NCBI RefSeq assembly: GCF_036588685.1
Contig: NC_086373.1
Location: forward strand, 30,814,001 to 30,878,000
DNA: 64,000 bases
Direction of reading: 5' to 3'
DNA from: Mytilus trossulus
Taxonomy: Eukaryota
Part shown: positions 1 through 64,000 of the stretch, one piece after another
Numbering within the stretch: the first letter of the stretch is position 1
How the letters are laid out: each line of letters begins with the position of its first letter
Program-made: the position numbers and the translations under genes
The notes under the pieces: model-generated
What the model saw: the letters and a program-made list of their open reading frames with translations, nothing else
What the model was told of the DNA's origin: nothing
The model's database searches: none

Positions 1-75
1 GTACAGGCCATATTAAGAAAAAATGTCATGGGTTAGGTTATTTTAAAGTGCTATACATTAAGAAATAACACTTAC

Positions 76-208
76 TTGCTTTCTTCTTTGGCCATTCTTC
101 AAATGTAATCTTTATATCATCATAATCCTGCCCTGCTGCTGCTAACAGCAATCGAATTAGCTCAGCCCTACCACGAGCAGGGAAATAATACAATTTGTAA
201 CTCGGCAT
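76..208 (-). CDS. Glutathione S-transferase, sigma class, paralogue 2: coding exon 1 only (gene continues beyond the left edge)
   Basis: ATG at 208 reads [44 protein letters not shown], then a phase-1 donor GTAAGT (75-70). The exon is 133 bp, same length and phase as exon 1 at 9507-9639, with 35/44 aa identical. Tyr8, Arg14 and Trp39 of the sigma-class G-site are present. Confidence 0.9.
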
Positions 209-1794
209 TTTGTTCAGTTAGTAGTTTTAAATTGTGAATGAGAAAAATCTACGAGTACTATTATCTGAGAGTGTCCTATATGATACCTTTGTAGGTTAAT
301 GATAACGGACTTGTGTGTAGTGATAACAGAATATTATCAAAGATAAACAATAATCAACTTTTAAAGACACCTATGTATACATTAATCCGGTTGTTTCAAG
401 TTCAAACTATTGTGGATATCAATCCACTTGATCTTTGACTTTTTAATTTTCATTTTGTACACACCCAACTTCTTTTATTTAAAGATAGGATTATAGACAC
501 GAAGAATTCAGTAATTTTAAAGACAACAAAATTGTTATTGTTTTTTTTTTATAAATATTTTTACACCTATGATAGCTTTCAAGCCAATCAGATCAAATTA
601 TGATTTTATTCAACTTTAAATACAATAAATCCTCCTAAAATATGTTATCAATCTACTAACACGGGTTATAAAAATTTCTTTCTCTTTTTAACGTCAAAGA
701 TACAAGGCTTACAGTTTTTATACGTCAGACGTCAGACAGTTGATTCTTCTACTTAAACGCACCAATGGTATTCGCGAAGTAAGAAACGAAAAACATATAA
801 GAAAGAGTGATATACAGTTAAAGCTGTAGCGGTTAGGTCATTATTAACAGCTTTAGTACAATAAATTTATATTCAAGTGTTAAAAAAAGTGTAATGAATT
901 TACTTTTCAAACCTGAATATTTCCGAAATGTTACCATTTTCTACATTTGAAAATGCCTGTACCAAATCAGGAAAATGACAGTTCTTGTCCATTCGTTTTT
1001 GATATTTGATTTTTCCATGCGATTATGGACCTTCCAAATTGATTTTCCTCTAAGTTCAGTATTTTTGTGATTTAACTTTTTACATGTAAAACCCATGCAT
1101 AACTCATCCTCATTTTTTTTAATAGATTATAAGATTCAGTCATATATGATTGTACTGAATTCTGTGAATACATTCACCCGATATGCAAATCCACACTTAG
1201 TCAAACTGTTCCAATCGGGAATAGGACTCTATCAGGAAAACAATAGTTTTTGACTGCAATGTTCATTAATTTCGCATTGGTTTCGACTCCAAACGTTAAT
1301 TTTTCGAGCGCCACTGTTTAGCCTCGTATGGACAAAAAGGCGCGTTTAGCTAACACATCATTAACCTTGTATATTTGATGAACTTTTATTGATTTTTTCA
1401 TTTATATTTTACAAATATGACTGTAAAAATATACAATGCTAATGGCTATTTCTATGTCTTGACTAAATTGTATTAAAAGCCACCTCTTTCCTGTTCGTGA
1501 CAGTGTGAGACACAGACGTGTATTTCATGTTGTTATCTCATATGTGTTTTGAATTCATATTTTGACAAAACTCCTATTTACATATAAATAGCGCTTTACT
1601 AAGATCAAATACTCATCGTCGGATACGACACAAGAGATCATAAAATTTAATAAATGTGTATAAACTAAACTTTAGATGATATTTCTACCCGTATTCCGAG
1701 ATAAAATTGTTCAAATGAAAGATAACAATTATATTTTACTGATGGTCATTCTCTTAAAATTGAAAAGATGATACCAACTAGGATCAAAAATTAA

Positions 1795-2125
1795 TTATGG
1801 GTTTTGCAGAATCCAAAAGAAACGTAACAGGGTCAAACGTCCAAAGAATTAAAAAAATCCGTCTAAATGTTACACTCATGAATGATGAATAGGACACCAA
1901 AAGTTTTACTGATAAGAGACTGTTCTACTAAATAAAGATCTAATACCGCGAAAACAAGTCGCTGTTGAATTGACTGTTCTGCTATATAAATATGTACGAC
2001 CGCGAAAACATAACACTGTTGAGTAAAGATATATTCAAAGTGTATTGCTTAACAAAATTTAGTTATGGGTTTTGCAGAATCCAAAAGAAACGCAACAGGG
2101 TCAAACGTCATAAGAATTAAAAAAA
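1795..2125. repeat. Local direct repeat of ~60 bp (TTATGGGTTTTGCAGAATCCAAAAGAAACG.AACAGGGTCAAACGTC...) at ~1795 and ~2063
   Basis: Two near-identical copies 268 bp apart, seen directly. Confidence 0.8.
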
Positions 2126-2453
2126 TGAAAAAAACGTATCACTGTTGAGTTGAGACATATTCAAATTGTATTGGTCAACCAGTTCTATAATGAAGAACGT
2201 CACCCGTATGCAGTATCGATTTCAGATCTTCTTCATAACTCTGATAGAGTAGGTTTTGTGTAAAGAGCACACGCCAATTAATGGAATCCGTATAGAATTA
2301 CGATTGACATGATTTTTTTGTTTTTCATTACATAGGTAAACGCTTCACAGATGTAATGTAAATGCTGAGAATTGATAGGGTTGACAAATTGAAAGTTGAA
2401 ATCATTGTCTAAGGTTCGAGTTTGAATTCGTTCATCTTTGTCAATAGCGAGGA

Positions 2454-2925
2454 ATAAACTCATCAAATGTACCAGGATTGAAATTTTGTATTTCGCCTAC
2501 AAAAGACTCATTGAGAGACGCTCGAATAAAAAATAAAGATAAAAGGTTCATATAAAGTACGAATTTGATGTGCATTAAGATCGGAAATCCCTAAAAGTTT
2601 TGACGAATAAAGCTATCGTAATCTATCCAGAGCACCTGAGATCATCCCTAGTTTTTGGTGGGGTTTGTGTTGCTTATTCTTTAGTTTTCTATGTTGTGTC
2701 ATATGTACTATTGTTTGTCTGTTTGTCATTTTCATTTTTAGCCATGACGTTGTCAGTTTATTTTCGATTTATGAGTTTGACTGTCCCTCTGGTTTCTTTA
2801 GTCTCTCTTCTATTCCTGAGGTAGAAAAGCCATAGTATTTAAAAAAAATACAAGTTTTGTAAACAGTTAATTTATAATTATGACCAATCAATGATAATTG
2901 ATGTGAGAACAGAAGTGCTGACTGA
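2454..2925 (-). mobile_element. Degenerate retrozyme-type repeat interrupted by a Penelope-like 3' repeat (2622-2810, + strand)
   Basis: Matches the copies at 25670-25852 and 41478-41622, but the hammerhead is partly deleted. The insert matches 18650-18835 and is flanked by a CTAT duplication. Confidence 0.7.
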
Positions 2926-3733
2926 ACAGATCAAGATACGAAGCAAACATAATTTCAGAGCGATAAAACGTCGCAAATGATATTACCACAAGCCTTTGCG
3001 TTTCGAAAATTTTTGAGATCGAGTCAAACCATTCTTTTCATAGCATAGTTACATTATGTTCTTTTTTAGCGGTTAGTTTAAGATTTCCATATATGCGTTA
3101 GGTTTTGGTCAACCATAAAACCAGTTTCAATTTACAAGTTCTTCTAAAAATGTCAAGCAACAAGTCCGAATGTAGCAGTTGTTATCAAATATTCCCTTTC
3201 TATGTATGATGGCGTTTGTGTTTGTTGCTGTTCAGTGTTTCTGTTGTTTTCCGTGTTTTTCTACTTATAATTGTTGTGTTTTTATCGGTTTAAGTTTGTA
3301 GCCCGGATTTGTTTTTCTAAATCAATTAATGGCTATTGAAAGGAAGTTTATAGTTAGCCTCTGAATATGAATAATATCGGAATATGTGTTTCATTGACGC
3401 ATATTATTTTTTCCTCATCTTCTTCTAATGATTAAGAAACATTTTTGAATGATTATACGACTTTAATATGTTTATAGTGTATAACTTGTTTTGGTTATAT
3501 AATCTTGTCAGAATATAATAAATAGCGTTATAATGCACAAAAAATACATCCAAATTCAATCACTCTAGCACACAAGTGTTATGACTTGTTATAAAAACTA
3601 TTGGACATCAGTATATATGCCAATATCATTTTAAACAACCATCACTTTAAGGGTCTTTTGTCATCCCAAAAATCACACATTTTCAGAAACATATTTATCA
3701 AAATAGTTAAAGGAGTTATATATTGTTATTTGA

Positions 3734-6700
3734 TTAAACATCCGTCTTGGGACGTTTTTCTAGATATTCCTTTATCTTTGGCAAAGCTGCAACTCTTTTT
3801 CTATGTTCAACAAGCTTTGGAAATCCATCCAATATTTTTGAGTCTCTAAGAACAACATTTGTTAGAACTTCATAAACAGCAAGATCTGCCATGGTCATCT
3901 GAAACATAAAAAAATCATCTTTTGTACAGGAAAAAGAAATTAAATGATAAAAAGAAACATAGCAATGTAGCATGTTTTAATAATATTAACGGATATTTTT
4001 GTACACAATATTCATATCCATGTCTTATACAAAACTCAACAATAAACATCAATCTTTTGTTCTAATATTAAGAAAATTCTTACATCTTCAAACGTAACAA
4101 TAAATAAATTTCGAATACGAGAGAACAGATATATATTCATCTTACAATAAAAAAGATATCGCTGGATGTCTACTCCTTTCTCTTGCATTTCTCATTGAAT
4201 TTTATAAAGTTTACCTTATTAGTATTTCCGCTTGACCAGAACTGCTATTTGTTTACTGATTTACGGTGAGTACTATGATTCCCCGTCTGTCTCTGTTTTT
4301 TTTAACTTATAAATGGTTCTTTCTACATTATAACATAATACTTTCAGGTTACTTACCGACGAACCTACAAAGAAACCATTTCCACCATCATTTTGTTCGA
4401 GCCATTTGTTAAAACAGGCCAATGTTTTAGGTGTAGATTCCTTTAAATATTTCTCTATTGCATCCTATAAAAGCATGAAGTGAAAATTTCAAAAAAGAAT
4501 CAAAGTTTGAATACTAAACGAATTAGTAACTATAATTATATGAACAATCATTTGACCATTATTAAATATGTCGATATAACATCAAAACCATTACATCTTT
4601 TGTTTGTATGTCCCTCAACTCGGCGACTGTAGGAATCAGAACTGTAATAGCTACCCAGATGTTGGGTTAGGTCTTAAAAGATATCAGTGAAGAAGCACGA
4701 GGATTCACTGAAATGAAGGGATTGTTAGTACTCAAAAACATAGAATCATGCATTATGACAAAATTACATTTACACGGTAAAAGGTATACTACAATCTATT
4801 ATGGAATGTCTCATCCTACCATGATCGTATTCTCGTAAACATATTTCTAACAGCCAAAAATATGCATGTATCATAAGACAAGGGAGATTTCCTAAATCTT
4901 TCATCAGCAAGGTTTTATTCACCAATTCAACATATGACAAAGGATCCCAATCAATTATCATAGGTCTAGCAACAGCCATGATCATTCATATAAACTTCGT
5001 ACCACACAACAAACGAGAGGTGCATAATACATTGTATTATAAAACAATATGATTTTCCAGTTTGGGGAATACGTGTACCTTCTTTGTTTCCTCTGGAGCA
5101 AAATAACACTTAAAGTATTCCCCTAAGTAATCACTCGTTGTATCTACCACCTGGTCAACCAAGGCTTGCTCCATGTTACTTTTGCCTGCATATCCTGCGT
5201 TAGAAATATAAGTTTCAACACAAATCCTTTTTTTTTATCGTTATAGTGAGTCAAGGTCATCATATAATGCCCTTTAAGCAATTCATGGTTGTAATCATAT
5301 AGAGAAAAAAGAAATTAAAAAAAAGCGTTTTATTAATTCAAATGAAAGATTTGACCAGTTGGTTCGTTGCAAGATTATGCAAGTGCACAATAACTTTTCG
5401 TTCCAGATAATAATGTTTTCCCGAATCTTCATAGTGAAAGCACAGCTTTAGCTGCAAAAGGACTTCCTGTGTTAAATTGCATTGTCTATATTTAAAGAAG
5501 TGCAACATGAAACTATATAAATAAAAAATGAATGCTGTTTGACGATAATAATTATTTTGTGGAAAAAAGTTCCACCAAGACAAGGACATACAGATACCAG
5601 AATAATGAAAAATAAAACTCGTACGAAGTTAACTCTATGAAATCAAGTTTGATCTTTGATGTGTAACTATTCTTTTGTCTACTTAGTAATTGATACGTGC
5701 ATTGCACTAAGTAAATATCTTGTAATCTGATAGTATAGACGTAGATAAAAATTATATCACTAAGAAAATATACAGTAGATAAATATGAAAAGAAATTATA
5801 TCCCCATGAAAATATACAGTAGATATGATATGATATGAAATTATATCACTAAGAAAATATACATTACATTGAATCCTTTGAAAGCAACCTTTGTAAAGCT
5901 TGTGTAGAGATTTTTGCACAATCTATCGATATTTCTCTCAAGAAGTTATTCGAGATGAAGCAATAATGCAATTATGATACTTTATTTTACTGATGTTATT
6001 AAACTCAAACTATGCTAAATAAACCAGCTTAAGTAGTCTGACATCACTTATAATTATACTGATTTATAATTAAAAAAGAACTAAAAACATTTGGCCACAT
6101 ACCATATTCTCTAGCTAAATATCTGGCAATGGTTAAACTCTGACATAACAGTTGACCATCAACATCTAAAGTTGGCATCTGTCCAGTTGGTATTGCTGTA
6201 ATAGACAAAATACCAATATGTACCGTATGCACCTGTAGTGACACCCATCATTTCATTTTTGGAAAACAAAAGCTCTGGTAAAGTAGTAATATATTATGTT
6301 AATTGGAAGTAATATAATATTTTTTCAAGTGTATTGGTGCTTCTTCTTCACAAGAAAAAATGGAATAAAAAAAAATACATACAATGAACAAATACTATGA
6401 AAATAGTTAAGCCCATTAAGGAAAAGTAGAATAAAGGTCTTTAGAGAATATATTCCTACAATGTCATAAACAAATTCTCAGAATCATACTAATGGTAAAT
6501 GTGAGTATCAGTGATTTTTCACCTTTTCAATTGACGCAGTAATTAAATAAAATAAGACATAACAGTCAATCTGTTGACAATTAGGATCATTGTAGATGCA
6601 AGAACAAACCAAAGAGATACATTAACGAATAAAGATCTACTAGTAATAGTTAAGGCAAAGTCGTATAACATAAAGTTTTATTGTGATAACGTCTATTTTA

Positions 6701-9639
6701 CGAAAATGGAAGGAATCACAGTAATTTAAATTATATCTAATTTTATCAGTATTCACGTGTTAATGATGATGCAAATAATTAATGAACAATTTGGATAAAT
6801 CTTCATGTATTGATTAACAACACTATTAAACCAATTGTGAACTTAACCAGGAATTTTCACCGAATAGCGCTTTAAAGGCGGAACATAAATTATTCAGTTG
6901 TGTTTAGTCTTTGTGTTGATTTTCAGACACTTAGTTCTGATACTGATAAGTCAATAAGTGAATTAACAGAAATATTGAACTCGACAGAAAATTCAAAATG
7001 GAAAGTCTCTAATCAAACAGCAAAATCAAAAGCTCAAACACATCCATCGAATGGATAACAACTGTCATATTCTTGACTTTTAAAATTTGATAAATCTGTA
7101 TTCAGATTTTTAAGTAACCTGTTAGTCACCTGTACACAAAACCAATACACTGAGAGGTCTGCAAAAAGTAATGAATAGTTCTGTACAAACTGCAATCAAC
7201 TCCCTGAACAACACTAAATTTAAAACAATATTTATCTGACCGATAACTTTAATTCAAATATGATGTGCTTCTTTCGCTTTGTAAACAACACCGTGATATT
7301 CTCCATATATCTATACTTAGCGCAGAGACATACATAATAGTTGCTGTCACTATATACTTTCCACGTAAATCCACATGTATTGGAACCTATTTTCAAACCA
7401 TTTTCCGATATTATTGTTTTAAAAATTGCAGTTAAAAAAGACAAAATAACTTTTATTCTTATTCGGATGCATAATAAAAAGTCGTAATGCATAAGAACTC
7501 GGAGAAATCAACAAAATAAAAATCAAATCAAATTTCGCGAAAGTCTTTTAATGTTTTTGACGCATTTAAGTCATTTCAAAACATTTCATACAAATGAAAA
7601 CGCTACAGTTGAACGTTTCTGATACGTGAACCATCGAAATTCGTATAATATTGTATAAAAATCGATTTGTAAGGTAGGTTTTGTTTTGTTTTCTATTCTA
7701 TTGCATTTTTCGCATATTTACTGATTTCAGCAAGTCACCATGGCGGCTCCTTATAGTTACGAAATGTCAACTTTGGATTTGACGGTAGCTCACAAGAAAA
7801 ACATGTGAATTAAAAATGGCAAATGATGGGTTAGAGAATTTAAAGAATTAAACAGATTTTTTTCTAGCAGTCATTCACAGAACAATCCATAAAAAGCTAC
7901 AGATTTTATGAATGTTTGAGCTTTTTTTAACCGGGAGTAAGACACTTACAGCCACACACACAGTATGCCTACCATCGCTTCAGTTTTTAAATGACCGTAT
8001 GTGTCCTATTAGAATCGAAATAATTCATAGAAGCCATAGATTGTTGGAAATTTACACTTGGCCTGTGCCGTGATATTCGTTAGTTTTATCCCTCGCTAAC
8101 GCTCATGATAAAATTCGAATACCATGGCCCAGGTTATGTGTAAATTTCCAACAATCTATGGCTTCCATAAATTATTTCTTAAACAAAACATACATTAATT
8201 AAGACTTTTCAGATCATGTTCATATTAAATTGATTGTTTCTATTACTAGTACAAAACTTATACTTGTAACACATAAGTTTAAGTATTCCAATATTGTTTT
8301 GTCATTAAGCATGACAATACGACACAATATATATCTCAAGCAAAGAAAGGTTTGCAAGGTGTGCGGGATTTTTCTCGCTGCGTTAAAGAGCTATTTGTGT
8401 TCTTCGGCTGTTGTTCTCTCTCACGCGGGTTGTTGTGTTTGACATATTCACCATTTTTATTTCCAATTTTAACATTTAAATTTTAAAAAAAGACGAAGGA
8501 AAAAAAAGAATACACAGAACGTTTTACTGAAAACATACAATTTGATTATTGAATAATTCTTATTTTTCCTACTACCACGAATGACGTTTTTGTGTAAGCT
8601 CGATAGAAGACATGATTATAAAAGATATGGACGTGTTTTAACTAGAAATGGAAAGACACACCACCAGTGCAACTGGACAAGTTTTAAATTATGGCTAGAC
8701 ATAGATATATGTGGATAATTCTATAGCTGGCCATAAACAATAGATGAATGCACAACAATAGGTGATTTTATATATGATTTTTAAATAGATAAGATAAAAT
8801 GTTTAAATACACTATAGTGACCTTGGTTTGTTATTTTATTATACACAAGATGTTGGTTACTTTTATATGTGTAGGTCCAACAATGTCTTAAGGTTCATCT
8901 TAATATGTGTTGATAACCGCAACATGCAGTGTGTCCACAGAAAAAAAGTAGTATTTTAAGGCATTTTAGCACTTATATAAAAACGAAATTAACGAATTGT
9001 GTGTTTCAGAAAAACTTTTTACTTTAGTTTCAGTAATTTAATCATTGTAAAATAAACAAACCTTTAAAGTCATTTTTACACTGTTCCCTCAGATACACTG
9101 TTCATATTAAATATCTATTGTTGAATGTATTCATTGTCCATGTAATTCGATACAATATTTATATAACACAATTGTAACATGTGGGGGAATCTAAAAGATT
9201 TTCCTCATTTATAAATCCCTCCTGTAACAAAAATAGCAAATATTCCAGAAATTGTGTGTCTTTCTTATCACACAATAAATTTATCTTTTATATAGGTGCT
9301 GTCATGCCCTAATATTTTCGAAGTTGCAACAGTTTATCTGTATTCCAAGTAAACCTTGTTTACAATTTTGCCATACAGTTACGATGAACCTAAAAAAAAT
9401 GGAAGTGAATATCTTTCATGAAATTTTATTGCATTAAATATAAGAGTTCATATCATACCTTATGATGTATTTAGTACATGTTGATATTAGAATAAACTGC
9501 ACTTACTTGATTTTTTCTTTGGCCATTCTTCAAAAGAAATCCTTATATCTTCATAGTCCTTCCCTGCTACAGCTAACAGTAATCGACTTAGTTCAGCTCT
9601 TCCTCGAACAGGGAAATAGTACAATTTGTAAGTCGGCAT
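3734..9639 (-). CDS. Glutathione S-transferase, sigma class (HPGDS/S-crystallin family), 204 aa; exons 9639-9507, 6195-6103, 5194-5079, 4464-4357, 3898-3734
   Basis: Five exons (133+93+116+108+165 = 615 nt) join in frame across GT-AG introns of phase 1,1,0,0. Protein: MPTYKLYYFPVRGRAELSR...EEWPKKKSTIPTGQMPTLDVDGQLLCQSLTIARYLAREYGYAGKSNMEQALVDQVVD...GFFVGSSMTMADLAVY...KRPKTDV*. It has Y8, R14, W39, cis-Pro52, Q63-S64 and the T-x-A-D N-capping box. Confidence 0.93.
5743..5862. repeat. Short minisatellite, ~3 copies of AAATTATATCACTAAGAAAATATACAGTAGAT, in GST intron 2
   Basis: Three imperfect ~45-bp-period copies seen directly. Confidence 0.75.
8017..8178. mobile_element. Palindromic foldback MITE in GST intron 1
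   Basis: GAAATAATTCATAGAAGCCATAGATTGTTGGAAATTTACAC... is inverse-complementary to ...GTGTAAATTTCCAACAATCTATGGCTTCCATAAATTATTTC. Confidence 0.75.
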
Positions 9640-9676
9640 TTTGTTGATAGAATTTAATACACCTGTGACTGTGAAC

Positions 9677-9682
9677 TTTATA
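9677..9682 (-). promoter_or_regulatory. Candidate TATA box (TATAAA) of the GST gene
   Basis: TATAAA on the - strand about 40 bp upstream of the ATG at 9639. Support is positional only. Confidence 0.35.
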
Positions 9683-10436
9683 TTTGGTATTGTTACGTAT
9701 CAATGGAGAAGACAATACCCTTCTCTGATTACAGTTTTTATAAATAGAATACCATTGTACAGGGGACCAGACCTAATCTTTTAAATGACAGATTGTACAA
9801 ATTTTAATAAAAAAAAAAAAACACGTAACATTCCTATATATCCTGTAACTGTTTCAGTCCTGTTAATTTTTTTTATAGGAATTCATAAAACTTTAAACAT
9901 TTGTCTTTTTTTCTTTTCTAGCCATGACGTTTTCAGTTTATTTTCGATCTATGGGTTTGAATGTCCATCTGATATCTTTCTTCCCTCTTTTTTTAACATA
10001 ATTGATAATTTTTGATATAGTATCAAATATTATGGAAGACTACCTGAGTAAATTGTCAATTTCTAATTTTGATTTAAAAAGGAAGTGAGTATGAAAATTG
10101 TCACAGTCATACTTATTACAGTGTACCAGGCATGTGTTGTGATGGTATTTCTGACGAAGACCAGTTGTTATAAAAGGAATTTCTTCGTCAATTGTTGTGA
10201 CGAAGGATTTTTATATATACTTCACATGGAGGTCACTTGTTACCATGTTGTAACTATGGTTGTCTTTGGTGGTTTTTAAATTGATTACATGGTGTTGTTT
10301 TGCCTCCTTTCGTTTGCTCGAGTTCTTCTACGGTTTTTGTAGGTAGAAGGATGTTTGGACATCTGGGGACTACATGTCGTTGTTGTGGACTGGCTTGGCA
10401 GCGAGTGGGACTCGCGCCTTCTTACCCTTTTTAATG

Positions 10437-10734
10437 AAATAAATAAGACAACTCAATTTGCTGGTTGGAACAAGGATTGTAATGTGTGTAATGTCTCTTT
10501 TCTTTTTGATCGTTAAATATTACAGTGCATAAATCATACAGATTAACAATAAGATTATCATTTGACAATAACAAATATATTTCTATTTCAAATATTGCTC
10601 GAATTAAACTTATTATATTTACTGAATTATTTCCTATAAATTTGCAATTAATTTATTTCATTTAATTACTTTAAGTAAATAAATAAGACAACTCAATTTG
10701 CTGGTTGGAACAAGGATTGTATTGTGTGTAATGT
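10437..10734. repeat. 58-bp direct repeat (AAATAAATAAGACAACTCAATTTGCTGGTTGGAACAAGGATTGTA.TGTGTGTAATGT), 240 bp apart
   Basis: Copies at ~10437 and ~10677 differ by one base. Confidence 0.85.
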
Positions 10735-11369
10735 ACGGGCAGTAGACTTATATTTGCTTTTATAGTCACTACTCATTACGCGACATTCCTGTTCCCCAGA
10801 CAAGATTGAGCTTCTTTTGCAAAGGATAGAATTTGTTGCCAAAACATATATTGCTTCATAATATGCAAAATGTATTTATTTGTTTTTGAAAAGCATTTGG
10901 ACTTTTATTTCTTAAACTAAATAAAATAATATTTTTGGAAGAATTTCAATTTCTGATCTTTATAATAATTGATAATTAAAGATTTGTTAAATTTTAATTA
11001 ATATCTTGTGTACGTCAATCTTCGTATCTAAACTTTTTGATTGGTTATTAATAGCATTCGTGTGTGCCTTAATGTTTTACTGAATATTCATGATTCTGAG
11101 AATATGGCTATAACCTTGGATGTAATATCAATTCGACATACATCTGTCCGTCGACCTAGCAACCTTCTAAACGCGTACCAAATAACTAATGAGGTTCTTG
11201 ACTTGTACTATTTTTGCTTATCATGCATCTAAGATAATGCTTGTTATTCGCTATCTTCTTTATGTGTTTTCTTCTTACTTTATTTTCCTATATCAACGAA
11301 TCATTTGACATTTATATTATATTTTACTTGGAACTATCTTAATAACCTATAAACCTATATTTTTGTTTA

Positions 11370-12480
11370 AATAAGATCTACTTTATTTCAATTTCTAATT
11401 ATTTCTAAAAGTGTCCTAAATCCTTTCATAACACATGACTTTAGGGATTATGCATCATTTCAGATATTTAGCCCATTATCGTCTATGTGTGAATAGCTCG
11501 ACACTTTTCTACATTAAATACGTTTACCATATCTTACTATACGTTTGACTTGAAAACAATGCCTGTATGACCTTTCGCTATGCTCTCGTATGATTACTCT
11601 TAAAATCAAAATCATGAAAGGAAATATGAGTTGACACAAGAAGTGAAATAAAACGATAAAATTAGGAAAATAAAAAAACATGGTTCAGAACAAACAGCAA
11701 ATGACTAAAATTTCATTCTACACTGTACTTGTATTGTCGGAATAATTTTGTAGTTTTTGTTCGCTACGTTTCCCTTTTTCGTTATATACATTTCTATTGT
11801 CCTGCATAGAACCATAAATTTCTTTATTCCACATATTTAGATAAACCAAGTGGTATATATACCATCAGCCAACTGTGAAATTTTTATTTCAGTATCCCCA
11901 ATTTTTATACAAGATATCTGATCGTTCTTCCGAATACTCATTGCCACTAGATCAACGGCCAAAATGAACAAAAGAGGAGACAAAGGATATCCTTGTAGAA
12001 CAGGTCTCTTAATTTTGAATGGACTAGAACTAAATCCATTGTTCACGACTAGCTAGACTAAATATATTTTAGCATAAAGTTAATGCCCATTTCCGGAACT
12101 TGCTACCAAAATTAAAACAAACAAATTTTGGAATAAATTTCCATTCTAGCGTATCAAACGCCTTTTCGAAATCGACTAGAAATATAAGCCCTGGATAATT
12201 TTTGAAGTAGTAAACAATATAATATCCGAAACGAGTCGTAGATTTTCACCAATGTAACTTCCAGCTCATATCCCGTCTGGTCCGGATCTATAATTTTAGA
12301 AGAAATAATTTCATTCTTTCCGCAATAACTTTGGCTAATAATTCGTAATAAAAGATTTAAGAAAGAAATTGGACGCCAGTTTGACAATAGTGTTCTATCA
12401 TTATCTGTATTTGGAAAAAAGAGTCAGAATACCCCGTCTTTGCTCTATTGAGAGGGTTCCTGTCTCGAAGGATTATTCAT
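11370..12480 (-). mobile_element. Decayed L1/Tx1-type LINE reverse transcriptase fragment
   Basis: Frameshifted pieces NWRPISFLN, IIDPDQTGY, DFEKAFD (12153-12175), QGYPLSPLLFILAVD and IKISQLAD occur in RT motif order. Confidence 0.8.
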
Positions 12481-12689
12481 AGCTTCTCAATAGCATATAT
12501 ATATCCTTTTCCAGATCTGTAAGCTTATGAATAAAATTTAAATAAAAAAATCAGAATAACCTAAATATGTTTTAGGTCTTCTTTTGATAAGTACAGATTT
12601 TCATATTAATTTCTCTCTTCGTTAAGACTATTTTCTTATGATACAATTTCAATGCCGTTTACAACTAATTTGTTTATTCATTTTGTTCA

Positions 12690-12890
12690 TAACTGCGTTT
12701 TTCTAATGCACTTCTTTCATTGCCTTCGCAGTGTTCGGTATTTTGTTTTTTGTTGCACTGCAATGTGTCGTTGTTTACCTCTTATAGTTAATGTGTATCC
12801 CTCAGTTTTAGTGTGTAACCCGAATTTTGTTTTCTCTTAATCGATTTATGACTATTGATCAGTGGTACACTACTGTTGCCTTTATTTATT
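12690..12890 (+). repeat. Interspersed repeat ending ...TACTACTGTTGCCTTTATT (further copies at ~3130-3350, 28380-28560, 29305-29790, 43475-43720, 50930-51120)
   Basis: Recurrent 5'-truncated copies share the same 3' end, as expected for retroelement tails. Confidence 0.65.
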
Positions 12891-14606
12891 TCTAGGGTAA
12901 CACTTTGAAATTTGAACTAAATTTTACGATAAAATTTGTGTCCTTTTCTGTAAAATAAAGATAAAACATCATATGCATTCGTTTTGTGTATTATCTCAAA
13001 TGCATATTTCACTGTGTTTTTATGCGATTTGTTGCATTTTCTATATTTTGTAAATAGTCAATTTCGATGTACCCCAGTGTCCTTAAATCTTAAACATAAA
13101 CTTCAACTTTCTTTTAAATTGGAAAAAGGTTCGAAATAGTTGTCTATAGAATTATCACAACCACTTTATAAGTTTAATTCAGGCCTTTATTTGGCTTCTC
13201 AGAAAAAAACATTCTTAACTTGTAGAGAGGGTGAATTCACACTTTCGATCGCAAAGTGTTTTATACATTTGATTTAAAAAAAAACAACAACACTTAAGTG
13301 ATGCAGTATATAGCTATTTATCATTGCTGTCCGAAGATAATTGACGTCAATTCGGATGTACTTTATCAAAAGAGAAGTTGCATCCTATTGTGAAGACCCC
13401 TCATTCAATTTGTGTTTGTTATCTAACTCAATTTATTTGGTTTGAACATCGAAAACCTACTGTGAGCTATTTTTATATAACTACCCTATTCGATAACTAA
13501 CATAATACGAACCTATTTACCAACCACGTTATAAAATACCAATCCTTCAAATCAGTGTTGAATTGCAGGTATATGCAATATGTTTGCATTATAGAAAGAA
13601 TAAAAGAACATTCGTACTCGATAAAAACAGTAGAAAAGCCCCACCGACAAGCCACGCTTCTTTCAAGTTTCTTCGACTATTTCTCAAAACAATGTAAACC
13701 TTCCCTAAACGTAAGTATATTGTTTATGAATAAGCTAATATAATTTATGAAAATTAACAGGTATAAATATATGTCATGTTTCAATTTTTTAAAATGCACA
13801 GTAAAATCAAGTATTTCTAAACAAATTATAAAGTTACCACAGAGCTTTCGATTTTGCCATAGCATTAAAGGCTTTCCGTTTGAATTTTTCTCGGAGCTCG
13901 GTACTTTTGTTGAATTACTTTTTTTTTCTATTCAACATTACAGATTTATTAAATAAAGATTTCAGTTTGACATAACTGATAAAAACATAAGTCATTTTGT
14001 GCAAACAAATACTTGTATTTTAACCATATGTTCAAAACAATATGTACATAAATTAATGACAGTTGTAATTATACACCAGATGCTTCACTGTTGTACCAGA
14101 TGACCAAGTCGTCTATATTGCTTACTTAACAATTTAGATACGGGTTGCTTTGCGTTGTTGAATTATCAGGTAAAGTTCTTAATACTTGTTTTCTTTATCA
14201 GTAAGAGTAAAGAGTTCTTTAAAATTTTATTAAACTAAAATTTTACTATTTTTTGTTTTGTTTGGGGTTTTTTTTTGAGAAAAAAAATAACTCTGTATGA
14301 TTGAATAGCTTTTAACCTCAGAACACCTTTCATGTTGTTTTTTTCATCTCTTTTTTTTCTAAGTTGAACAAAGTCGATAACATAAAGTAAAGCTATTTGA
14401 GGCTACGTGATGACAAAATGTGATATAAATTAAAGGACAGCCTGACCGTCAGTGACGTATACAAAACATTTAAACCACAAACAACATCAACACCTGAATT
14501 GCATGTACATGGGTGTGGACAGGCACATGATGAACATGACATGGTTAAAACATGTTTTTGATCCCTTAATCAGCGTCTTAATTGAGACCGCTGAAATTGT
14601 CAATAC

Positions 14607-14886
14607 ACTCATCATAGATACCAGATAGGAATTTTGTAATTACGTCAGACGGGCTTTTTGTCTACAGAAAACTCATAAGTGACGCTTGAATAAGAAAACG
14701 TGTTCTAGATAAATTTCGAATTTGAAGAGCATTAAGAACCAAAAATTCCGAAATAGTTGCCAAATTCAGCTTAGGTAAGCTATTCATGACGTGGAAAAGC
14801 ATTAGTATTTCAAAAACTCAAAATTATATAATCAGTTATTTTATAATTATAACCATAAAAATGATAATTCAGGTCAACGCAGAAGT
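14607..14886 (-). mobile_element. Degenerate retrozyme-type repeat (hammerhead core decayed)
   Basis: ACTCATCATAGATACCAG...TACGTCAGACGGGCTTTTTGTCTACAGAAAACTCATAAGTGACGCT matches the better-preserved copies at 25670 and 41478. Confidence 0.7.
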
Positions 14887-15249
14887 GAAAAAATAAGTTT
14901 GAAAGGAAAAGACTTATCTGATCCCTGAAATGAGCACAAAAATACTACACCTTTGAACTTCCAATATGTAATTACTGACAAATATTTATTCAACAGGAAG
15001 AAAATGGGACATTTTTGAAAATATACCTTTCCATTAAAATACTAGATAATGCTACTAATACATGTATCTGACCCTTTTTTTTCTTTCTTTTTTTTTGAAC
15101 GAAGGAGGATCCTACTTCGTCAAGAAACTTATGTACCACTGATTCTTAAAATGAAATGTGAATTACATTTCAAAATATATCTCCAATGGCCTTTAAACTA
15201 ATAAAAAGACTATCAAGCAGAAATTATTGAAAAGTCAAATAATAATTAT

Positions 15250-15860
15250 CAAGGTAATTTTCAGTTTTGAAGTCATGTCAACGTTAACACTATCTTTATG
15301 GATTTTGTGCGATATTACATGTATAAAGAAATCAAATTTTCATCCCCCTCAAGCAATGTCGACTTTCAATGAAAATGGCTATATGTGTTTATGTCCTTTT
15401 GGCCATCAAGTATTCAAATGTTTCAGTTACTCTAGATCCTTGGCTTTCAAATACTCGGCTTTGGGCGTTCCTAATAAAGGCAGAAACATCAAAGCACTTC
15501 GTACGCACGAAATATTTGAATTGGGTTGTTCATTTTAATAGAACATGGTCAATATGCAGTTGGTAAACTTTCAGTCTCCGATGGTATCATCAATTCAGTA
15601 GTCATTAATTCGGTACTGATATAATCTTCGTGTTAAACAAACCTTTCCTAAATTGTACGTTTATAAAAAATTATGAATTCTTACCCCAGGTAAATTTGAC
15701 CCTTTATGGATTTAACCTTAATTTTTTTGTGGGGGGAGTCCTTGTGGTCATATAGCTCTTCAACCCTTTCGGTTCTTTAATATCTTAGGCTTTCAATTAA
15801 TCAGTTATGGATTTTCTGGATGAAGCTAATTCCCAAAAAAAGCGCTGATGACGCATGTAA
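15250..15860 (+). mobile_element. Two tandem decayed units of a second hammerhead-repeat family (~350-bp period); a third copy at ~48130-48420
   Basis: Related motifs GGCGTTCCTAATAAAGG...AAAGCACTTCGTACGC (~15463), TTCTGGATGAAGC...AAAAGCGCTGATGACGC (~15814) and GAGCGTTTGTTTGAA...GAAAAGCGTTCGGGACTC (~48361) sit within similar flanks. All cores are mutated. Confidence 0.5.
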
Positions 15861-15904
15861 TATGTATAATTTTTTTCTAACTTTTTTTCAGTCAAATCCC
15901 TAAT

Positions 15905-18900
15905 ATGCTTGGGAATATCTGCCTGTGCCTTATCAGCATTGTAATACATTATACAACAGCAACTATTCAATCATTATACTGTCCACCTACATATAATAAA
16001 TGTCTGTATGACAGAAGTAGCAATTCAAGACCAAAGGACGTACCAGGAGAGGAAATTGTCAGTTATTGCATTAATAAGTTTTTATGGGAAAATCCTCCAT
16101 TTGACTATAAGGAAGATGATGAAGTATTGAATTTTGTGAGACAAATGTTTGTTAAATCCCAGTTTGATAAGAAAAAGAAAAAACTGTTTGTTCGGAAAGA
16201 ATATAGAATGCTGACAAAGAAGGAAAGAGAAAAATACCATGCAGCTATCAATAGACTAAAGAATGATAAGGTAAAGAATTGTTTTATAAAAATATTGACG
16301 CGTACAGTTCAGTTGAAAATAACCATGTAAAATCTACCTGACAGGTAGAAACCAGTTAAGATCATGCCTTCATAATTTTGACCGTTATGGAATGACCGTT
16401 CCAAAGGAGGATATAGGACATGTTCCTTATGTCGTAACTTTTAACAAATGTGACCTACCGAATTAGACTTTTTGACGGGGTTTTAATAACATGAGCAACA
16501 CGACAGGTGCCACACGTGAAACATAGATTTTCGTATCCCAGGCAAAGATAACCTTAGCCGTATTTGGCACAACGTTTTGGAATTTTGGATCCTCAATGCT
16601 CTTCAACTTTGTTCTTGTTTGGCTTTATAAATATTTTGAAATTAGCGTCACTGATGAGTCTTATGTAGACGAAACGTGCGTCTGGCGTACTAAATTATAA
16701 TCCTGGTACCTTTGATAACTATCTGCTAACCCTTCCGGAGCACCCAAAATCAACCCCAGTTTTTGAAGGGGTTCGTTTTGCTAAGTCCTTAGTTTTTTAT
16801 GTTGTGTCTCGTGTACTATTATTTGTCTGTTCGTCATTTCTTTTATAGCCATGACGTTGTAAATTTATTTTCGATGTATGAGTTTGACTGTTCCTTTAGT
16901 ATCTTTTATCCCTCTTTTAGGACGATAAGGCACAATTTACAAAACGTACAGTTCTTTGAGAATAATAAGATAAAATACAAGATTGATATTTGCCTGACAC
17001 GTTCTGACAATGGGGACCAATGTTTTAACTAAAACATTGAAATGACACTGACACGTACAGATCGTTTTAATCAATTAAAGTTAAAATATTGTAGAAATAT
17101 TGTATAATGCTTGTTTGTTGTTTTAATTTAAATAACACACTTTCGTTGTCAGTTTGTTTTAGATTTATGAGTTTGACTGTCCCTTTGGTAGCTTTCGTCC
17201 CCCTTTTACAACTTTTTTAATAAACGTTTGTTATCATGTCAGCTTGTATTCTTTATCAAAAAGTCCTTGCTCTTACAGTGGCGGATCCAGGGGGTTGGGG
17301 TTCCGGGGGTAACCCCCCTTTTTTGGACGATCAATGCATTTGAATGGGGACATATAGATGGAACTGCCCCTTTTTTTCTGGGTTGGGAACCCCCCTTTTT
17401 AAATGGCTGGATCCGCCCCTGCAGACTTACACTTGCACTCTTTAACTGTTTCAAAACATATACTGTAAACCAACTTTCGCGAGTAGAAAAATAACGCGAT
17501 ATTAAATCGTCGCGAAAAACAATAACTTGGATCATTTCCTATGAAACTACATTAAGTAAATAAGTACATCGCGAAATTTAGTCGTCGCGAAGTTGGCTAG
17601 CTGGGAATAAACGCGAAATAAAGTATCCGCGAAAATAAGTTGGTTTACAGTATTTGAGTATTTGAGAATTGTGTGTTGATGGTAATTTTGTTTACCTCTG
17701 TTTAAACTATTTAAACTAATTCGTGACTCGAGACGATTGACACATCGCCACAAAATGGTCAGTTTATTTTCAACTTTGGGTTTGAATGTTCCTTTAGTAA
17801 TTTTTTGCCTCCCTTTGAAGAGCACCTTTCTTTCTACTGTCTTTTAATTTTTTTGTGTGTCGCTTAGTTGCTGTCTCATTGGTGTTTAACCCAGATCTTT
17901 TTTTATTCATAATACTTATAATTGCAGCTAACTATATTTCTTCTCTCTATTGCTTGTGTTTATATTGCAATCATAGAGGTGGGACACATGATTGCAGATC
18001 CGATCAGAGTAGCACATTTTGTTATGATAGACTCCAAAAGAGTATGTCCATTCTAAAAAAGATAAATTTTCGAAGGGAAACGAACAATTGAAAACTTTAA
18101 TCTGTTAGTTTTCAAATTGACTGATTGATTGATTCTGACCGCAACTGTTATCAAACTGGAGATAAAGGATACTACAGATACAGTTAAGTCGGCTTCATAT
18201 CTTGACTTACATCTCAAAATTGACAATGAGGGTCGGTTGAAAACAAAACTTTACCACAAAAGAGATGATTTCAGCTTTCCAATTTTGAACTTTCCATTTC
18301 TAAGTAGCAACGTTCCAGCAGCACCTGCATACGGGGTATATATCTCCCATATGATACGATATTCCCGTGCTTGCATTTACTATCATGATTTTCTTGATAG
18401 AGGGTTACTGCTCACAAGGAAGCTATTAAACCAAGAGTTCCAAATGGTGCAGTTGAAATCATCCCTTCGTAAATTTTACGGACGCCATCACGAGTTGGTT
18501 GACCGTTATGAAATAACCGTTTCACAAATGATATCGGATATGTTCCTTACGTCGTAACTACAATCCCCTTCCCTTTCATGCATGTGACCTACCGAATTCA
18601 TTAATCACATAAGCAACACGATGGATGTGGAGCAGGATCTGCTTACCCTTCCGGAGCACCTGAGATCACCCCTAGTTTTTGGTGGGGTTCGTGTTGTTTA
18701 TTCCGTAGTTTTCTATGTTGTGTCATGTGAACAATTGTTTTTCTGTTTATCTTTTTCATGCTTAGCCATGGCGTTGCCAGTTTGTTTTAGATTTATGAGT
18801 TTGACTGTCCCTTGTGTATCTTTCGTCCCTCTTCTATCAATGTTGGCTATTTTATGATGGGCAATATGCATTGGTTGAGGAATCCAGGGTGCTCGTAGAG

Positions 18901-21900
18901 ACTAAAAATTCTAGGCAATTAAGATTGGAGTCGATCACACCGGCCATGTAGTGCGGTGGCTCGACAACTAAGACCATGAGGGCTATGCTAGTTTTTAGAA
19001 TCTGTAACGAAAACAAGTGAACATATATTAAATAGTGAGTTTGCCTTAGTAAATTTCTTTATGTGAATAGGAATTTTTTCACTATTCAACGCTTATACCT
19101 AGTGTTAATATTATAGTTATCAAAGGCACCAGGCTTATAAGTTGATACGCCAGACGTGCGTTATCTAGAATAACAAAAACACATCTAGTATGATGGTGTA
19201 TAAAAGAATTAAAGTCATATGAAACCTCAAATCTAAAAAAATAATGCATATGTTTTTTTATAAAAAAGTAAATGGATAGTTTACATTATAAAACTTATGC
19301 ACTCATTTTTAGCTCACCTGGCCCGAAGGGCCAAGTGAGCTTTTCCCATCACTTTGCGTCCGTCGTCCGTCGTCCGTCGTCTGTCGTCGTCCGTCGTCGT
19401 CCGTCGTCGTCCGTCGTCGTTAACTTTTACAAAAATCTTCTCCTCTGAAACCACTGGGCCAAATCAAACCAAACTTGGCCACAATCATCATTGGGGTATC
19501 TAGTTTAAAAAATGTGTGGCGTGACCCGGTCATCTAACCAAGATGACCGCCACGGCTAAAAATAGAACATAGGGGTAAAATGCAGTTTTTGGCTTATAAC
19601 TCAAAAACCAAAGCATTTAGAGGAAATCTGACATGGGGTAAAAATGTTTATCAGGTCAAGATCTATCTGCCCTGAAATTTTCAGATGAATCGGTTAACCT
19701 GTTGTTGGGTTGCTGCCCCTGAATTGGTAATTTTGAGGAAATTTTGCTGTTTTTGGTTATTATCTTGAATATTATTATAGATAGAGATAAACTGTAAACA
19801 GTAATAATGTTCAGCAAAGTTAGATTTACAAATAAGTCAACATGACCGAAATGGTCAGTTGACCCCTTTAGGAGTTATTGCCCTTTATAGTCAATTTTTA
19901 ACCATTTTTCATAAATCTAAGTAATCTTTTACAAAAATCTTCTCCTCTGAAACTACTGAGCCAAATTAATCCAAACTTGACCACAATCATCTTTGGGGTA
20001 TCTTGTTTAAAAATTGTGTGGCGTGACCCGGTCAACCAACAAAGATGGCTGCCATGGCTAAAAATAGAACATAGGGGTAAAATGCAGTTTTTGGCTTATA
20101 ACTCAAAAACCAAAGCATTTTGAGGAAATTTGACATGGGATAAAAATGTTTATCAGGTCAATATCTATCTGCCCTGAAATTTTCAGATGAATTGGACAAT
20201 CGGTTGTTGGCTTGCTGCCCTCCAATTGGTAATTTTTAAAGAAATTTTGCCGTTTTTGTTTATTATCTTGAATACTATTATAGATAGAGATAAACTGTAA
20301 ACAGCAATAATGTTCAGCAAAGTAAGATCTACAAATTAAGGAGTTATTGCCCTTTATAGTCAATTTTTAACAATTTTCATTAATTCGGTAAATTTATGTA
20401 AATTTTTACCAAATATTTTTCTCTGTTACTAATGGGCAAGGTTCATTATAGATATAATTGTAAGAAGCAAGAACGTTCAGAAAAGTAAGAACTTCCAACA
20501 CGTCACCATCACCAAAATACAATTTTGTCATGAATCCATTTGTGTCCTTTAATATGCACATAGACCAAGGTGAGCGACACAGGCTCTTTAGAGCCTCTAG
20601 TTTAAAGAAAAAGTCTTTAAATTGTCCACATTTAGAAGAAGTTTACCTTTTTTTAATTGCTTGCTTCCAGGAAGCATTTCGCCGACCCTTCTCGTAAAAA
20701 TCTGGTGATCGCAATACGCATGGATCTGTCATTAAAATAAACTATTTACTGATTGTACATGTTAAACACGTGCTTATTATCCATGCTCTTTTGTTGATTG
20801 TTTACTTTATTGAGGTGACAATCGTTGAACTACGGCTTCAAAATACAACAGTTAAGTAGCTGCCATATTTTCACCTCATAACATACAGAGATAAAAAAAA
20901 TATTTGACGATTATACGATATGTTTGCGTAAAAAAATGATAAAATCATGCACTGAAGACTGAGTTTATAATATATACATGCATTGTTTCAAAAATTGGAT
21001 AGACATTATTTTTCACCAGTCACTCGTTTCATATGACTTTAATTTATTAAACTAAAATCTAGTGTAATTCCCGATATATATCTTATAGATTTATTGGGAT
21101 ATGATTGGTTAAAGGAGGTTAATACATATATTTGGTATAGGGTGTTAAAAAAACACGGGGTTATTTACCATAAAGGTTTAGTTACCATACGGGCTAAGTG
21201 AGTAGTTCTTTCCCTTTAAAAAAAATTCCAAAAAATCTGAAAGGTTTCAACCTGAGGCGAAGAAACTGATGATGAACGATTAAAATACATTTATGAAACA
21301 TATTTAAAGTTAGAAGGGTGTTACTGTTGGAATTGTATGCTAACAGTAACCACTGCTACTGGGTTTTATTTTGTATGAAGACTTAATCACTTTGATAGGC
21401 CGTTAGTCTAAATGCAACATGGGAAAATAGTATGTAAGATAAATTCATTACACGGTTTGATAGTGACCTAATACGATTTAAAAAGGGTATGTAAATTCCA
21501 TATGGGGATTTGCGCTTCGCCCTTATCCCAGTTGGAATTTTACAAATCCTATATATATCCTATTAGGTCACTTACACACCATGTAACTAATAATATTTAT
21601 TTCACTAAACCAAAAAAAAAACCTCATAATTATCAAGGTTATACTGGTCACAGTATAGAAAAACAAGTTTAAAATGTGAAAAATAAATCTGACTAAAAAT
21701 ATATTAATTAATATTGTTTGTGTTAACAAAATGTTTTTATCTTTTAGAGCCTGAAACCAAATGTGTATGATTGTCTTGCAAATTTCCACAGGAGTTCCTC
21801 TGTCAAAAACGCCCATTTTGGATCGGCATTTCTTCCGTGGCATCGTCTCTTATTAACCATGTAAGTATTGGACATTAGTATGACGACCATTTTCACTGAA

Positions 21901-24900
21901 CTAGTTCACAAATTTATGTTAAGGAGTCAGTTGAGACCCATTTCCAAATGCGAGATTTTCTCGCTGTGTTGAAGACCAATTAATGACCTTGGACTGTTTT
22001 CTGCTCTTTGATCGGGTTGTTGTCTCTTTGACACACTCCTAATTTTATTATCTAGTAGGAACAAAGCGGGTATGCAGTAGAATGTTAAGCAAACAACAGT
22101 CAGTCAATGCAATAGTCGATATGAAAAGAGGAGGGTTGAGATATATAAAAAAATCTAGAATAACTCCACTATATAACAAGTTAGGAACTTTTTTTTCCAA
22201 TTTAACCAATTTGGCTTAATTTTTTGTTATTTAATGTTGATTTTTTGGTTGGACAAATGGCATTTTTAGAGCTCGACATGTTTGGTTTTGTATTAATAAT
22301 CAAATACCGATTTTGATATCACACACGTGTACAAAACTCATCTGGTTTTGAGTTAATGTCCCTGTCAAACTAACAATTACAAGGCCAGAAACTCCATGAC
22401 ATTTGTGAAATATCCAAATCAAAAGATCATCTTGGTTAGTGTCGAAAAAGTCCTGGAAAAACATCATTTCGACTCGGTAATTTATTTTTTGTTTGCGAAA
22501 GGAGCTCCCATGTGCATTTGAGAATATCATATTCAAGCACGTGCAGTTCAGTGCTACGATAATTTCAATCAGCACTAGGCAAGGCATGTGCAGTAAGATT
22601 TGGTGTGTGATATTATAAAAAAAGTGGTATATTAAATTGGTGTTGCAAAGAATGACTATCAACTTACCTCCTATAAAGCTCAAGGCATATCATTGGTTAA
22701 AATAATACGTGGAAACACTTAATATTGTTATTACATTAAAACTGTCAGTAGGCATGTTAAAAGAAACTTGTTATATTTCAAATACATAGTCAGTGGGCGC
22801 GATATCTTTTGAATTCACAAATAGATGTAGCTGGTACTAGAAGTACGCTCCTTTAAAAAAAAATTATTGTTCTCAAATGAATATACATTGTAAACATACA
22901 TAATTATAATCTTTCAAGGTTTTTAGACAGACACATGTGTTACACTAGTTTTCTAATTTGCAATAATAAAAGGTTCTGAGTAATGTTGTGTTAAAATTGT
23001 GATACCAAGGGTCTTTGAAATTAAAATTGTTATTATTTCCATTTTTTGTATACAGCAGTGCAAATGAATGCTCTTAATATGAAAAACTAAATCACTTATT
23101 ATATATAGTTCACCAGACACTAACTTTTGATGCTTTTTAAGAGGAAACATATTTTAAAGTAAATCTGAAACACATTGGTTATACAAACAGCATGAATTAA
23201 AAAAAAACGGTTTTTAGTTGTCGATACGTCGAAAAGTCTAGCCAGCTCAGATAACATTTTTTTTCTTACCAGAAAAAAAGTTTTGTTGTTTAAATCCTGC
23301 CAAAAATTGTTAAAACATTTATTGGTTATTATTCTTGAAAATCACTAACTTTTATCGAATTTGACGGTTTGGAATTTTCAAAATCTTTAAACAAGTTGGT
23401 TAACAAAGCACATGAAAAAAGTAAAATTTTGGGTCCAAATTCATTTACCCCTTCCAAACCTTCTACAGACTAGCTTTGCATTCTTTTTATGTTCAATAGT
23501 CAAAGGAGTACTGTCCCAATAATAATTGTAATACATTTAATTAAGAAAAACAATAATATTCAGTATGGGGCGAATTCACATAACTTTTTGTCACAACTAT
23601 ATATTGGTTTCTCTCCCGAGACTACATAATGCACCTGTCATCAATAGCAGACGCTAACAGAATTCATTGTTTTGACAGTCTGTCACTATCTAAGTACTGT
23701 CTTTGTATTAATGTAGATTATCTATTAGCATAAGCTTGTACCAGGATTGATGTTCAGGTCATATCTTCTAGAATAGTGCCTTTTATATTTGAAAAAAACA
23801 AACAGAAACAGTAAGAAAGTACATAAACAAACTCTGTATCAATGACTTACCACTAAAACCATATTACTTCATTATTTAATCATTTATTCAAATCGAATTT
23901 CCCAAAACTTCCAAGATTTTTTTCTTAATGATGCCACAAGACACAATGGAAAGTAAAGTTGCTCCAGAACTCCTCCGACTAAGTTTATTGGTGTTTTTGC
24001 ATTTCGTGTATGAATGGTAGTTTTCTACCTTTTCATCCACGTCATTAAAAAAATATGTACTATAGTTTAATGCTTGGTGGTGTCAAACAAAGAAACAAAC
24101 ACACACAAAATTTAATACTAATCAAAGCGCCCACAAGCAGCAGAACAATCAACATTAATTACATACTAATGATTACAAGTGATTTAATATGTTAAAATAT
24201 TTATTAAGAATATTACAAAAATGCACAGTTTACTGGATCTGTTTGCATCATTTTTACAGCCAAATGTAAACAACATAAATACTTGATCCCTGTTAAATTT
24301 ACTGATATGTTAAAACACACTAATGACTTTTAAGATATGTGTAAGAGTTGTCTCCAATATACCAGGTCTACCCTCTTCAATATACCATCTAGTTGAATAT
24401 AAAGGATACCACTATATTAATGTTTCATTATTAAACGTTATTTTGATCGGCTAACGGCAATCATGAGTCATTCTGAAATAAACCCTCATTTGAAAATGAA
24501 ATGTAACATTAATGATTACACGAGCATCCACAATGAAGTGTACAAGTAAAAATTAATAGAAAACGTGATTTATAACCAATCAAAAAAATGTAATTATAAT
24601 TACTGAATGGTTATTAGTGATTAAATACGCAAGTAAAAAGTAAAATAAGGAAAATGCGAAAATCCGAGGACATTTATATACGGAAGGTTCCTAAGCATAT
24701 TGAAAAATCAAAAGCTCAAACATATCAATGAACGAATAACAGCTGATTTTGTACAGGCATTTTCTTATGTAGAAATGTTAGATTAAATCTTGTGTTATAG
24801 GTAGCTAAACTTTTCAGACTGTCGCATAAAGTTTCATTATATTAGCAATGAAGTGTAATCAAAACAAACAGACATGATTGTAATATCTTCCCATTTATAA

Positions 24901-27358
24901 ATTAATTAGGCTTGTTTAATTTTCTTAAAATTTTGAGAAAGTATTTACTTTGAACTTTTGACAAAAATATAAAAATTTCAAAAAATTGAACCAACCGTTT
25001 AATCAGAAAAATTACACTGGTTATATAGCAGTTTGACAAAAACTTATTTTGATCATTGAGAAGCTTAATATTCCCTTAACAGCACGACGTCATTAAAACA
25101 TTCTGTTGATTTTACAGAGTTATCTCCCTGTAGTGTTAGGTACCACCTTAAGTTTAATAACTACAAAAACAAACAAGAAATGTTGGTGATCTTCAGATGT
25201 TGTCTGTTCTATGGTCGGGCTGTTGTCTCTTTGACACATTCCCCATTTCCAATCTCAATTTCAAATATGTCAACATAGATTAAGAAAAAGGTATATTGAC
25301 AAAGCATATTAGCAATAAGCCCCGCCTACTAACACAATATGGAACCCCACTTACCCATCTGGAATATTCACGGTCTCCATGCGGTTGCCTTTAACCAATC
25401 ATATTCCTAAAATTGTAAAAGAGGTTAGATAGAAACAAATACTATGGCACAATAATGCAATGAAGGGGTTGTATAAGTATCGATCCATATCAAAAGGACT
25501 AAACAATAAAAGAAATAATTTACAAAGACAAATACAAAAAATACTATAACACGATAGTAAGATAGTAAACAACGTTTGTACCTAGAATCGATTCTTCAAG
25601 AAGTAAAAGCGTTGACCAAGCTCACAATATTAGAATGAAGCACATCCGCGCTTCATACAAAGTGTACAAATAAACTCATCATAGATACCAGGAATAAAAT
25701 TTAATATTAAAGCCAGACGCGCGTTTCGTCTACAAAAGACTCAACAGTGACGCTCGAATCAAAAATGTTATAGAAGGTCAAACAAAGTACGAAGTTGAAG
25801 AGCATTGAGGACCAAAAATTCCTAAATGTTTTGCCAAGTACAGCTAAGGTAATTTACAAAAGAAGTATTCAATTCTTAAGTTAAAACGAAGTAAACTATA
25901 CCACTTATTGTAATATAAGTATAGTGATTAATATTTTTCAGAGTTGAAACTGCTTTGGATTGTGCAATTCCATACTGGGATCCAACTCTTGACAACAGAT
26001 TAAAAAATCCATCAGATTCATGTTTGTTTACGAAAAAATTTGTAGGAAGTCCAAATGGAAAAATTGGCTATCCATTTAACAACTGGAAGCATGAGGGAGG
26101 AGGATATGTAATACGCAATGTCGGGGGTTTTGGAGGTGAGTTACTAACAAAGAAAAATGTAAACGATGTTTTGTCCAAAAAACGTCACTCTGAGATAACA
26201 AACAGTAAAAGTAGACGTTATTTCCTGGAGGAACTGCACGGTAAATGTCATTCTTTTGTCGGCGGTAATATGGCAAAACTGATAACTGCACCACATGATC
26301 CTTTGTTTTGGAGCTTGCATGCATTTGTTGATTGCTGGTGGGAAAAATTTAGACAAAAACAACAGAAAAATGGAATCAATCCAGAAAAAGATTATCCTTA
26401 TACTAGAAAGATAGGACACCGACCTTACGATTTGATGGATGGTTTTGGAAAATTGACAAATCAAGGGTTTGGCATATCAGAAAAATTTACCGTATCCGAT
26501 AAAACACACACATTTAAGAGGTTTCGAAATATAGATGGATTTTCTAACCGTTTCACTAAGGACATATACACATGTCAGCCGTTTCCGTCTTGTAGTAAAA
26601 GTAAACCAAGCTGTGGGTCTCCCTGGCTTGATTGTAACAAATTAACATGGGAGTGTGTTCCAAAAACAAATAAAGCCGATCTCGATAGATTAGATGCAAC
26701 TCCAAGTTTTCTAAACACCGTGCAAAATCCATTCGAAATTAATGGAAATGCAGATTCTAATCAATGGGTTTATATAAATTGCTTAATAGTGTTTAAACGC
26801 CCACGAAATGTCACGTTTAATTCGTTTCCAATTCACAAGGGTATAACATCAAAAAAGAATGATATTTATGCTGATAGGAGCAAGAACTTAAAAAAATCTT
26901 TTCCTAAGGCATACGAAAAACACATAAACATTGGTTCGGGATTCGAAAAGGTGAATATTCGTGTGGAAGGGACAAATTACGATGGCAGGTCAGTAGAGTA
27001 TGCTATTGTAGACGATAGGTTTGGGATAAGTGAAGCAATGACCTATTTACCTGTACGGAAACCAATGAACCATAAAGCGACACAGGTATTGTTAACAGCA
27101 TTCGACACAGGTGGCAGGTTATGTCGACCCTATTGCAGAGACAGAAAAGATCCAAAAAAATTTGTTCCGTGTACAGGCTGCTTAAAGATAGATACCAATG
27201 AACCTCGGATCTACAGTAATTCTTATGCTGAAAGTGTATCGAAAAGATGGAATTTGCATGATAGCAATGATATAAGCTGTCCTAGGTCGAGCAATGACGG
27301 AGTGTATATCAAGTTCTTCTGTAATTTTCTAGACTTATGGCCATGGGAAAAAGTATGA
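15905..27358 (+). CDS. Tyrosinase/catechol oxidase-like type-3 copper protein A (secreted), 631 aa; exons 15905-16270, 21748-21860, 25942-27358
   Basis: 366+113+1417 = 1896 nt in frame across GT-AG introns of phase 0 and 2. Signal-like N-terminus MLGNICLCLISIVIHYTTA, RKEYRML motif, CuA histidines (NFH, AHFG, FLPWHR), IPYWD, CuB histidines (ELHGKCH, DPLFWSLH). An acceptor TTTTTTTCAG just before the ATG implies a 5'UTR exon. Confidence 0.93.
16380..16918 (+). mobile_element. Penelope-like 3' repeat interrupted by a retrozyme-type insertion (16530-16722)
   Basis: The flanks match 18500-18835 (GACCGTTATG...TGTTCCTTA...GTGACCTACCGAATT...ACCCTTCCGGAGCACC). The host motif GGATCTGCTTACCC is split by the insert. 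Confidence 0.8.
16645..16688 (+). ncRNA. Type I minimal hammerhead ribozyme with intact core (retrozyme/Penelope type)
   Basis: Stem I GCGUCA/UGGCGU, core CUGAUGA (16651-57), stem II GUCU-uaugu-AGAC, GAAA (16671-74), near-palindromic stem III ACGUGCGU, cleavage triplet GUC ending at 16682. Confidence 0.85.
17276..17421. mobile_element. GC-rich MITE with TIR CAG(T/G)GGCGGATCCAG
   Basis: CAGTGGCGGATCCAG...CTGGATCCGCCCCTG. TSD unclear. Confidence 0.75.
17463..17650. mobile_element. TA-flanked MITE (Tc1/mariner type)
   Basis: TA|CTGTAAACCAACT...AGTTGGTTTACAG|TA with internal CGCGAAA repeats. Confidence 0.8.
18152..18835 (+). mobile_element. 5'-truncated Penelope-like retroelement: RT C-terminal part plus 3' region (short tails also at 2622-2810, 9895-9990, 17143-17207)
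   Basis: ORF LEIKDTTD...SASYLDLHL...KTKLYHKRDDFSFPILNFPFLSSN...YGVYISHMIRYSRAC, stop at 18557. The downstream sequence is repeated several times in the window. Confidence 0.8.
19213..21038. mobile_element. Non-autonomous Kolobok-type DNA transposon (TTAA TSD) carrying a nested Helentron/HINE
   Basis: TTAA|AGTCATATGAAAC...GTTTCATATGACT|TTAA. TTAA TSD with purine-purine ends fits Kolobok rather than piggyBac. Confidence 0.75.
19309..20602 (+). mobile_element. Helentron-associated non-autonomous element (HINE/DINE-1 type) with ~502-bp internal tandem repeat
   Basis: 5' GCTCACCTGG...CCAAGTGAGC inverted repeat, (GTCC/GTC)n microsatellite at 19356-19420, two long units starting at 19424 and 19926, 3' sub-TIR AGGTGAGC and hairpin AGGCTCTTTAGAGCCT, inserted in a T-run. 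Confidence 0.85.
24905..25147. mobile_element. Terminal fragment of a TTAA-flanked DNA transposon
   Basis: Ends ...GTGTTAGGTACCACC|TTAA. The motif TTACAGAGTTATCTCCC recurs at ~57537. No second end found. Confidence 0.5.
25670..25852 (-). mobile_element. Retrozyme-type repeat; hammerhead (25711-25754) with core mutation CUGUUGA
   Basis: Reverse complement reads GCGTCA CTGTTGA GTCT TTTGT AGAC GAAA CGCGCG TC TGGC. Confidence 0.8.
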
Positions 27359-27617
27359 GTCAAACGATTATTTATCAGATATGTATTTAACTTAAACACA
27401 TTACAATTTACACTGATAAAACTTCTGTACTGCAAAAAATTGTGTTTTGGAAATTCAAATGATGTTCCTTATTATTACCTGAATGATGCTTCTTAAAAAA
27501 AGACGTCTGTCATGTTTCATTAAAAAAATTATACCATTCCTGTTTATCATTTTATCTGCTTATTTTCCATTGTTAAAGTATTGGAGCTAACAGTCAGTTA
27601 CTGTATAGTGGTATTAA

Positions 27618-27870
27618 GGATGTACACCTCTGAGGAGCCAAAAATTTCTAGAATTAACCTTTTTTTTCTAAACCTGATTTTTTTTAGTTTATATGACTTT
27701 AAAAAAATAATTGGTGAAGAAAAAATCATGTAGTGGTGTACTTCCTTTCTTGCTACGGCCCTTTGAAGGTACCCAATTTTGATGATTTTACCAGTTTTTT
27801 TCAATTTTAACCTATTTTTGGGCTATTATCATGAAACAAATCACCATTCCACAATTAAACTTTTTGTCAT
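27618..27870. mobile_element. Partial inverted copy of the Kolobok-type element at 29923-30670
   Basis: TTAA|GGATGTACACCTCTGAGGAGC... is the reverse complement of ~30420-30670. Confidence 0.75.
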
Positions 27871-27989
27871 ACATGTACTTTCAAAAAAGATGAAGGGACC
27901 AATCTGAATAAATTTGGATTTTTTATCAACATATTCATCGACTGGTTTTACATTCATCAGCCGGTAATCTAATCCAGACTGTACAATAT

Positions 27990-28190
27990 ATATAGGAAGA
28001 TATGTCAATGAGACAACTCTGCATCCAAATAACAATTTATAAAAGTAAACCATTATTGGTCAAGGTACAGCCTATAACACGGAGCCTTGTCTAACACCGA
28101 ACAACAAGCTTTAAAGGGCCACAGAATTGCTGGTGTAAAACCATTTAAATGGGAAAACCAACGGTCTAATCTATATATATATATATAAAA
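27990..28190 (-). repeat. Interspersed repeat family AGATATAGGAAGATGTGG...AATGAGACAACTCT (copies at 31704-31990 and 40117-40535; opposite orientation at 61560-61750 and 63900-64000)
   Basis: Near-identical copies share one end, and the family is related to the 3' end of the Penelope-like element at 28633. Confidence 0.75.
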
Positions 28191-29039
28191 CACTATCTGG
28201 CTTTGTATTCATATGAATCAGAATTTACACAATATTTTCTCAAAGATAAAACGAAAAAAAGTATTATTTTACCAGTACTTCTAAAAGTTCTGATATGTTT
28301 ATGATGTCTTGTCAACAGAGATAAATTTAGTAAGTTTTTGCATAAATTTATCTCAGTCGATTAGAAATAGCAATGAATTGAGAGAAAACAAATATGGGTA
28401 ACAAACTAAAACTGAGAGAACATATAAATAAAATAAGAGGAAAACAAAGTAACAAACATGTTCACTTAACTGTTTCAAAACTAAACGCCAATACGAATAA
28501 ACATAGAAACGAACTACTAGTATTGGATTTCTACTGCCATCTTCCTGATTTAGTATAGGACATGATAAGTATGTAAGTTATGTCAGTGAACTTGCTCTTA
28601 TATAGATTGTTTTACGTTTTTTGTTTTATACTTAAAAAAGAAGATGTGGTATGATTGCAAATGAGACAACTCTCCACAAGAGACCAAAATAACACAGAAA
28701 TAAAAAAAACTATAGGTCACCTTACGGCCTTCAACAATAAACAAAGCCCAAACCGCATAGTCAGCTATAAAAAGCCCCAAAATGACAATGTTAAACAATT
28801 TAAATGAGAAAACTAACGGCCTTATTTATTGACAAAAAAATGAACGAAAAACAAATGTATAATACATAAAAAAAACCGACAACCACCGAATAACAGGCTC
28901 ATTGACTTAGGACCGGCACATACATACTGTAGTGGGTTTAAACATGTTAGCGGGATACAAACCCTCCCCCTAACATATAGAATAGTGGTATCACAGTACA
29001 ACATAAGAACGAACTATAAAAATCAGTTGAAAAAGGCTT

Positions 29040-29303
29040 ATCATATATCTTCTGTATAGTCATTTTATAAAAGTTACTGTTTGCAAAAGTATTATTAATA
29101 CTCTAAATAATAGGGATGTTCTGGTACCTAACAGAAAACCCTGGCCGTTTTTGGCACAGTTTTTTTGAACTTTTGGTCCTCGATGCTGTTCACTTTTGTA
29201 CTTGTTTCGGCTTTCAAACTTTTGTATCTGGGCGTCACTAATATGTGTGGACAAAATGCACTTCTGACGCATCAAAATTTTAAACTTGTTGCCTTTTGTT
29301 AGC
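29040..29303 (+). mobile_element. Degenerate retrozyme-type repeat
   Basis: GGCCGTTTTTGGCACA...TTTTGGTCCTCGATGCT...GGGCGTCACTAATATGTGTGGACAAAATGCACTTCTGACGC aligns with 16530-16722. The core is partly deleted. Confidence 0.6.
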
Positions 29304-29922
29304 TATTAATCGTGTGTTTCTGTGTCAATTGTGTTCTCCTATTTATTTATATTGTAGTCCTGTAATGTTGTGTTGTCATTTTAATGTTATATTTCACATG
29401 GCCATAAAAGAAGGAGGTTTGGCATGCCACAAAACCAGGTTCAACCCACCATTTTTTCCTTTAAAAATGTCCTGTACCAAGTCGGGAATATGGCCATTGT
29501 TATATTATAGTTCGTTTATGTGTATGTTACATTTTAACGTTCTGTTTCCGTTGTGTCGTTTGTTTTCTCTTATTTTTGAGTGTGAATTCACACTTACTAT
29601 AAGACGTGTCACGGTACTTTCATGTATTTGGTTTTGATGTTATATTTGTTATTCTCATTGGATTTTGTCTAATGCTTAGTTCGTTTCTTTGTGTGTTACA
29701 TTTTAATGTTGTGTTGTTGTTCTCCTCTTAAATTTAATGCGTTTCCCTCAGTTTTAGTTTGTTACCCCGTGTATACTACTGTTGCTTTTATTTAACTCAT
29801 CAGATGGACAAAATACAATTGGACTTGACCGGGTACTTGTACATCCCAGCAACAAAAAGACACTAAGTACAGATCTGAGAGTACTCGCATTTAACTGACA
29901 GCTAGTTCAAATCCACTATTAA

Positions 29923-30670
29923 GGATGTATTCTTCTGACTTTTCAGTCTCGTTGAAATCTCGTTCTTGAAGTATTTCCAAAACATGTGATACCAGTTAAC
30001 AATATCAATGAATTTAAAAAATATTATAATCAAACATAACTCTGTGAAAACGGTTTTTGAGTAATCCAGTTTTCAAATTTTACGACTAACCGAGTCAGTA
30101 GTTTTAGCCAAAATTTTGAGAAAATGGGTGAGGGGTACAAAAAATGATTTTACAAGAATCATGTACATCCCATATCATTTTGGTCTTTTAAAACTATTTA
30201 GATATGTATCTTTTAACCATTTATAACAAAAAAAGTTGAAATAGTATACATATTGTTCTTAAAATTTAGAAAAATCACAAAAATACAAAATTAACAGCAT
30301 GGTAAATTTTAAACAAAAAAGCGTCAAAACATGATAAAACTTTCTTATATTAACACCTACCTATAGTTTTTTTAAGCAAAATTTATTCAGATTGGTTCAC
30401 TTCATCTTTATAGAAAGTATGAAAAAAAGTTTAATTGTGGAACTGTGATTTTTTTCACGATAATAGCCCAAAAATAGGTAAAAATCGATGAAATATGGAA
30501 AAATCATAAAAAATTGGCATTTTCAAAGGGCTGTAGCAAAAAAAGAAGTGCACCACCATATGAATTTTTCTTTACCAATTATTTTGTTAGAGTCTTATAA
30601 ACCCAAAAATCAGGTTAAGAAAAAAAAAGTTAAATTTTAGAAATGTTTTGCTCCTCAGAGGTGTACATCC
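29923..30670. mobile_element. Non-autonomous Kolobok-type DNA transposon (TTAA TSD)
   Basis: TTAA|GGATGTA...TACATCC|TTAA. The flanks rejoin into the host repeat seen intact at ~39300-39350. Confidence 0.8.
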
Positions 30671-32003
30671 TTAAGTTATGAAAAAATCATGCATCTAAGA
30701 CTAAATTGTCAATCCGTACATCCAACATCATATAGGTTTAGTGTAAAGACGTCATAATCGGTCAGAGAAAAACATGACATTGTGCAATGCCAAGATACAA
30801 GTATTGACAGATTATATATCCATGAATGTGTATATGTATATAACATACTCGAAATATGCTTTTAATTTACTGATAACAAAATCAATATTTATACCAATAA
30901 AAACAATATTCAATTATCTTATTACAGTGTTGCTTGGTAACCTTTTAGAATAAGTTTATTTAAAGGAGCGATAAGTTTACCAGGATCATTTCTAAATTTC
31001 CTGGCACGATTAACAACAATTCCGTAAAAATGAGGATGTGCTATCCCGTTTGAAATAAGTTTTCTACGGGTACAACCAAAATTCAAAACCAAATCTTTAT
31101 ATCTATAAAAAAAAAAATAGTAAAGGTTTTTAGTAATTTATGGTTACGAAATCCCTGGCTTAATTATTTACCAGTAATAGATAGATTACGTTTGTAAAAA
31201 TCAAAAATGTCACAACAGACACTGGTATAGCGAACGAGGTGTGAAATATAAACACCGTAAGATGGTGCCAAATTACCATCTAACTGTGGTTTAAATTTGA
31301 TTTATTTAACGAAAGTCTATTGGGGTAAGTTTCAGCAGTATATTGAGAAAATTCTTGATTATTTTATTATATTGAACGAAAAAAATTCTTCAAGATAATG
31401 GTAAGTGATGTTGAATATATCAATTAAATCCAATTTCGGCGGGACGTTTCTGAGTTTGGTCATAAACTGTGATTCATAACAGTACAAAAACAAGTCTGCT
31501 ATTAAAGGGGCGCAATTAGTGCCCATAGGGATACCTACAACCTGTCGATAAACTTTGTTGCCGAAACGTACATTAATATTATCAGGGGGGAAATTAACAG
31601 CTTCAATCATCTCATAAGTATATCTAGCATATTTACCTTTCTCGTTAGAGTAAAAGGCTTTAAATGAGTTATAGCAAATATATTGTTTTCAAATTTACCA
31701 AATAGATATAGGAAGATGTGGTGTGAGTGCCAATGAGACAACTCTCCATCCAAATAACAATTTATAAAAGTAAATCATTATAGGTCAATGCACGGTCTTC
31801 AACACGGAGCCTTGGCTCACACCGAACAACAAGATATAAAGGGCCCCAAAATTACTAGTGTTAAACCATTCAAACGGTAAAACCAACGGTCTATTCTATA
31901 TATAAAAAAAACGAGAAACGAGAGACACGTATAAATTACATAAACAAACGACAACTACTGTACATCAGATTTCTGACTTAGGACAGGTGCTAATGACCAT
32001 GTA

Positions 32004-34912
32004 CACGGTGGGTATGGTTGTCCTGCGAGAGAACGTACTGTGCTGGTGATTCGGTCCTGACGGGTGCTGGTGATCAATGAAAAAATGTAAACAAAGACGA
32101 AAATGATGATTTTTGACGTTTTCACTCATAAAAAATGGAAGAAAACAGTTGAGATTTTTCAATTTCGTTTCTTATGGGTTCATATATAAACCATTAAAAA
32201 ATTGACCCTCTAAACTGTTTCAGTAAGCGTAACACAAAAATGCTCATTTTCAGAAAATCTCGAACTGAAAAAATAAAACAAAATGCTCATTGAGTCCGCT
32301 TTCTATACCGCAATCCACACGACAAAACAATTTTGTGAAAAAACATTGCAATTTTAAAATTTAGCATTTTCTCAATTTAGTCATGTCCTGATACTGTGCT
32401 GGTGGGTCCTGTCATTGTGCTGGTGGGTCCTGATACGGTGCTGGTGATTTTGGATAAGAAGTTGGTCATATTTGAAACAAATGTTACAAAATCAATACAG
32501 TTAGCCAGATAATTGTTGCCAACAGGATCTATAACTCCTATTTTAGCTCTTGTGCATCCATTTGGCTGTTTAATATGTGTTTTCAAATGATCTGAACTTG
32601 TATTACATAATAACATAAAAGGGCAACATCTTTCGTCCAATATCAGATAACAATATATAGTATCTAAAATAAGTTAAAAATTCCACATTACTATATAATT
32701 CATTTTATGTATTTTTGTATTTAAAATGATTCGTTGTAACGAGAATATTTGTGGTGAATGGAAACTGTGAGGGTCACAATCTTAAATTGCTTATAAATGT
32801 TGCTGGACCCAGTTTCGTTATCTGATCTGAATTTTCTAAAATAAGCAAGGTAGATAGACATTTTGATTTTTTTTACTCGATAATGAACCATTGTGTTGAT
32901 CCCATGCTAAACATAACAAAAATCTCTGTACAAAGGTCTGTGAATTCTCTACAAAAATAGTGATTTTATTTTCACTAAATTCTCTTTTTCTACTAAATAC
33001 AATGCTTTGCAAGAAGTTTCCCCTTGATATATATACAAAATTATATCTCTATTATTCATTGTCTGTGCTGTTTTGATACTATTGCAGTTTGCACATTTCG
33101 GAATTGACAGGCCACAGGAGGGGTCATAAACCGTGCACGAAAAGATAAAATATTGATATAAGTACTTAATTTGCATCTTTGAACCCCCACCCGGTTTGTT
33201 TTTTAGGAGCCTGTGGTGTTTAAAAATGGTCGATTACAGACAGCTGAGTACGCATTTTCCAGGCGTGTTATTGCATGTTGATTGTTAAAGTCCTGAAAAC
33301 GGATAGATGGAAACAAAAATGTTTGATATATCTGGCTTTAGATTCAGTTTTTTTTAAATAAAAATTAAGGCTACATTATAATATAATAGTTCTATGAATT
33401 CACAATATAAAAAAATGCAGAAAAAAAAATGAATGAAGTGAAATATCTTAGTAAGGAGTCATTACTACAGAAATGGTGTGTTTGACACACAACACTTAAA
33501 AGCTTAGTGATATATATTTCCAATATTAAAATAAAAGTGTATTTTAGTTGGGTATTTTTTCCATTTACTCATTTCAATTATAATCAAGGCACATTTTATT
33601 TTTATTCATGAAAAATATTTAAATATAGAAAAGAAGGGCACATTGTTCACTTCCTCCCCCGTAATTCTTTATCAAAAATATTTATTTTGAAATGAAAAAG
33701 CTAAGAAATCTTAATTTTGTTAGTGTTCTCTATGTTATCTCGTCTTCATTCTCTGACATATTCTAGCCTGCCCTTTCATAAAATAGTGATTTTTTTTAGT
33801 GTTCTATCGAACTTTCGAAAAGAAAAAAAACCTGATAACCGTTTAGACAAAAAAAATATGTTGGAAAAATCTAACAGCAAGTGATTCTTAACAGCTATAA
33901 GATACATTTTTCTTTTACAATACAACTTTTAAATCTTACGGGAAACTTTTCCAAGCTTTCACTGTAACCTCGCTCTAACTTATCCCCATCCCTCCCCACC
34001 CCTACCCTCCATCCCCCAAAAAACACCAAACAAACAAACCCGCAATACTATTGTCATTCTTATAGTCAGCACTCAATTGTTCACAAACAAATGTGTTTTA
34101 AGCTGCTAAAGACATGATTCAAACGCTCAGAAAGTCCTTTGTTCTATATTTTTGCTCTCCATTTTTATGTAAAACCTTTTACATTTTTATTTTATGGGTT
34201 ATTGTTGAAGGTCGTACGATGACGTATGTTTGTTAACACATACTTCCTTTGGTTTCTTATGGAAATTTGTCCATTGACAACAAACATACCACATCATCTA
34301 CTTTATATAAGTAGTGTTTAAACTATGTACAACGTATTTTGGTGATCTTGCAAAATGATCGTAATCCCGAAAATCGTAAACATATTTTCTTATCTTAAAA
34401 GGGGGCAAGAAGGGTTCCATTAACAGGCCAATAAATAAGATTACAGTTAATTTAGAAAAAAAAATAAAAAAATAGGGGTATTTTTTCTCTCATAATAACA
34501 GTAAACAGATTCACAACAATGTCAATTTCAAGAAAGCAGACAACAGCTAATTAGTCAATAACAGTACAGCATCAATGATCTTGAATATATGCCACTTTTA
34601 ACTAAAATATAAAAGCACAGAACCAGGACATAGAAGCACAGAACCAGGACCGTTTTCTTATCACCAGAACAGCGTCAGGACAATTCCGTTTAACGAACTT
34701 GCACGACTTTTGCAATATAATATTGTTCTAATATACTTTGCATAGTACTTATGACACATCAGAGAAAAATTAAGCAACAAAACAGTCGTTTTATTGCCGT
34801 TCTGATACAATGTAAACAAACCCACCAGCACAGAATCAGGACCCACCACGACCCGTCAGGACCAAATCACCAGCACAGTACGTTCTCTCGCAGGACAACC
34901 ATACCCACCGTG
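32004..34912. mobile_element. 2.9-kb non-autonomous DNA transposon with ~60-bp TIRs starting CACGGTG and a 5-bp TSD (Transib/RAG-like signature)
   Basis: CACGGTGGGTATGGTTGTCCTGCGAGAGAACGTACTGTGCTGGTGATT.GGTCCTGACGGG is inverted at both ends. Flanks are ATGTA and ATTTA. ~21-bp subterminal repeats (GTGCTGGTGGGTCCTG) occur at both ends. No transposase ORF. Confidence 0.8.
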
Positions 34913-36498
34913 ATTTAATTAAAGATCATTAAAAAGGAAAACTCTTGTTTGATAAGATAGTATGGAAGTGAAGTGTAAAGAATAGAAAAATCAAAACTGT
35001 CAACAGAATCAAAAGAACCATTAAAAGCACGTAATCTATCTAAAACATCCAAAGTTTTTTTTACACTATAAAATTGTTAATTCCACTATGTTCATATATT
35101 GTATTACAATAGTTTATGATAATATAAGCTCTTTAACGGTAGTTAAGGAACTAGTTAAAAGCACTGAAAGATTAGTTGTTGAACACTAACTAGAGACCGA
35201 GATGGAACGATATTGACATGTTTTTGTGTAGTTCATGTAACCAATACATAGTCGAGAACTTCAAATGTTCAGAAGAACCTTATGATGGTTTTGTTGTGCA
35301 TCTATTGAGTTAAGCCATTCGCAATCGATTTTTACAAATTGTTCGTATGTTGTGCTGTTATATCAGTCACAGAGTATGGGGGTTGAGTGCTCACATACAT
35401 GTTCAAACCCGCCATGCTCTTCATGTGCCTGTCACAAGTCAGAAGTCAGTGTAATTTGTTGTTTGTTGGTGATTCATGTTTCATATATTTGTTTTTCGTA
35501 TATTGCATTGTTATAAATAATGCCGTCAGTTTTCTCGTTTGAATGGTTTCAAATTTTTAATGTGTAGGTCTTTTGTGGATGACAAATACGGTATTGGAAT
35601 TTCTCATTACGGTGATCTATAATTGCTTAACTCCTATAAAATTGAAAATTGAAAGTGAACACGTGGAAATCGTGTTTTTCAATGTTCGGGGGCGTTTTAT
35701 TTAAAAAAAAAAACAAAAAAAAACAAAAAACCAAACACACGTTACGTGGGAGTGTTATATTTTTAATAGAGTAACGTTCCTGTTAAAAGAAACAACACGG
35801 TGCTGTTCTCAAATTAATATGCATTATAAACATTCATAATTATAAATTACTTTATTAAACAATTGTTAGATATGCTGTTAATAATTGAAAATTCAGTTTA
35901 ATGTTGTGTTAAAATTGAGATTTGCTTTATGTAGAATTGCTATTGTTTGCATTTTTTTTATTTACACCAATGCAATTAGATTCTTTATATTGCAAATCTG
36001 AACACACACAGCAAAAAAATGCTTGAATTAATTATATTTGTCACTATAACAACAACTGAACAATATTTCAAAGTATTTCTTATGTTGCACTAAAACACCA
36101 CTGTTTTATATTAGGGGAGGGTTAAACACTCACATATATTTTTCAAACCCCACCACATTATGTATTTCTGTCTTGTGTAAGGAATGTGTTATTCAGTGGC
36201 TAATTTTGGTTGTAGGTGGGGTTTTTTTTTTAATTGTTCTGTTATAAATCAGGTCGTTGGTTTCCTCGTCTGAATTGCTTCATTTGTTTCATATCAGGGT
36301 ATTTCATTGCTCTCTATATACGTTAGGATTTTAACCTTTGTTTGAAGGCCGTTACAGTGATCTGTGATATTAGCTTGCATCTACCTCATTTGGTCTTGAT
36401 TGGACTGTTGTCTCAATGCCAATCATACCACATCTCCTTGTTTTCATGTTGAAATTAGTGATGCTGCCTTTAAAACAAGAATTTATTTTTTCTAAATT

Positions 36499-37831
36499 GA
36501 CACTCATGGACGAATTCAAACTATACATGATATATGCAAAACATGAAGATTTCCAGATTTTATTGTACTTTTCGAATCATCGTACGGCTTGATCAATATA
36601 TACAGTTCGCCAAAAGTTAAGCACCACCTTTTTTTTATTGCACCGAATTTTTTTTTCAAATTCAAAAAAATTAATATTCCTCGAATAAAAGAAAACATTA
36701 ATGTAGCAATTTTGCTAACATATACGTGTATCATAAACAAATCACAAATATAATTTTGGTCACTTATGGAGGTTCTAGGCATTCATGTTTTGCTTTAATA
36801 AAAATAGACTAGTGTAAATTACACAAATCAGAAACGGAATTTAAGTTTCATTGTGATTTTATTTTTTTACAACAATTAATCATCCAATATCATTAAAATT
36901 TTCTACACATAGTCTTTGGTATGTTCGGCAAATTTAATGTCAATATTTGTTCCAATAGGATGTGTAACAACCTCTCTTCAAGACCGGTATAGTTCCATAA
37001 CACGACGGCTCAAACTCGGAACACTTCAAAACTTTAGTTCAGGATATCTCTTTCATTATCAACAATTGCAACTTTTAAATCGACAAAATTTTGTGAAGGT
37101 GGATTTCTGCATTTGAAATTTCTGCCAATGGCATCCTAGACATGTTCGATAGGGTTTATGTATGGAAACATGGAAGGCCAAAAGATAGAATAAATAGTAA
37201 TTTGCTCTTTGGACTCGGTTACAATCCTTGTCCTGTGTGGTCTAGTGTTGTCGTCCATGTACAAGGGCCTTGAACATGTTGATGCAAGTGGAGAATTATC
37301 AAAATGATGGACTACAATGCTTATAGGCACCAAATATCTGTAAGTCTGTCCGTTTATGTTACCCTGCAGAATATGCAAAACACAGCTTATAACGGTATAA
37401 GAAGCAACGCCGTACTGTAACATCACCAGCACGGAATGCAGTCATTAGGCAAATGTAATTTGGGCAAAGGCCGTTTTATTTCCCCGCGAAACTCGTATAA
37501 TGACATCTACGGGTCGTAACAGGCACCGACTCTCATCTGACGAATGAGTATCCTGACAGCTTCTCGTGTTAAAGCATCGATAGTCATTATCCCATTGAAA
37601 CTTGCCTGTCTGTTAGGGCAGGTCTCTTGACAACACAACTTGGTCCTCGGGTCTTTCTATGAAGCCGACGGACCAATATTCGAACACTAAACCGACCAGC
37701 CGGAGAAACAATATTGTTTTTCAATAGGATTTTACACAATCTCGATATACTACCACCTAGTTTATTAACTCCTCATTTTATTTTATTTTTGATTATTTGA
37801 AAATTCTTAATGCATTTACTCCATTGGCGTA
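36499..37831 (-). mobile_element. Decayed Tc1-like transposon (transposase remnants ~36955-37720)
   Basis: YMDDNTRPHRTRIV...WPSMFPYINPIEHV resembles the DDNARPH...WPxxSPDLNPIEH motif, with a C-terminal RGCYTSY. The ends are degenerate and approximate. Confidence 0.75.
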
Positions 37832-37835
37832 TTCT

Positions 37836-37974
37836 ACTTTTTGTGTTGAGGATCATATGTGGGTCGATTAAAGACAATATTCCCATATGAAGTTACAGAG
37901 GACACAACACTTTGGGTTTTAAGGTTGTTTGAAAATAGTCGGAAATAATTGAGAAAAAAACAAATTTTAAGGAT
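37836..37974 (+). pseudogene. Relic exon fragment of an additional tyrosinase paralogue (homologous to Tyr-B 41184-41317)
   Basis: Reads TFCVEDHMWVD/(1-nt deletion, TAA)/KTIFPYEVTEDTTLWVLRLFENSR versus Tyr-B TFCVQEHLWVDSKKIFPYEVAEDTSRWVLRLFEKGR. Confidence 0.85.
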
Positions 37975-38494
37975 TATTATTATTATTATTATTAACTTTA
38001 TTTCCTCTTATACAGAGATTATGTCATAACATATATACACATTAGAACAAAATACAAAAAACAAACATATTGTGTTTTGTTTGTCTCGCTACGCTCGGTG
38101 ATATATCCTCAATTTTATAAAATTAATACCCCCTTTCAAATCCCTTTAATCCGCCTTTATACTATTAAAGATAGACATATGAAATAATAGAGTTTTTAAA
38201 AGGTGTTAACTTTTACGAAAAAATATTACTTTATCTAAGAAAAAGAATTCTGTAGTCAAATATACAAATAATAAAGGTATGATTTTCACAAATGCATATA
38301 TAATGTATTGTGTAAAGAATTTGAACAAAATTTAAAAAACTATACTTTGTAGTGGAAAATTAGAATGCAGTTATACTCATAATGGCATTGCGAAAATAAT
38401 ATGAACCATATGTTTCTTCAAAAACTCCTTTCAAAACCAATATTGTTTTTTTAACAAAAGAAATGCATTTATCCATCAGCAAATTGTTAACCTT

Positions 38495-38500
38495 TATAAG
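38495..38500 (+). promoter_or_regulatory. Candidate TATA box of Tyr-B
   Basis: TATAAG lies ~35 bp upstream of the ATG-containing micro-exon at 38534. Confidence 0.4.
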
Positions 38501-38533
38501 AACTAACGATTCTTGTTTGTAAGTAGCTTGTCG

Positions 38534-41500
38534 ATGGTAGAGAAAATGAAGGTAAGTTTGACATAAATTAACATTGATATTGTCATAATTATTAATTAAC
38601 ATTTTACAAAACTTCGATTTTTTTAAATACTTAGGCATCTTCTAAACCAGGAATAGATCACCTTAGCTCTATTTGTCAAAACATTTGTTCCTCAATACTC
38701 TTCGACTACGAACTTTATGAGTCATTTCTTGGCGAAACGCGCGTCTGGCGCAAATACAAAATTTCAATCCTGGTATCTATGATCATATAAAAAAGAAGAT
38801 GTGGTATGATTGCCAATGAGACAACTGTCCACAAGAGACAAAAATGACACATACATTAACAACTACATGTCACCGTATGGCCTTCAACAATAAGCAAATC
38901 CCATACCGCAAAGTCAGCTATAAAAGGCCCCGATAAGACAATGTAAAAAAAATTCAAACGAGAAAACTAACGGCCTTATTTATATAAAAAAAAATGAACG
39001 AAAAACAAATATGTAACACATACACAAACGACAACCACTGAATTACAGGCTCCTGACTTGGGACAGGCTTATACATAAATAATGTGGCGGGGTTAAACAT
39101 GTTAGCGGGATCCCAATCCTCTCCCTTACCTGGGACAGTGGTATAACAGTACAACATAAAAACGAACTATAAAAATCAGTTGAAAAAGACTTAACTCGTC
39201 AGATGGACAAACATACAAGTGGACGTGGCCGGGTACTTATACATCCCGACACAAAAAGACACAATGAACATATCTGAGAGTACTCGCAGTTATCTGACAG
39301 CTAGTTCAAAGCCACTAACAACTTATAAAAAAATCATGCATCTAAGACTAAACTATCAATCTGTACACATCCAAAATCCAACGGGTTTAGTGTAAAGACG
39401 TCATAAACAGCCTTTTTTTTTTTTATTGACAACATTTTTTAAGTTTTCATCTTGCACAAAGACGGTAAAACTAGATTGAGCATGTATTCCTTTTCAAGCA
39501 AGTGTAAAAAAAACATAAAGGAAGATATACTTTAAAAATGAACAATGATTAAAGAGGACATTGGTTTACAAGAAAGAGGAAACGAAAGTAGAAAATTGAA
39601 ACCTATCATAAATTGTCAACTTGCAGAAAAAAACATCTTTTCTTGAAATCACCATGACAGATTCTGAGTGGGGAAGACAGCGTCCCCCTTTGATCGGAAA
39701 ATACATCATTTGGGGCATATCGTTAAAACAATTAGATTAACTATTTAGGAAAATAACTCCCTTTTCTAGAACATTGTCAAAACATTTGTTTGACTGAAAC
39801 GAAAGGAAAAAATGAACATATATTGTATGAACGCTATTTTTTTTTTTACTGAAGATAATATTTTTACCTCTATATGTCTGTTCATTTCGAATGGCAGTAT
39901 AAATTGATAGCATGTTTACATGAGGAAGACAAAAACAAATTTAAGAAGAAAAAAGCATATGAATTGACGCTAATAAATACGATAAGTTTGTTCGTTCCTT
40001 TGTTTTTGTTTGGTTTTTTTTCTTTTAAATGCCACTTTCAGTTACCTTACTTATATCATAATGGCTAGTTTTATTGATGAAGGTAGTCAGGATACCAAGA
40101 GAGAATCAAGGACTTAGATATAGGAAGATGTGGTGTGAGTGCCAATGAGACAACTCTCCATCCAAATAACAATTTAAAAATTAAACCATTATAGGTTTAA
40201 GTACGGCCTTCAACACGGAGCCTTGGCTCACACCGAACAACAAGCTATAAAGGGCCCCAAAATTACTAGTGTAAAACCATTCAAACGGGAAAACCAACGG
40301 TCTAATCTATATAAACAAAACGAGAAACGAGAAACACGTATATATTACATAAACAAACGACAACTACTGTACATCAGATTCCTGACTTAGGACAGGTGCA
40401 AACATTTGCAGCGGGATTAAACGTTTTAATGGGCCCAAACCTTCTCCCTTTTTCTGAAACAATAGCATAACATCACAACATAGAAAAACATACGATAAAA
40501 TATCAATTGGCAGACTTAACTCAATCAAAAACGTACTTGTCAATTAAGATCGGGATCGAACGAACCTGATCACCAACAGAGTCGTTACTCGCAACATCAG
40601 AGGTGACAAACTATTGTAGATGAACTGGTTAAATGAAATAGCCATGAGGATCGGGGGGGGGGGGGGAGTGTTATTCTGTAAACATTTAATTTTCACCCCT
40701 TTTTTCTCTAATCATAAAAAAAGGACCCCTTTTTTTTTCTCTAATCTTCAAAAATTAGACCACGCATTTCTCTAATTTTCATTTTTTTTGCCCGTTATTC
40801 TCTAATCTCAATTTTTTAAGGGCATTATTCTCTAATTAGTTAACCCCATCCAAACCCTCAGCCATTGAGACCCCACGATATCTAACGATAATTTCATAAG
40901 TATAATCATGATATTGCGTTGTAGTTAATGTTGATATTGTTGCTGATGGTGTTAGTACTTGGTTGTTGTTGTCGAAGTTGTTATATTCTATATTTCTTAA
41001 ATTTTATATTCATAGATATTGTTAGTACTAACTAACCAGCTGATCTTATTAATTGCCATCCTTTCAAAATATGGTGGCGAGGCAAACATCTACCAAATGC
41101 CACTTCCGGCCCACTTGATCTCTTGTTTAAAGAATCGAACTTATGGTATCAGCCCAACGGAATATCCAGGTGAAGATGTTACAACGTTTTGTGTCCAGGA
41201 GCATCTATGGGTCGATTCAAAGAAAATATTCCCATATGAAGTGGCAGAGGATACATCACGTTGGGTTTTAAGGTTGTTTGAAAAAGGTCGGAGGGAGAAA
41301 GAGCAAATTTTGAGGATAAGAAAGGAATATAGAATGTTAACAAAAAGCGAGCGAAACGATTATCATAGGGCTGTACAATTATTGAAAAAAGACCAGGTAT
41401 GTTCTGTGAAACAATCAAATGTAAATACAAATATATAAAAGCATCCTAAAATATATATTCATAAGAACTAAGAACAGACTCATCATAGATACCAGGACTA

Positions 41501-44500
41501 AATTAGTATATTAATACGCCAGACGCGCGTTTCGTCTACAAAAGACTCACCAGTGACGCTCGAATCCAAAAAAGTTAAAAAGGCCAAATAAAGTACGAAG
41601 TTGAAGAGCATTGAGGACCAAAACAGAAACATTCTATACATACATATCAACTCTTTGTAAAATTTGTTCCTTTAGTAAACACACATGATTGCAATTTGTT
41701 TTTAGGAGAGAAGCCATGCACTTAAAGTATGATTCACCATGATAATAGAAGTTAAAACCTGAATTCGAAAAAAATAAACAAACTAAGGTCATAATAACAA
41801 TTCAAATTCAATTCAAATATTTATTTTCGTATAAACTCTGAACAATAAGTTTGTGACAAATAACATAGACAATTTAATTGTTAAAATGTATAGCAGTTAC
41901 TCGTTTCTCTCTCTTTTTTCTTAAAAAGATTAGACATTGGATTTACTGTTTAAATGGTTTACACATGTCTCTTGGGGTGTTTGAGTTTGCTGTTCTTTGT
42001 TAGCCAAAGTTCCGTTGCATTTTGTCGTAATTATAAACGAGGAAAGAAAAACTAGATGTTGGCTAATGCAAACTTAACATATTCGTATTTATCTGTTATA
42101 AGAGACTAAACATAACAAGTTCATTGAATGCATGATGATTTGTTTGTGGAATTTTTCTTTTTACGAATTACATTACGAATTTCCTTAGCTTAATCCAAAT
42201 TAGTGTAATGTACTAAATACTTGTTTTGTGTGGAAAAAAATACTTTATTTCAATGTGGAATATTTGTGTAAAAGGTTGAGTAGTCAGATGTAAAAGTCTT
42301 TTTACATGAGGATATGTGTTTTAGTTTATGTGATTTTGTTTTATTTAAGAGTGGATATCTGCGCCCCTACAATTGGCAGTTAACCGGCTCAGCTTACCTG
42401 ATTTCCATTCTGTTTGCCTGTATTTCACGTTCTCTTGGTTTTATGACTGGATTTTCCAATTGTTCCTATTCTTGATAATTAAGCTCATATTTTGTTTTTG
42501 TTTTATTTTGTTGACTTTGTAAAATCTATCTTCAAAGACCGATTTCGACATTCTTTTTTGAAAGACTTCCATCTAACCCTCCACCTTTGCTGGTTCTTAT
42601 AGAAGTCTTGCCTTCTTTTGATCTTGCTATTTTATTGTATAATTAAAACTTGTCATTTCTTGTTTTTCATAGAGTGTATTGCCAAATAAATACGATGCTA
42701 TAGTTAATTTTCACCGTGGAGACGCCATCGGAAGTGCACATTTTGGTCCAGCGTTCCCCGGATGGCATCGAATTTTTTGTTTGATGTAAGTAATTTTAAA
42801 TGCTAAACAACTAAGTATTAATATTGTTTCTTTTATTAAGACCGCATTCGAAGTAAGAATTGAAAAAAAGTAAAATTGAACTTTTGAACAGCAGTTATAC
42901 AGTAGTAATGCTATTGAAATAAGAGTTGACTGCATGTCAAATAATTCAAATACATGTGTATTCAAACCATTGCTATATGCCGTTAACAGTGTTTCTTATT
43001 CTTTTATCAACGCTGATTTTTTTCTTACATTTTATCCAGCAAATTAATCAGTTTGTAAAGCCTTATTGACTCATTTCGAAAAAGAAACTATCAAACAACA
43101 AAAAAACTTCTAAAAAAAAACCGGTTTAAGACAATCACTTATCGTGCGATTTATTTTTATAAATTGGTGGCAATTCCATCTGATTTTTAAACATTTAATT
43201 TATCTTCATGAATAAATAATTACTACAATTGTAAATCAAAATGACGCTTTGATAAAGACCAATCCTTGATATTTCAGAAACTTAATTATATACTTGGACA
43301 TTTGTCACATCAACATTTAATTTTAAAAGAAACAGTCATATTGGCGTTGGTTCCTTTTTAAAAAGTTCCATTATCCTTGCGGTCTCATGATAATATTTCT
43401 TCTTTGCATTTACATACGTAGTAATATTTTCGAAATTCTAAGAAGTATTAAGTCAGTGTAGTAATCTTCAACTAAAATAAAGGCAACAGTAGTATACCGC
43501 TGTTCGAAATTCATAAATCGATAGAGAAAAAACAAATCCGAGTTACTAACTAAAACTGAGTAAACGTATCAAATGAAAGAGAACTGCGACACTACAGAAA
43601 CACCACATTAAAATGCAACGCACACAGAAACGAACTGTAATATAGCAATGACCATTTTCCTGACTTGGTACAGGGCATTTTAAGAAAAAAAGGGGGTCAC
43701 TGAACCTGTGGCATACCAAACCTAAGTAGTTTTCATACAGAATAAATCTAACAGATACAAATCATCTTTAATGCCAAAGAATTTCATGCATTCAATACAA
43801 AATACAATTTTGTTTAACTATTTGTTCTCTTTTTCGTATTATTAGAACTGTTTATTTGTCCAATAACTTACAATAGTACGACACGTGCTTTTTTTAGATT
43901 CGAGGAAGCATTAAGGGAAATCATACCTACTGTTACCCTTCCGTATTGGGATTCTACGTTAGACAGTGAAATGAAAAACCCAGAAGATTCTATCATATTT
44001 TCAAAATTATTTATTGGAAATCCCGATGGCTTAGTGACTGATGGGCCATATGCAAACTGGCATCACGATAAAGGAGGTCTTCTAACTCGCAATGTTGGAG
44101 CAGTTGGTCGACCATTGGATAAAAAAGACTTGGAAAATATATTGTCCAGAAGATATAATCATGAAATATTAAATCCTACCGCCAAGGAACTTAAATATAA
44201 CTTAGAAAATCATCATGGAAAAGGTCATAGCTTCGTTGGTGGTAACATGGGTCGTTTGAGATCTGCTGCAGAAGACCCTTTATTTTTTAGTTACCATGCA
44301 TTTATTGATTGCATATGGGAAAAATTTCGCATTCAACAAATGTCGAATGGTATTGACCCTTCAAAAGACTATCCAAACACCAATGACCCGTTACAGCATC
44401 CTTACAGGTTAATGGACGGATTTATACATCAGAATTATACAAACATAGATGGTTATAGCCATCACTTTACACGGGATATCTATACTTGTCAGGAATTTCC

Positions 44501-45284
44501 AACTTGTAGCCCGGAATATCCAGACTGTGGATCATTTTGGTTATTCTGTGATCAGACAAAATGGGTCTGCATCTCGAAAAGCTACAAAGAACATCTCAAC
44601 CATTTAGATTCTACCCCTGTAGTTCTTAATACAGTTCAAAACAGATTTGAGATAAACGGACGGGCGGACATGGACGCTTGGGTGTATTTAACTGTTAAAG
44701 TATATGTAACGCGACCACCAACAGTTAACTTCAAATCATATGCGATACGAGATGGTAAAGCGTCAAGCACTGATGTGTTCTCTGCATCTCATTATCAAAT
44801 AATGAGCGACAAAATACATCCGGGGAATCCAAAATCTTATTCAAGACGTAGATTTAATGGCTCTGGGATGGAGAAGATATTTATTCAAACAGACGGCTTA
44901 AACTACGACGGAACGTCACTAGAATACGCCATAATAGATGAAAGATTTGCTATGGCTGAGGGAATAACATATGTTCCAGTGAAAAACCCCGGCTATGGCG
45001 TAACAAAGGTTCTTCTTACAGCATTTGATTCCGGTGGAAGATTGTGTAGACCGTTCTGTAAGCGTTCCGATACAGGTGAGTTCGAGCCATGCTCGGGTGC
45101 TGTTGCCATTGATTCATCCAGTCCTCTGATGTTTGGGGAAACATATGCTGATAACATTCTTAGTCGATATGAGTTTAAACAGGAATTCCCTTACTCACAA
45201 GATCGAGGTATATTCATTATATACTATTGCGACTTTCAAGAGGTTTGGCCATGGGATATGTCTTGGAGTAAAGATAGTTGCTGA
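38534..45284 (+). CDS. Tyrosinase/catechol oxidase-like type-3 copper protein B (secreted), ~628-632 aa; exons 38534(or 38546)-38551 (inferred), 41016-41396, 42673-42785, 43898-45284
   Basis: The 381+113+1387-nt exons join in frame (phases 0 and 2). CuA (NFH, AHFG, FPGWHR), LPYWD, CuB (HHGKGH, DPLFFSYH). Exon 41016 starts at an acceptor without an ATG, and ATG-GTA-GAG-AAA-ATG-AAG|GTAAGT supplies a phase-0 start (this first exon has ~0.65 confidence). AATAAA overlaps the stop (45284-45289). Confidence 0.9.
38558..38784 (+). mobile_element. Degenerate retrozyme-type repeat (only the 3' half of the hammerhead, GAAACGCGCGTCTGGCG, remains)
   Basis: Aligns with 16530-16722 and with the reverse complement of 25670-25852. 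The CUGAUGA/stem II region is lost. Confidence 0.7.
38788..39410 (-). mobile_element. Penelope-like element 3' region (uninterrupted copy of the family at 28633)
   Basis: High similarity to 28633-29040 + 29790-29920 + 30675-30760. Shorter decayed copies lie at ~35300-35620, 36050-36440 and 57800-57872. Confidence 0.75.
40646..40859. mobile_element. MITE with GAG...CTC ends, 6-bp TSD AGCCAT and internal TTCTCTAAT repeats
   Basis: AGCCAT|GAGGATCGGGGG...CCCCATCCAAACCCTC|AGCCAT. Confidence 0.7.
41478..41622 (-). mobile_element. Retrozyme-type repeat; hammerhead (41516-41560) with core mutation CUGGUGA
   Basis: Reverse complement reads GCGTCA CTGGTGA GTCT TTTGT AGAC GAAA CGCGCG TC TGGCGT. Confidence 0.8.
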
Positions 45285-45524
45285 ATAAAATAAAATATGA
45301 GATGGTTAGCATTTTTTATTGTATATCTTAGATAAAAGATGGATACCATACCAGTGAGGATTTTAAGAACTATTAGCCGAAAGAAAACAGACAATTCCAT
45401 GTTCATAAGAAAAACAAAACATGAAAAAGAAATCAACAGCTATCTAAACACTATACAAACAATTAAGGTAGCACTTCACAGTTAGGCGTGTGGTTTCGCA
45501 TTTTGGCCCCCGTACATTTTTCCA

Positions 45525-47610
45525 ATTCCATATATACCAATTCTTTATTTACACTCAGACACAAAATATGTGTAACATGAGGACAAATTACAAATCAAAT
45601 ACAACAAATGACAGAATAGACAGGTAACTATCAACAAAAGAGTAATTTCTAAAGATAATAAAACTTGTAAGATACATGCATCTTTCTAAATGAAGGTAGA
45701 TAGCTTCTTGATAAATATAGCTAGATTATACAATAACTGACAGTGACACAATGACAGCATATTTTGCATTTTCAGTACAGATGGGTATGCTGCATAATAT
45801 TTCGGTATATATTTCTTCCGAAGTTCAGTAATAGTACTATTATTACATACATATAAATAATGGTATTCATCACCAATACATGATTCATTACATAAGATAC
45901 ATATGCGATCTGTCCTAGCGATGTTGTACCATCTGCCAGTTTCCATAGGGATTTTTTAGGTTACATGTTCTCAATTTTGAAATCCAGATTCTTTTATCCT
46001 CTGGGAGACGTAATAGATAATTTTCCAGACCAAATTCAGATTTAAATAACTTATAATATTCGCCACGAGACGAGTTATCGATAGTACTGAACCATTTTTG
46101 AAGAAACTGATCCTGAAGAATCTGTTTTATAACAGGTTTGATGGTTGAATAATCAATGTTTTGATTGAAAAACATATAACCTAATCCTGAGTTGTCAAAT
46201 ATAGATTTTACAAATGACACCCATTTAAATTCACAAATACCATCAGCATGTAGTTTGAAAATAAGCTTATACATAGAACTACTCAGTTTGTTTTCATTTT
46301 TAGCCATTCTGCTCCAAAACGATAACATTCTTAATTTTACTTTAATTTCAAGTGGAAACCTTCCTAATTCTCCATATACCATGAAATTTGGAGTACTTGA
46401 TCTCACATTTAAAATTCTCTTGCAAAATTGTAGATGAACTTTTTCAATTATATCAATTTTTTCAAATCCCCATATTTCTGATCCATACAATAAAATAGGT
46501 TCGACAAGATAATCAAACAGTTTGAGTTGTAGGTCAATAGGTAAATGTAAATTTCTAATCTTTGTATAAACAGCAAAAAGTGCTTTTTGCGACTGTTCTA
46601 CAAGCTTTTTCTTTGCACAAACAAATGACCCATTATAATTAAGCAAAAGACCAAGATATGTATAGCTATCTACAATTTCAAGAGATGTACCATCAAGTTT
46701 AAAATCATTATCCATTTTCGTTTTTCTTTTGCTAAAAACCATCACTTTAGTTTTACCAATATTCACACCAAGTTTCCACATTTTACAATAGTTTTCAAAA
46801 ACTTTGAGAGCATTTTGCATTTCATCATAATTATCAGCAAAAATAACTGTGTCATCTGCATACAACAAAAATTTCTAAAAATACATGTAATTCATTATAA
46901 CATTTTTCTTTAATTAATTCTAGAGGTAAAACATAAAGTTCTCTAAAGTAATCTTCTAAGTCATTTAAGAATATGGAAAACGAACTCCAATCATACACGG
47001 GAAGAAATCTGATATCGTATTGTTGTATTGAACACATGATTTGATATTAGTATACATATTATATATAACTTGGAAACATTTTCCTTTTATCTGGCTTTTT
47101 TGTAATTTAAACCAAAGTCCAGTTCTCCAGATGGTATCAAAAGCCTTTCTAAAATCTACGAATGTACAAAACAATTTTTTACCAAAGGACAAATACAATG
47201 AAACAAGTACATGTATGACAAATATATTGTCTGTAGTTGAATGCCCTTTCCTGAAACCGGCTTGATTTTTAGAGATCAATTCCAGTTTATTAGAAAAGAA
47301 ATTCAGTCTTTCGTTTATAATCGAAGTGAAAAGTTTACCCAGACAACTAATGAGTGTTATTGCTCGAAAGTTGTCAGGATCTTGTGGATTTCCTTTATTC
47401 TTAAACACCGGCTTAATTATACCCAGGAGCCAACTATCTGGGATAATACCTGTGTCTAGCACAATGTTAAAAAGTTTACAATACATTGAGATAAACTCAG
47501 GTGGGGTGTTTTTAAGGTATTCGTTAAGAATACTGTCAATCCCAGGTGCTTTACTATTTTTCAATTTTTTAATAGCTTCAGCAACTTCTGTCTGGGTTAT
47601 AATCCCATTT
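45525..47610 (-). mobile_element. 5'-truncated, inactivated LINE (CR1/L2-group-like) ORF2 reverse transcriptase plus 3'UTR
   Basis: KAPGIDSI, NFRAITLIS, NQAGFRKG, FVDFRKAFD, LYADD, YTYLG and the C-terminal ETGRW..RICILCN..IGDEYHY are split over ORFs 46965-47666, 46852-47037, 45915-46868 and 45686-45946. AATAAA near 45549. Confidence 0.9.
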
Positions 47611-49949
47611 TCAAATATGAAAGTTATTGTGCAATACAACACCAACACCAGTGATGAACTCCGCAAGGGTTAAAAGTTCCGTCCATACATTAGACAACTG
47701 TCATAGTCAGTAAAAATCTTTGTGATAGTCTTATTTATCATGAACTAAGTGTTTTGCATTTATGAAGCATGCGTCCAAATTGCAAGAAAAAAAGATTTTT
47801 ATACTAACTGCATGGGATCGAAAGTAGCAAACATGTTTAACTTGGGCAGTTGACACTTAAGAATACAGACACAAAAATCATATAATGATAATCAATTATA
47901 GACAATCTGTACACGATAAAACGGACAAACAGGCAATATCACACACATTCGTCACTTGACCATCTACTAGATATACAATGCTAAACTAGTGGTACTGGCC
48001 TTATCTTCACAGGTAAACAAATGACATAATCACTGAAAACTGGTGTGCATTTTAAGATATGGTGATGGTTATTTTGATTTTGTGAACAGCTAACACTAGT
48101 TATATGGCTAACTGTTGGAAGAGTGTTATTCACCGAGAACATCCTTACTTCAGCATTCGGTGTTAATGTACTGACATGATCTATAACAATGTTTTCGAAA
48201 CTCCTCCCAGTTGATAAATTATAAAATTAACAATAATCTAAGGTGGAAAAGTTGACTTAACATGAATTTGGTTGGTTTTTTTTTTATATATCCATTTTGG
48301 TCTTATAGCTCCGAATGTTTCTACCTTCGTACACCACTTTGCTTTTCGATGGTTAACTTTGAGCGTTTGTTTGAAATGTCAACCAAGAAAAGCGTTCGGG
48401 ACTCATCAAATTTATGAAATGTTATCTGCATAAAAGAATAACACCAAGACGCTATTTTACGAGATAAGTCAAGGGAAATTATATATATGCATTACAATAC
48501 ATACGGCCTATCCATTTGACAACCTTGTAATGACTGAAGGGAAAAATCCTTTTGCGTCAAAATGCGTCCTTTTGCCCCACACCTGATTTGCGTCAAGTAT
48601 ACGTGTGTGGAGCTGTTTTTTTTAAATGCCGTGTATCATTTGCGCCAAATTTATTTCTTCATAAAAACCACCAAGATTTTACAAGTATGCAAAAAAAAAT
48701 CATAAACTTATTTGGAATTAGAAAAAAAAAAGTTTATTGAGATGCTTATGAATTGCATAATCATCAGCATATGTGGTCAATACTCAATCAGCAGAAACTT
48801 CTACTTTTTAATCAGTTTTTCAAATCTGGCAACAAAAGTCCTTAAAATTGAACTTGTTATTTTACCATTTTTTAACAATATCTGATGTTTTATTTCGGAG
48901 TATTATGTACGATAGTATATGTATATTGGCGAAAGTTCATTTTGTGAAAAGGCGTTATTGATACTAATATTTGACGCAAATGATAAATTTTTAAAATAGC
49001 CATTAACACAAAAGGACTGCTGCCTAATGAAATTGGTGCCTCGTTTTAGAATAATTGAATAATTGCATTCGCCTGTAAAAGTGCAGTGCATTTCATTTCG
49101 TTTCAACAAGTTAAGAAAAGTTTACCTACGCAGCTTTGATTGTTCTGCTAAGAACCTTTTGGTGTTTTGTCTATCAGATATCTTGGTCAGGATCCTACTA
49201 TGAAGAAGGTTGGTTCACAAAAACATGTTGTGCTCATGCCAATCATAACATATTGATGTGAGTAATTCATCTAAGTGAAAGTTAATTGTATAAGAACTGA
49301 ATAATGACATCTTATGATAAATCAAGGACAGTAATCATTTACGATGATGTTGTATCTTACAATATAAAGCTGATGAATTATCAGTTTCTCCTATGGAATC
49401 GTCCACCAAGTTTCCAGTGCTAATTATATTATGATCACGTGTTTAAATGATATTTTTTATCTGTGAATGTTCAGCTCAGACTATTATTTGTGCTGTAACA
49501 AAGGGTCTCCATTCCGCCAGCATAGTGTTGCCGCGATAAGCCTTTTTTGCTGATGCGTCGTATTTAGCAATCAAAACAATCTTTTTACAGTAACTCTTAA
49601 AACGTTTTCAGTCTTAACAAAATGACGTCTTAACAAACAGCCGACAACATACCACTACATAGGAAAACAAATACTGAGCAATGTCACCCAGCCCAGTCGA
49701 TATATACCGAGGTTATCTTATGTGATAAAGACTTAGAGTATCTTACTTTAAAAATTGTGTGTTGTCGTGTTGATAAATAATTCAAATTATTTGATGTCAC
49801 AATCAATTTACAGAGAACGATATTTTGTCTACGATAATTGAAATATTTATGTTGTCCCCATACGTGATGTATATATGCCATAACTTATTGTTCAAGGCCA
49901 TATGATTACATTTATATATATATTTGCTTAGAACTTTGGTTACCAACAC

Positions 49950-50045
49950 AAACTGACGGGTGACCTTGTTCACAGCAAGAGGCGATTGCCTTGCTGACGC
50001 AAGTGATGCCAGTACTTATGGAGTTTGTGCAGTTCCCTCGGTTGC
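49950..50045 (+). mobile_element. Possible tiny Ty3/Gypsy RNase H remnant
   Basis: Translates to DASTYGVCAVPS, resembling the DASxYGxGAVL motif. Very short. Confidence 0.3.
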
Positions 50046-51270
50046 TGTTTTTCGGTAAACTACTGTTGTCTTTTATTTATCCGATCCATTTCCACAAAAT
50101 AAACGTTAGTAAGACCAATCATAAATAACCAACAAAACTATTTATTTCTATTCTTAAAATATCACATTATTCAACAATACATTATTTTAACAGTCATAAT
50201 AGCATAACAAAAATAAAACACACTTCATATTTTGGGAATGCAATTCTTTCGTTAAGTATTTTTTTTATTCTATTTTTTAACATGTTAACCACCACACTCA
50301 TGATTTATATTGATATCTTGTTGCAAGCAAAATCCTATACATGATCTATTAAAAAGTAAATCAGAGTTAGATATTTAAAGATAGTCTTAGATACTATGCA
50401 TTTAGTGCTCGTTAAACTACAGCCGAAAGTCGAAAAATGATACATGAATCAATTATATTTCCAGAGATCAAGTCACTAGAAAATTAAATAAAACAGAAGT
50501 TTTAAATGTAAAGAATGTATAAAGTGCATGTTAAAAATCCTAAGGATGAACCGCTTTAAAATAAATCCCATAAATATGCATGCTATACACATAATATGAA
50601 TCATATTCCAGACTTCAATCGTAAATAATATAAAGTAATAGGCACATCAAAAAAACAATATTTAAAAAAGAGGGAACAATAAATTCAGTTTCTCAAAGTC
50701 CAAACTTCTTATATTCTCAAGTAGAGAAAACACAACATACAAATTGAAATAAATAGGCATAAAACTCATATTTTAGAGAATAAAAATGGCACGGTAGTAA
50801 TTACTCTCAAGGAACTTTTCTATTGTGTACCCCTATGTCAATGTATCTGAAGAGAACACTTTGATAGCATCTACTGTAGGAGGAATCTAGTGTAAAAATA
50901 TGTGAAATAATTTTACTACAGGTTTTTGAATGAAGGCATTAGTAGCATACCGCTGTTCAATAGTCATAAATCGATTTGACTGAAATAAATCCGGATCACA
51001 GACCATAAATGAGGGAAACACGTCAACTATAAGAGGGAAAAACGGAACAACAGAAACATTTTAATGCTACAAAAACAAACGCCATTTGCATTTGATACCA
51101 ACTGTTTTATTCTTGACTCTAAGAAAAATGTGGCTTCGTCAAAAAATGCCATACTAAAAATTCTGCTAAAATAAAGACATAACTAACGTGTCAGGAATGC
51201 AGTAATTGAGCTGTACTAGTGGCCTAAGTTTCATTAAAATAGCAGAAAAGGTAAACGGTCATCATACATA

Positions 51271-51477
51271 CTGTGGATTCATTTATTTTCGTGGCTACCA
51301 ATTTTCGTGGATTAGGGAAAACTTGCATGTTAGAGGATATCTAATTTCGTGGTTTTGATGAAGTCTACATACAAGCCTTTAGAAATTTGTCATTCCTTGA
51401 ATATTTAATTTCGTGGTTCAACAGTAACCACGAAATCAACGAAAATTGGTATCCAACGAAAATTAATGAATGCACAG
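51271..51477. mobile_element. TA-flanked MITE (Tc1/mariner type)
   Basis: TA|CTGTGGATTCATTTATTTTCGT...ACGAAAATTAATGAATGCACAG|TA with internal TTTCGTGG repeats. Confidence 0.8.
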
Positions 51478-52316
51478 TATTCTATTCATTTCCGAATATT
51501 TTAATGAAGATACTTCAGCTGTGTGTTTAGGTTCTGAGTCAGTGTTACAAAGTGGTCGAAATTCATAAAAGGCTATCATTATCCCTATGGACTAGAAAAT
51601 AGTACCGTGCCACATTTAAGTTGTCTCCCTTCATACAGTAAAATGAAATAATACAGTAAGACAAATAAACTTACAGATGGATAGGAGCCTCAATGAATAT
51701 TTGTGTAATTATAAAACTGCAAGTATTAAAGGCTGCAACTTCCCTTAGGTGACCATAGACTCTTTTTCATTTTAGCGGATGCCCTTTTGATTTGAAGGCC
51801 ATCCAACCTTTTATTTTTTCTCCTAATCATAACAAAAAACAGGAATTTCGTGTTACAAATTATTTTAAAAGTACATGTGTGTTAACGTTATGGCGTTAAT
51901 TAAAAATAATATCACCCTTATATAATAGTACAATTTCGTCAATATCTTTACAAGAATTTACTAGTAACTTCAGTGATATAACTTTTGGTATCGACCAGGT
52001 TCTGTTGAACTAGTGTATTGCTATACGGAAATTATATAATTCATTTTTCAACAGATGGAGAGACAATTATTCATATTTTAAATCTTAGCACAACTCGATA
52101 AAATATTCGAAAAACCTCACTACTACACAGAACAAAACTTGTATATAAATGTAACCAACAAAGTATGATAAGAATACAACTTATCACCAGAATATAGTTT
52201 TAGTATGGCATATTTCTGAACTATCTTTAATATTACATTAAGACAGTAAACTATTGCGGAGTACAACTTATATAAAAGGTTTGATGCTTAGTTAGTACTT
52301 TAATATCTTAGTGCCT

Positions 52317-55300
52317 CTACTCCTTTGTATTTTGCTCGTTAAATAAGGCTCCAAATTTATCGCAATTAAATTTTATAAACGGTATAGACTTGTAGCTTAC
52401 AACTGTGTCATCCAGAGTTACCGTTTTGCAATAATCTGACGAACTATTTCTGTGCAATAGCATTCCAGTGCATGGTTTATATTCTGGTGGCTTAGACCCG
52501 ACAACAAGACATACGGGAGAACACAGTCGTCCGCAAGAATCATGCGCAGATATATGAGAGGATGAATTATCTTTATTCGATATGGCTATGTTAAGCCTTG
52601 AGGTTGCAAATGGATTGTTTTTATCCATAACCACAAAGTCTAAATATTGACCACTATATGATACACCATTTGATCCAACATAGATATCAATTGTATTCTG
52701 GTCTTTCTGTTGACACTCGTGATGTGTAAGTTGTTTTTGATTAAGATGTCCAAAATCAAGAATATCAGGTTCCTTATAGGAGGGGTGTAAATGGTCAGCA
52801 AATGTGCCATAGAAAACTTGTACAGTCACAAAACACCACAAGTCTAATTTTTGTTCTCCATCAATCACAAAATCATGCGGAATAGCTTTTTCTATATCAG
52901 ATTGGAAAGGAATATGTTGAGAAATGCACCGCCAATTTTTCGTGTCGCATTTCAGCCATTTTGATTTGCACGTAGGCTGGTCTGGAGTGCAAAAAGGCGA
53001 ATATTCATAACTATAAACATGATCTGTCCAGTAATCCGAGTAACCATGTATATTTCTAAAATATCCAAATGGTTTCATATCAATTAACGGATGATGTTCC
53101 CCGTAGGCAGTCCTAGGATAATCAAACTCGGGGTTTATCCCCTTTTCTTTTTGTGACATTCTAAAAAGAGACCAAAGATAATCTATAAAGGCATGGTGAA
53201 CGTAAAATAATGGGTCGTCTGCAGATGTATCAATCTCTCCCATTTGTCCCCCGATCCAGTCATGTACATCGTTGTGTGCTTCCTCTAAACAATTAGCATC
53301 ATCTGCCGTTGGATAAGTAATGTCTTTTGTTCGAGTCTGACTTAATATATTCGCTGCATACTGGGTAGATATCGCAGCACCACTTCCGCTTATATTTCTG
53401 TGAAGTGGACCAGTGTTTGGTCCAATAAAATCTCGATATGGACCAGTGGTAACATAACCCATATTATTTCCTGCAAAATGTTCAGAAAACATAACGGATT
53501 GTTCTGGAATCATCATGTTACTATCAAGAGTAGAATCCCAATATGGCAGGATAACTCCAGGGACCATTTCTTTTATAGCCATTTCAAATCTGCAAATAGT
53601 TCGAAATGAAAAAAATAAAAAGACACCACCTTTGAAATGTATTTTTAATAAATTTTAACCAGTCATTTTGTGTATCTATTATTTCACTGTTGTATACTGA
53701 ACGACCTTAGAAACGCAACACTAGATTATTTTTGTGTTATTTTTTGAATGAATGTGTCAACGTCAAAAGCGATGAATGCCTGTTACTAACGTTAAAATGA
53801 TTGTCAGAAAGGTCAACAAATTCTGTTTGACATTTTTTGGGTTCTGTTTTACACCTCCTGATTTTGCATTTGTTCAACCCATAAATTGGTTTTGGCAATT
53901 AATCGGTTGGAACTTGAGGGCTTTACAGGTTTTCCTTCAGTCAATTCTTTGGCAATGCAGTTCATGGGAAACATTTATGGCATGAATTTGTACTCAATGG
54001 CACTCGGCAATTCGGTTAGCAGTTGACGCTGCGGCCGTAAATATGATTGGCAAATGACGTTGCATAATCAAATTCTGTTGATGTTTCATTGTCACTTCAC
54101 GTTGATCTGTTCATTAATGGCCAGCAACAAATCTTGTCTACTTGTATCGTTGTCAGTCGGAAGGACAGTAGAACGAGTTTCTGAAGTCATACGGTATTGC
54201 ATCACATTTATGTTTTCATGATTGCAGTATTCTTAAGGGCTAATTCAGTTCTTTGGTTTTTTTTTATTTCTCTGACTTGGCAAAATGGAGATGCAACATT
54301 AAAAAAAAAAGTAAGTAAGGCAAAGGATTGAAAGAACTGTTTCACAAAGCAAAAAAACTGAAACAATCTTTCATGGGGCCAAAATTTCGCTTTGAGAAAT
54401 TCGTGCGACTTCAAAAATTCGGTACGTTCAATAACCACAGGTAAGTCAGATTTTGATTTTTTTGTAAGGAGAAAGAAGCATGATAAGCATGAAAAGTAGT
54501 TGTAAGAGAATCAAAAAAGATTTGGTTAAAAAAATCAACAAAATGAGTGTTGCGTTTCTACAGTCGTTCAGTATACTACTCAAAAGCTATTTTGTTTTGA
54601 ATGTCGTAATACCATTTTCAGAATAATTTACGAGCAGCCTTAGCATTTGGTTAAATAATTATTTTAACCAGAAGATAAAGGCGTCTGTGGTCGGGCAAAT
54701 TGTAATCATCTTTGAAAGATGCGTCGCGATATTTAAAATATGAATATATTGGGCTTTTATGAGGGAAAAATCAACTTTTATTAAGTAAATTAAATTTTTA
54801 ACCAAAATAAATCAATATTTGTACCATAGCAGTAAATATTTGACTGCTACGATGCCGAATACCTTTCAAAATTGAAGAGCTTCTATTCCATGTCCAATAC
54901 TAAGGTAAAAAGGTCATTCAAAACATAACTCACAACACTAAGAATATCCTGTGCCAGCCTGGAAAACTTGGTCCTCTGTGAGCTGAAGGGGATACTGCAA
55001 AGGTATGGAGGTCGGCTAATGCATCGTATTTGTTTGGTGGAACACTCTGTTAACAGGTTAGCAAGCATATAATATGACATTGTATTAACAACAGAAACTG
55101 TCTTTTTGACAGAAACTAAAAGCTTTCAATGGCCTTTTTTTGGCTCACCTGATTGAAGGATCAGTGTCATAAATATTCAATCTCCATAGTTATTCTATTA
55201 AACTTACTGAGGTGAGTTGAAGTCATTGATAAAAGTTTTTTTTTGTTATAAACATTGGTGTTTTTTTCATTTCATCCTATGTGCTATAATTATGTTGGGA

Positions 55301-55791
55301 AGTGATATTTTTATCAGTATTTGTGTGTGCTGCCTCTTTTTCTCTGCGTCCTGGTTGTTTGTGATAAGAAAATGTTGATAAGCCATTTATACTTAATGTA
55401 TATTATAGGCATAAGGTAACACTGAAAAACTTACAGTATCTTGTTTTAGCATCCGAACAGCTTTATGAAAATCTTCTCTTTCTCTGTCTGTTAATCGTCG
55501 ATATTCCTTCCTTATACTTTTAGAGATTCCCAGTGGTTTCATTGTAAAAAATGGTGACAACAGTCTGATGACATATTCATAGATTTTAGGCCTTATTGAA
55601 TTAGTGTAGTTAGAATTATTCTCCCAGTTGAAAAAATCCCAACAGAATTTGTGTACTGCCGCTTGTTGTGTAGTGATTCGGTCGTCAAAAGTTTTCAGAC
55701 ATTCTATCATGGCCTGTGGAAGATCTTCCTGTATCAACGTTGATTCCGTCTTCAGAAAAAGAAGCCACGATAAAAGGATGAACCAAAGCAT
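52317..55791 (-). CDS. Tyrosinase-like type-3 copper protein C (secreted), 580 aa; exons 55791-55435, 55046-54934, 53589-52317
   Basis: 357+113+1273 = 1743 nt in frame (phases 0 and 2). Signal-like MLWFILLSWLLFLKTES, RKEYRRL, CuA (DLH, SAHRG, FPGWHR), LPYWD, CuB (EAHNDVH, DPLFYVHH). The ATG directly follows an acceptor TTTTCAG, so an upstream exon exists. Confidence 0.92.
53695..54573 (-). mobile_element. Internally deleted Tc1-like element in the last intron of Tyr-C
   Basis: TIR TACTGAACGAC..TAGAAACGCAACACT at both ends, flanked by TA. An internal - strand remnant (QRHL..FTAAASTANRI) resembles the Tc1 N-terminal region. Confidence 0.8.
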
Positions 55792-57748
55792 CTGAAAACA
55801 TGTCTTGTAATTAGGGTTCATTTCTATAAAAACTACAAGTTCAAACCTGCTGCATATTCATGAGACTAACCAAAATCAAAAATCCCGTCGTTGTCTCGCG
55901 TTATATTAATAACAATGTTGTGTTTTCTTACTTAGATATATTTGCATCATTATTGGCAGATAGCTTTAATTTTTCGTATTTGAAATACCTTGCGATATTT
56001 ACTGGTTTCCCATATTATATATGCATTATTCTATAATGTTTTATTTTTCTATTTTCTATTTCAAATCCACATAGATCCTTGCTATAAACGGTAGTAAAAT
56101 AAAATTAAAAAAATCTATTTCTGTAAGTCTATACATTTCCATTGCCGAAAACTGTATGGTCTTTTCTGGATGTTATTCGATAATGTATTTCTTTGACGGT
56201 ATGATAACTCATTGTCACTCATACCACATCTTCTTATATCTATATAACTTAAGATGCATATTCATATCTTGAAAATTGGTTAAGCGTCATTATGAAAGGT
56301 ATGTCCATCGATTAAAGCTGAAAAGCTCAAAATCAAAAAGCGTTTCTAATGTATTTATTTTACATTAACGCATTTTAAAGCATTATTTGTATAATTAGAT
56401 TTATAATTTTTTTAAATGTAAATGAATTATAAAATCCCATTGATTTCTAAACATGAATGAAACAGTTAGCTTTCTTGTTCACTTCCTGAAAACCTTGTAG
56501 CAAAGAAAGTTCCGAAAAGGTGAAGCTAAATGGATGCAAATAAACTTTTATCAAAAGTTACTCTATTTTCTTTTTTTTTAAAGTCTAATACTTTAAGTTT
56601 ATCTTTCATTGACGGATTTTGTTTGCAATGCTATGTTGATGTTAATGTAAAAGTGACGTCAAATTGGACTGTTTTAACAAAGAATTGGTCTGAACTCGCT
56701 GATACAGATCAAGCGGTGTAGGTTCAAATGTTATATAATGCCGAAATTCATTATAAAAATTTGCGATTACAGGTACATAATACATAGTCTGCCTTAATTA
56801 TTAAATCTGTTGGTAAAATGAATTTTGGCAGCTTATAAGAAAAAATACGGATAAGATAATGAAGAACAAAATACATTTTGATAAAAAAACTAAATCGCAT
56901 GCTGGTTTTTATTAGAAAAAAATATGAAGATGGGGCACAATTGCCAAATGAGAAAATTCTGCACGAATGAACAAACATAGAAGATATTAATTAATGAAGC
57001 ACCTTTTTATTGATAAATATGTGGAACTCTAATGGTGTCCGACTCTTACTTGACAGCTGAAAGTAAAGTTTAATGTAGGAAATTAAAACATCTGTACTGA
57101 TTATCTTAAGCACATAATTGTATATATATTTTCTCAATATATTTTTGAATTGTCTCAAATTATTTCTTATCGGAGCCGCCTTCTATATTATGTGAGTTTT
57201 GTTTTATTGTTAAATACCTTATGATAGCCTACAGTCCTTCGGTCACGGGTAGAAAGTGTTGTGTTATGGTAATCATACCACACCATATCTTATTAATATT
57301 AATACTTATTTTCATTTTTGGATAGCTATCAACACACCGTAGTAGTTAAGTACCAGTCTTTGTAAGAATCAGGCAATTTAGGTAAAAATTAAAACATGAT
57401 CAGAAAAAACCCACCGAGCTAATCATTCTATTTAATACTAACCATCATCCTGAGTTAAAAATTATTAGTCTCTTGTTTGTGTGTGTCTGGTAATATCAAA
57501 TAACTTGGTTAGAATATTGGTTAGAATGATAGCAAATTACAGAGTTATCTCCCCTTATTTGTTAATTTCTAGTGCATTTCAACCAAATTGTATCTTCTAT
57601 TACCAGAAGAGAAAACAGAAATGAATGCTATTTTTGTGCATAACTACATATTATGAACTGAAATCAATGTCAAATTGGGTGGGTTTTTTTGGTCATGTTT
57701 TCATCACTGCCTGATTCTTAGGCAGACTGGCACTTAAATAACTCTTAC

Positions 57749-57987
57749 AAAATCTTTAAAGTGATATTGTAGATAGGCTGGTGTTTTATAGGACAACCTT
57801 TTAATGTTTGTGTCATTTTGGTCTTTTGTGGATAGTTGTCTCATTGGCAATCATACCACATCTTCTTTTTTATATTTGGTTAATTGTGTTGTTGGGCTGC
57901 TGCATAAAATCTTTAAAGTGTTATTTTAGATAGGCTTGTGTTTTATAGGACAACCTTTGGTTTTTTGTGTTGTTGGGCTGCTGCATC
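57749..57987. repeat. Local ~80-bp tandem duplication with a retroelement tail inserted in the first copy
   Basis: AAAATCTTTAAAGTG...ATAGGACAACCTTT and TTGTGTTGTTGGGCTGCTGCAT each occur twice. Confidence 0.75.
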
Positions 57988-58089
57988 CTTGACGTTTACC
58001 CCTTTTTTTCTGTCGAATTTCTTCAGGACACATTTGATTAATTGGTGATCAATCAAAATTTGATAGCATCTCTTTTTGCAGTCGCTTAC

Positions 58090-58327
58090 ATTGAGTGTGT
58101 AAGTAAACGCTATAAATATCTTTGGTAAGCTAACTTGGAAGCTGAACCGTGAAGTCATTATTAGGTAAGGTACACTCCCTCCTTTCGAAGTGGCCTTGTC
58201 CTGCACACAGATTGGTTGGTTATCTGACTCTTAAAAGAGGGAAATTACCTAAACTAATAATGACTTCGCGGTTCAGCTAGAAAGCAAGCTACCAAAGATA
58301 TTTATTACATTTACTTACACACTCAAT
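58090..58327. repeat. Long imperfect inverted repeat (foldback, ~80-bp arms)
   Basis: ATTGAGTGTGTAAGTAAA...GCTGAACCGTGAAGTCATTATTAG versus CTAATAATGACTTCGCGGTTCAGC...TTTACTTACACACTCAAT. Confidence 0.8.
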
Positions 58328-58899
58328 TCAATCAGCTGTAATAAGTTTAAATTACGTGGCATGATCTTAAGATAACTTTGTATTTCGTGATATCATGGGT
58401 ATGAGATGACTCAATTATATGTTATCATTGCTGCATTTTTTTTTATTTTCAAGCAGTCTTATGTGTCATTTATCATGTGTCTAGCTGGTTTTTTTTATAT
58501 TTCCGATAAGATGAACTGATTATACTACACAGGCAAATTTTGCATTAACGAATAACACGTAAAATAAACGTGAATTTCACTGAAATATTCATTTGAATAT
58601 TAAGGGAATCGAGTTTATACATAAAATTCACGTTAAATACACGTGAAATTATAGTGAATTGCGCCTTCACCTAAAATTCCCATGATATTTTTCGTGTTAT
58701 TTAGAAATTAAAAACATCAATCGAGCATCTACGTGTAATTCACATGAAAAACTGAATGTGAAAAACATTTGAAGAAATTCACGCGAAACTAACGCGAAAT
58801 GCGTGTGAATTAACGGGAAATCAAAATGAGCCAAAGGTTATGTAATACGGATATAGCAGATACATTTGATTTTATTATTACAAATGTCATTATTAACAT

Positions 58900-59050
58900 T
58901 ATCATTATTTTTAAGATAATAATAACGATAATAGTAAAAAGCAATAACAACAATAAGAATTAAACCAACAGCAACAACAATAACAACAATAATATTAACA
59001 AGAATAACAGCAATAAAAACAAAAATAATAAAAAATTATAATAAAATTAA
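58900..59050. repeat. Degenerate (AAC/AAT)n low-complexity tract
   Basis: Seen directly. Confidence 0.8.
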
Positions 59051-61090
59051 AAAATCTGTTTGTTTAAGTACATCTGTATGAAATATATAAATACTTTTAT
59101 CAATATTAAAATTCTAGTAAGATAACAAGATTTTCGTTATCCAAAATGAATGAAATTTATTGTTCCACATGTTAATATCTGGCCAAAAACGAACTGACAA
59201 GACATCGAAAATAAAAAAACGAAATTCCGCCTTAAAATATTTATTTACCTTATCTAATCGAAAGCAATAATCTGCTTTATTCCGATTTAATTTCAAAATT
59301 TAAATCCATGCCATTTATTATAGTTTGCGTTATTTCAGCATTTCCAACCCACAATATATAACTATAATGTTAAAAAAAGGAAACAAAGTTTTATCGATAA
59401 ATGCAAGATGTTTCAAAGTCTATTAGCTAAGTTATTCGTACGACTTTTTAAGAAGTTATAAGTATATTCCACGTCAGAGGGTTTCCTTTACATCTTATTT
59501 TAATTTTTCACATTATTTGTAATTATTTGTATATTTATATAGAAATGTAACATTCACCATATCAAACATGTTCAATGGTTCATACAAGTAACAATTTAAT
59601 CTTAAATGTTGGAAACAAATTACTATGGATTTTCAATTTTGAATTGCTTAAATGTTTCGCATGTGGGGTCTATTTGGAACACATTGTATAAAGGAATAGT
59701 AGCATTAATTGTTAAACAGAAGCAAGCTCGAATTGCTTAACTTATCCGGATATAAAATAGCTGTATAAATACAGTATACAGTATATATACAAGAACGGGA
59801 GACACTATTTTGTGCCATGCCCAGACTTCCAATGCAGTAATAAAAAAAAAGGGAACAAATACATTTGGGAAGTTTTGGTTAAAACTAATGATGAGCGAAT
59901 TGGTGTTAATCAAACATACTAGTAAATTCACAATGATTGAACGACAACTATGTATCCAAAACCCTTTTCACTACAGTATGGCTATTAAGCATGGACATCG
60001 TCAGCAGTTGTTGTATGTCAATTTCTAATGTTTTCGGTATGTAGAGAATTTGGTGTAAATGGGATATCTCTTTTTGTTTGTTCTGAATTTAGTTACAACA
60101 TGTATGGATTCGGGACAATTTAGAGATTGATATATTGTTTGAACCTGTCTATAAGTGAACATTGAATGTTGCTCTCTAGATGTCGTTTGGTTGTTTTTGT
60201 CGTTGTATTGCTGTCTTATGGATGTAACCCTTATAATATGCATATCAAAATACAAGTATAGATATAACTTCAGATTTAATTCCTGTAGGTTATTTACACT
60301 ATAAATCTCTATATTTCATTTTGGATTACATTTATGATAAATATGTTTCTTTGCAAATATCTGTTGTATAATGTCCATATAAGAAATTACTTTTTTGGGA
60401 CCAAAACACACTTTTAATGTCAGAATTAAAAATAAATGTTAGGGTTTGTTAACCATTATATGACAAACCTTATGAATGTTAATGTTTCTACAGGCTTGAA
60501 ATACACATGATATCTCCAAAACATTCACTTAACAGTGCAATCTGTTCTTTTGCAAATACAGTGTATGTAAAGTGCGGATCCTAAAATATCATTTTTACTG
60601 TATATGCCATAAATGTCTAATGTAGAATGATAAATAAACAGACGAACTTTTTTTAATTTTTGAAGAAAATGAAGAAAATTCGTTAAAATGTATATGTTCA
60701 GAAATATATAATACTAATAAAACAAAGTAAGAGATGCGAGCGGGGTTTTATCGCGCCTAAAGCCATCAAGCTGTGAAATATATACCAAAATAAGTGAATA
60801 TTTAGGACATTTCACGAACAGATCGTGCAGGTGCTTTATAACTAACAGGTAAGATGTTGTTGCAGTAAAAAATATTCATTTTAATACAATTAATAAAGTT
60901 GTATAAAGTAGAATATGTTTTGTCATTCAGTTTCTTCATATTTAACTAAATTCCACTATGATGATTTCGTAATGCTAGTCATGTTTACTGTCGAATAATG
61001 ATACTATTCTTTCATTTTCACTGTGGAGCGAATCATTAGTATTGTATATGCGGTGCATTTTCACTGTATAATTTATTTATTTGCATCTAT

Positions 61091-61334
61091 TACAGCTCAT
61101 TTCTTTAAGCATGTAGAGCAAGACTTTAGTTGACTTGCTTGCCTTTCTTTTTTTGGATAATCATTATGATAACACCCAATTTAATTCAAATATTAAACAT
61201 ACAGGTTAAACTATGCCTATTCATATTGTTTAAAAAGGTCAATCTTATTTACAAAGTTTGTTTAAACAATTAAACAAACAAAGCAAGCAAGCCAACCAAA
61301 GTTTTGCTTTACATGCATTAGGAAATTAGCTGTA
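61091..61334. repeat. Imperfect inverted repeat (foldback MITE-like)
   Basis: TACAGCTCATTTC...GCATGTAGAGCAAGACTTTAGTTGACTTGCTTGC versus GCAAGCAAGCCAACCAAAGTTTTGCTTTACATGC...GAAATTAGCTGTA. Confidence 0.75.
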
Positions 61335-61860
61335 AAGCCTCAATTTAGCCGACTTGCTCAAACAATAGATAAAGTAAGAGAAAGCTTTGATAAAATTTAA
61401 CTTACGGAGGAAAGTTTGGTTTTAAAACACTCTAATAAATTCAATAGAAATAACATTTATTTCAAATGTATCATCCATTTAGTTTCTTATAAAGCATATA
61501 GGGATCTTTATCCTTATTTTTTTATCCATTTCCATGACACTTCACCACTAATTACGTACATCTTGATATAGATTGAACCTCTGTTTTCCCGATTAAAAGG
61601 TTTTACACTGGAGCCGTTTATAACTTGCTGTTCAGTTTGAGCCAAGACTCCATGTTGAAGACCGTATTTGACGTATAATGGTCTACTTTTATAAATTGTG
61701 ACTCGGATGGAGAGTTGTCTCATTGTCACATACATGTTCGACATCTATATATGGATCAAAAACGAAACGAGACGGGATAAAAAGGGATAAAAAAATCCAC
61801 GTTTCTTTTTTAATATATATTTATAATGGGCTTAATATGAGTCAGAATAGAGTAAAATAG

Positions 61861-62107
61861 TGGGTCGCATTTGGGTATAAGCGTGACGCCGGATTGCCGA
61901 TTTTTTGCAAGCGTGACAGGTGAAAGTCAAATGATTGTGTCGTGAAAAACGAGAAATGAAGTCTAGCGGGACACGGATAATTACAAAAAATGAGAACTGC
62001 ATAGTATAAGCGGGATACGGGAATCTGACAAAACAATAAGCGGAATACGGGAATCTGACAAAACAGTAAGCGGGATCCGGGATCAGAACCCCCCAAAGAG
62101 ACCCCAG
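61861..62107. mobile_element. GC-rich MITE-like element with internal AAGCGGGATACGGGAATCTGACAAAACA repeats
   Basis: About three internal repeats and degenerate TGGGTC...GACCCCA ends. Confidence 0.6.
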
Positions 62108-63132
62108 AATAAAATATTTTTGTATATTCATCCTATTGTTGCAGTCATGCCTGCAATAACAAATGTATTCGATGCATGCATTTTTTTTTATATTTTTGGT
62201 CCCTTTTTCAATTTTGTGGGGTCCAAATTTATAGACAAAAGTCCTTTAATATAGATATTTGGGATTCGTTGACATGCTGAATCTAACCGTGTATCTAGTT
62301 TGGGGATTTTTTGTCTAGTTTCTGAAATAGCCCAAATAGAGTTCCAAAGGGTCTAAAATCAACAAAAATGAATTGTAGCATGCATTTCGTGTACAATAAC
62401 CCAAATGAGTATGGTTTTACCTCTGCGGTAGTATCCATTCGCGGATCTAGAATTTTTCATTTTGAGAATCGCTTTTGTTACAAGTTTGAAAAGCTATATA
62501 TTTGATGAAGAATGAATGAGGAGTTTATATTTCAATTTGAAAATACATGTATCATAAATCCTAAAGTCATCAACTAAGTTTTTTCATTTGTTGCAAGTGC
62601 ATTTATCACACAATTCTACAATAAAAATTCCTCGCATCTTTGAAAATTCTACATTAATAATGACTGCACTAACAGTGATAATTCATCGCAATATATAGTT
62701 AAAATGGATCGCTTTCAATAATCGATATGCTATATTATGATGCTTTTATAACACTTATTTGAACTTTAATGCTATGTTTGTATATTATAAAGACATATCA
62801 CAATGAAAATATGTTAAAACTTTCCTTCAAATCACTTAACTTGGTATTTTCAAAACGTAAACAAATACAGTTTTCCCATGATCCTTTATTCTACAATAGA
62901 CATACCCGCATATAACAGTAAAAATGAACTAGCTGGATTCGCACTTTATATACACTGAAATAGTAACGATGTAATGGCAATAAAAAGTTGAAATATTTCC
63001 TGTTTTAATCTTGACTTCACAATGGCGGTTGCTTCTATACACTGTGACGTTGCGTCGTACTGTTAGTAACGTTAGAAGTCTGTATGCCGTCGTCGCTTAT
63101 TCAGCTGAGCATAAATTTAGAAGGCTTTCAAG

Positions 63133-63253
63133 ATGATGAAATTACTGTTGAAGACTATAATTGCTGCGGAGACTAAGCCTCCATCTCCGCCACCGGAGGA
63201 GCCTAGTCCCTCGCTTATCAGCATTTCGAAATCTGATGTTATAAAACCACAAA
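63133..63253 (+). CDS. Probable first coding exon of an unidentified gene continuing beyond the window
   Basis: MMKLLLKTIIAAETKPPSPPPEEPSPSLISISKSDVIKPQ followed by a phase-1 donor GTGAGT. It lies in a locally CpG-rich patch with YY1-like AATGGCGG (63021) and TGACGT (63045) upstream. Confidence 0.5.
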
Positions 63254-64000
63254 GTGAGTAATTTATTGAAATTGCCATTTAATGTTAGTAAATTGCCCTT
63301 AGTTGTTTCTGAATATGTAACGTTCTTTAAGAAAAATTGCTGATGGCAGATCTGTGATGCATTCTGTTCAATTTATTCGTGTGTTTGAATTTAGAGCTTT
63401 TAATGTTTTATAAACGTAAAAGATCGTATGGCATTTCTGTTTCGTCCTTTTTGTTGTTGTTGGATTGCTGTCCGGTTGAATATTATACCAACAATTCGTT
63501 TTAAATTTTATTGTTTGCAATTACAACTTTCAACAAAAATGTCTATATTGGTACTAATATATTTTTACTTTTACTATACCCGATACACAAAAACGTACTG
63601 TTTAATTAATTATCTCTAGTGAAAGGAGAATATTTGTTCTCATAATATACCCCAAGTCTTTAGAGACTACTTAACGCATTCAGCAAATTCAAATTTCGTC
63701 ATCATCATCAAAAAGTTTTTGTAAGAGAGCCCTCCTCAGAAAAACTTAATGTGTGACTTTTTGAATTTTATGAAAGCTATAGAGTGCAATATAATTCATA
63801 TTTGGATTGCTGAAGACTAATAAAACATTCATTGAAACATCAAGATTGTGTAATGTATGTTTACATATTATCGACTGTTTTATGTATACGAGTCCGTATT
63901 TTCATATCCATACCAGTCAGGAAGGAGCCTGTTGTTCTGTGGTTGAGATTTGTTGGTATGGTGTTTCTCGTTTCTCGTTTTTTTATATATAAATTAGACC

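Follow-up and report, generated by a model that had tools for sequence, protein, structure and literature searches.

The closest described system is the non-LTR retrozyme of Mytilus galloprovincialis, for which the original report gives about 5,000 hammerheads in 350- to 390-bp repeats, together with abundant circular RNA (PMC7229834). The same text gives a rate of about 0.1/min, measured at 37°C and 6 mM Mg, for the cleavage of a cloned mussel unit that had no designed partner. Here, we analyzed a hammerhead that lies in the sense orientation within an intron of a tyrosinase gene, Tyr-A, of Mytilus trossulus; the window is the whole stretch of 64,000 nucleotides in which it was found. The family represented in the window resembles the M. 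galloprovincialis retrozyme in having a mussel host, and the match rests on the described hammerhead type (type I), unit size (354 bp, within the published 350 to 390), GC content (low, 38%), copy number (thousands), and array organization (tandem). Unlike the described element, the window copy is a solitary fragment of 197 bp that has a single ribozyme and carries private mutations.

Other known systems share some of its properties. The minimal hammerheads of Penelope-like elements (PLEs) have the same type I topology, a palindromic stem III region, and the link to PLEs (PMC7761336). According to that source, they are usually without helix III nucleotides and may cleave as dimers; in the window motif, by contrast, a tetraloop caps a helix III of 2 bp, and the motif is part of a noncoding repeat unit. 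The PLE "tail" of Poseidon of Anolis has a fixed 3' end downstream of the cut, variable 5' truncation, and AT-rich junctions in common with our copies; an internal start was demonstrated in vitro for that autonomous element, whereas here the ends of copies suggest one (PMC11167929, PMC8557442). The HDV-like ribozyme of the mammalian Cpeb3 gene is likewise a sense, intronic, self-cleaving RNA located kilobases before the next exon. However, the Cpeb3 report describes a single-locus, functionally conserved ribozyme with a half-life of 2 to 3 min and an effect on its host (PMC10919898), whereas the window motif is one of thousands of mobile copies, slower and drifting, whose cleavage is predicted.

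A tyrosinase intron contains an intact hammerhead motif

The three coding exons of Tyr-A were delimited with a 631-aa M. galloprovincialis protein. The first (positions 15905 to 16270, plus strand) is 93% identical to residues 1 to 122, the second (21748 to 21860, plus), which encodes three copper-A histidines, is 92% identical to residues 123 to 160, and the last (25942 to 27358, plus), which matches the Pfam Tyrosinase family (PF00264, E = 1.6e-15), is 96% identical to residues 156 to 631. The last exon is also 81% identical to "tyrosinase-like protein 2" of M. californianus. The mapping of the M. galloprovincialis protein across these exons supports a splice from the donor at 16270/16271 to position 21748, which leaves a GT-AG intron of 5,477 nt (16271 to 21747, plus). 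The first coding exon with the start of this intron has one match in the genome and no second copy. The predicted ribozyme cut falls 412 nt past the donor, with 5,065 nt left to the acceptor. A previous interpretation made from the DNA alone (the sequence-only reading) had given the same 412 nt, counted from "exon 1"; the distance is correct, and the exon should be called the first coding exon, since an acceptor-like site precedes the ATG. This site, a pyrimidine tract and AG at 15880 to 15892, 13 nt before the start codon, suggests an upstream untranslated exon. Elsewhere in the window, three tyrosinase-like genes, including Tyr-A, are clustered at 15905 to 27358 (plus), 41025 to 45284 (plus), and 55857 to 52317 (minus), with three coding exons common to all. 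Glutathione S-transferase (GST) exons lie at 3734 to 9699 (minus; Pfam GST_C_3 at 3737 to 3976), and broken LINE-like reverse transcriptase frames (Pfam RVT_1) lie downstream of Tyr-B at 45686 to 47669 (minus).

The motif itself is a type I hammerhead ribozyme with an intact core at 16645 to 16688 (plus), recovered both by a descriptor scan and by Rfam. Stem I (16645 to 16650 with 16683 to 16688) has 6 bp, two of them G-U, the core consists of CUGAUGA at 16651 to 16657 and GAA-A at 16671 to 16674, and stem II has 4 bp (16658 to 16661 with 16667 to 16670). Helix I is open, and the core and helices I to III are all present, as expected of type I. In the monomer, helix III has 2 bp and a 4-nt loop. 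The predicted cut follows C16682, so that stems, core, and cut all lie where the sequence-only reading had located them. The Rfam comparison that it had proposed (Hammerhead_1, RF00163) gave a match over model positions 1 to 45, the full model, with 30.3 bits and E = 2.1e-5, which is under the gathering score of 34; a scan of the whole window at the gathering threshold returned no matches. A typical copy of the mussel retrozyme family scores 33.0 bits, likewise below 34.

The type I descriptor matched the window once, compared with a mean of 0.11 matches in 100 shuffled versions, 11 of which had at least one match. By itself, the short motif thus exceeds chance expectation only modestly. A looser hammerhead pattern had three matches in the window but was discarded, as 17 of 100 shuffles also reached three. 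Thermodynamic folding was likewise rejected as evidence of activity: the fold of lowest energy differs from the hammerhead (z = -0.12), and the active fold carries a penalty of 7 to 14 kcal/mol for the window copy, with similar values in 50 family copies. Because the active fold is disfavored in family copies too and yet the family has been published as cleaving, we consider the folding models uninformative.

The hammerhead belongs to a truncated copy of an abundant mussel retrozyme

Judged by alignment, the decisive proof of hammerhead identity is the similarity of the surrounding sequence to a real retrozyme unit. The motif lies in a 5'-truncated copy at 16526 to 16722 (plus) that spans -156 to +40 relative to the cut, or 197 of 354 nt, and is identical without gaps at 188 of 197 positions (95%) to one unit of a 354-bp tandem array elsewhere in the genome. 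The sequence-only reading was right about the family, a Mytilus non-LTR retrozyme linked to Penelope-like elements. Its treatment of the motif as a minimal hammerhead did not survive, given the 197-bp element in which the ribozyme is embedded and the 2-bp helix III with its 4-nt loop. Animal non-LTR retrozymes have their type I hammerhead in a tandem unit of 150 to 450 bp that has a GC content below 50%, is noncoding, and has no LTR, and the family agrees in all of these (354 bp, 38% GC); no open reading frame of at least 70 aa covers the element in the window. Release of a unit RNA takes two tandem ribozymes, and the window copy has one. The window copy is a derived, immobile fragment of a retrozyme unit.

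The family is abundant. An exact 32-nt core with one free position occurs 12,156 times in the genome (6,185 forward and 5,971 reverse; control, 0), an average of 0.6 per 64 kb, with many cores in arrays. Very long arrays of 354- to 358-bp units extend over tens of kilobases at G000:C1:269295-307905 and 47187864-47345464. The stem III region of the window copy (16674 to 16681, plus) carries a C-to-T change at 16677, which would be in the loop of the monomer fold and form a G-U pair in a dimer; the same T is found in 222 of the 12,156 exact cores. The near-palindrome reported by the sequence-only reading is thus real but is a variant, the family palindrome being perfect.

About eight worn relics of the family were found in the window. 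Three of them are antisense in tyrosinase introns, with broken or missing cores (19113 to 19162, 25678 to 25856, and 41482 to 41623, minus); the others lie at 14611 to 14887, 2462 to 2657, and 2809 to 2923 (minus) and at 29059 to 29307 and 38558 to 38783 (plus). Several relics belong to an older subfamily ending at +34. All have core changes or lack the core, confirming that the motif at 16645 is the only one in the window with a perfect core. Overall, the element is a known mussel non-LTR retrozyme in an ordinary placement. Among the titles and abstract openings listed by literature searches, we found no retrozyme hammerhead regulating a mussel gene.

Copies share a 3' end, and the window copy interrupts an older repeat

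The 40 nt past the cut (16683 to 16722, plus) represent a 3' end common to genomic copies. A sample of 93 loci sharing the stem III variant was drawn from the first 100 listed of the 222 by removing the window copy and six array neighbors; 77 of the 93 ended at +38 to +47. Among 19 loci chosen by similarity, 18 ended at +40 to +45. The 5' ends of the 93 loci were scattered, and 63 copies were shorter than one unit. The form met most often in this sample is a short copy with one ribozyme whose end lies about 40 nt beyond the cut. Within the sample (L082 to L174), the 5' ends of 8 loci group at -180 and those of 7 loci at -138; such groups may represent subfamilies or copies that were duplicated. 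Exact target-site duplications of at least 7 nt were detected at 6 of 122 sampled copies, and none of that length was detected at the window copy.

Both flanks of the window copy belong to one older repeat. Its left half (16410 to 16525, plus) is 67 to 75% identical, and its right half (16723 to 16920, plus) 80 to 83% identical, to all five uninterrupted copies compared. In the uninterrupted repeats, the right flank begins no more than 8 nt from the end of the left flank; in L224, for example, the left flank ends at 1952 and the right flank starts at 1960. On this comparison, the retrozyme copy split an older Penelope-like remnant. The repeat, with 5,801 first-look candidates in the genome, is the 3' end of a Penelope-like element, probably of the Naiad type. 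The Naiad label draws on weak Pfam matches (GIY-YIG, E = 0.03, ahead of the reverse transcriptase region, and RVT_1, E = 0.0024) and on the description in PMC8557442. A second, longer 3' remnant of this Penelope-like element, which includes part of its open frame, is present in the same intron at 18129 to 18840 (plus).

Since the fixed 3' end lies downstream of the cut, it cannot stem from the end of a cleaved linear monomer. A Penelope-like reverse transcriptase may instead start about 40 nt downstream of the cut on uncut, multimeric, or circular retrozyme RNA. Reverse transcription would then cross the ribozyme and, for the window copy, would have halted after 197 nt. An internal start of reverse transcription has been offered as the explanation for PLE tails, and that study reports no reads ending at the cut site of the PLE concerned (PMC11167929).

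The copy shows wear and no sign of selection

The window copy differs from the array unit at 9 of 197 positions, three of which lie within or beside helices of the ribozyme. Two private changes, T to A at 16640 and G to T at 16643, fall in the 5' arm of a predicted distal stem I (16638 to 16644, plus) and would break two of its pairs. This distal helix was seen only when the fold of a family copy was constrained, at 15°C. Energies of the stem I duplex did not separate the window copy as deficient, with 41 of the 93 copies being weaker at 37°C. For stem III, computed dimer energies were -13.3 kcal/mol for family with family, -11.4 for window with family, and -8.8 for window with window. The stem III variant of the window copy is thus predicted to weaken dimer pairing.

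To put the intact core in context, we used dispersed copies identified by their 3' end. From the first 100 of 1,224 such loci, we dropped the window copy, three near neighbors, and 49 rows of one array; of the remaining 47, one gave no alignment and one was without a ribozyme, leaving 45 copies. All 11 invariant bases and a cleavable site were retained by 28 of the 45, so the intact core of the window copy is unremarkable. Core positions differed at a rate of 7.3%, compared to 8.9% in stem II and loop II. We therefore saw no sign of selection to keep or destroy catalysis, in a comparison of low power.

Core-intact sense and antisense copies are about equally frequent near predicted exons

Orientation relative to genes was assessed in 140 stretches of 10 kb in which repeats were masked and exon-like segments were called from splice signals, open frame, and GC content, with approximate splice weights. 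When applied to the window at the working threshold, the caller missed many exons, but all six of its calls were on coding exons and on the right strand (five in tyrosinase genes and one beside a GST exon). Of 139 loci, 120 were core intact, and after the removal of two transposon matches, those near predicted exons were split between 20 sense and 19 antisense copies (95% confidence interval, 35 to 68% sense). Other exon thresholds gave sense-to-antisense ratios of 26:25 and 13:12. At the strictest threshold, the ratio was 3:8 (P = 0.23; 4:12 before filtering), and on account of this split there may be mild purging of sense copies. The test excludes strong bias only, and most loci were near predicted exons, with only two or three per strand flanked by them on both sides. 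Exons with Pfam support were found at 12 non-transposon loci among 108 candidates scanned, and the 10 core-intact loci were divided 5:5.

At one locus (L220, G000:C1:44882420-44892419), a nearly full unit with an intact sense hammerhead lies between two EGF-domain exons. In another gene of the tyrosinase family (L209, G000:C1:36427532-36437531), the intron that precedes the last exon contains a 99-bp sense fragment of the retrozyme, whose core has two changes. Within the window, no other tyrosinase intron holds an intact sense copy. Given 0.6 exact cores per 64 kb and the other sense intronic copies, the placement in the Tyr-A intron is expected by chance. In Xenopus, 42 to 44% of retrozymes are intronic, and the preprint reports significant depletion from introns after size correction (bioRxiv 10.64898/2026.07.22.740005).

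The ribozyme is probably a neutral passenger of the tyrosinase gene

We favor, with a probability of roughly 0.84, the reading that a 5'-truncated copy of an abundant 354-bp mussel retrozyme sits within an older repeat in a tyrosinase intron as a neutral passenger, with a cut too slow to matter. The lone ribozyme could not release unit-length or circular RNA. It may self-cleave in cis in the pre-mRNA at or below the slow rate of its family; even then, the exons, tethered to the machinery of transcription and splicing, would be joined. The copy would decay at the same rate as the surrounding element sequence. Introns cut by a slow hammerhead are reported to be spliced nonetheless, whereas fast ribozymes abort processing (work cited in PMC2995048 and PMC10919898). 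The passenger reading must contend with the precedent of the mouse Cpeb3 ribozyme, which, with its half-life of 2 to 3 min, is reported to modulate its host (PMC10919898), and with the depletion of retrozymes from Xenopus introns. It must also contend with our own model, in which 12 to 40% of transcripts are cut before the acceptor is reached at 0.1/min and elongation rates of 1 to 3.8 kb/min, a share that is not negligible; here the slower elongation rates are assumptions and the cleavage rate comes from 37°C and 6 mM Mg.

That same calculation, over the 5,065 nt to the acceptor, is one argument for supposing that cis cleavage of the copy is quick enough to cut a measurable fraction of nascent Tyr-A transcripts, with a slight loss of output as an unselected side effect. 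The core and proximal stems are intact, and Cpeb3 is a precedent for an intronic ribozyme acting on its host. We nevertheless regard this as unlikely. The rate is probably lower in a cold-water animal, and 0.01/min would reduce the cut share to 1 to 5%; the predicted distal stem I would be less stable with the two private changes; an intron can be spliced even after it is cut; and no deficit of sense copies was seen. The sequence-only reading had suggested that the pre-mRNA could be cut during transcription, possibly only when it pairs in trans with abundant retrozyme RNA; in the strict form of this model, the ribozyme is silent alone and needs stem III pairing with that RNA, and retrozyme levels control tyrosinase. 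The heteroduplex is indeed predicted to be favorable (-11.4 kcal/mol), retrozyme circles are reported to be abundant in mantle and gonad (PMC7229834), the monomer helix III is merely 2 bp, and dimers between transcripts may have been possible in the published T7 assay. However, the reported cleavage of the cloned mussel repeat at about 0.1/min, and the usual lack of helix III nucleotides in the PLE hammerheads from which dimer dependence was drawn, speak against such dependence here, and the authors report monomer cleavage for invertebrate motifs and a need for dimers in amphibian ones (PMC7229834, PMC7761336). For some mussel circles, self-pairing that would block the ribozyme is predicted, and we found no nuclear location of circles in the literature consulted. 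With the pairing weakened by the change at 16677, nothing specific to tyrosinase among thousands of copies, chance placement, and slow intronic hammerheads reported to spare splicing, modulation of Tyr-A in trans is unsupported and highly improbable.

We give even less credence to domestication of the insertion as a conserved Tyr-A regulator, which we consider extremely improbable. In its favor, contigs that join the 3' end of the element to the flank at single-copy depth were found in two runs of two studies (X1 and X5) among four runs examined, which may point to its presence in other individuals; these joints include only 24 letters of the element, and X1 may itself be close to the source sample. 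A search for an insertion-free allele in contigs of runs X1, X2, X5, X6, X8, and X12, in which contigs break at repeats, recovered none. Joints that skip the element were considered as an empty allele and rejected, since their sides were short or they held additional letters; other copies of the host repeat are their most likely source. In run X2, parts of the right flank are not covered at 98%, from which nothing can be concluded. Against domestication, 9 positions have drifted, including the three within or beside helices of the ribozyme, the core is also kept by 28 of 45 unselected copies, and the other tyrosinase introns of the window have no intact sense copy.

Implications for mussel retrozymes

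A broader version of regulation in trans would hold that retrozyme RNA, by pairing with the stem III palindrome, activates the lone sense hammerheads of mussel introns, which probably number in the thousands. We consider this very unlikely; if true, host pre-mRNAs throughout the genome, that of Tyr-A among them, would be trimmed by a circular RNA resembling a viroid. As one of thousands of copies of a described element, the window copy is in itself of little consequence. The 3' end fixed at 40 nt beyond the cut offers a hint about the copying of retrozymes into DNA. The copy may also serve as a test case for the cutting of host pre-mRNA by core-intact intronic hammerheads, for which mussels offer many natural examples, with active variants next to dead ones.

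What the first reader, a model, noticed from the sequence alone, without database searches (positions are those of the whole stretch)
32004..34912. 2.9-kb CACGGTG-ended transposon with 5-bp TSD: Transib/RAG-like signature in a mollusc
Seen: ~60-bp near-perfect TIRs begin with CACGGTG, a 6/7 match to the V(D)J RSS heptamer CACAGTG. The host Penelope-like RT rejoins as AATGACC-ATTTA-ATTAAAG, which shows a 5-bp duplication (ATGTA left with one substitution, ATTTA right). Arrays of ~21-bp subterminal repeats lie at 32035-32075, 32385-32450 and 34610-34850. Known: CAC...GTG termini with a 5-bp TSD characterise Transib and ProtoRAG/RAG-like transposons, whereas Chapaev makes 3-4-bp TSDs. There is no ACAAAAACC nonamer at 12 or 23 bp and no transposase ORF. 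Inference: this is a non-autonomous member of a possibly undescribed, recently active family whose autonomous partner may be elsewhere in the genome.
Basis: partly seen in the sequence, partly recalled or inferred. Interest (0 to 1): 0.7.

Follow-up and report, generated by a model that had tools for sequence, protein, structure and literature searches.

The report
Mussel jumping DNA, five-base footprint
A 2.9-kb gene-less jumping element with several hundred copies in this (likely mussel) genome duplicates five AT-rich bases where it lands; its ends resemble those of the transposon group that includes the ancestor of the antibody-gene recombinase RAG, but the enzyme that moves it was not found, and the link to RAG itself is likely distant.

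Summary
32004-34912 is a non-autonomous cut-and-paste DNA transposon with 69-nt CAC...GTG inverted ends and two arrays of a 20-bp motif at each end. It splits a decayed Penelope-like RT. The first 26 TIR bases occur 753 times in the genome (about 375-400 copies). Of 56 two-ended copies, 45 have an exact 5-bp duplication and 5 a one-mismatch one, so Chapaev-type 3-4 bp is ruled out. Copies are about 2% from consensus.

The Transib/RAG reading is only partly supported. Three described Transib/RAGL end features fail: GC-rich target (24% GC against 31% background; consensus about A-W-W-W-T), AA at TIR positions 35-36, and the A-rich block at 8-10. No transposase relic lies inside the copies. Insensitive searches found no Transib or RAG1-like gene in the genome. 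They did find young Chapaev/DUF1280-like transposons, but with other ends.

Best reading: moved in trans by an unidentified CMCT-clade transposase outside described Transib/RAGL families (0.45). Rivals are canonical Transib/RAGL (0.27) and hAT5 (0.18). This scan noted similar CAC/5-bp elements without a partner in other genomes. Repbase and Dfam were not searchable.

The parts
32004..34912 (.). Non-autonomous TIR DNA transposon, 2909 bp, A-type copy; it lacks about 190 bp at element nt 707 that other A-type copies carry
31999..32003 (+). Left target-site duplication, ATGTA (one substitution)
34913..34917 (+). Right target-site duplication, ATTTA (original target; restores the host RT reading)
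32004..32072 (+). Left TIR, 69 nt, starts CACGGTG, holds two copies (one partial) of the GTCCTG-N4/5-GTGCTGGTG motif
34844..34912 (-). Right TIR, 69 nt, 96% complementary to the left
32385..32446 (+). Inner left array: three motif copies at 21-bp period, about 380-440 nt from the end; inferred transposase-binding sites
34823..34842 (-). Third motif copy next to the right TIR
34610..34681 (-). Inner right array: three more degenerate motif copies, about 230-300 nt from the end
32879..33133 (.). Decayed copy (74-82% identity) of another dispersed host repeat carried inside the element
34927..35264 (-). Host Penelope-like RT relic, upstream part (homolog residues 46-157)
31371..31685 (-). Host Penelope-like RT relic, downstream part (homolog residues 167-273)
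31690..31990 (.). A different high-copy repeat that also interrupts the host RT; not part of the element (bounds approximate)

Best explanation
This is a gene-less cut-and-paste DNA transposon with CAC...GTG ends that has spread to several hundred sites and duplicates five AT-rich bases, and it was likely moved by a transposase made elsewhere, most likely a RAG1-fold enzyme of the CMCT clade (CACTA/Mirage/Chapaev/Transib) that lies outside the described Transib and RAG-like families. Shown: ends, copy number, 5-bp TSD, target bias (y-A-W-W-W-T-r), lack of coding capacity, two interior types (A about 3.1 kb, B about 4.4-5 kb) sharing both ends. Inferred: the transposase binds the 20-bp motif repeated at 21-bp (two helical turns) spacing in two arrays per end, pairs the ends, cuts at CAC and inserts with a 5-nt stagger; the main burst is past (copies about 2% from consensus). 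The 'non-autonomous TIR transposon with 5-bp TSD' part deserves about 0.97, a CMCT-clade mover of any kind about 0.7, and the confidence given is for the narrower claim.
For: Family: 753 exact matches to the first 26 TIR bases, control 0; 45 of 56 two-ended copies with exact 5-bp TSD, 5 with one mismatch, 3 four-bp, 2 six-bp, 1 none. Non-coding. CMCT lineages share CA..TG termini and make 2-5 bp TSDs (PMC12730594, passages); CAC..GTG is invariant in Chapaev (PMC4079192, passages). Target: A at the first TSD position in 51 of 90 sides (p 2e-5), G just outside in 1 of 90 (p 7e-6), TSD GC 54 of 225 against 31% background (p 0.02). Chapaev3 elements insert at TWA between A and T, the same five-base frame; reading this as kinship is my inference. 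Chapaev/DUF1280-like transposase families have been recently mobile in this genome (DUF1280 equated with Chapaev in PMC3985635). TSD length and TIRs are labile within the clade (bioRxiv 10.64898/2026.08.26.747230, passages).
Against: The mover was not found. None of 25 Chapaev/DUF1280-like loci read for 10 kb on each side carries this TIR or motif. Described Chapaev elements make 3-4 bp TSDs, and 5 bp with CAC is the textbook Transib pair (PMC1131882). Arrays of subterminal repeats and AT-rich targets also fit hAT (AT-rich targets: main-text passage, though the caption of that paper's Table S2 says GC-rich; subterminal repeats: recalled), and hAT transposases were not searched in the genome. 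The A-W-W-W-T bias at the inner positions is weak and close to genome composition.
Confidence: 0.45

Rival explanations
1. It is a non-autonomous member of canonical Transib or of the RAG-like (RAGL/TransibSU) transposons, whose autonomous partner is absent from this assembly or was missed.
For: CAC termini plus 5-bp TSD are the described hallmarks (PMC1131882; PMC7204232). RAGL elements exist in oysters and in the mussel Modiolus. Occasional 4-bp TSDs (3 of 56) occur in RAG-mediated transposition. The genome searches are insensitive: controls rang nowhere, and a true Transib protein scores below the PF12940 cut-off.
Against: Target not GC-rich; no AA at positions 35-36 and no AAA at 8-10; no match to the protostome RAGL TIR consensus beyond CAC. 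PF12940 0 matches; KWGxDG pattern 40 hits against 30 control, 30 of 40 translated and none a Transib frame; verified Transib protein 0 matches; RAG1L motif 7 hits against 19 control, none RAG1L-like by eye. A mollusc survey found one Transib element among 14,275 ORF-bearing DDE elements (PMC10294476).
Confidence: 0.27
2. It is a non-autonomous hAT5 element: a Blackjack-related hAT transposase binds the subterminal arrays and makes the 5-bp duplication.
For: hAT5 is defined by 5-bp TSDs and sits among animal hAT families (PMC12730594). hAT is among the commonest DDE superfamilies in molluscs. Asymmetric arrays of subterminal binding sites are a hAT trait (recalled).
Against: A CACGGTG end fits CMCT better than the hAT ends I recall. 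No hAT relic inside the copies. hAT5 terminal sequences could not be retrieved (search listing only), so this rival is untested.
Confidence: 0.18
3. The mover belongs to another superfamily with an atypical 5-bp footprint, for example a Tc1-type or Ginger2-type enzyme or an unnamed lineage.
For: The two-array layout recalls the IR/DR ends of Tc1 elements (recalled).
Against: Those notes concern fungi and GC-rich TSDs. Only the outer 69 nt are inverted here, not the stretch between arrays. Not tested in this genome.
Confidence: 0.1

Closest known systems
Transib and its non-autonomous TransibN families (PMC1131882, passages)
   Same: CAC...GTG termini, 5-bp TSD, many non-autonomous copies
   Different: Target is AT-rich, not GC-rich; no AA at the nonamer-equivalent positions 35-36; symmetric 69-nt TIR with internal 21-bp arrays; no transposase shown
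Protostome RAGL / TransibSU / ProtoRAG transposons (PMC7204232, PMC4411706, PMC10629977, passages; PMC9435367, whole text)
   Same: First three bases CAC, 5-bp TSD, occurrence in bivalves, non-autonomous TIR pairs known
   Different: No match to the CACTWMCAAA-type consensus or the A-rich TR2 block; no RAG1L or RAG2L; no spacer asymmetry in the TIR; TSDs not GC-rich
Chapaev and Chapaev3 (CMC group; PMC4079192, passages)
   Same: Invariant CAC...GTG ends; AT-rich target, with Chapaev3's A-TWA-T frame resembling the A-W-W-W-T bias here; related transposases are present in this genome
   Different: TSD is 5 bp rather than 3-4; the Chapaev/DUF1280-like families found here end in CAT...ATG and share no end sequence
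hAT5 (Repbase group, as cited in PMC12730594)
   Same: 5-bp TSD; subterminal repeat arrays are typical of hAT (recalled)
   Different: Termini could not be compared; no hAT sequence in the element

Membership tests
Class II TIR transposon, non-autonomous | TIRs, dispersed copies with unrelated flanks, fixed-length TSD, no transposase | tested here: met
Transib | 5-bp TSD | tested here: met
   45 of 56 exact, 5 with one mismatch
Transib | CAC at TIR positions 1-3 | tested here: met
Transib | AA at the RSS23 nonamer positions 5-6 (TIR 35-36), conserved in 21 families per PMC1131882 | tested here: not met
   CT at 35-36 on both ends; feature. Transib TIRs are reported to be labile.
Transib | [quoted passage not shown] | tested here: not met
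   TSD 24% GC; 15-bp site 33% and 35-bp site 31% against 31% background, 45 sites
Transib | Transib transposase in an element with the same ends | tested here: inconclusive
   Not found with these queries; searches insensitive, no positive control genome
RAGL / ProtoRAG | Convergent RAG1L and RAG2L genes between the TIRs | tested here: inconclusive
   None in 40 copies read for ORFs or in the atypical copies read later; RAG1L motif not found; RAG2L not searched
RAGL / ProtoRAG | A-rich block next to the heptamer (AAA at 8-10, TR2) | tested here: not met
   GGT at 8-10; feature
Chapaev / Chapaev3 | CAC...GTG termini | tested here: met
   feature
Chapaev / Chapaev3 | 3-4 bp TSD | tested here: not met
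   3 of 56 four-bp, none classed as three-bp
Chapaev / Chapaev3 | Chapaev transposase in an element with the same ends | tested here: inconclusive
   25 related loci read, none with these ends; only one lineage (CxWC motif and its protein relatives) was sampled
CMCT clade (broad) | CA..TG termini and 2-5 bp TSD | tested here: met
   feature. Not unique to the clade.
hAT5 | 5-bp TSD | tested here: met
   feature
hAT5 | hAT transposase in an element with the same ends | not tested
Any catalogued Repbase/Dfam family | Sequence match to a library consensus | not testable with these tools
   No such library is held

The most novel reading that the evidence does not exclude
The family marks an undescribed CMCT lineage that joins Chapaev-like AT-rich targeting and subterminal binding arrays to the 5-bp stagger of Transib and RAG, showing that the 5-bp footprint is not tied to GC-rich targets or RSS-like ends; its transposase is still to be found in a Mytilus genome.
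Probability: 0.3. Interest if true: 0.6.

Novelty: new member of a known kind. Interest (0 to 1): 0.3.

Why it matters
As it stands it is an ordinary kind of object, an orphan non-autonomous transposon family, now with well measured ends and target. It is a caution: CAC plus a 5-bp duplication is not enough to call an element Transib or RAG-like. If the partner proves to be a CMCT transposase outside Transib, it would be a natural test of which parts of a RAG1-fold enzyme set stagger length and target GC preference. If it proves to be a RAGL, it would be a recently amplified one in Mytilus with non-RSS-like ends.

Tried and rejected
1) RAG1 family PF12940 in the genome: 0 matches, control silent. 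2) DUF1280 PF06918: 0 matches, control silent, although DUF1280-like genes were later found by motif, which shows how insensitive the family search is. 3) KWGxDG pattern (motif recalled): 40 hits against 30 control; 30 of 40 translated, no Transib frame. 4) A Transib protein from metagenome contigs (HzTransib structure 6pqn at 3e-118): 0 matches in the genome; its profile finds nothing in the copies. 5) RAG1L motif taken from the PMC7204232 supplements: 7 hits against 19 control, judged by eye only. 6) A third interior type: after element nt 670, 3 hits, all B-type; a motif closer to a CACNGTG end, 4 hits, all reading as point variants of this family, judged from the matched letters; divergence at TIR nt 76, 68 hits, 17 loci fetched, none with a transposase of its own. 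7) Long or unpaired copies (one of 17.6 kb, 14 unpaired, one of 13.5 kb) hold nested elements or are truncated. 8) Chapaev/DUF1280-like loci as partner: rejected, other ends; their profile finds no relic in the copies. 9) The TIR and the Transib motif in viral contigs: 0 each. 10) Rfam on 31000-36000: 0. 11) RNA reads lie thinly on both strands along the element, 823 reads on the stretch, with no start or end peak: no sign of a transcript of its own. 12) An empty-site test in other individuals gave no answer, so polymorphism of this insertion is open. 13) The HzTransib structure paper is not held, so a recalled likeness between its TIR and this one is unverified and was not used. 14) Weak Utp12 hits below cut-off on the right-end frame: treated as chance. 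15) A search for the Chapa zinc-finger motif was not obtained.

Full report
Observation. The element runs from 32004 to 34912 (2909 bp). Its arms 32004-32072 and 34844-34912 are 69 nt long and 96% complementary, and both begin CACGGTG. A motif GTCCTG-N5-GTGCTGGTG occurs in two arrays at each end, mirror-oriented: inside the TIR and at 32385-32446 on the left, inside and next to the TIR and at 34610-34681 on the right, mostly at 21-bp period. Its 11-mer core has 8 matches in the window, 7 of them in the element, against 0.29 expected. The flanks are ATGTA and ATTTA. The host is a decayed Penelope-like RT on the minus strand: a homolog aligns with residues 46-157 right of the element and 167-273 left of it, and the junction with the right-hand 5-mer reads LIKWS against the homolog's LIKWA. 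The name Penelope-like rests on my recognition of the RT motifs, not on a family hit (one search gave none). A second, unrelated repeat of about 300 bp also sits in this RT.

Host. The window is G000:C1:30814001-30878000 of a 1.30-Gb assembly. A protein from this genome is 97% identical to a Mytilus galloprovincialis protein, so the host is likely a Mytilus mussel. Twenty listed runs from 15 studies under several organism labels hold parts of the element; four were laid.

Family and TSD. The first 72 nt match 40 of 40 scored places at 100%, out of 1087 candidates. The first 26 nt match exactly 753 times, control 0 (only the first 100 places are listed), which suggests about 375-400 copies, a few of them assembly duplicates. 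Of the 39 other top copies, 38 had the right end within 6.8 kb and 34 of 38 had an exact 5-bp TSD. Pooling all fetched two-ended copies, including atypical ones that I picked on purpose, gives 45 of 56 exact 5 bp, 5 with one mismatch (this copy among them), 3 four-bp, 2 six-bp and 1 none; lengths 422 to 13,534 bp, median about 3.2 kb. Chance per copy is about 0.002. The sample is biased to the best TIR matches on contigs C1 and C2. There are two interior types, A and B, that part at nt 670 and share both ends. Median divergence from consensus is 2.2% for 17 A copies and 2.7% for 11 B copies; the closest long pairwise match among these copies is 98%. So the burst is recent but probably past.

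Target. In 45 sites the TSD is 24% GC against 31% background (p 0.02); 15-bp and 35-bp windows are 33% and 31%. A is favoured at the first position (51 of 90 sides, p 2e-5) and G is avoided just outside the TSD (1 of 90, p 7e-6). Transib, ProtoRAG and RAG prefer GC-rich targets (PMC1131882; PMC10629977). Chapaev3 inserts at TWA between A and T (PMC4079192), a similar five-base frame; the comparison is my inference and the inner positions are only weakly biased.

Coding capacity. This copy has no frame of 100 aa; among 40 copies the longest is 208 aa and lies in a stretch that no other copy shares. Of 74 frames of 45 aa or more from three copies, none reaches a Pfam cut-off. Transib and Chapaev/DUF1280-like profiles find nothing in the copies. 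The interior holds decayed pieces of other host repeats.

Search for the partner. PF12940 and PF06918 gave no match, with silent controls. A KWGxDG pattern was at chance level and 30 of its 40 hits held no Transib frame. A true Transib transposase, fished from metagenome contigs and checked against HzTransib and BbeRAG1L structures, had no match. A RAG1L motif gave 7 hits against 19 control. A general CMCT motif gave 36 hits against 11 control, 15 of them one group of transposase genes. One protein of this group (P0121, 641 aa) is nearest to DUF1280 and RAG1 clusters in the Atlas at 0.90-0.93 (a lead only); it has no significant Pfam or PDB hit, and a relative scores weakly on RAG1 (E 0.007). 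It has 77 matches in the genome. I read 10 kb on each side of 25 such loci: none carries the TIR or motif, and the two families whose ends I could define end in CAT...ATG. Three junction patterns meant to expose a copy with the same ends and another interior found only variants, deletions and nested insertions (17 of the 68 places were fetched). These searches are coarse. The family search missed genes that the motif found, so the absence of Transib or RAG1L is 'not found with these queries'. hAT and RAG2L were not searched.

Mechanism. Shown: defined ends, dispersed copies, a 5-nt staggered insertion with a weak A...T preference, no gene. Inferred: a transposase supplied in trans binds the repeated motif, the 21-bp period placing sites on one face of the helix; it pairs the ends, cuts at CAC and inserts. 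The CAC ends point to the CMCT clade (about 0.7). Within it I favour a lineage outside described Transib/RAGL (0.45) over canonical Transib/RAGL (0.27), because three described end and target features fail while Chapaev-side enzymes have been active here. hAT5 (0.18) and others (0.10) remain.

What is known. Papers seen: passages of PMC7204232 (plus a term search of its 9 supplements, one cut when stored), PMC1131882, PMC10629977, PMC10294476, PMC12730594, PMC4411706, PMC4079192, PMC3985635, PMC4455052 and bioRxiv 10.64898/2026.08.26.747230 (21, supplements not seen); the whole text of PMC9435367 with a supplement term search that found nothing. Figures with TIR alignments were not visible. 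Searches (listings) showed no description of this family, but Repbase, Dfam and the bivalve library in the supplements of PMC10294476 were not seen and may hold it. This scan has no look-alike of the sequence and several notes on CAC/5-bp elements without a partner in other genomes, one probably a mollusc (unchecked).

Verdict. A real, well defined family; a new member of a known kind. It works like a CAC-ended CMCT element with a 5-bp stagger. It should not be filed as Transib or RAG-like until its transposase is found.

Noticed in passing
G000:C6:about 64.00 Mb, C9:about 67.46 Mb, C12:about 45.86 Mb, C57:about 1.047 Mb (L244-L245, L248-L253); second family at C3:79.65 Mb, C6:23.64 Mb, C9:68.55 Mb (L228-L229, L242-L243, L290-L291): Two young families (98-99% identical over most of their length, 8-9.7 kb) of Chapaev/DUF1280-like transposons with short TIRs ending CAT...ATG. 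Of 7 copies only 1 shows a flanking 2-bp duplication, so they either leave no TSD or insert into CATG and duplicate AT. One copy at C12 has a 640-aa open frame. Possibly more novel than the finding itself.
   Followed up: partly
G000:C3:63982150-63984072 (P0121) and C5:85719855-85721579 (L264, 765-aa open frame): Intact-looking open frames of the same RAG1-like/DUF1280-like group; relatives in Mytilus, Mercenaria, Tubulanus and Patiria are unnamed proteins. Ends were not defined for these two.
   Followed up: partly
L315 (G000:C7:61049888) and L316 (G000:C8:5432273): Two copies carry insertions (about 1.7 kb and 4 kb) at nearly the same spot in the TIR, nt 33-36, and the two inserts begin with similar sequence; the L316 insert holds a 196-aa frame that looks transposase-like by eye but has no Pfam hit. 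Possibly a site-preferring element.
   Followed up: partly
L071 (inside the 17.6-kb copy at C1:74031660-74049250) and L080: Harbinger-like transposase frames (judged by eye) nested in or beside copies of the family.
   Followed up: no
L085 (G000:C2:36486427): A 422-bp two-ended miniature derivative of the family.
   Followed up: no
window 18150-18554: Another Penelope-like RT fragment, 88% identical in protein to an RT nested in the copy on C29.
   Followed up: no
window 37136-37441, minus strand: A 101-aa frame that looks by eye like the C-terminal DDE part of a Tc1-type transposase relic.
   Followed up: no
L086 (C3) and L088 (C42): Two copies 99.4% identical including flanks, probably the same locus assembled twice; copy counts are slightly inflated by such duplicates.
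   Followed up: no
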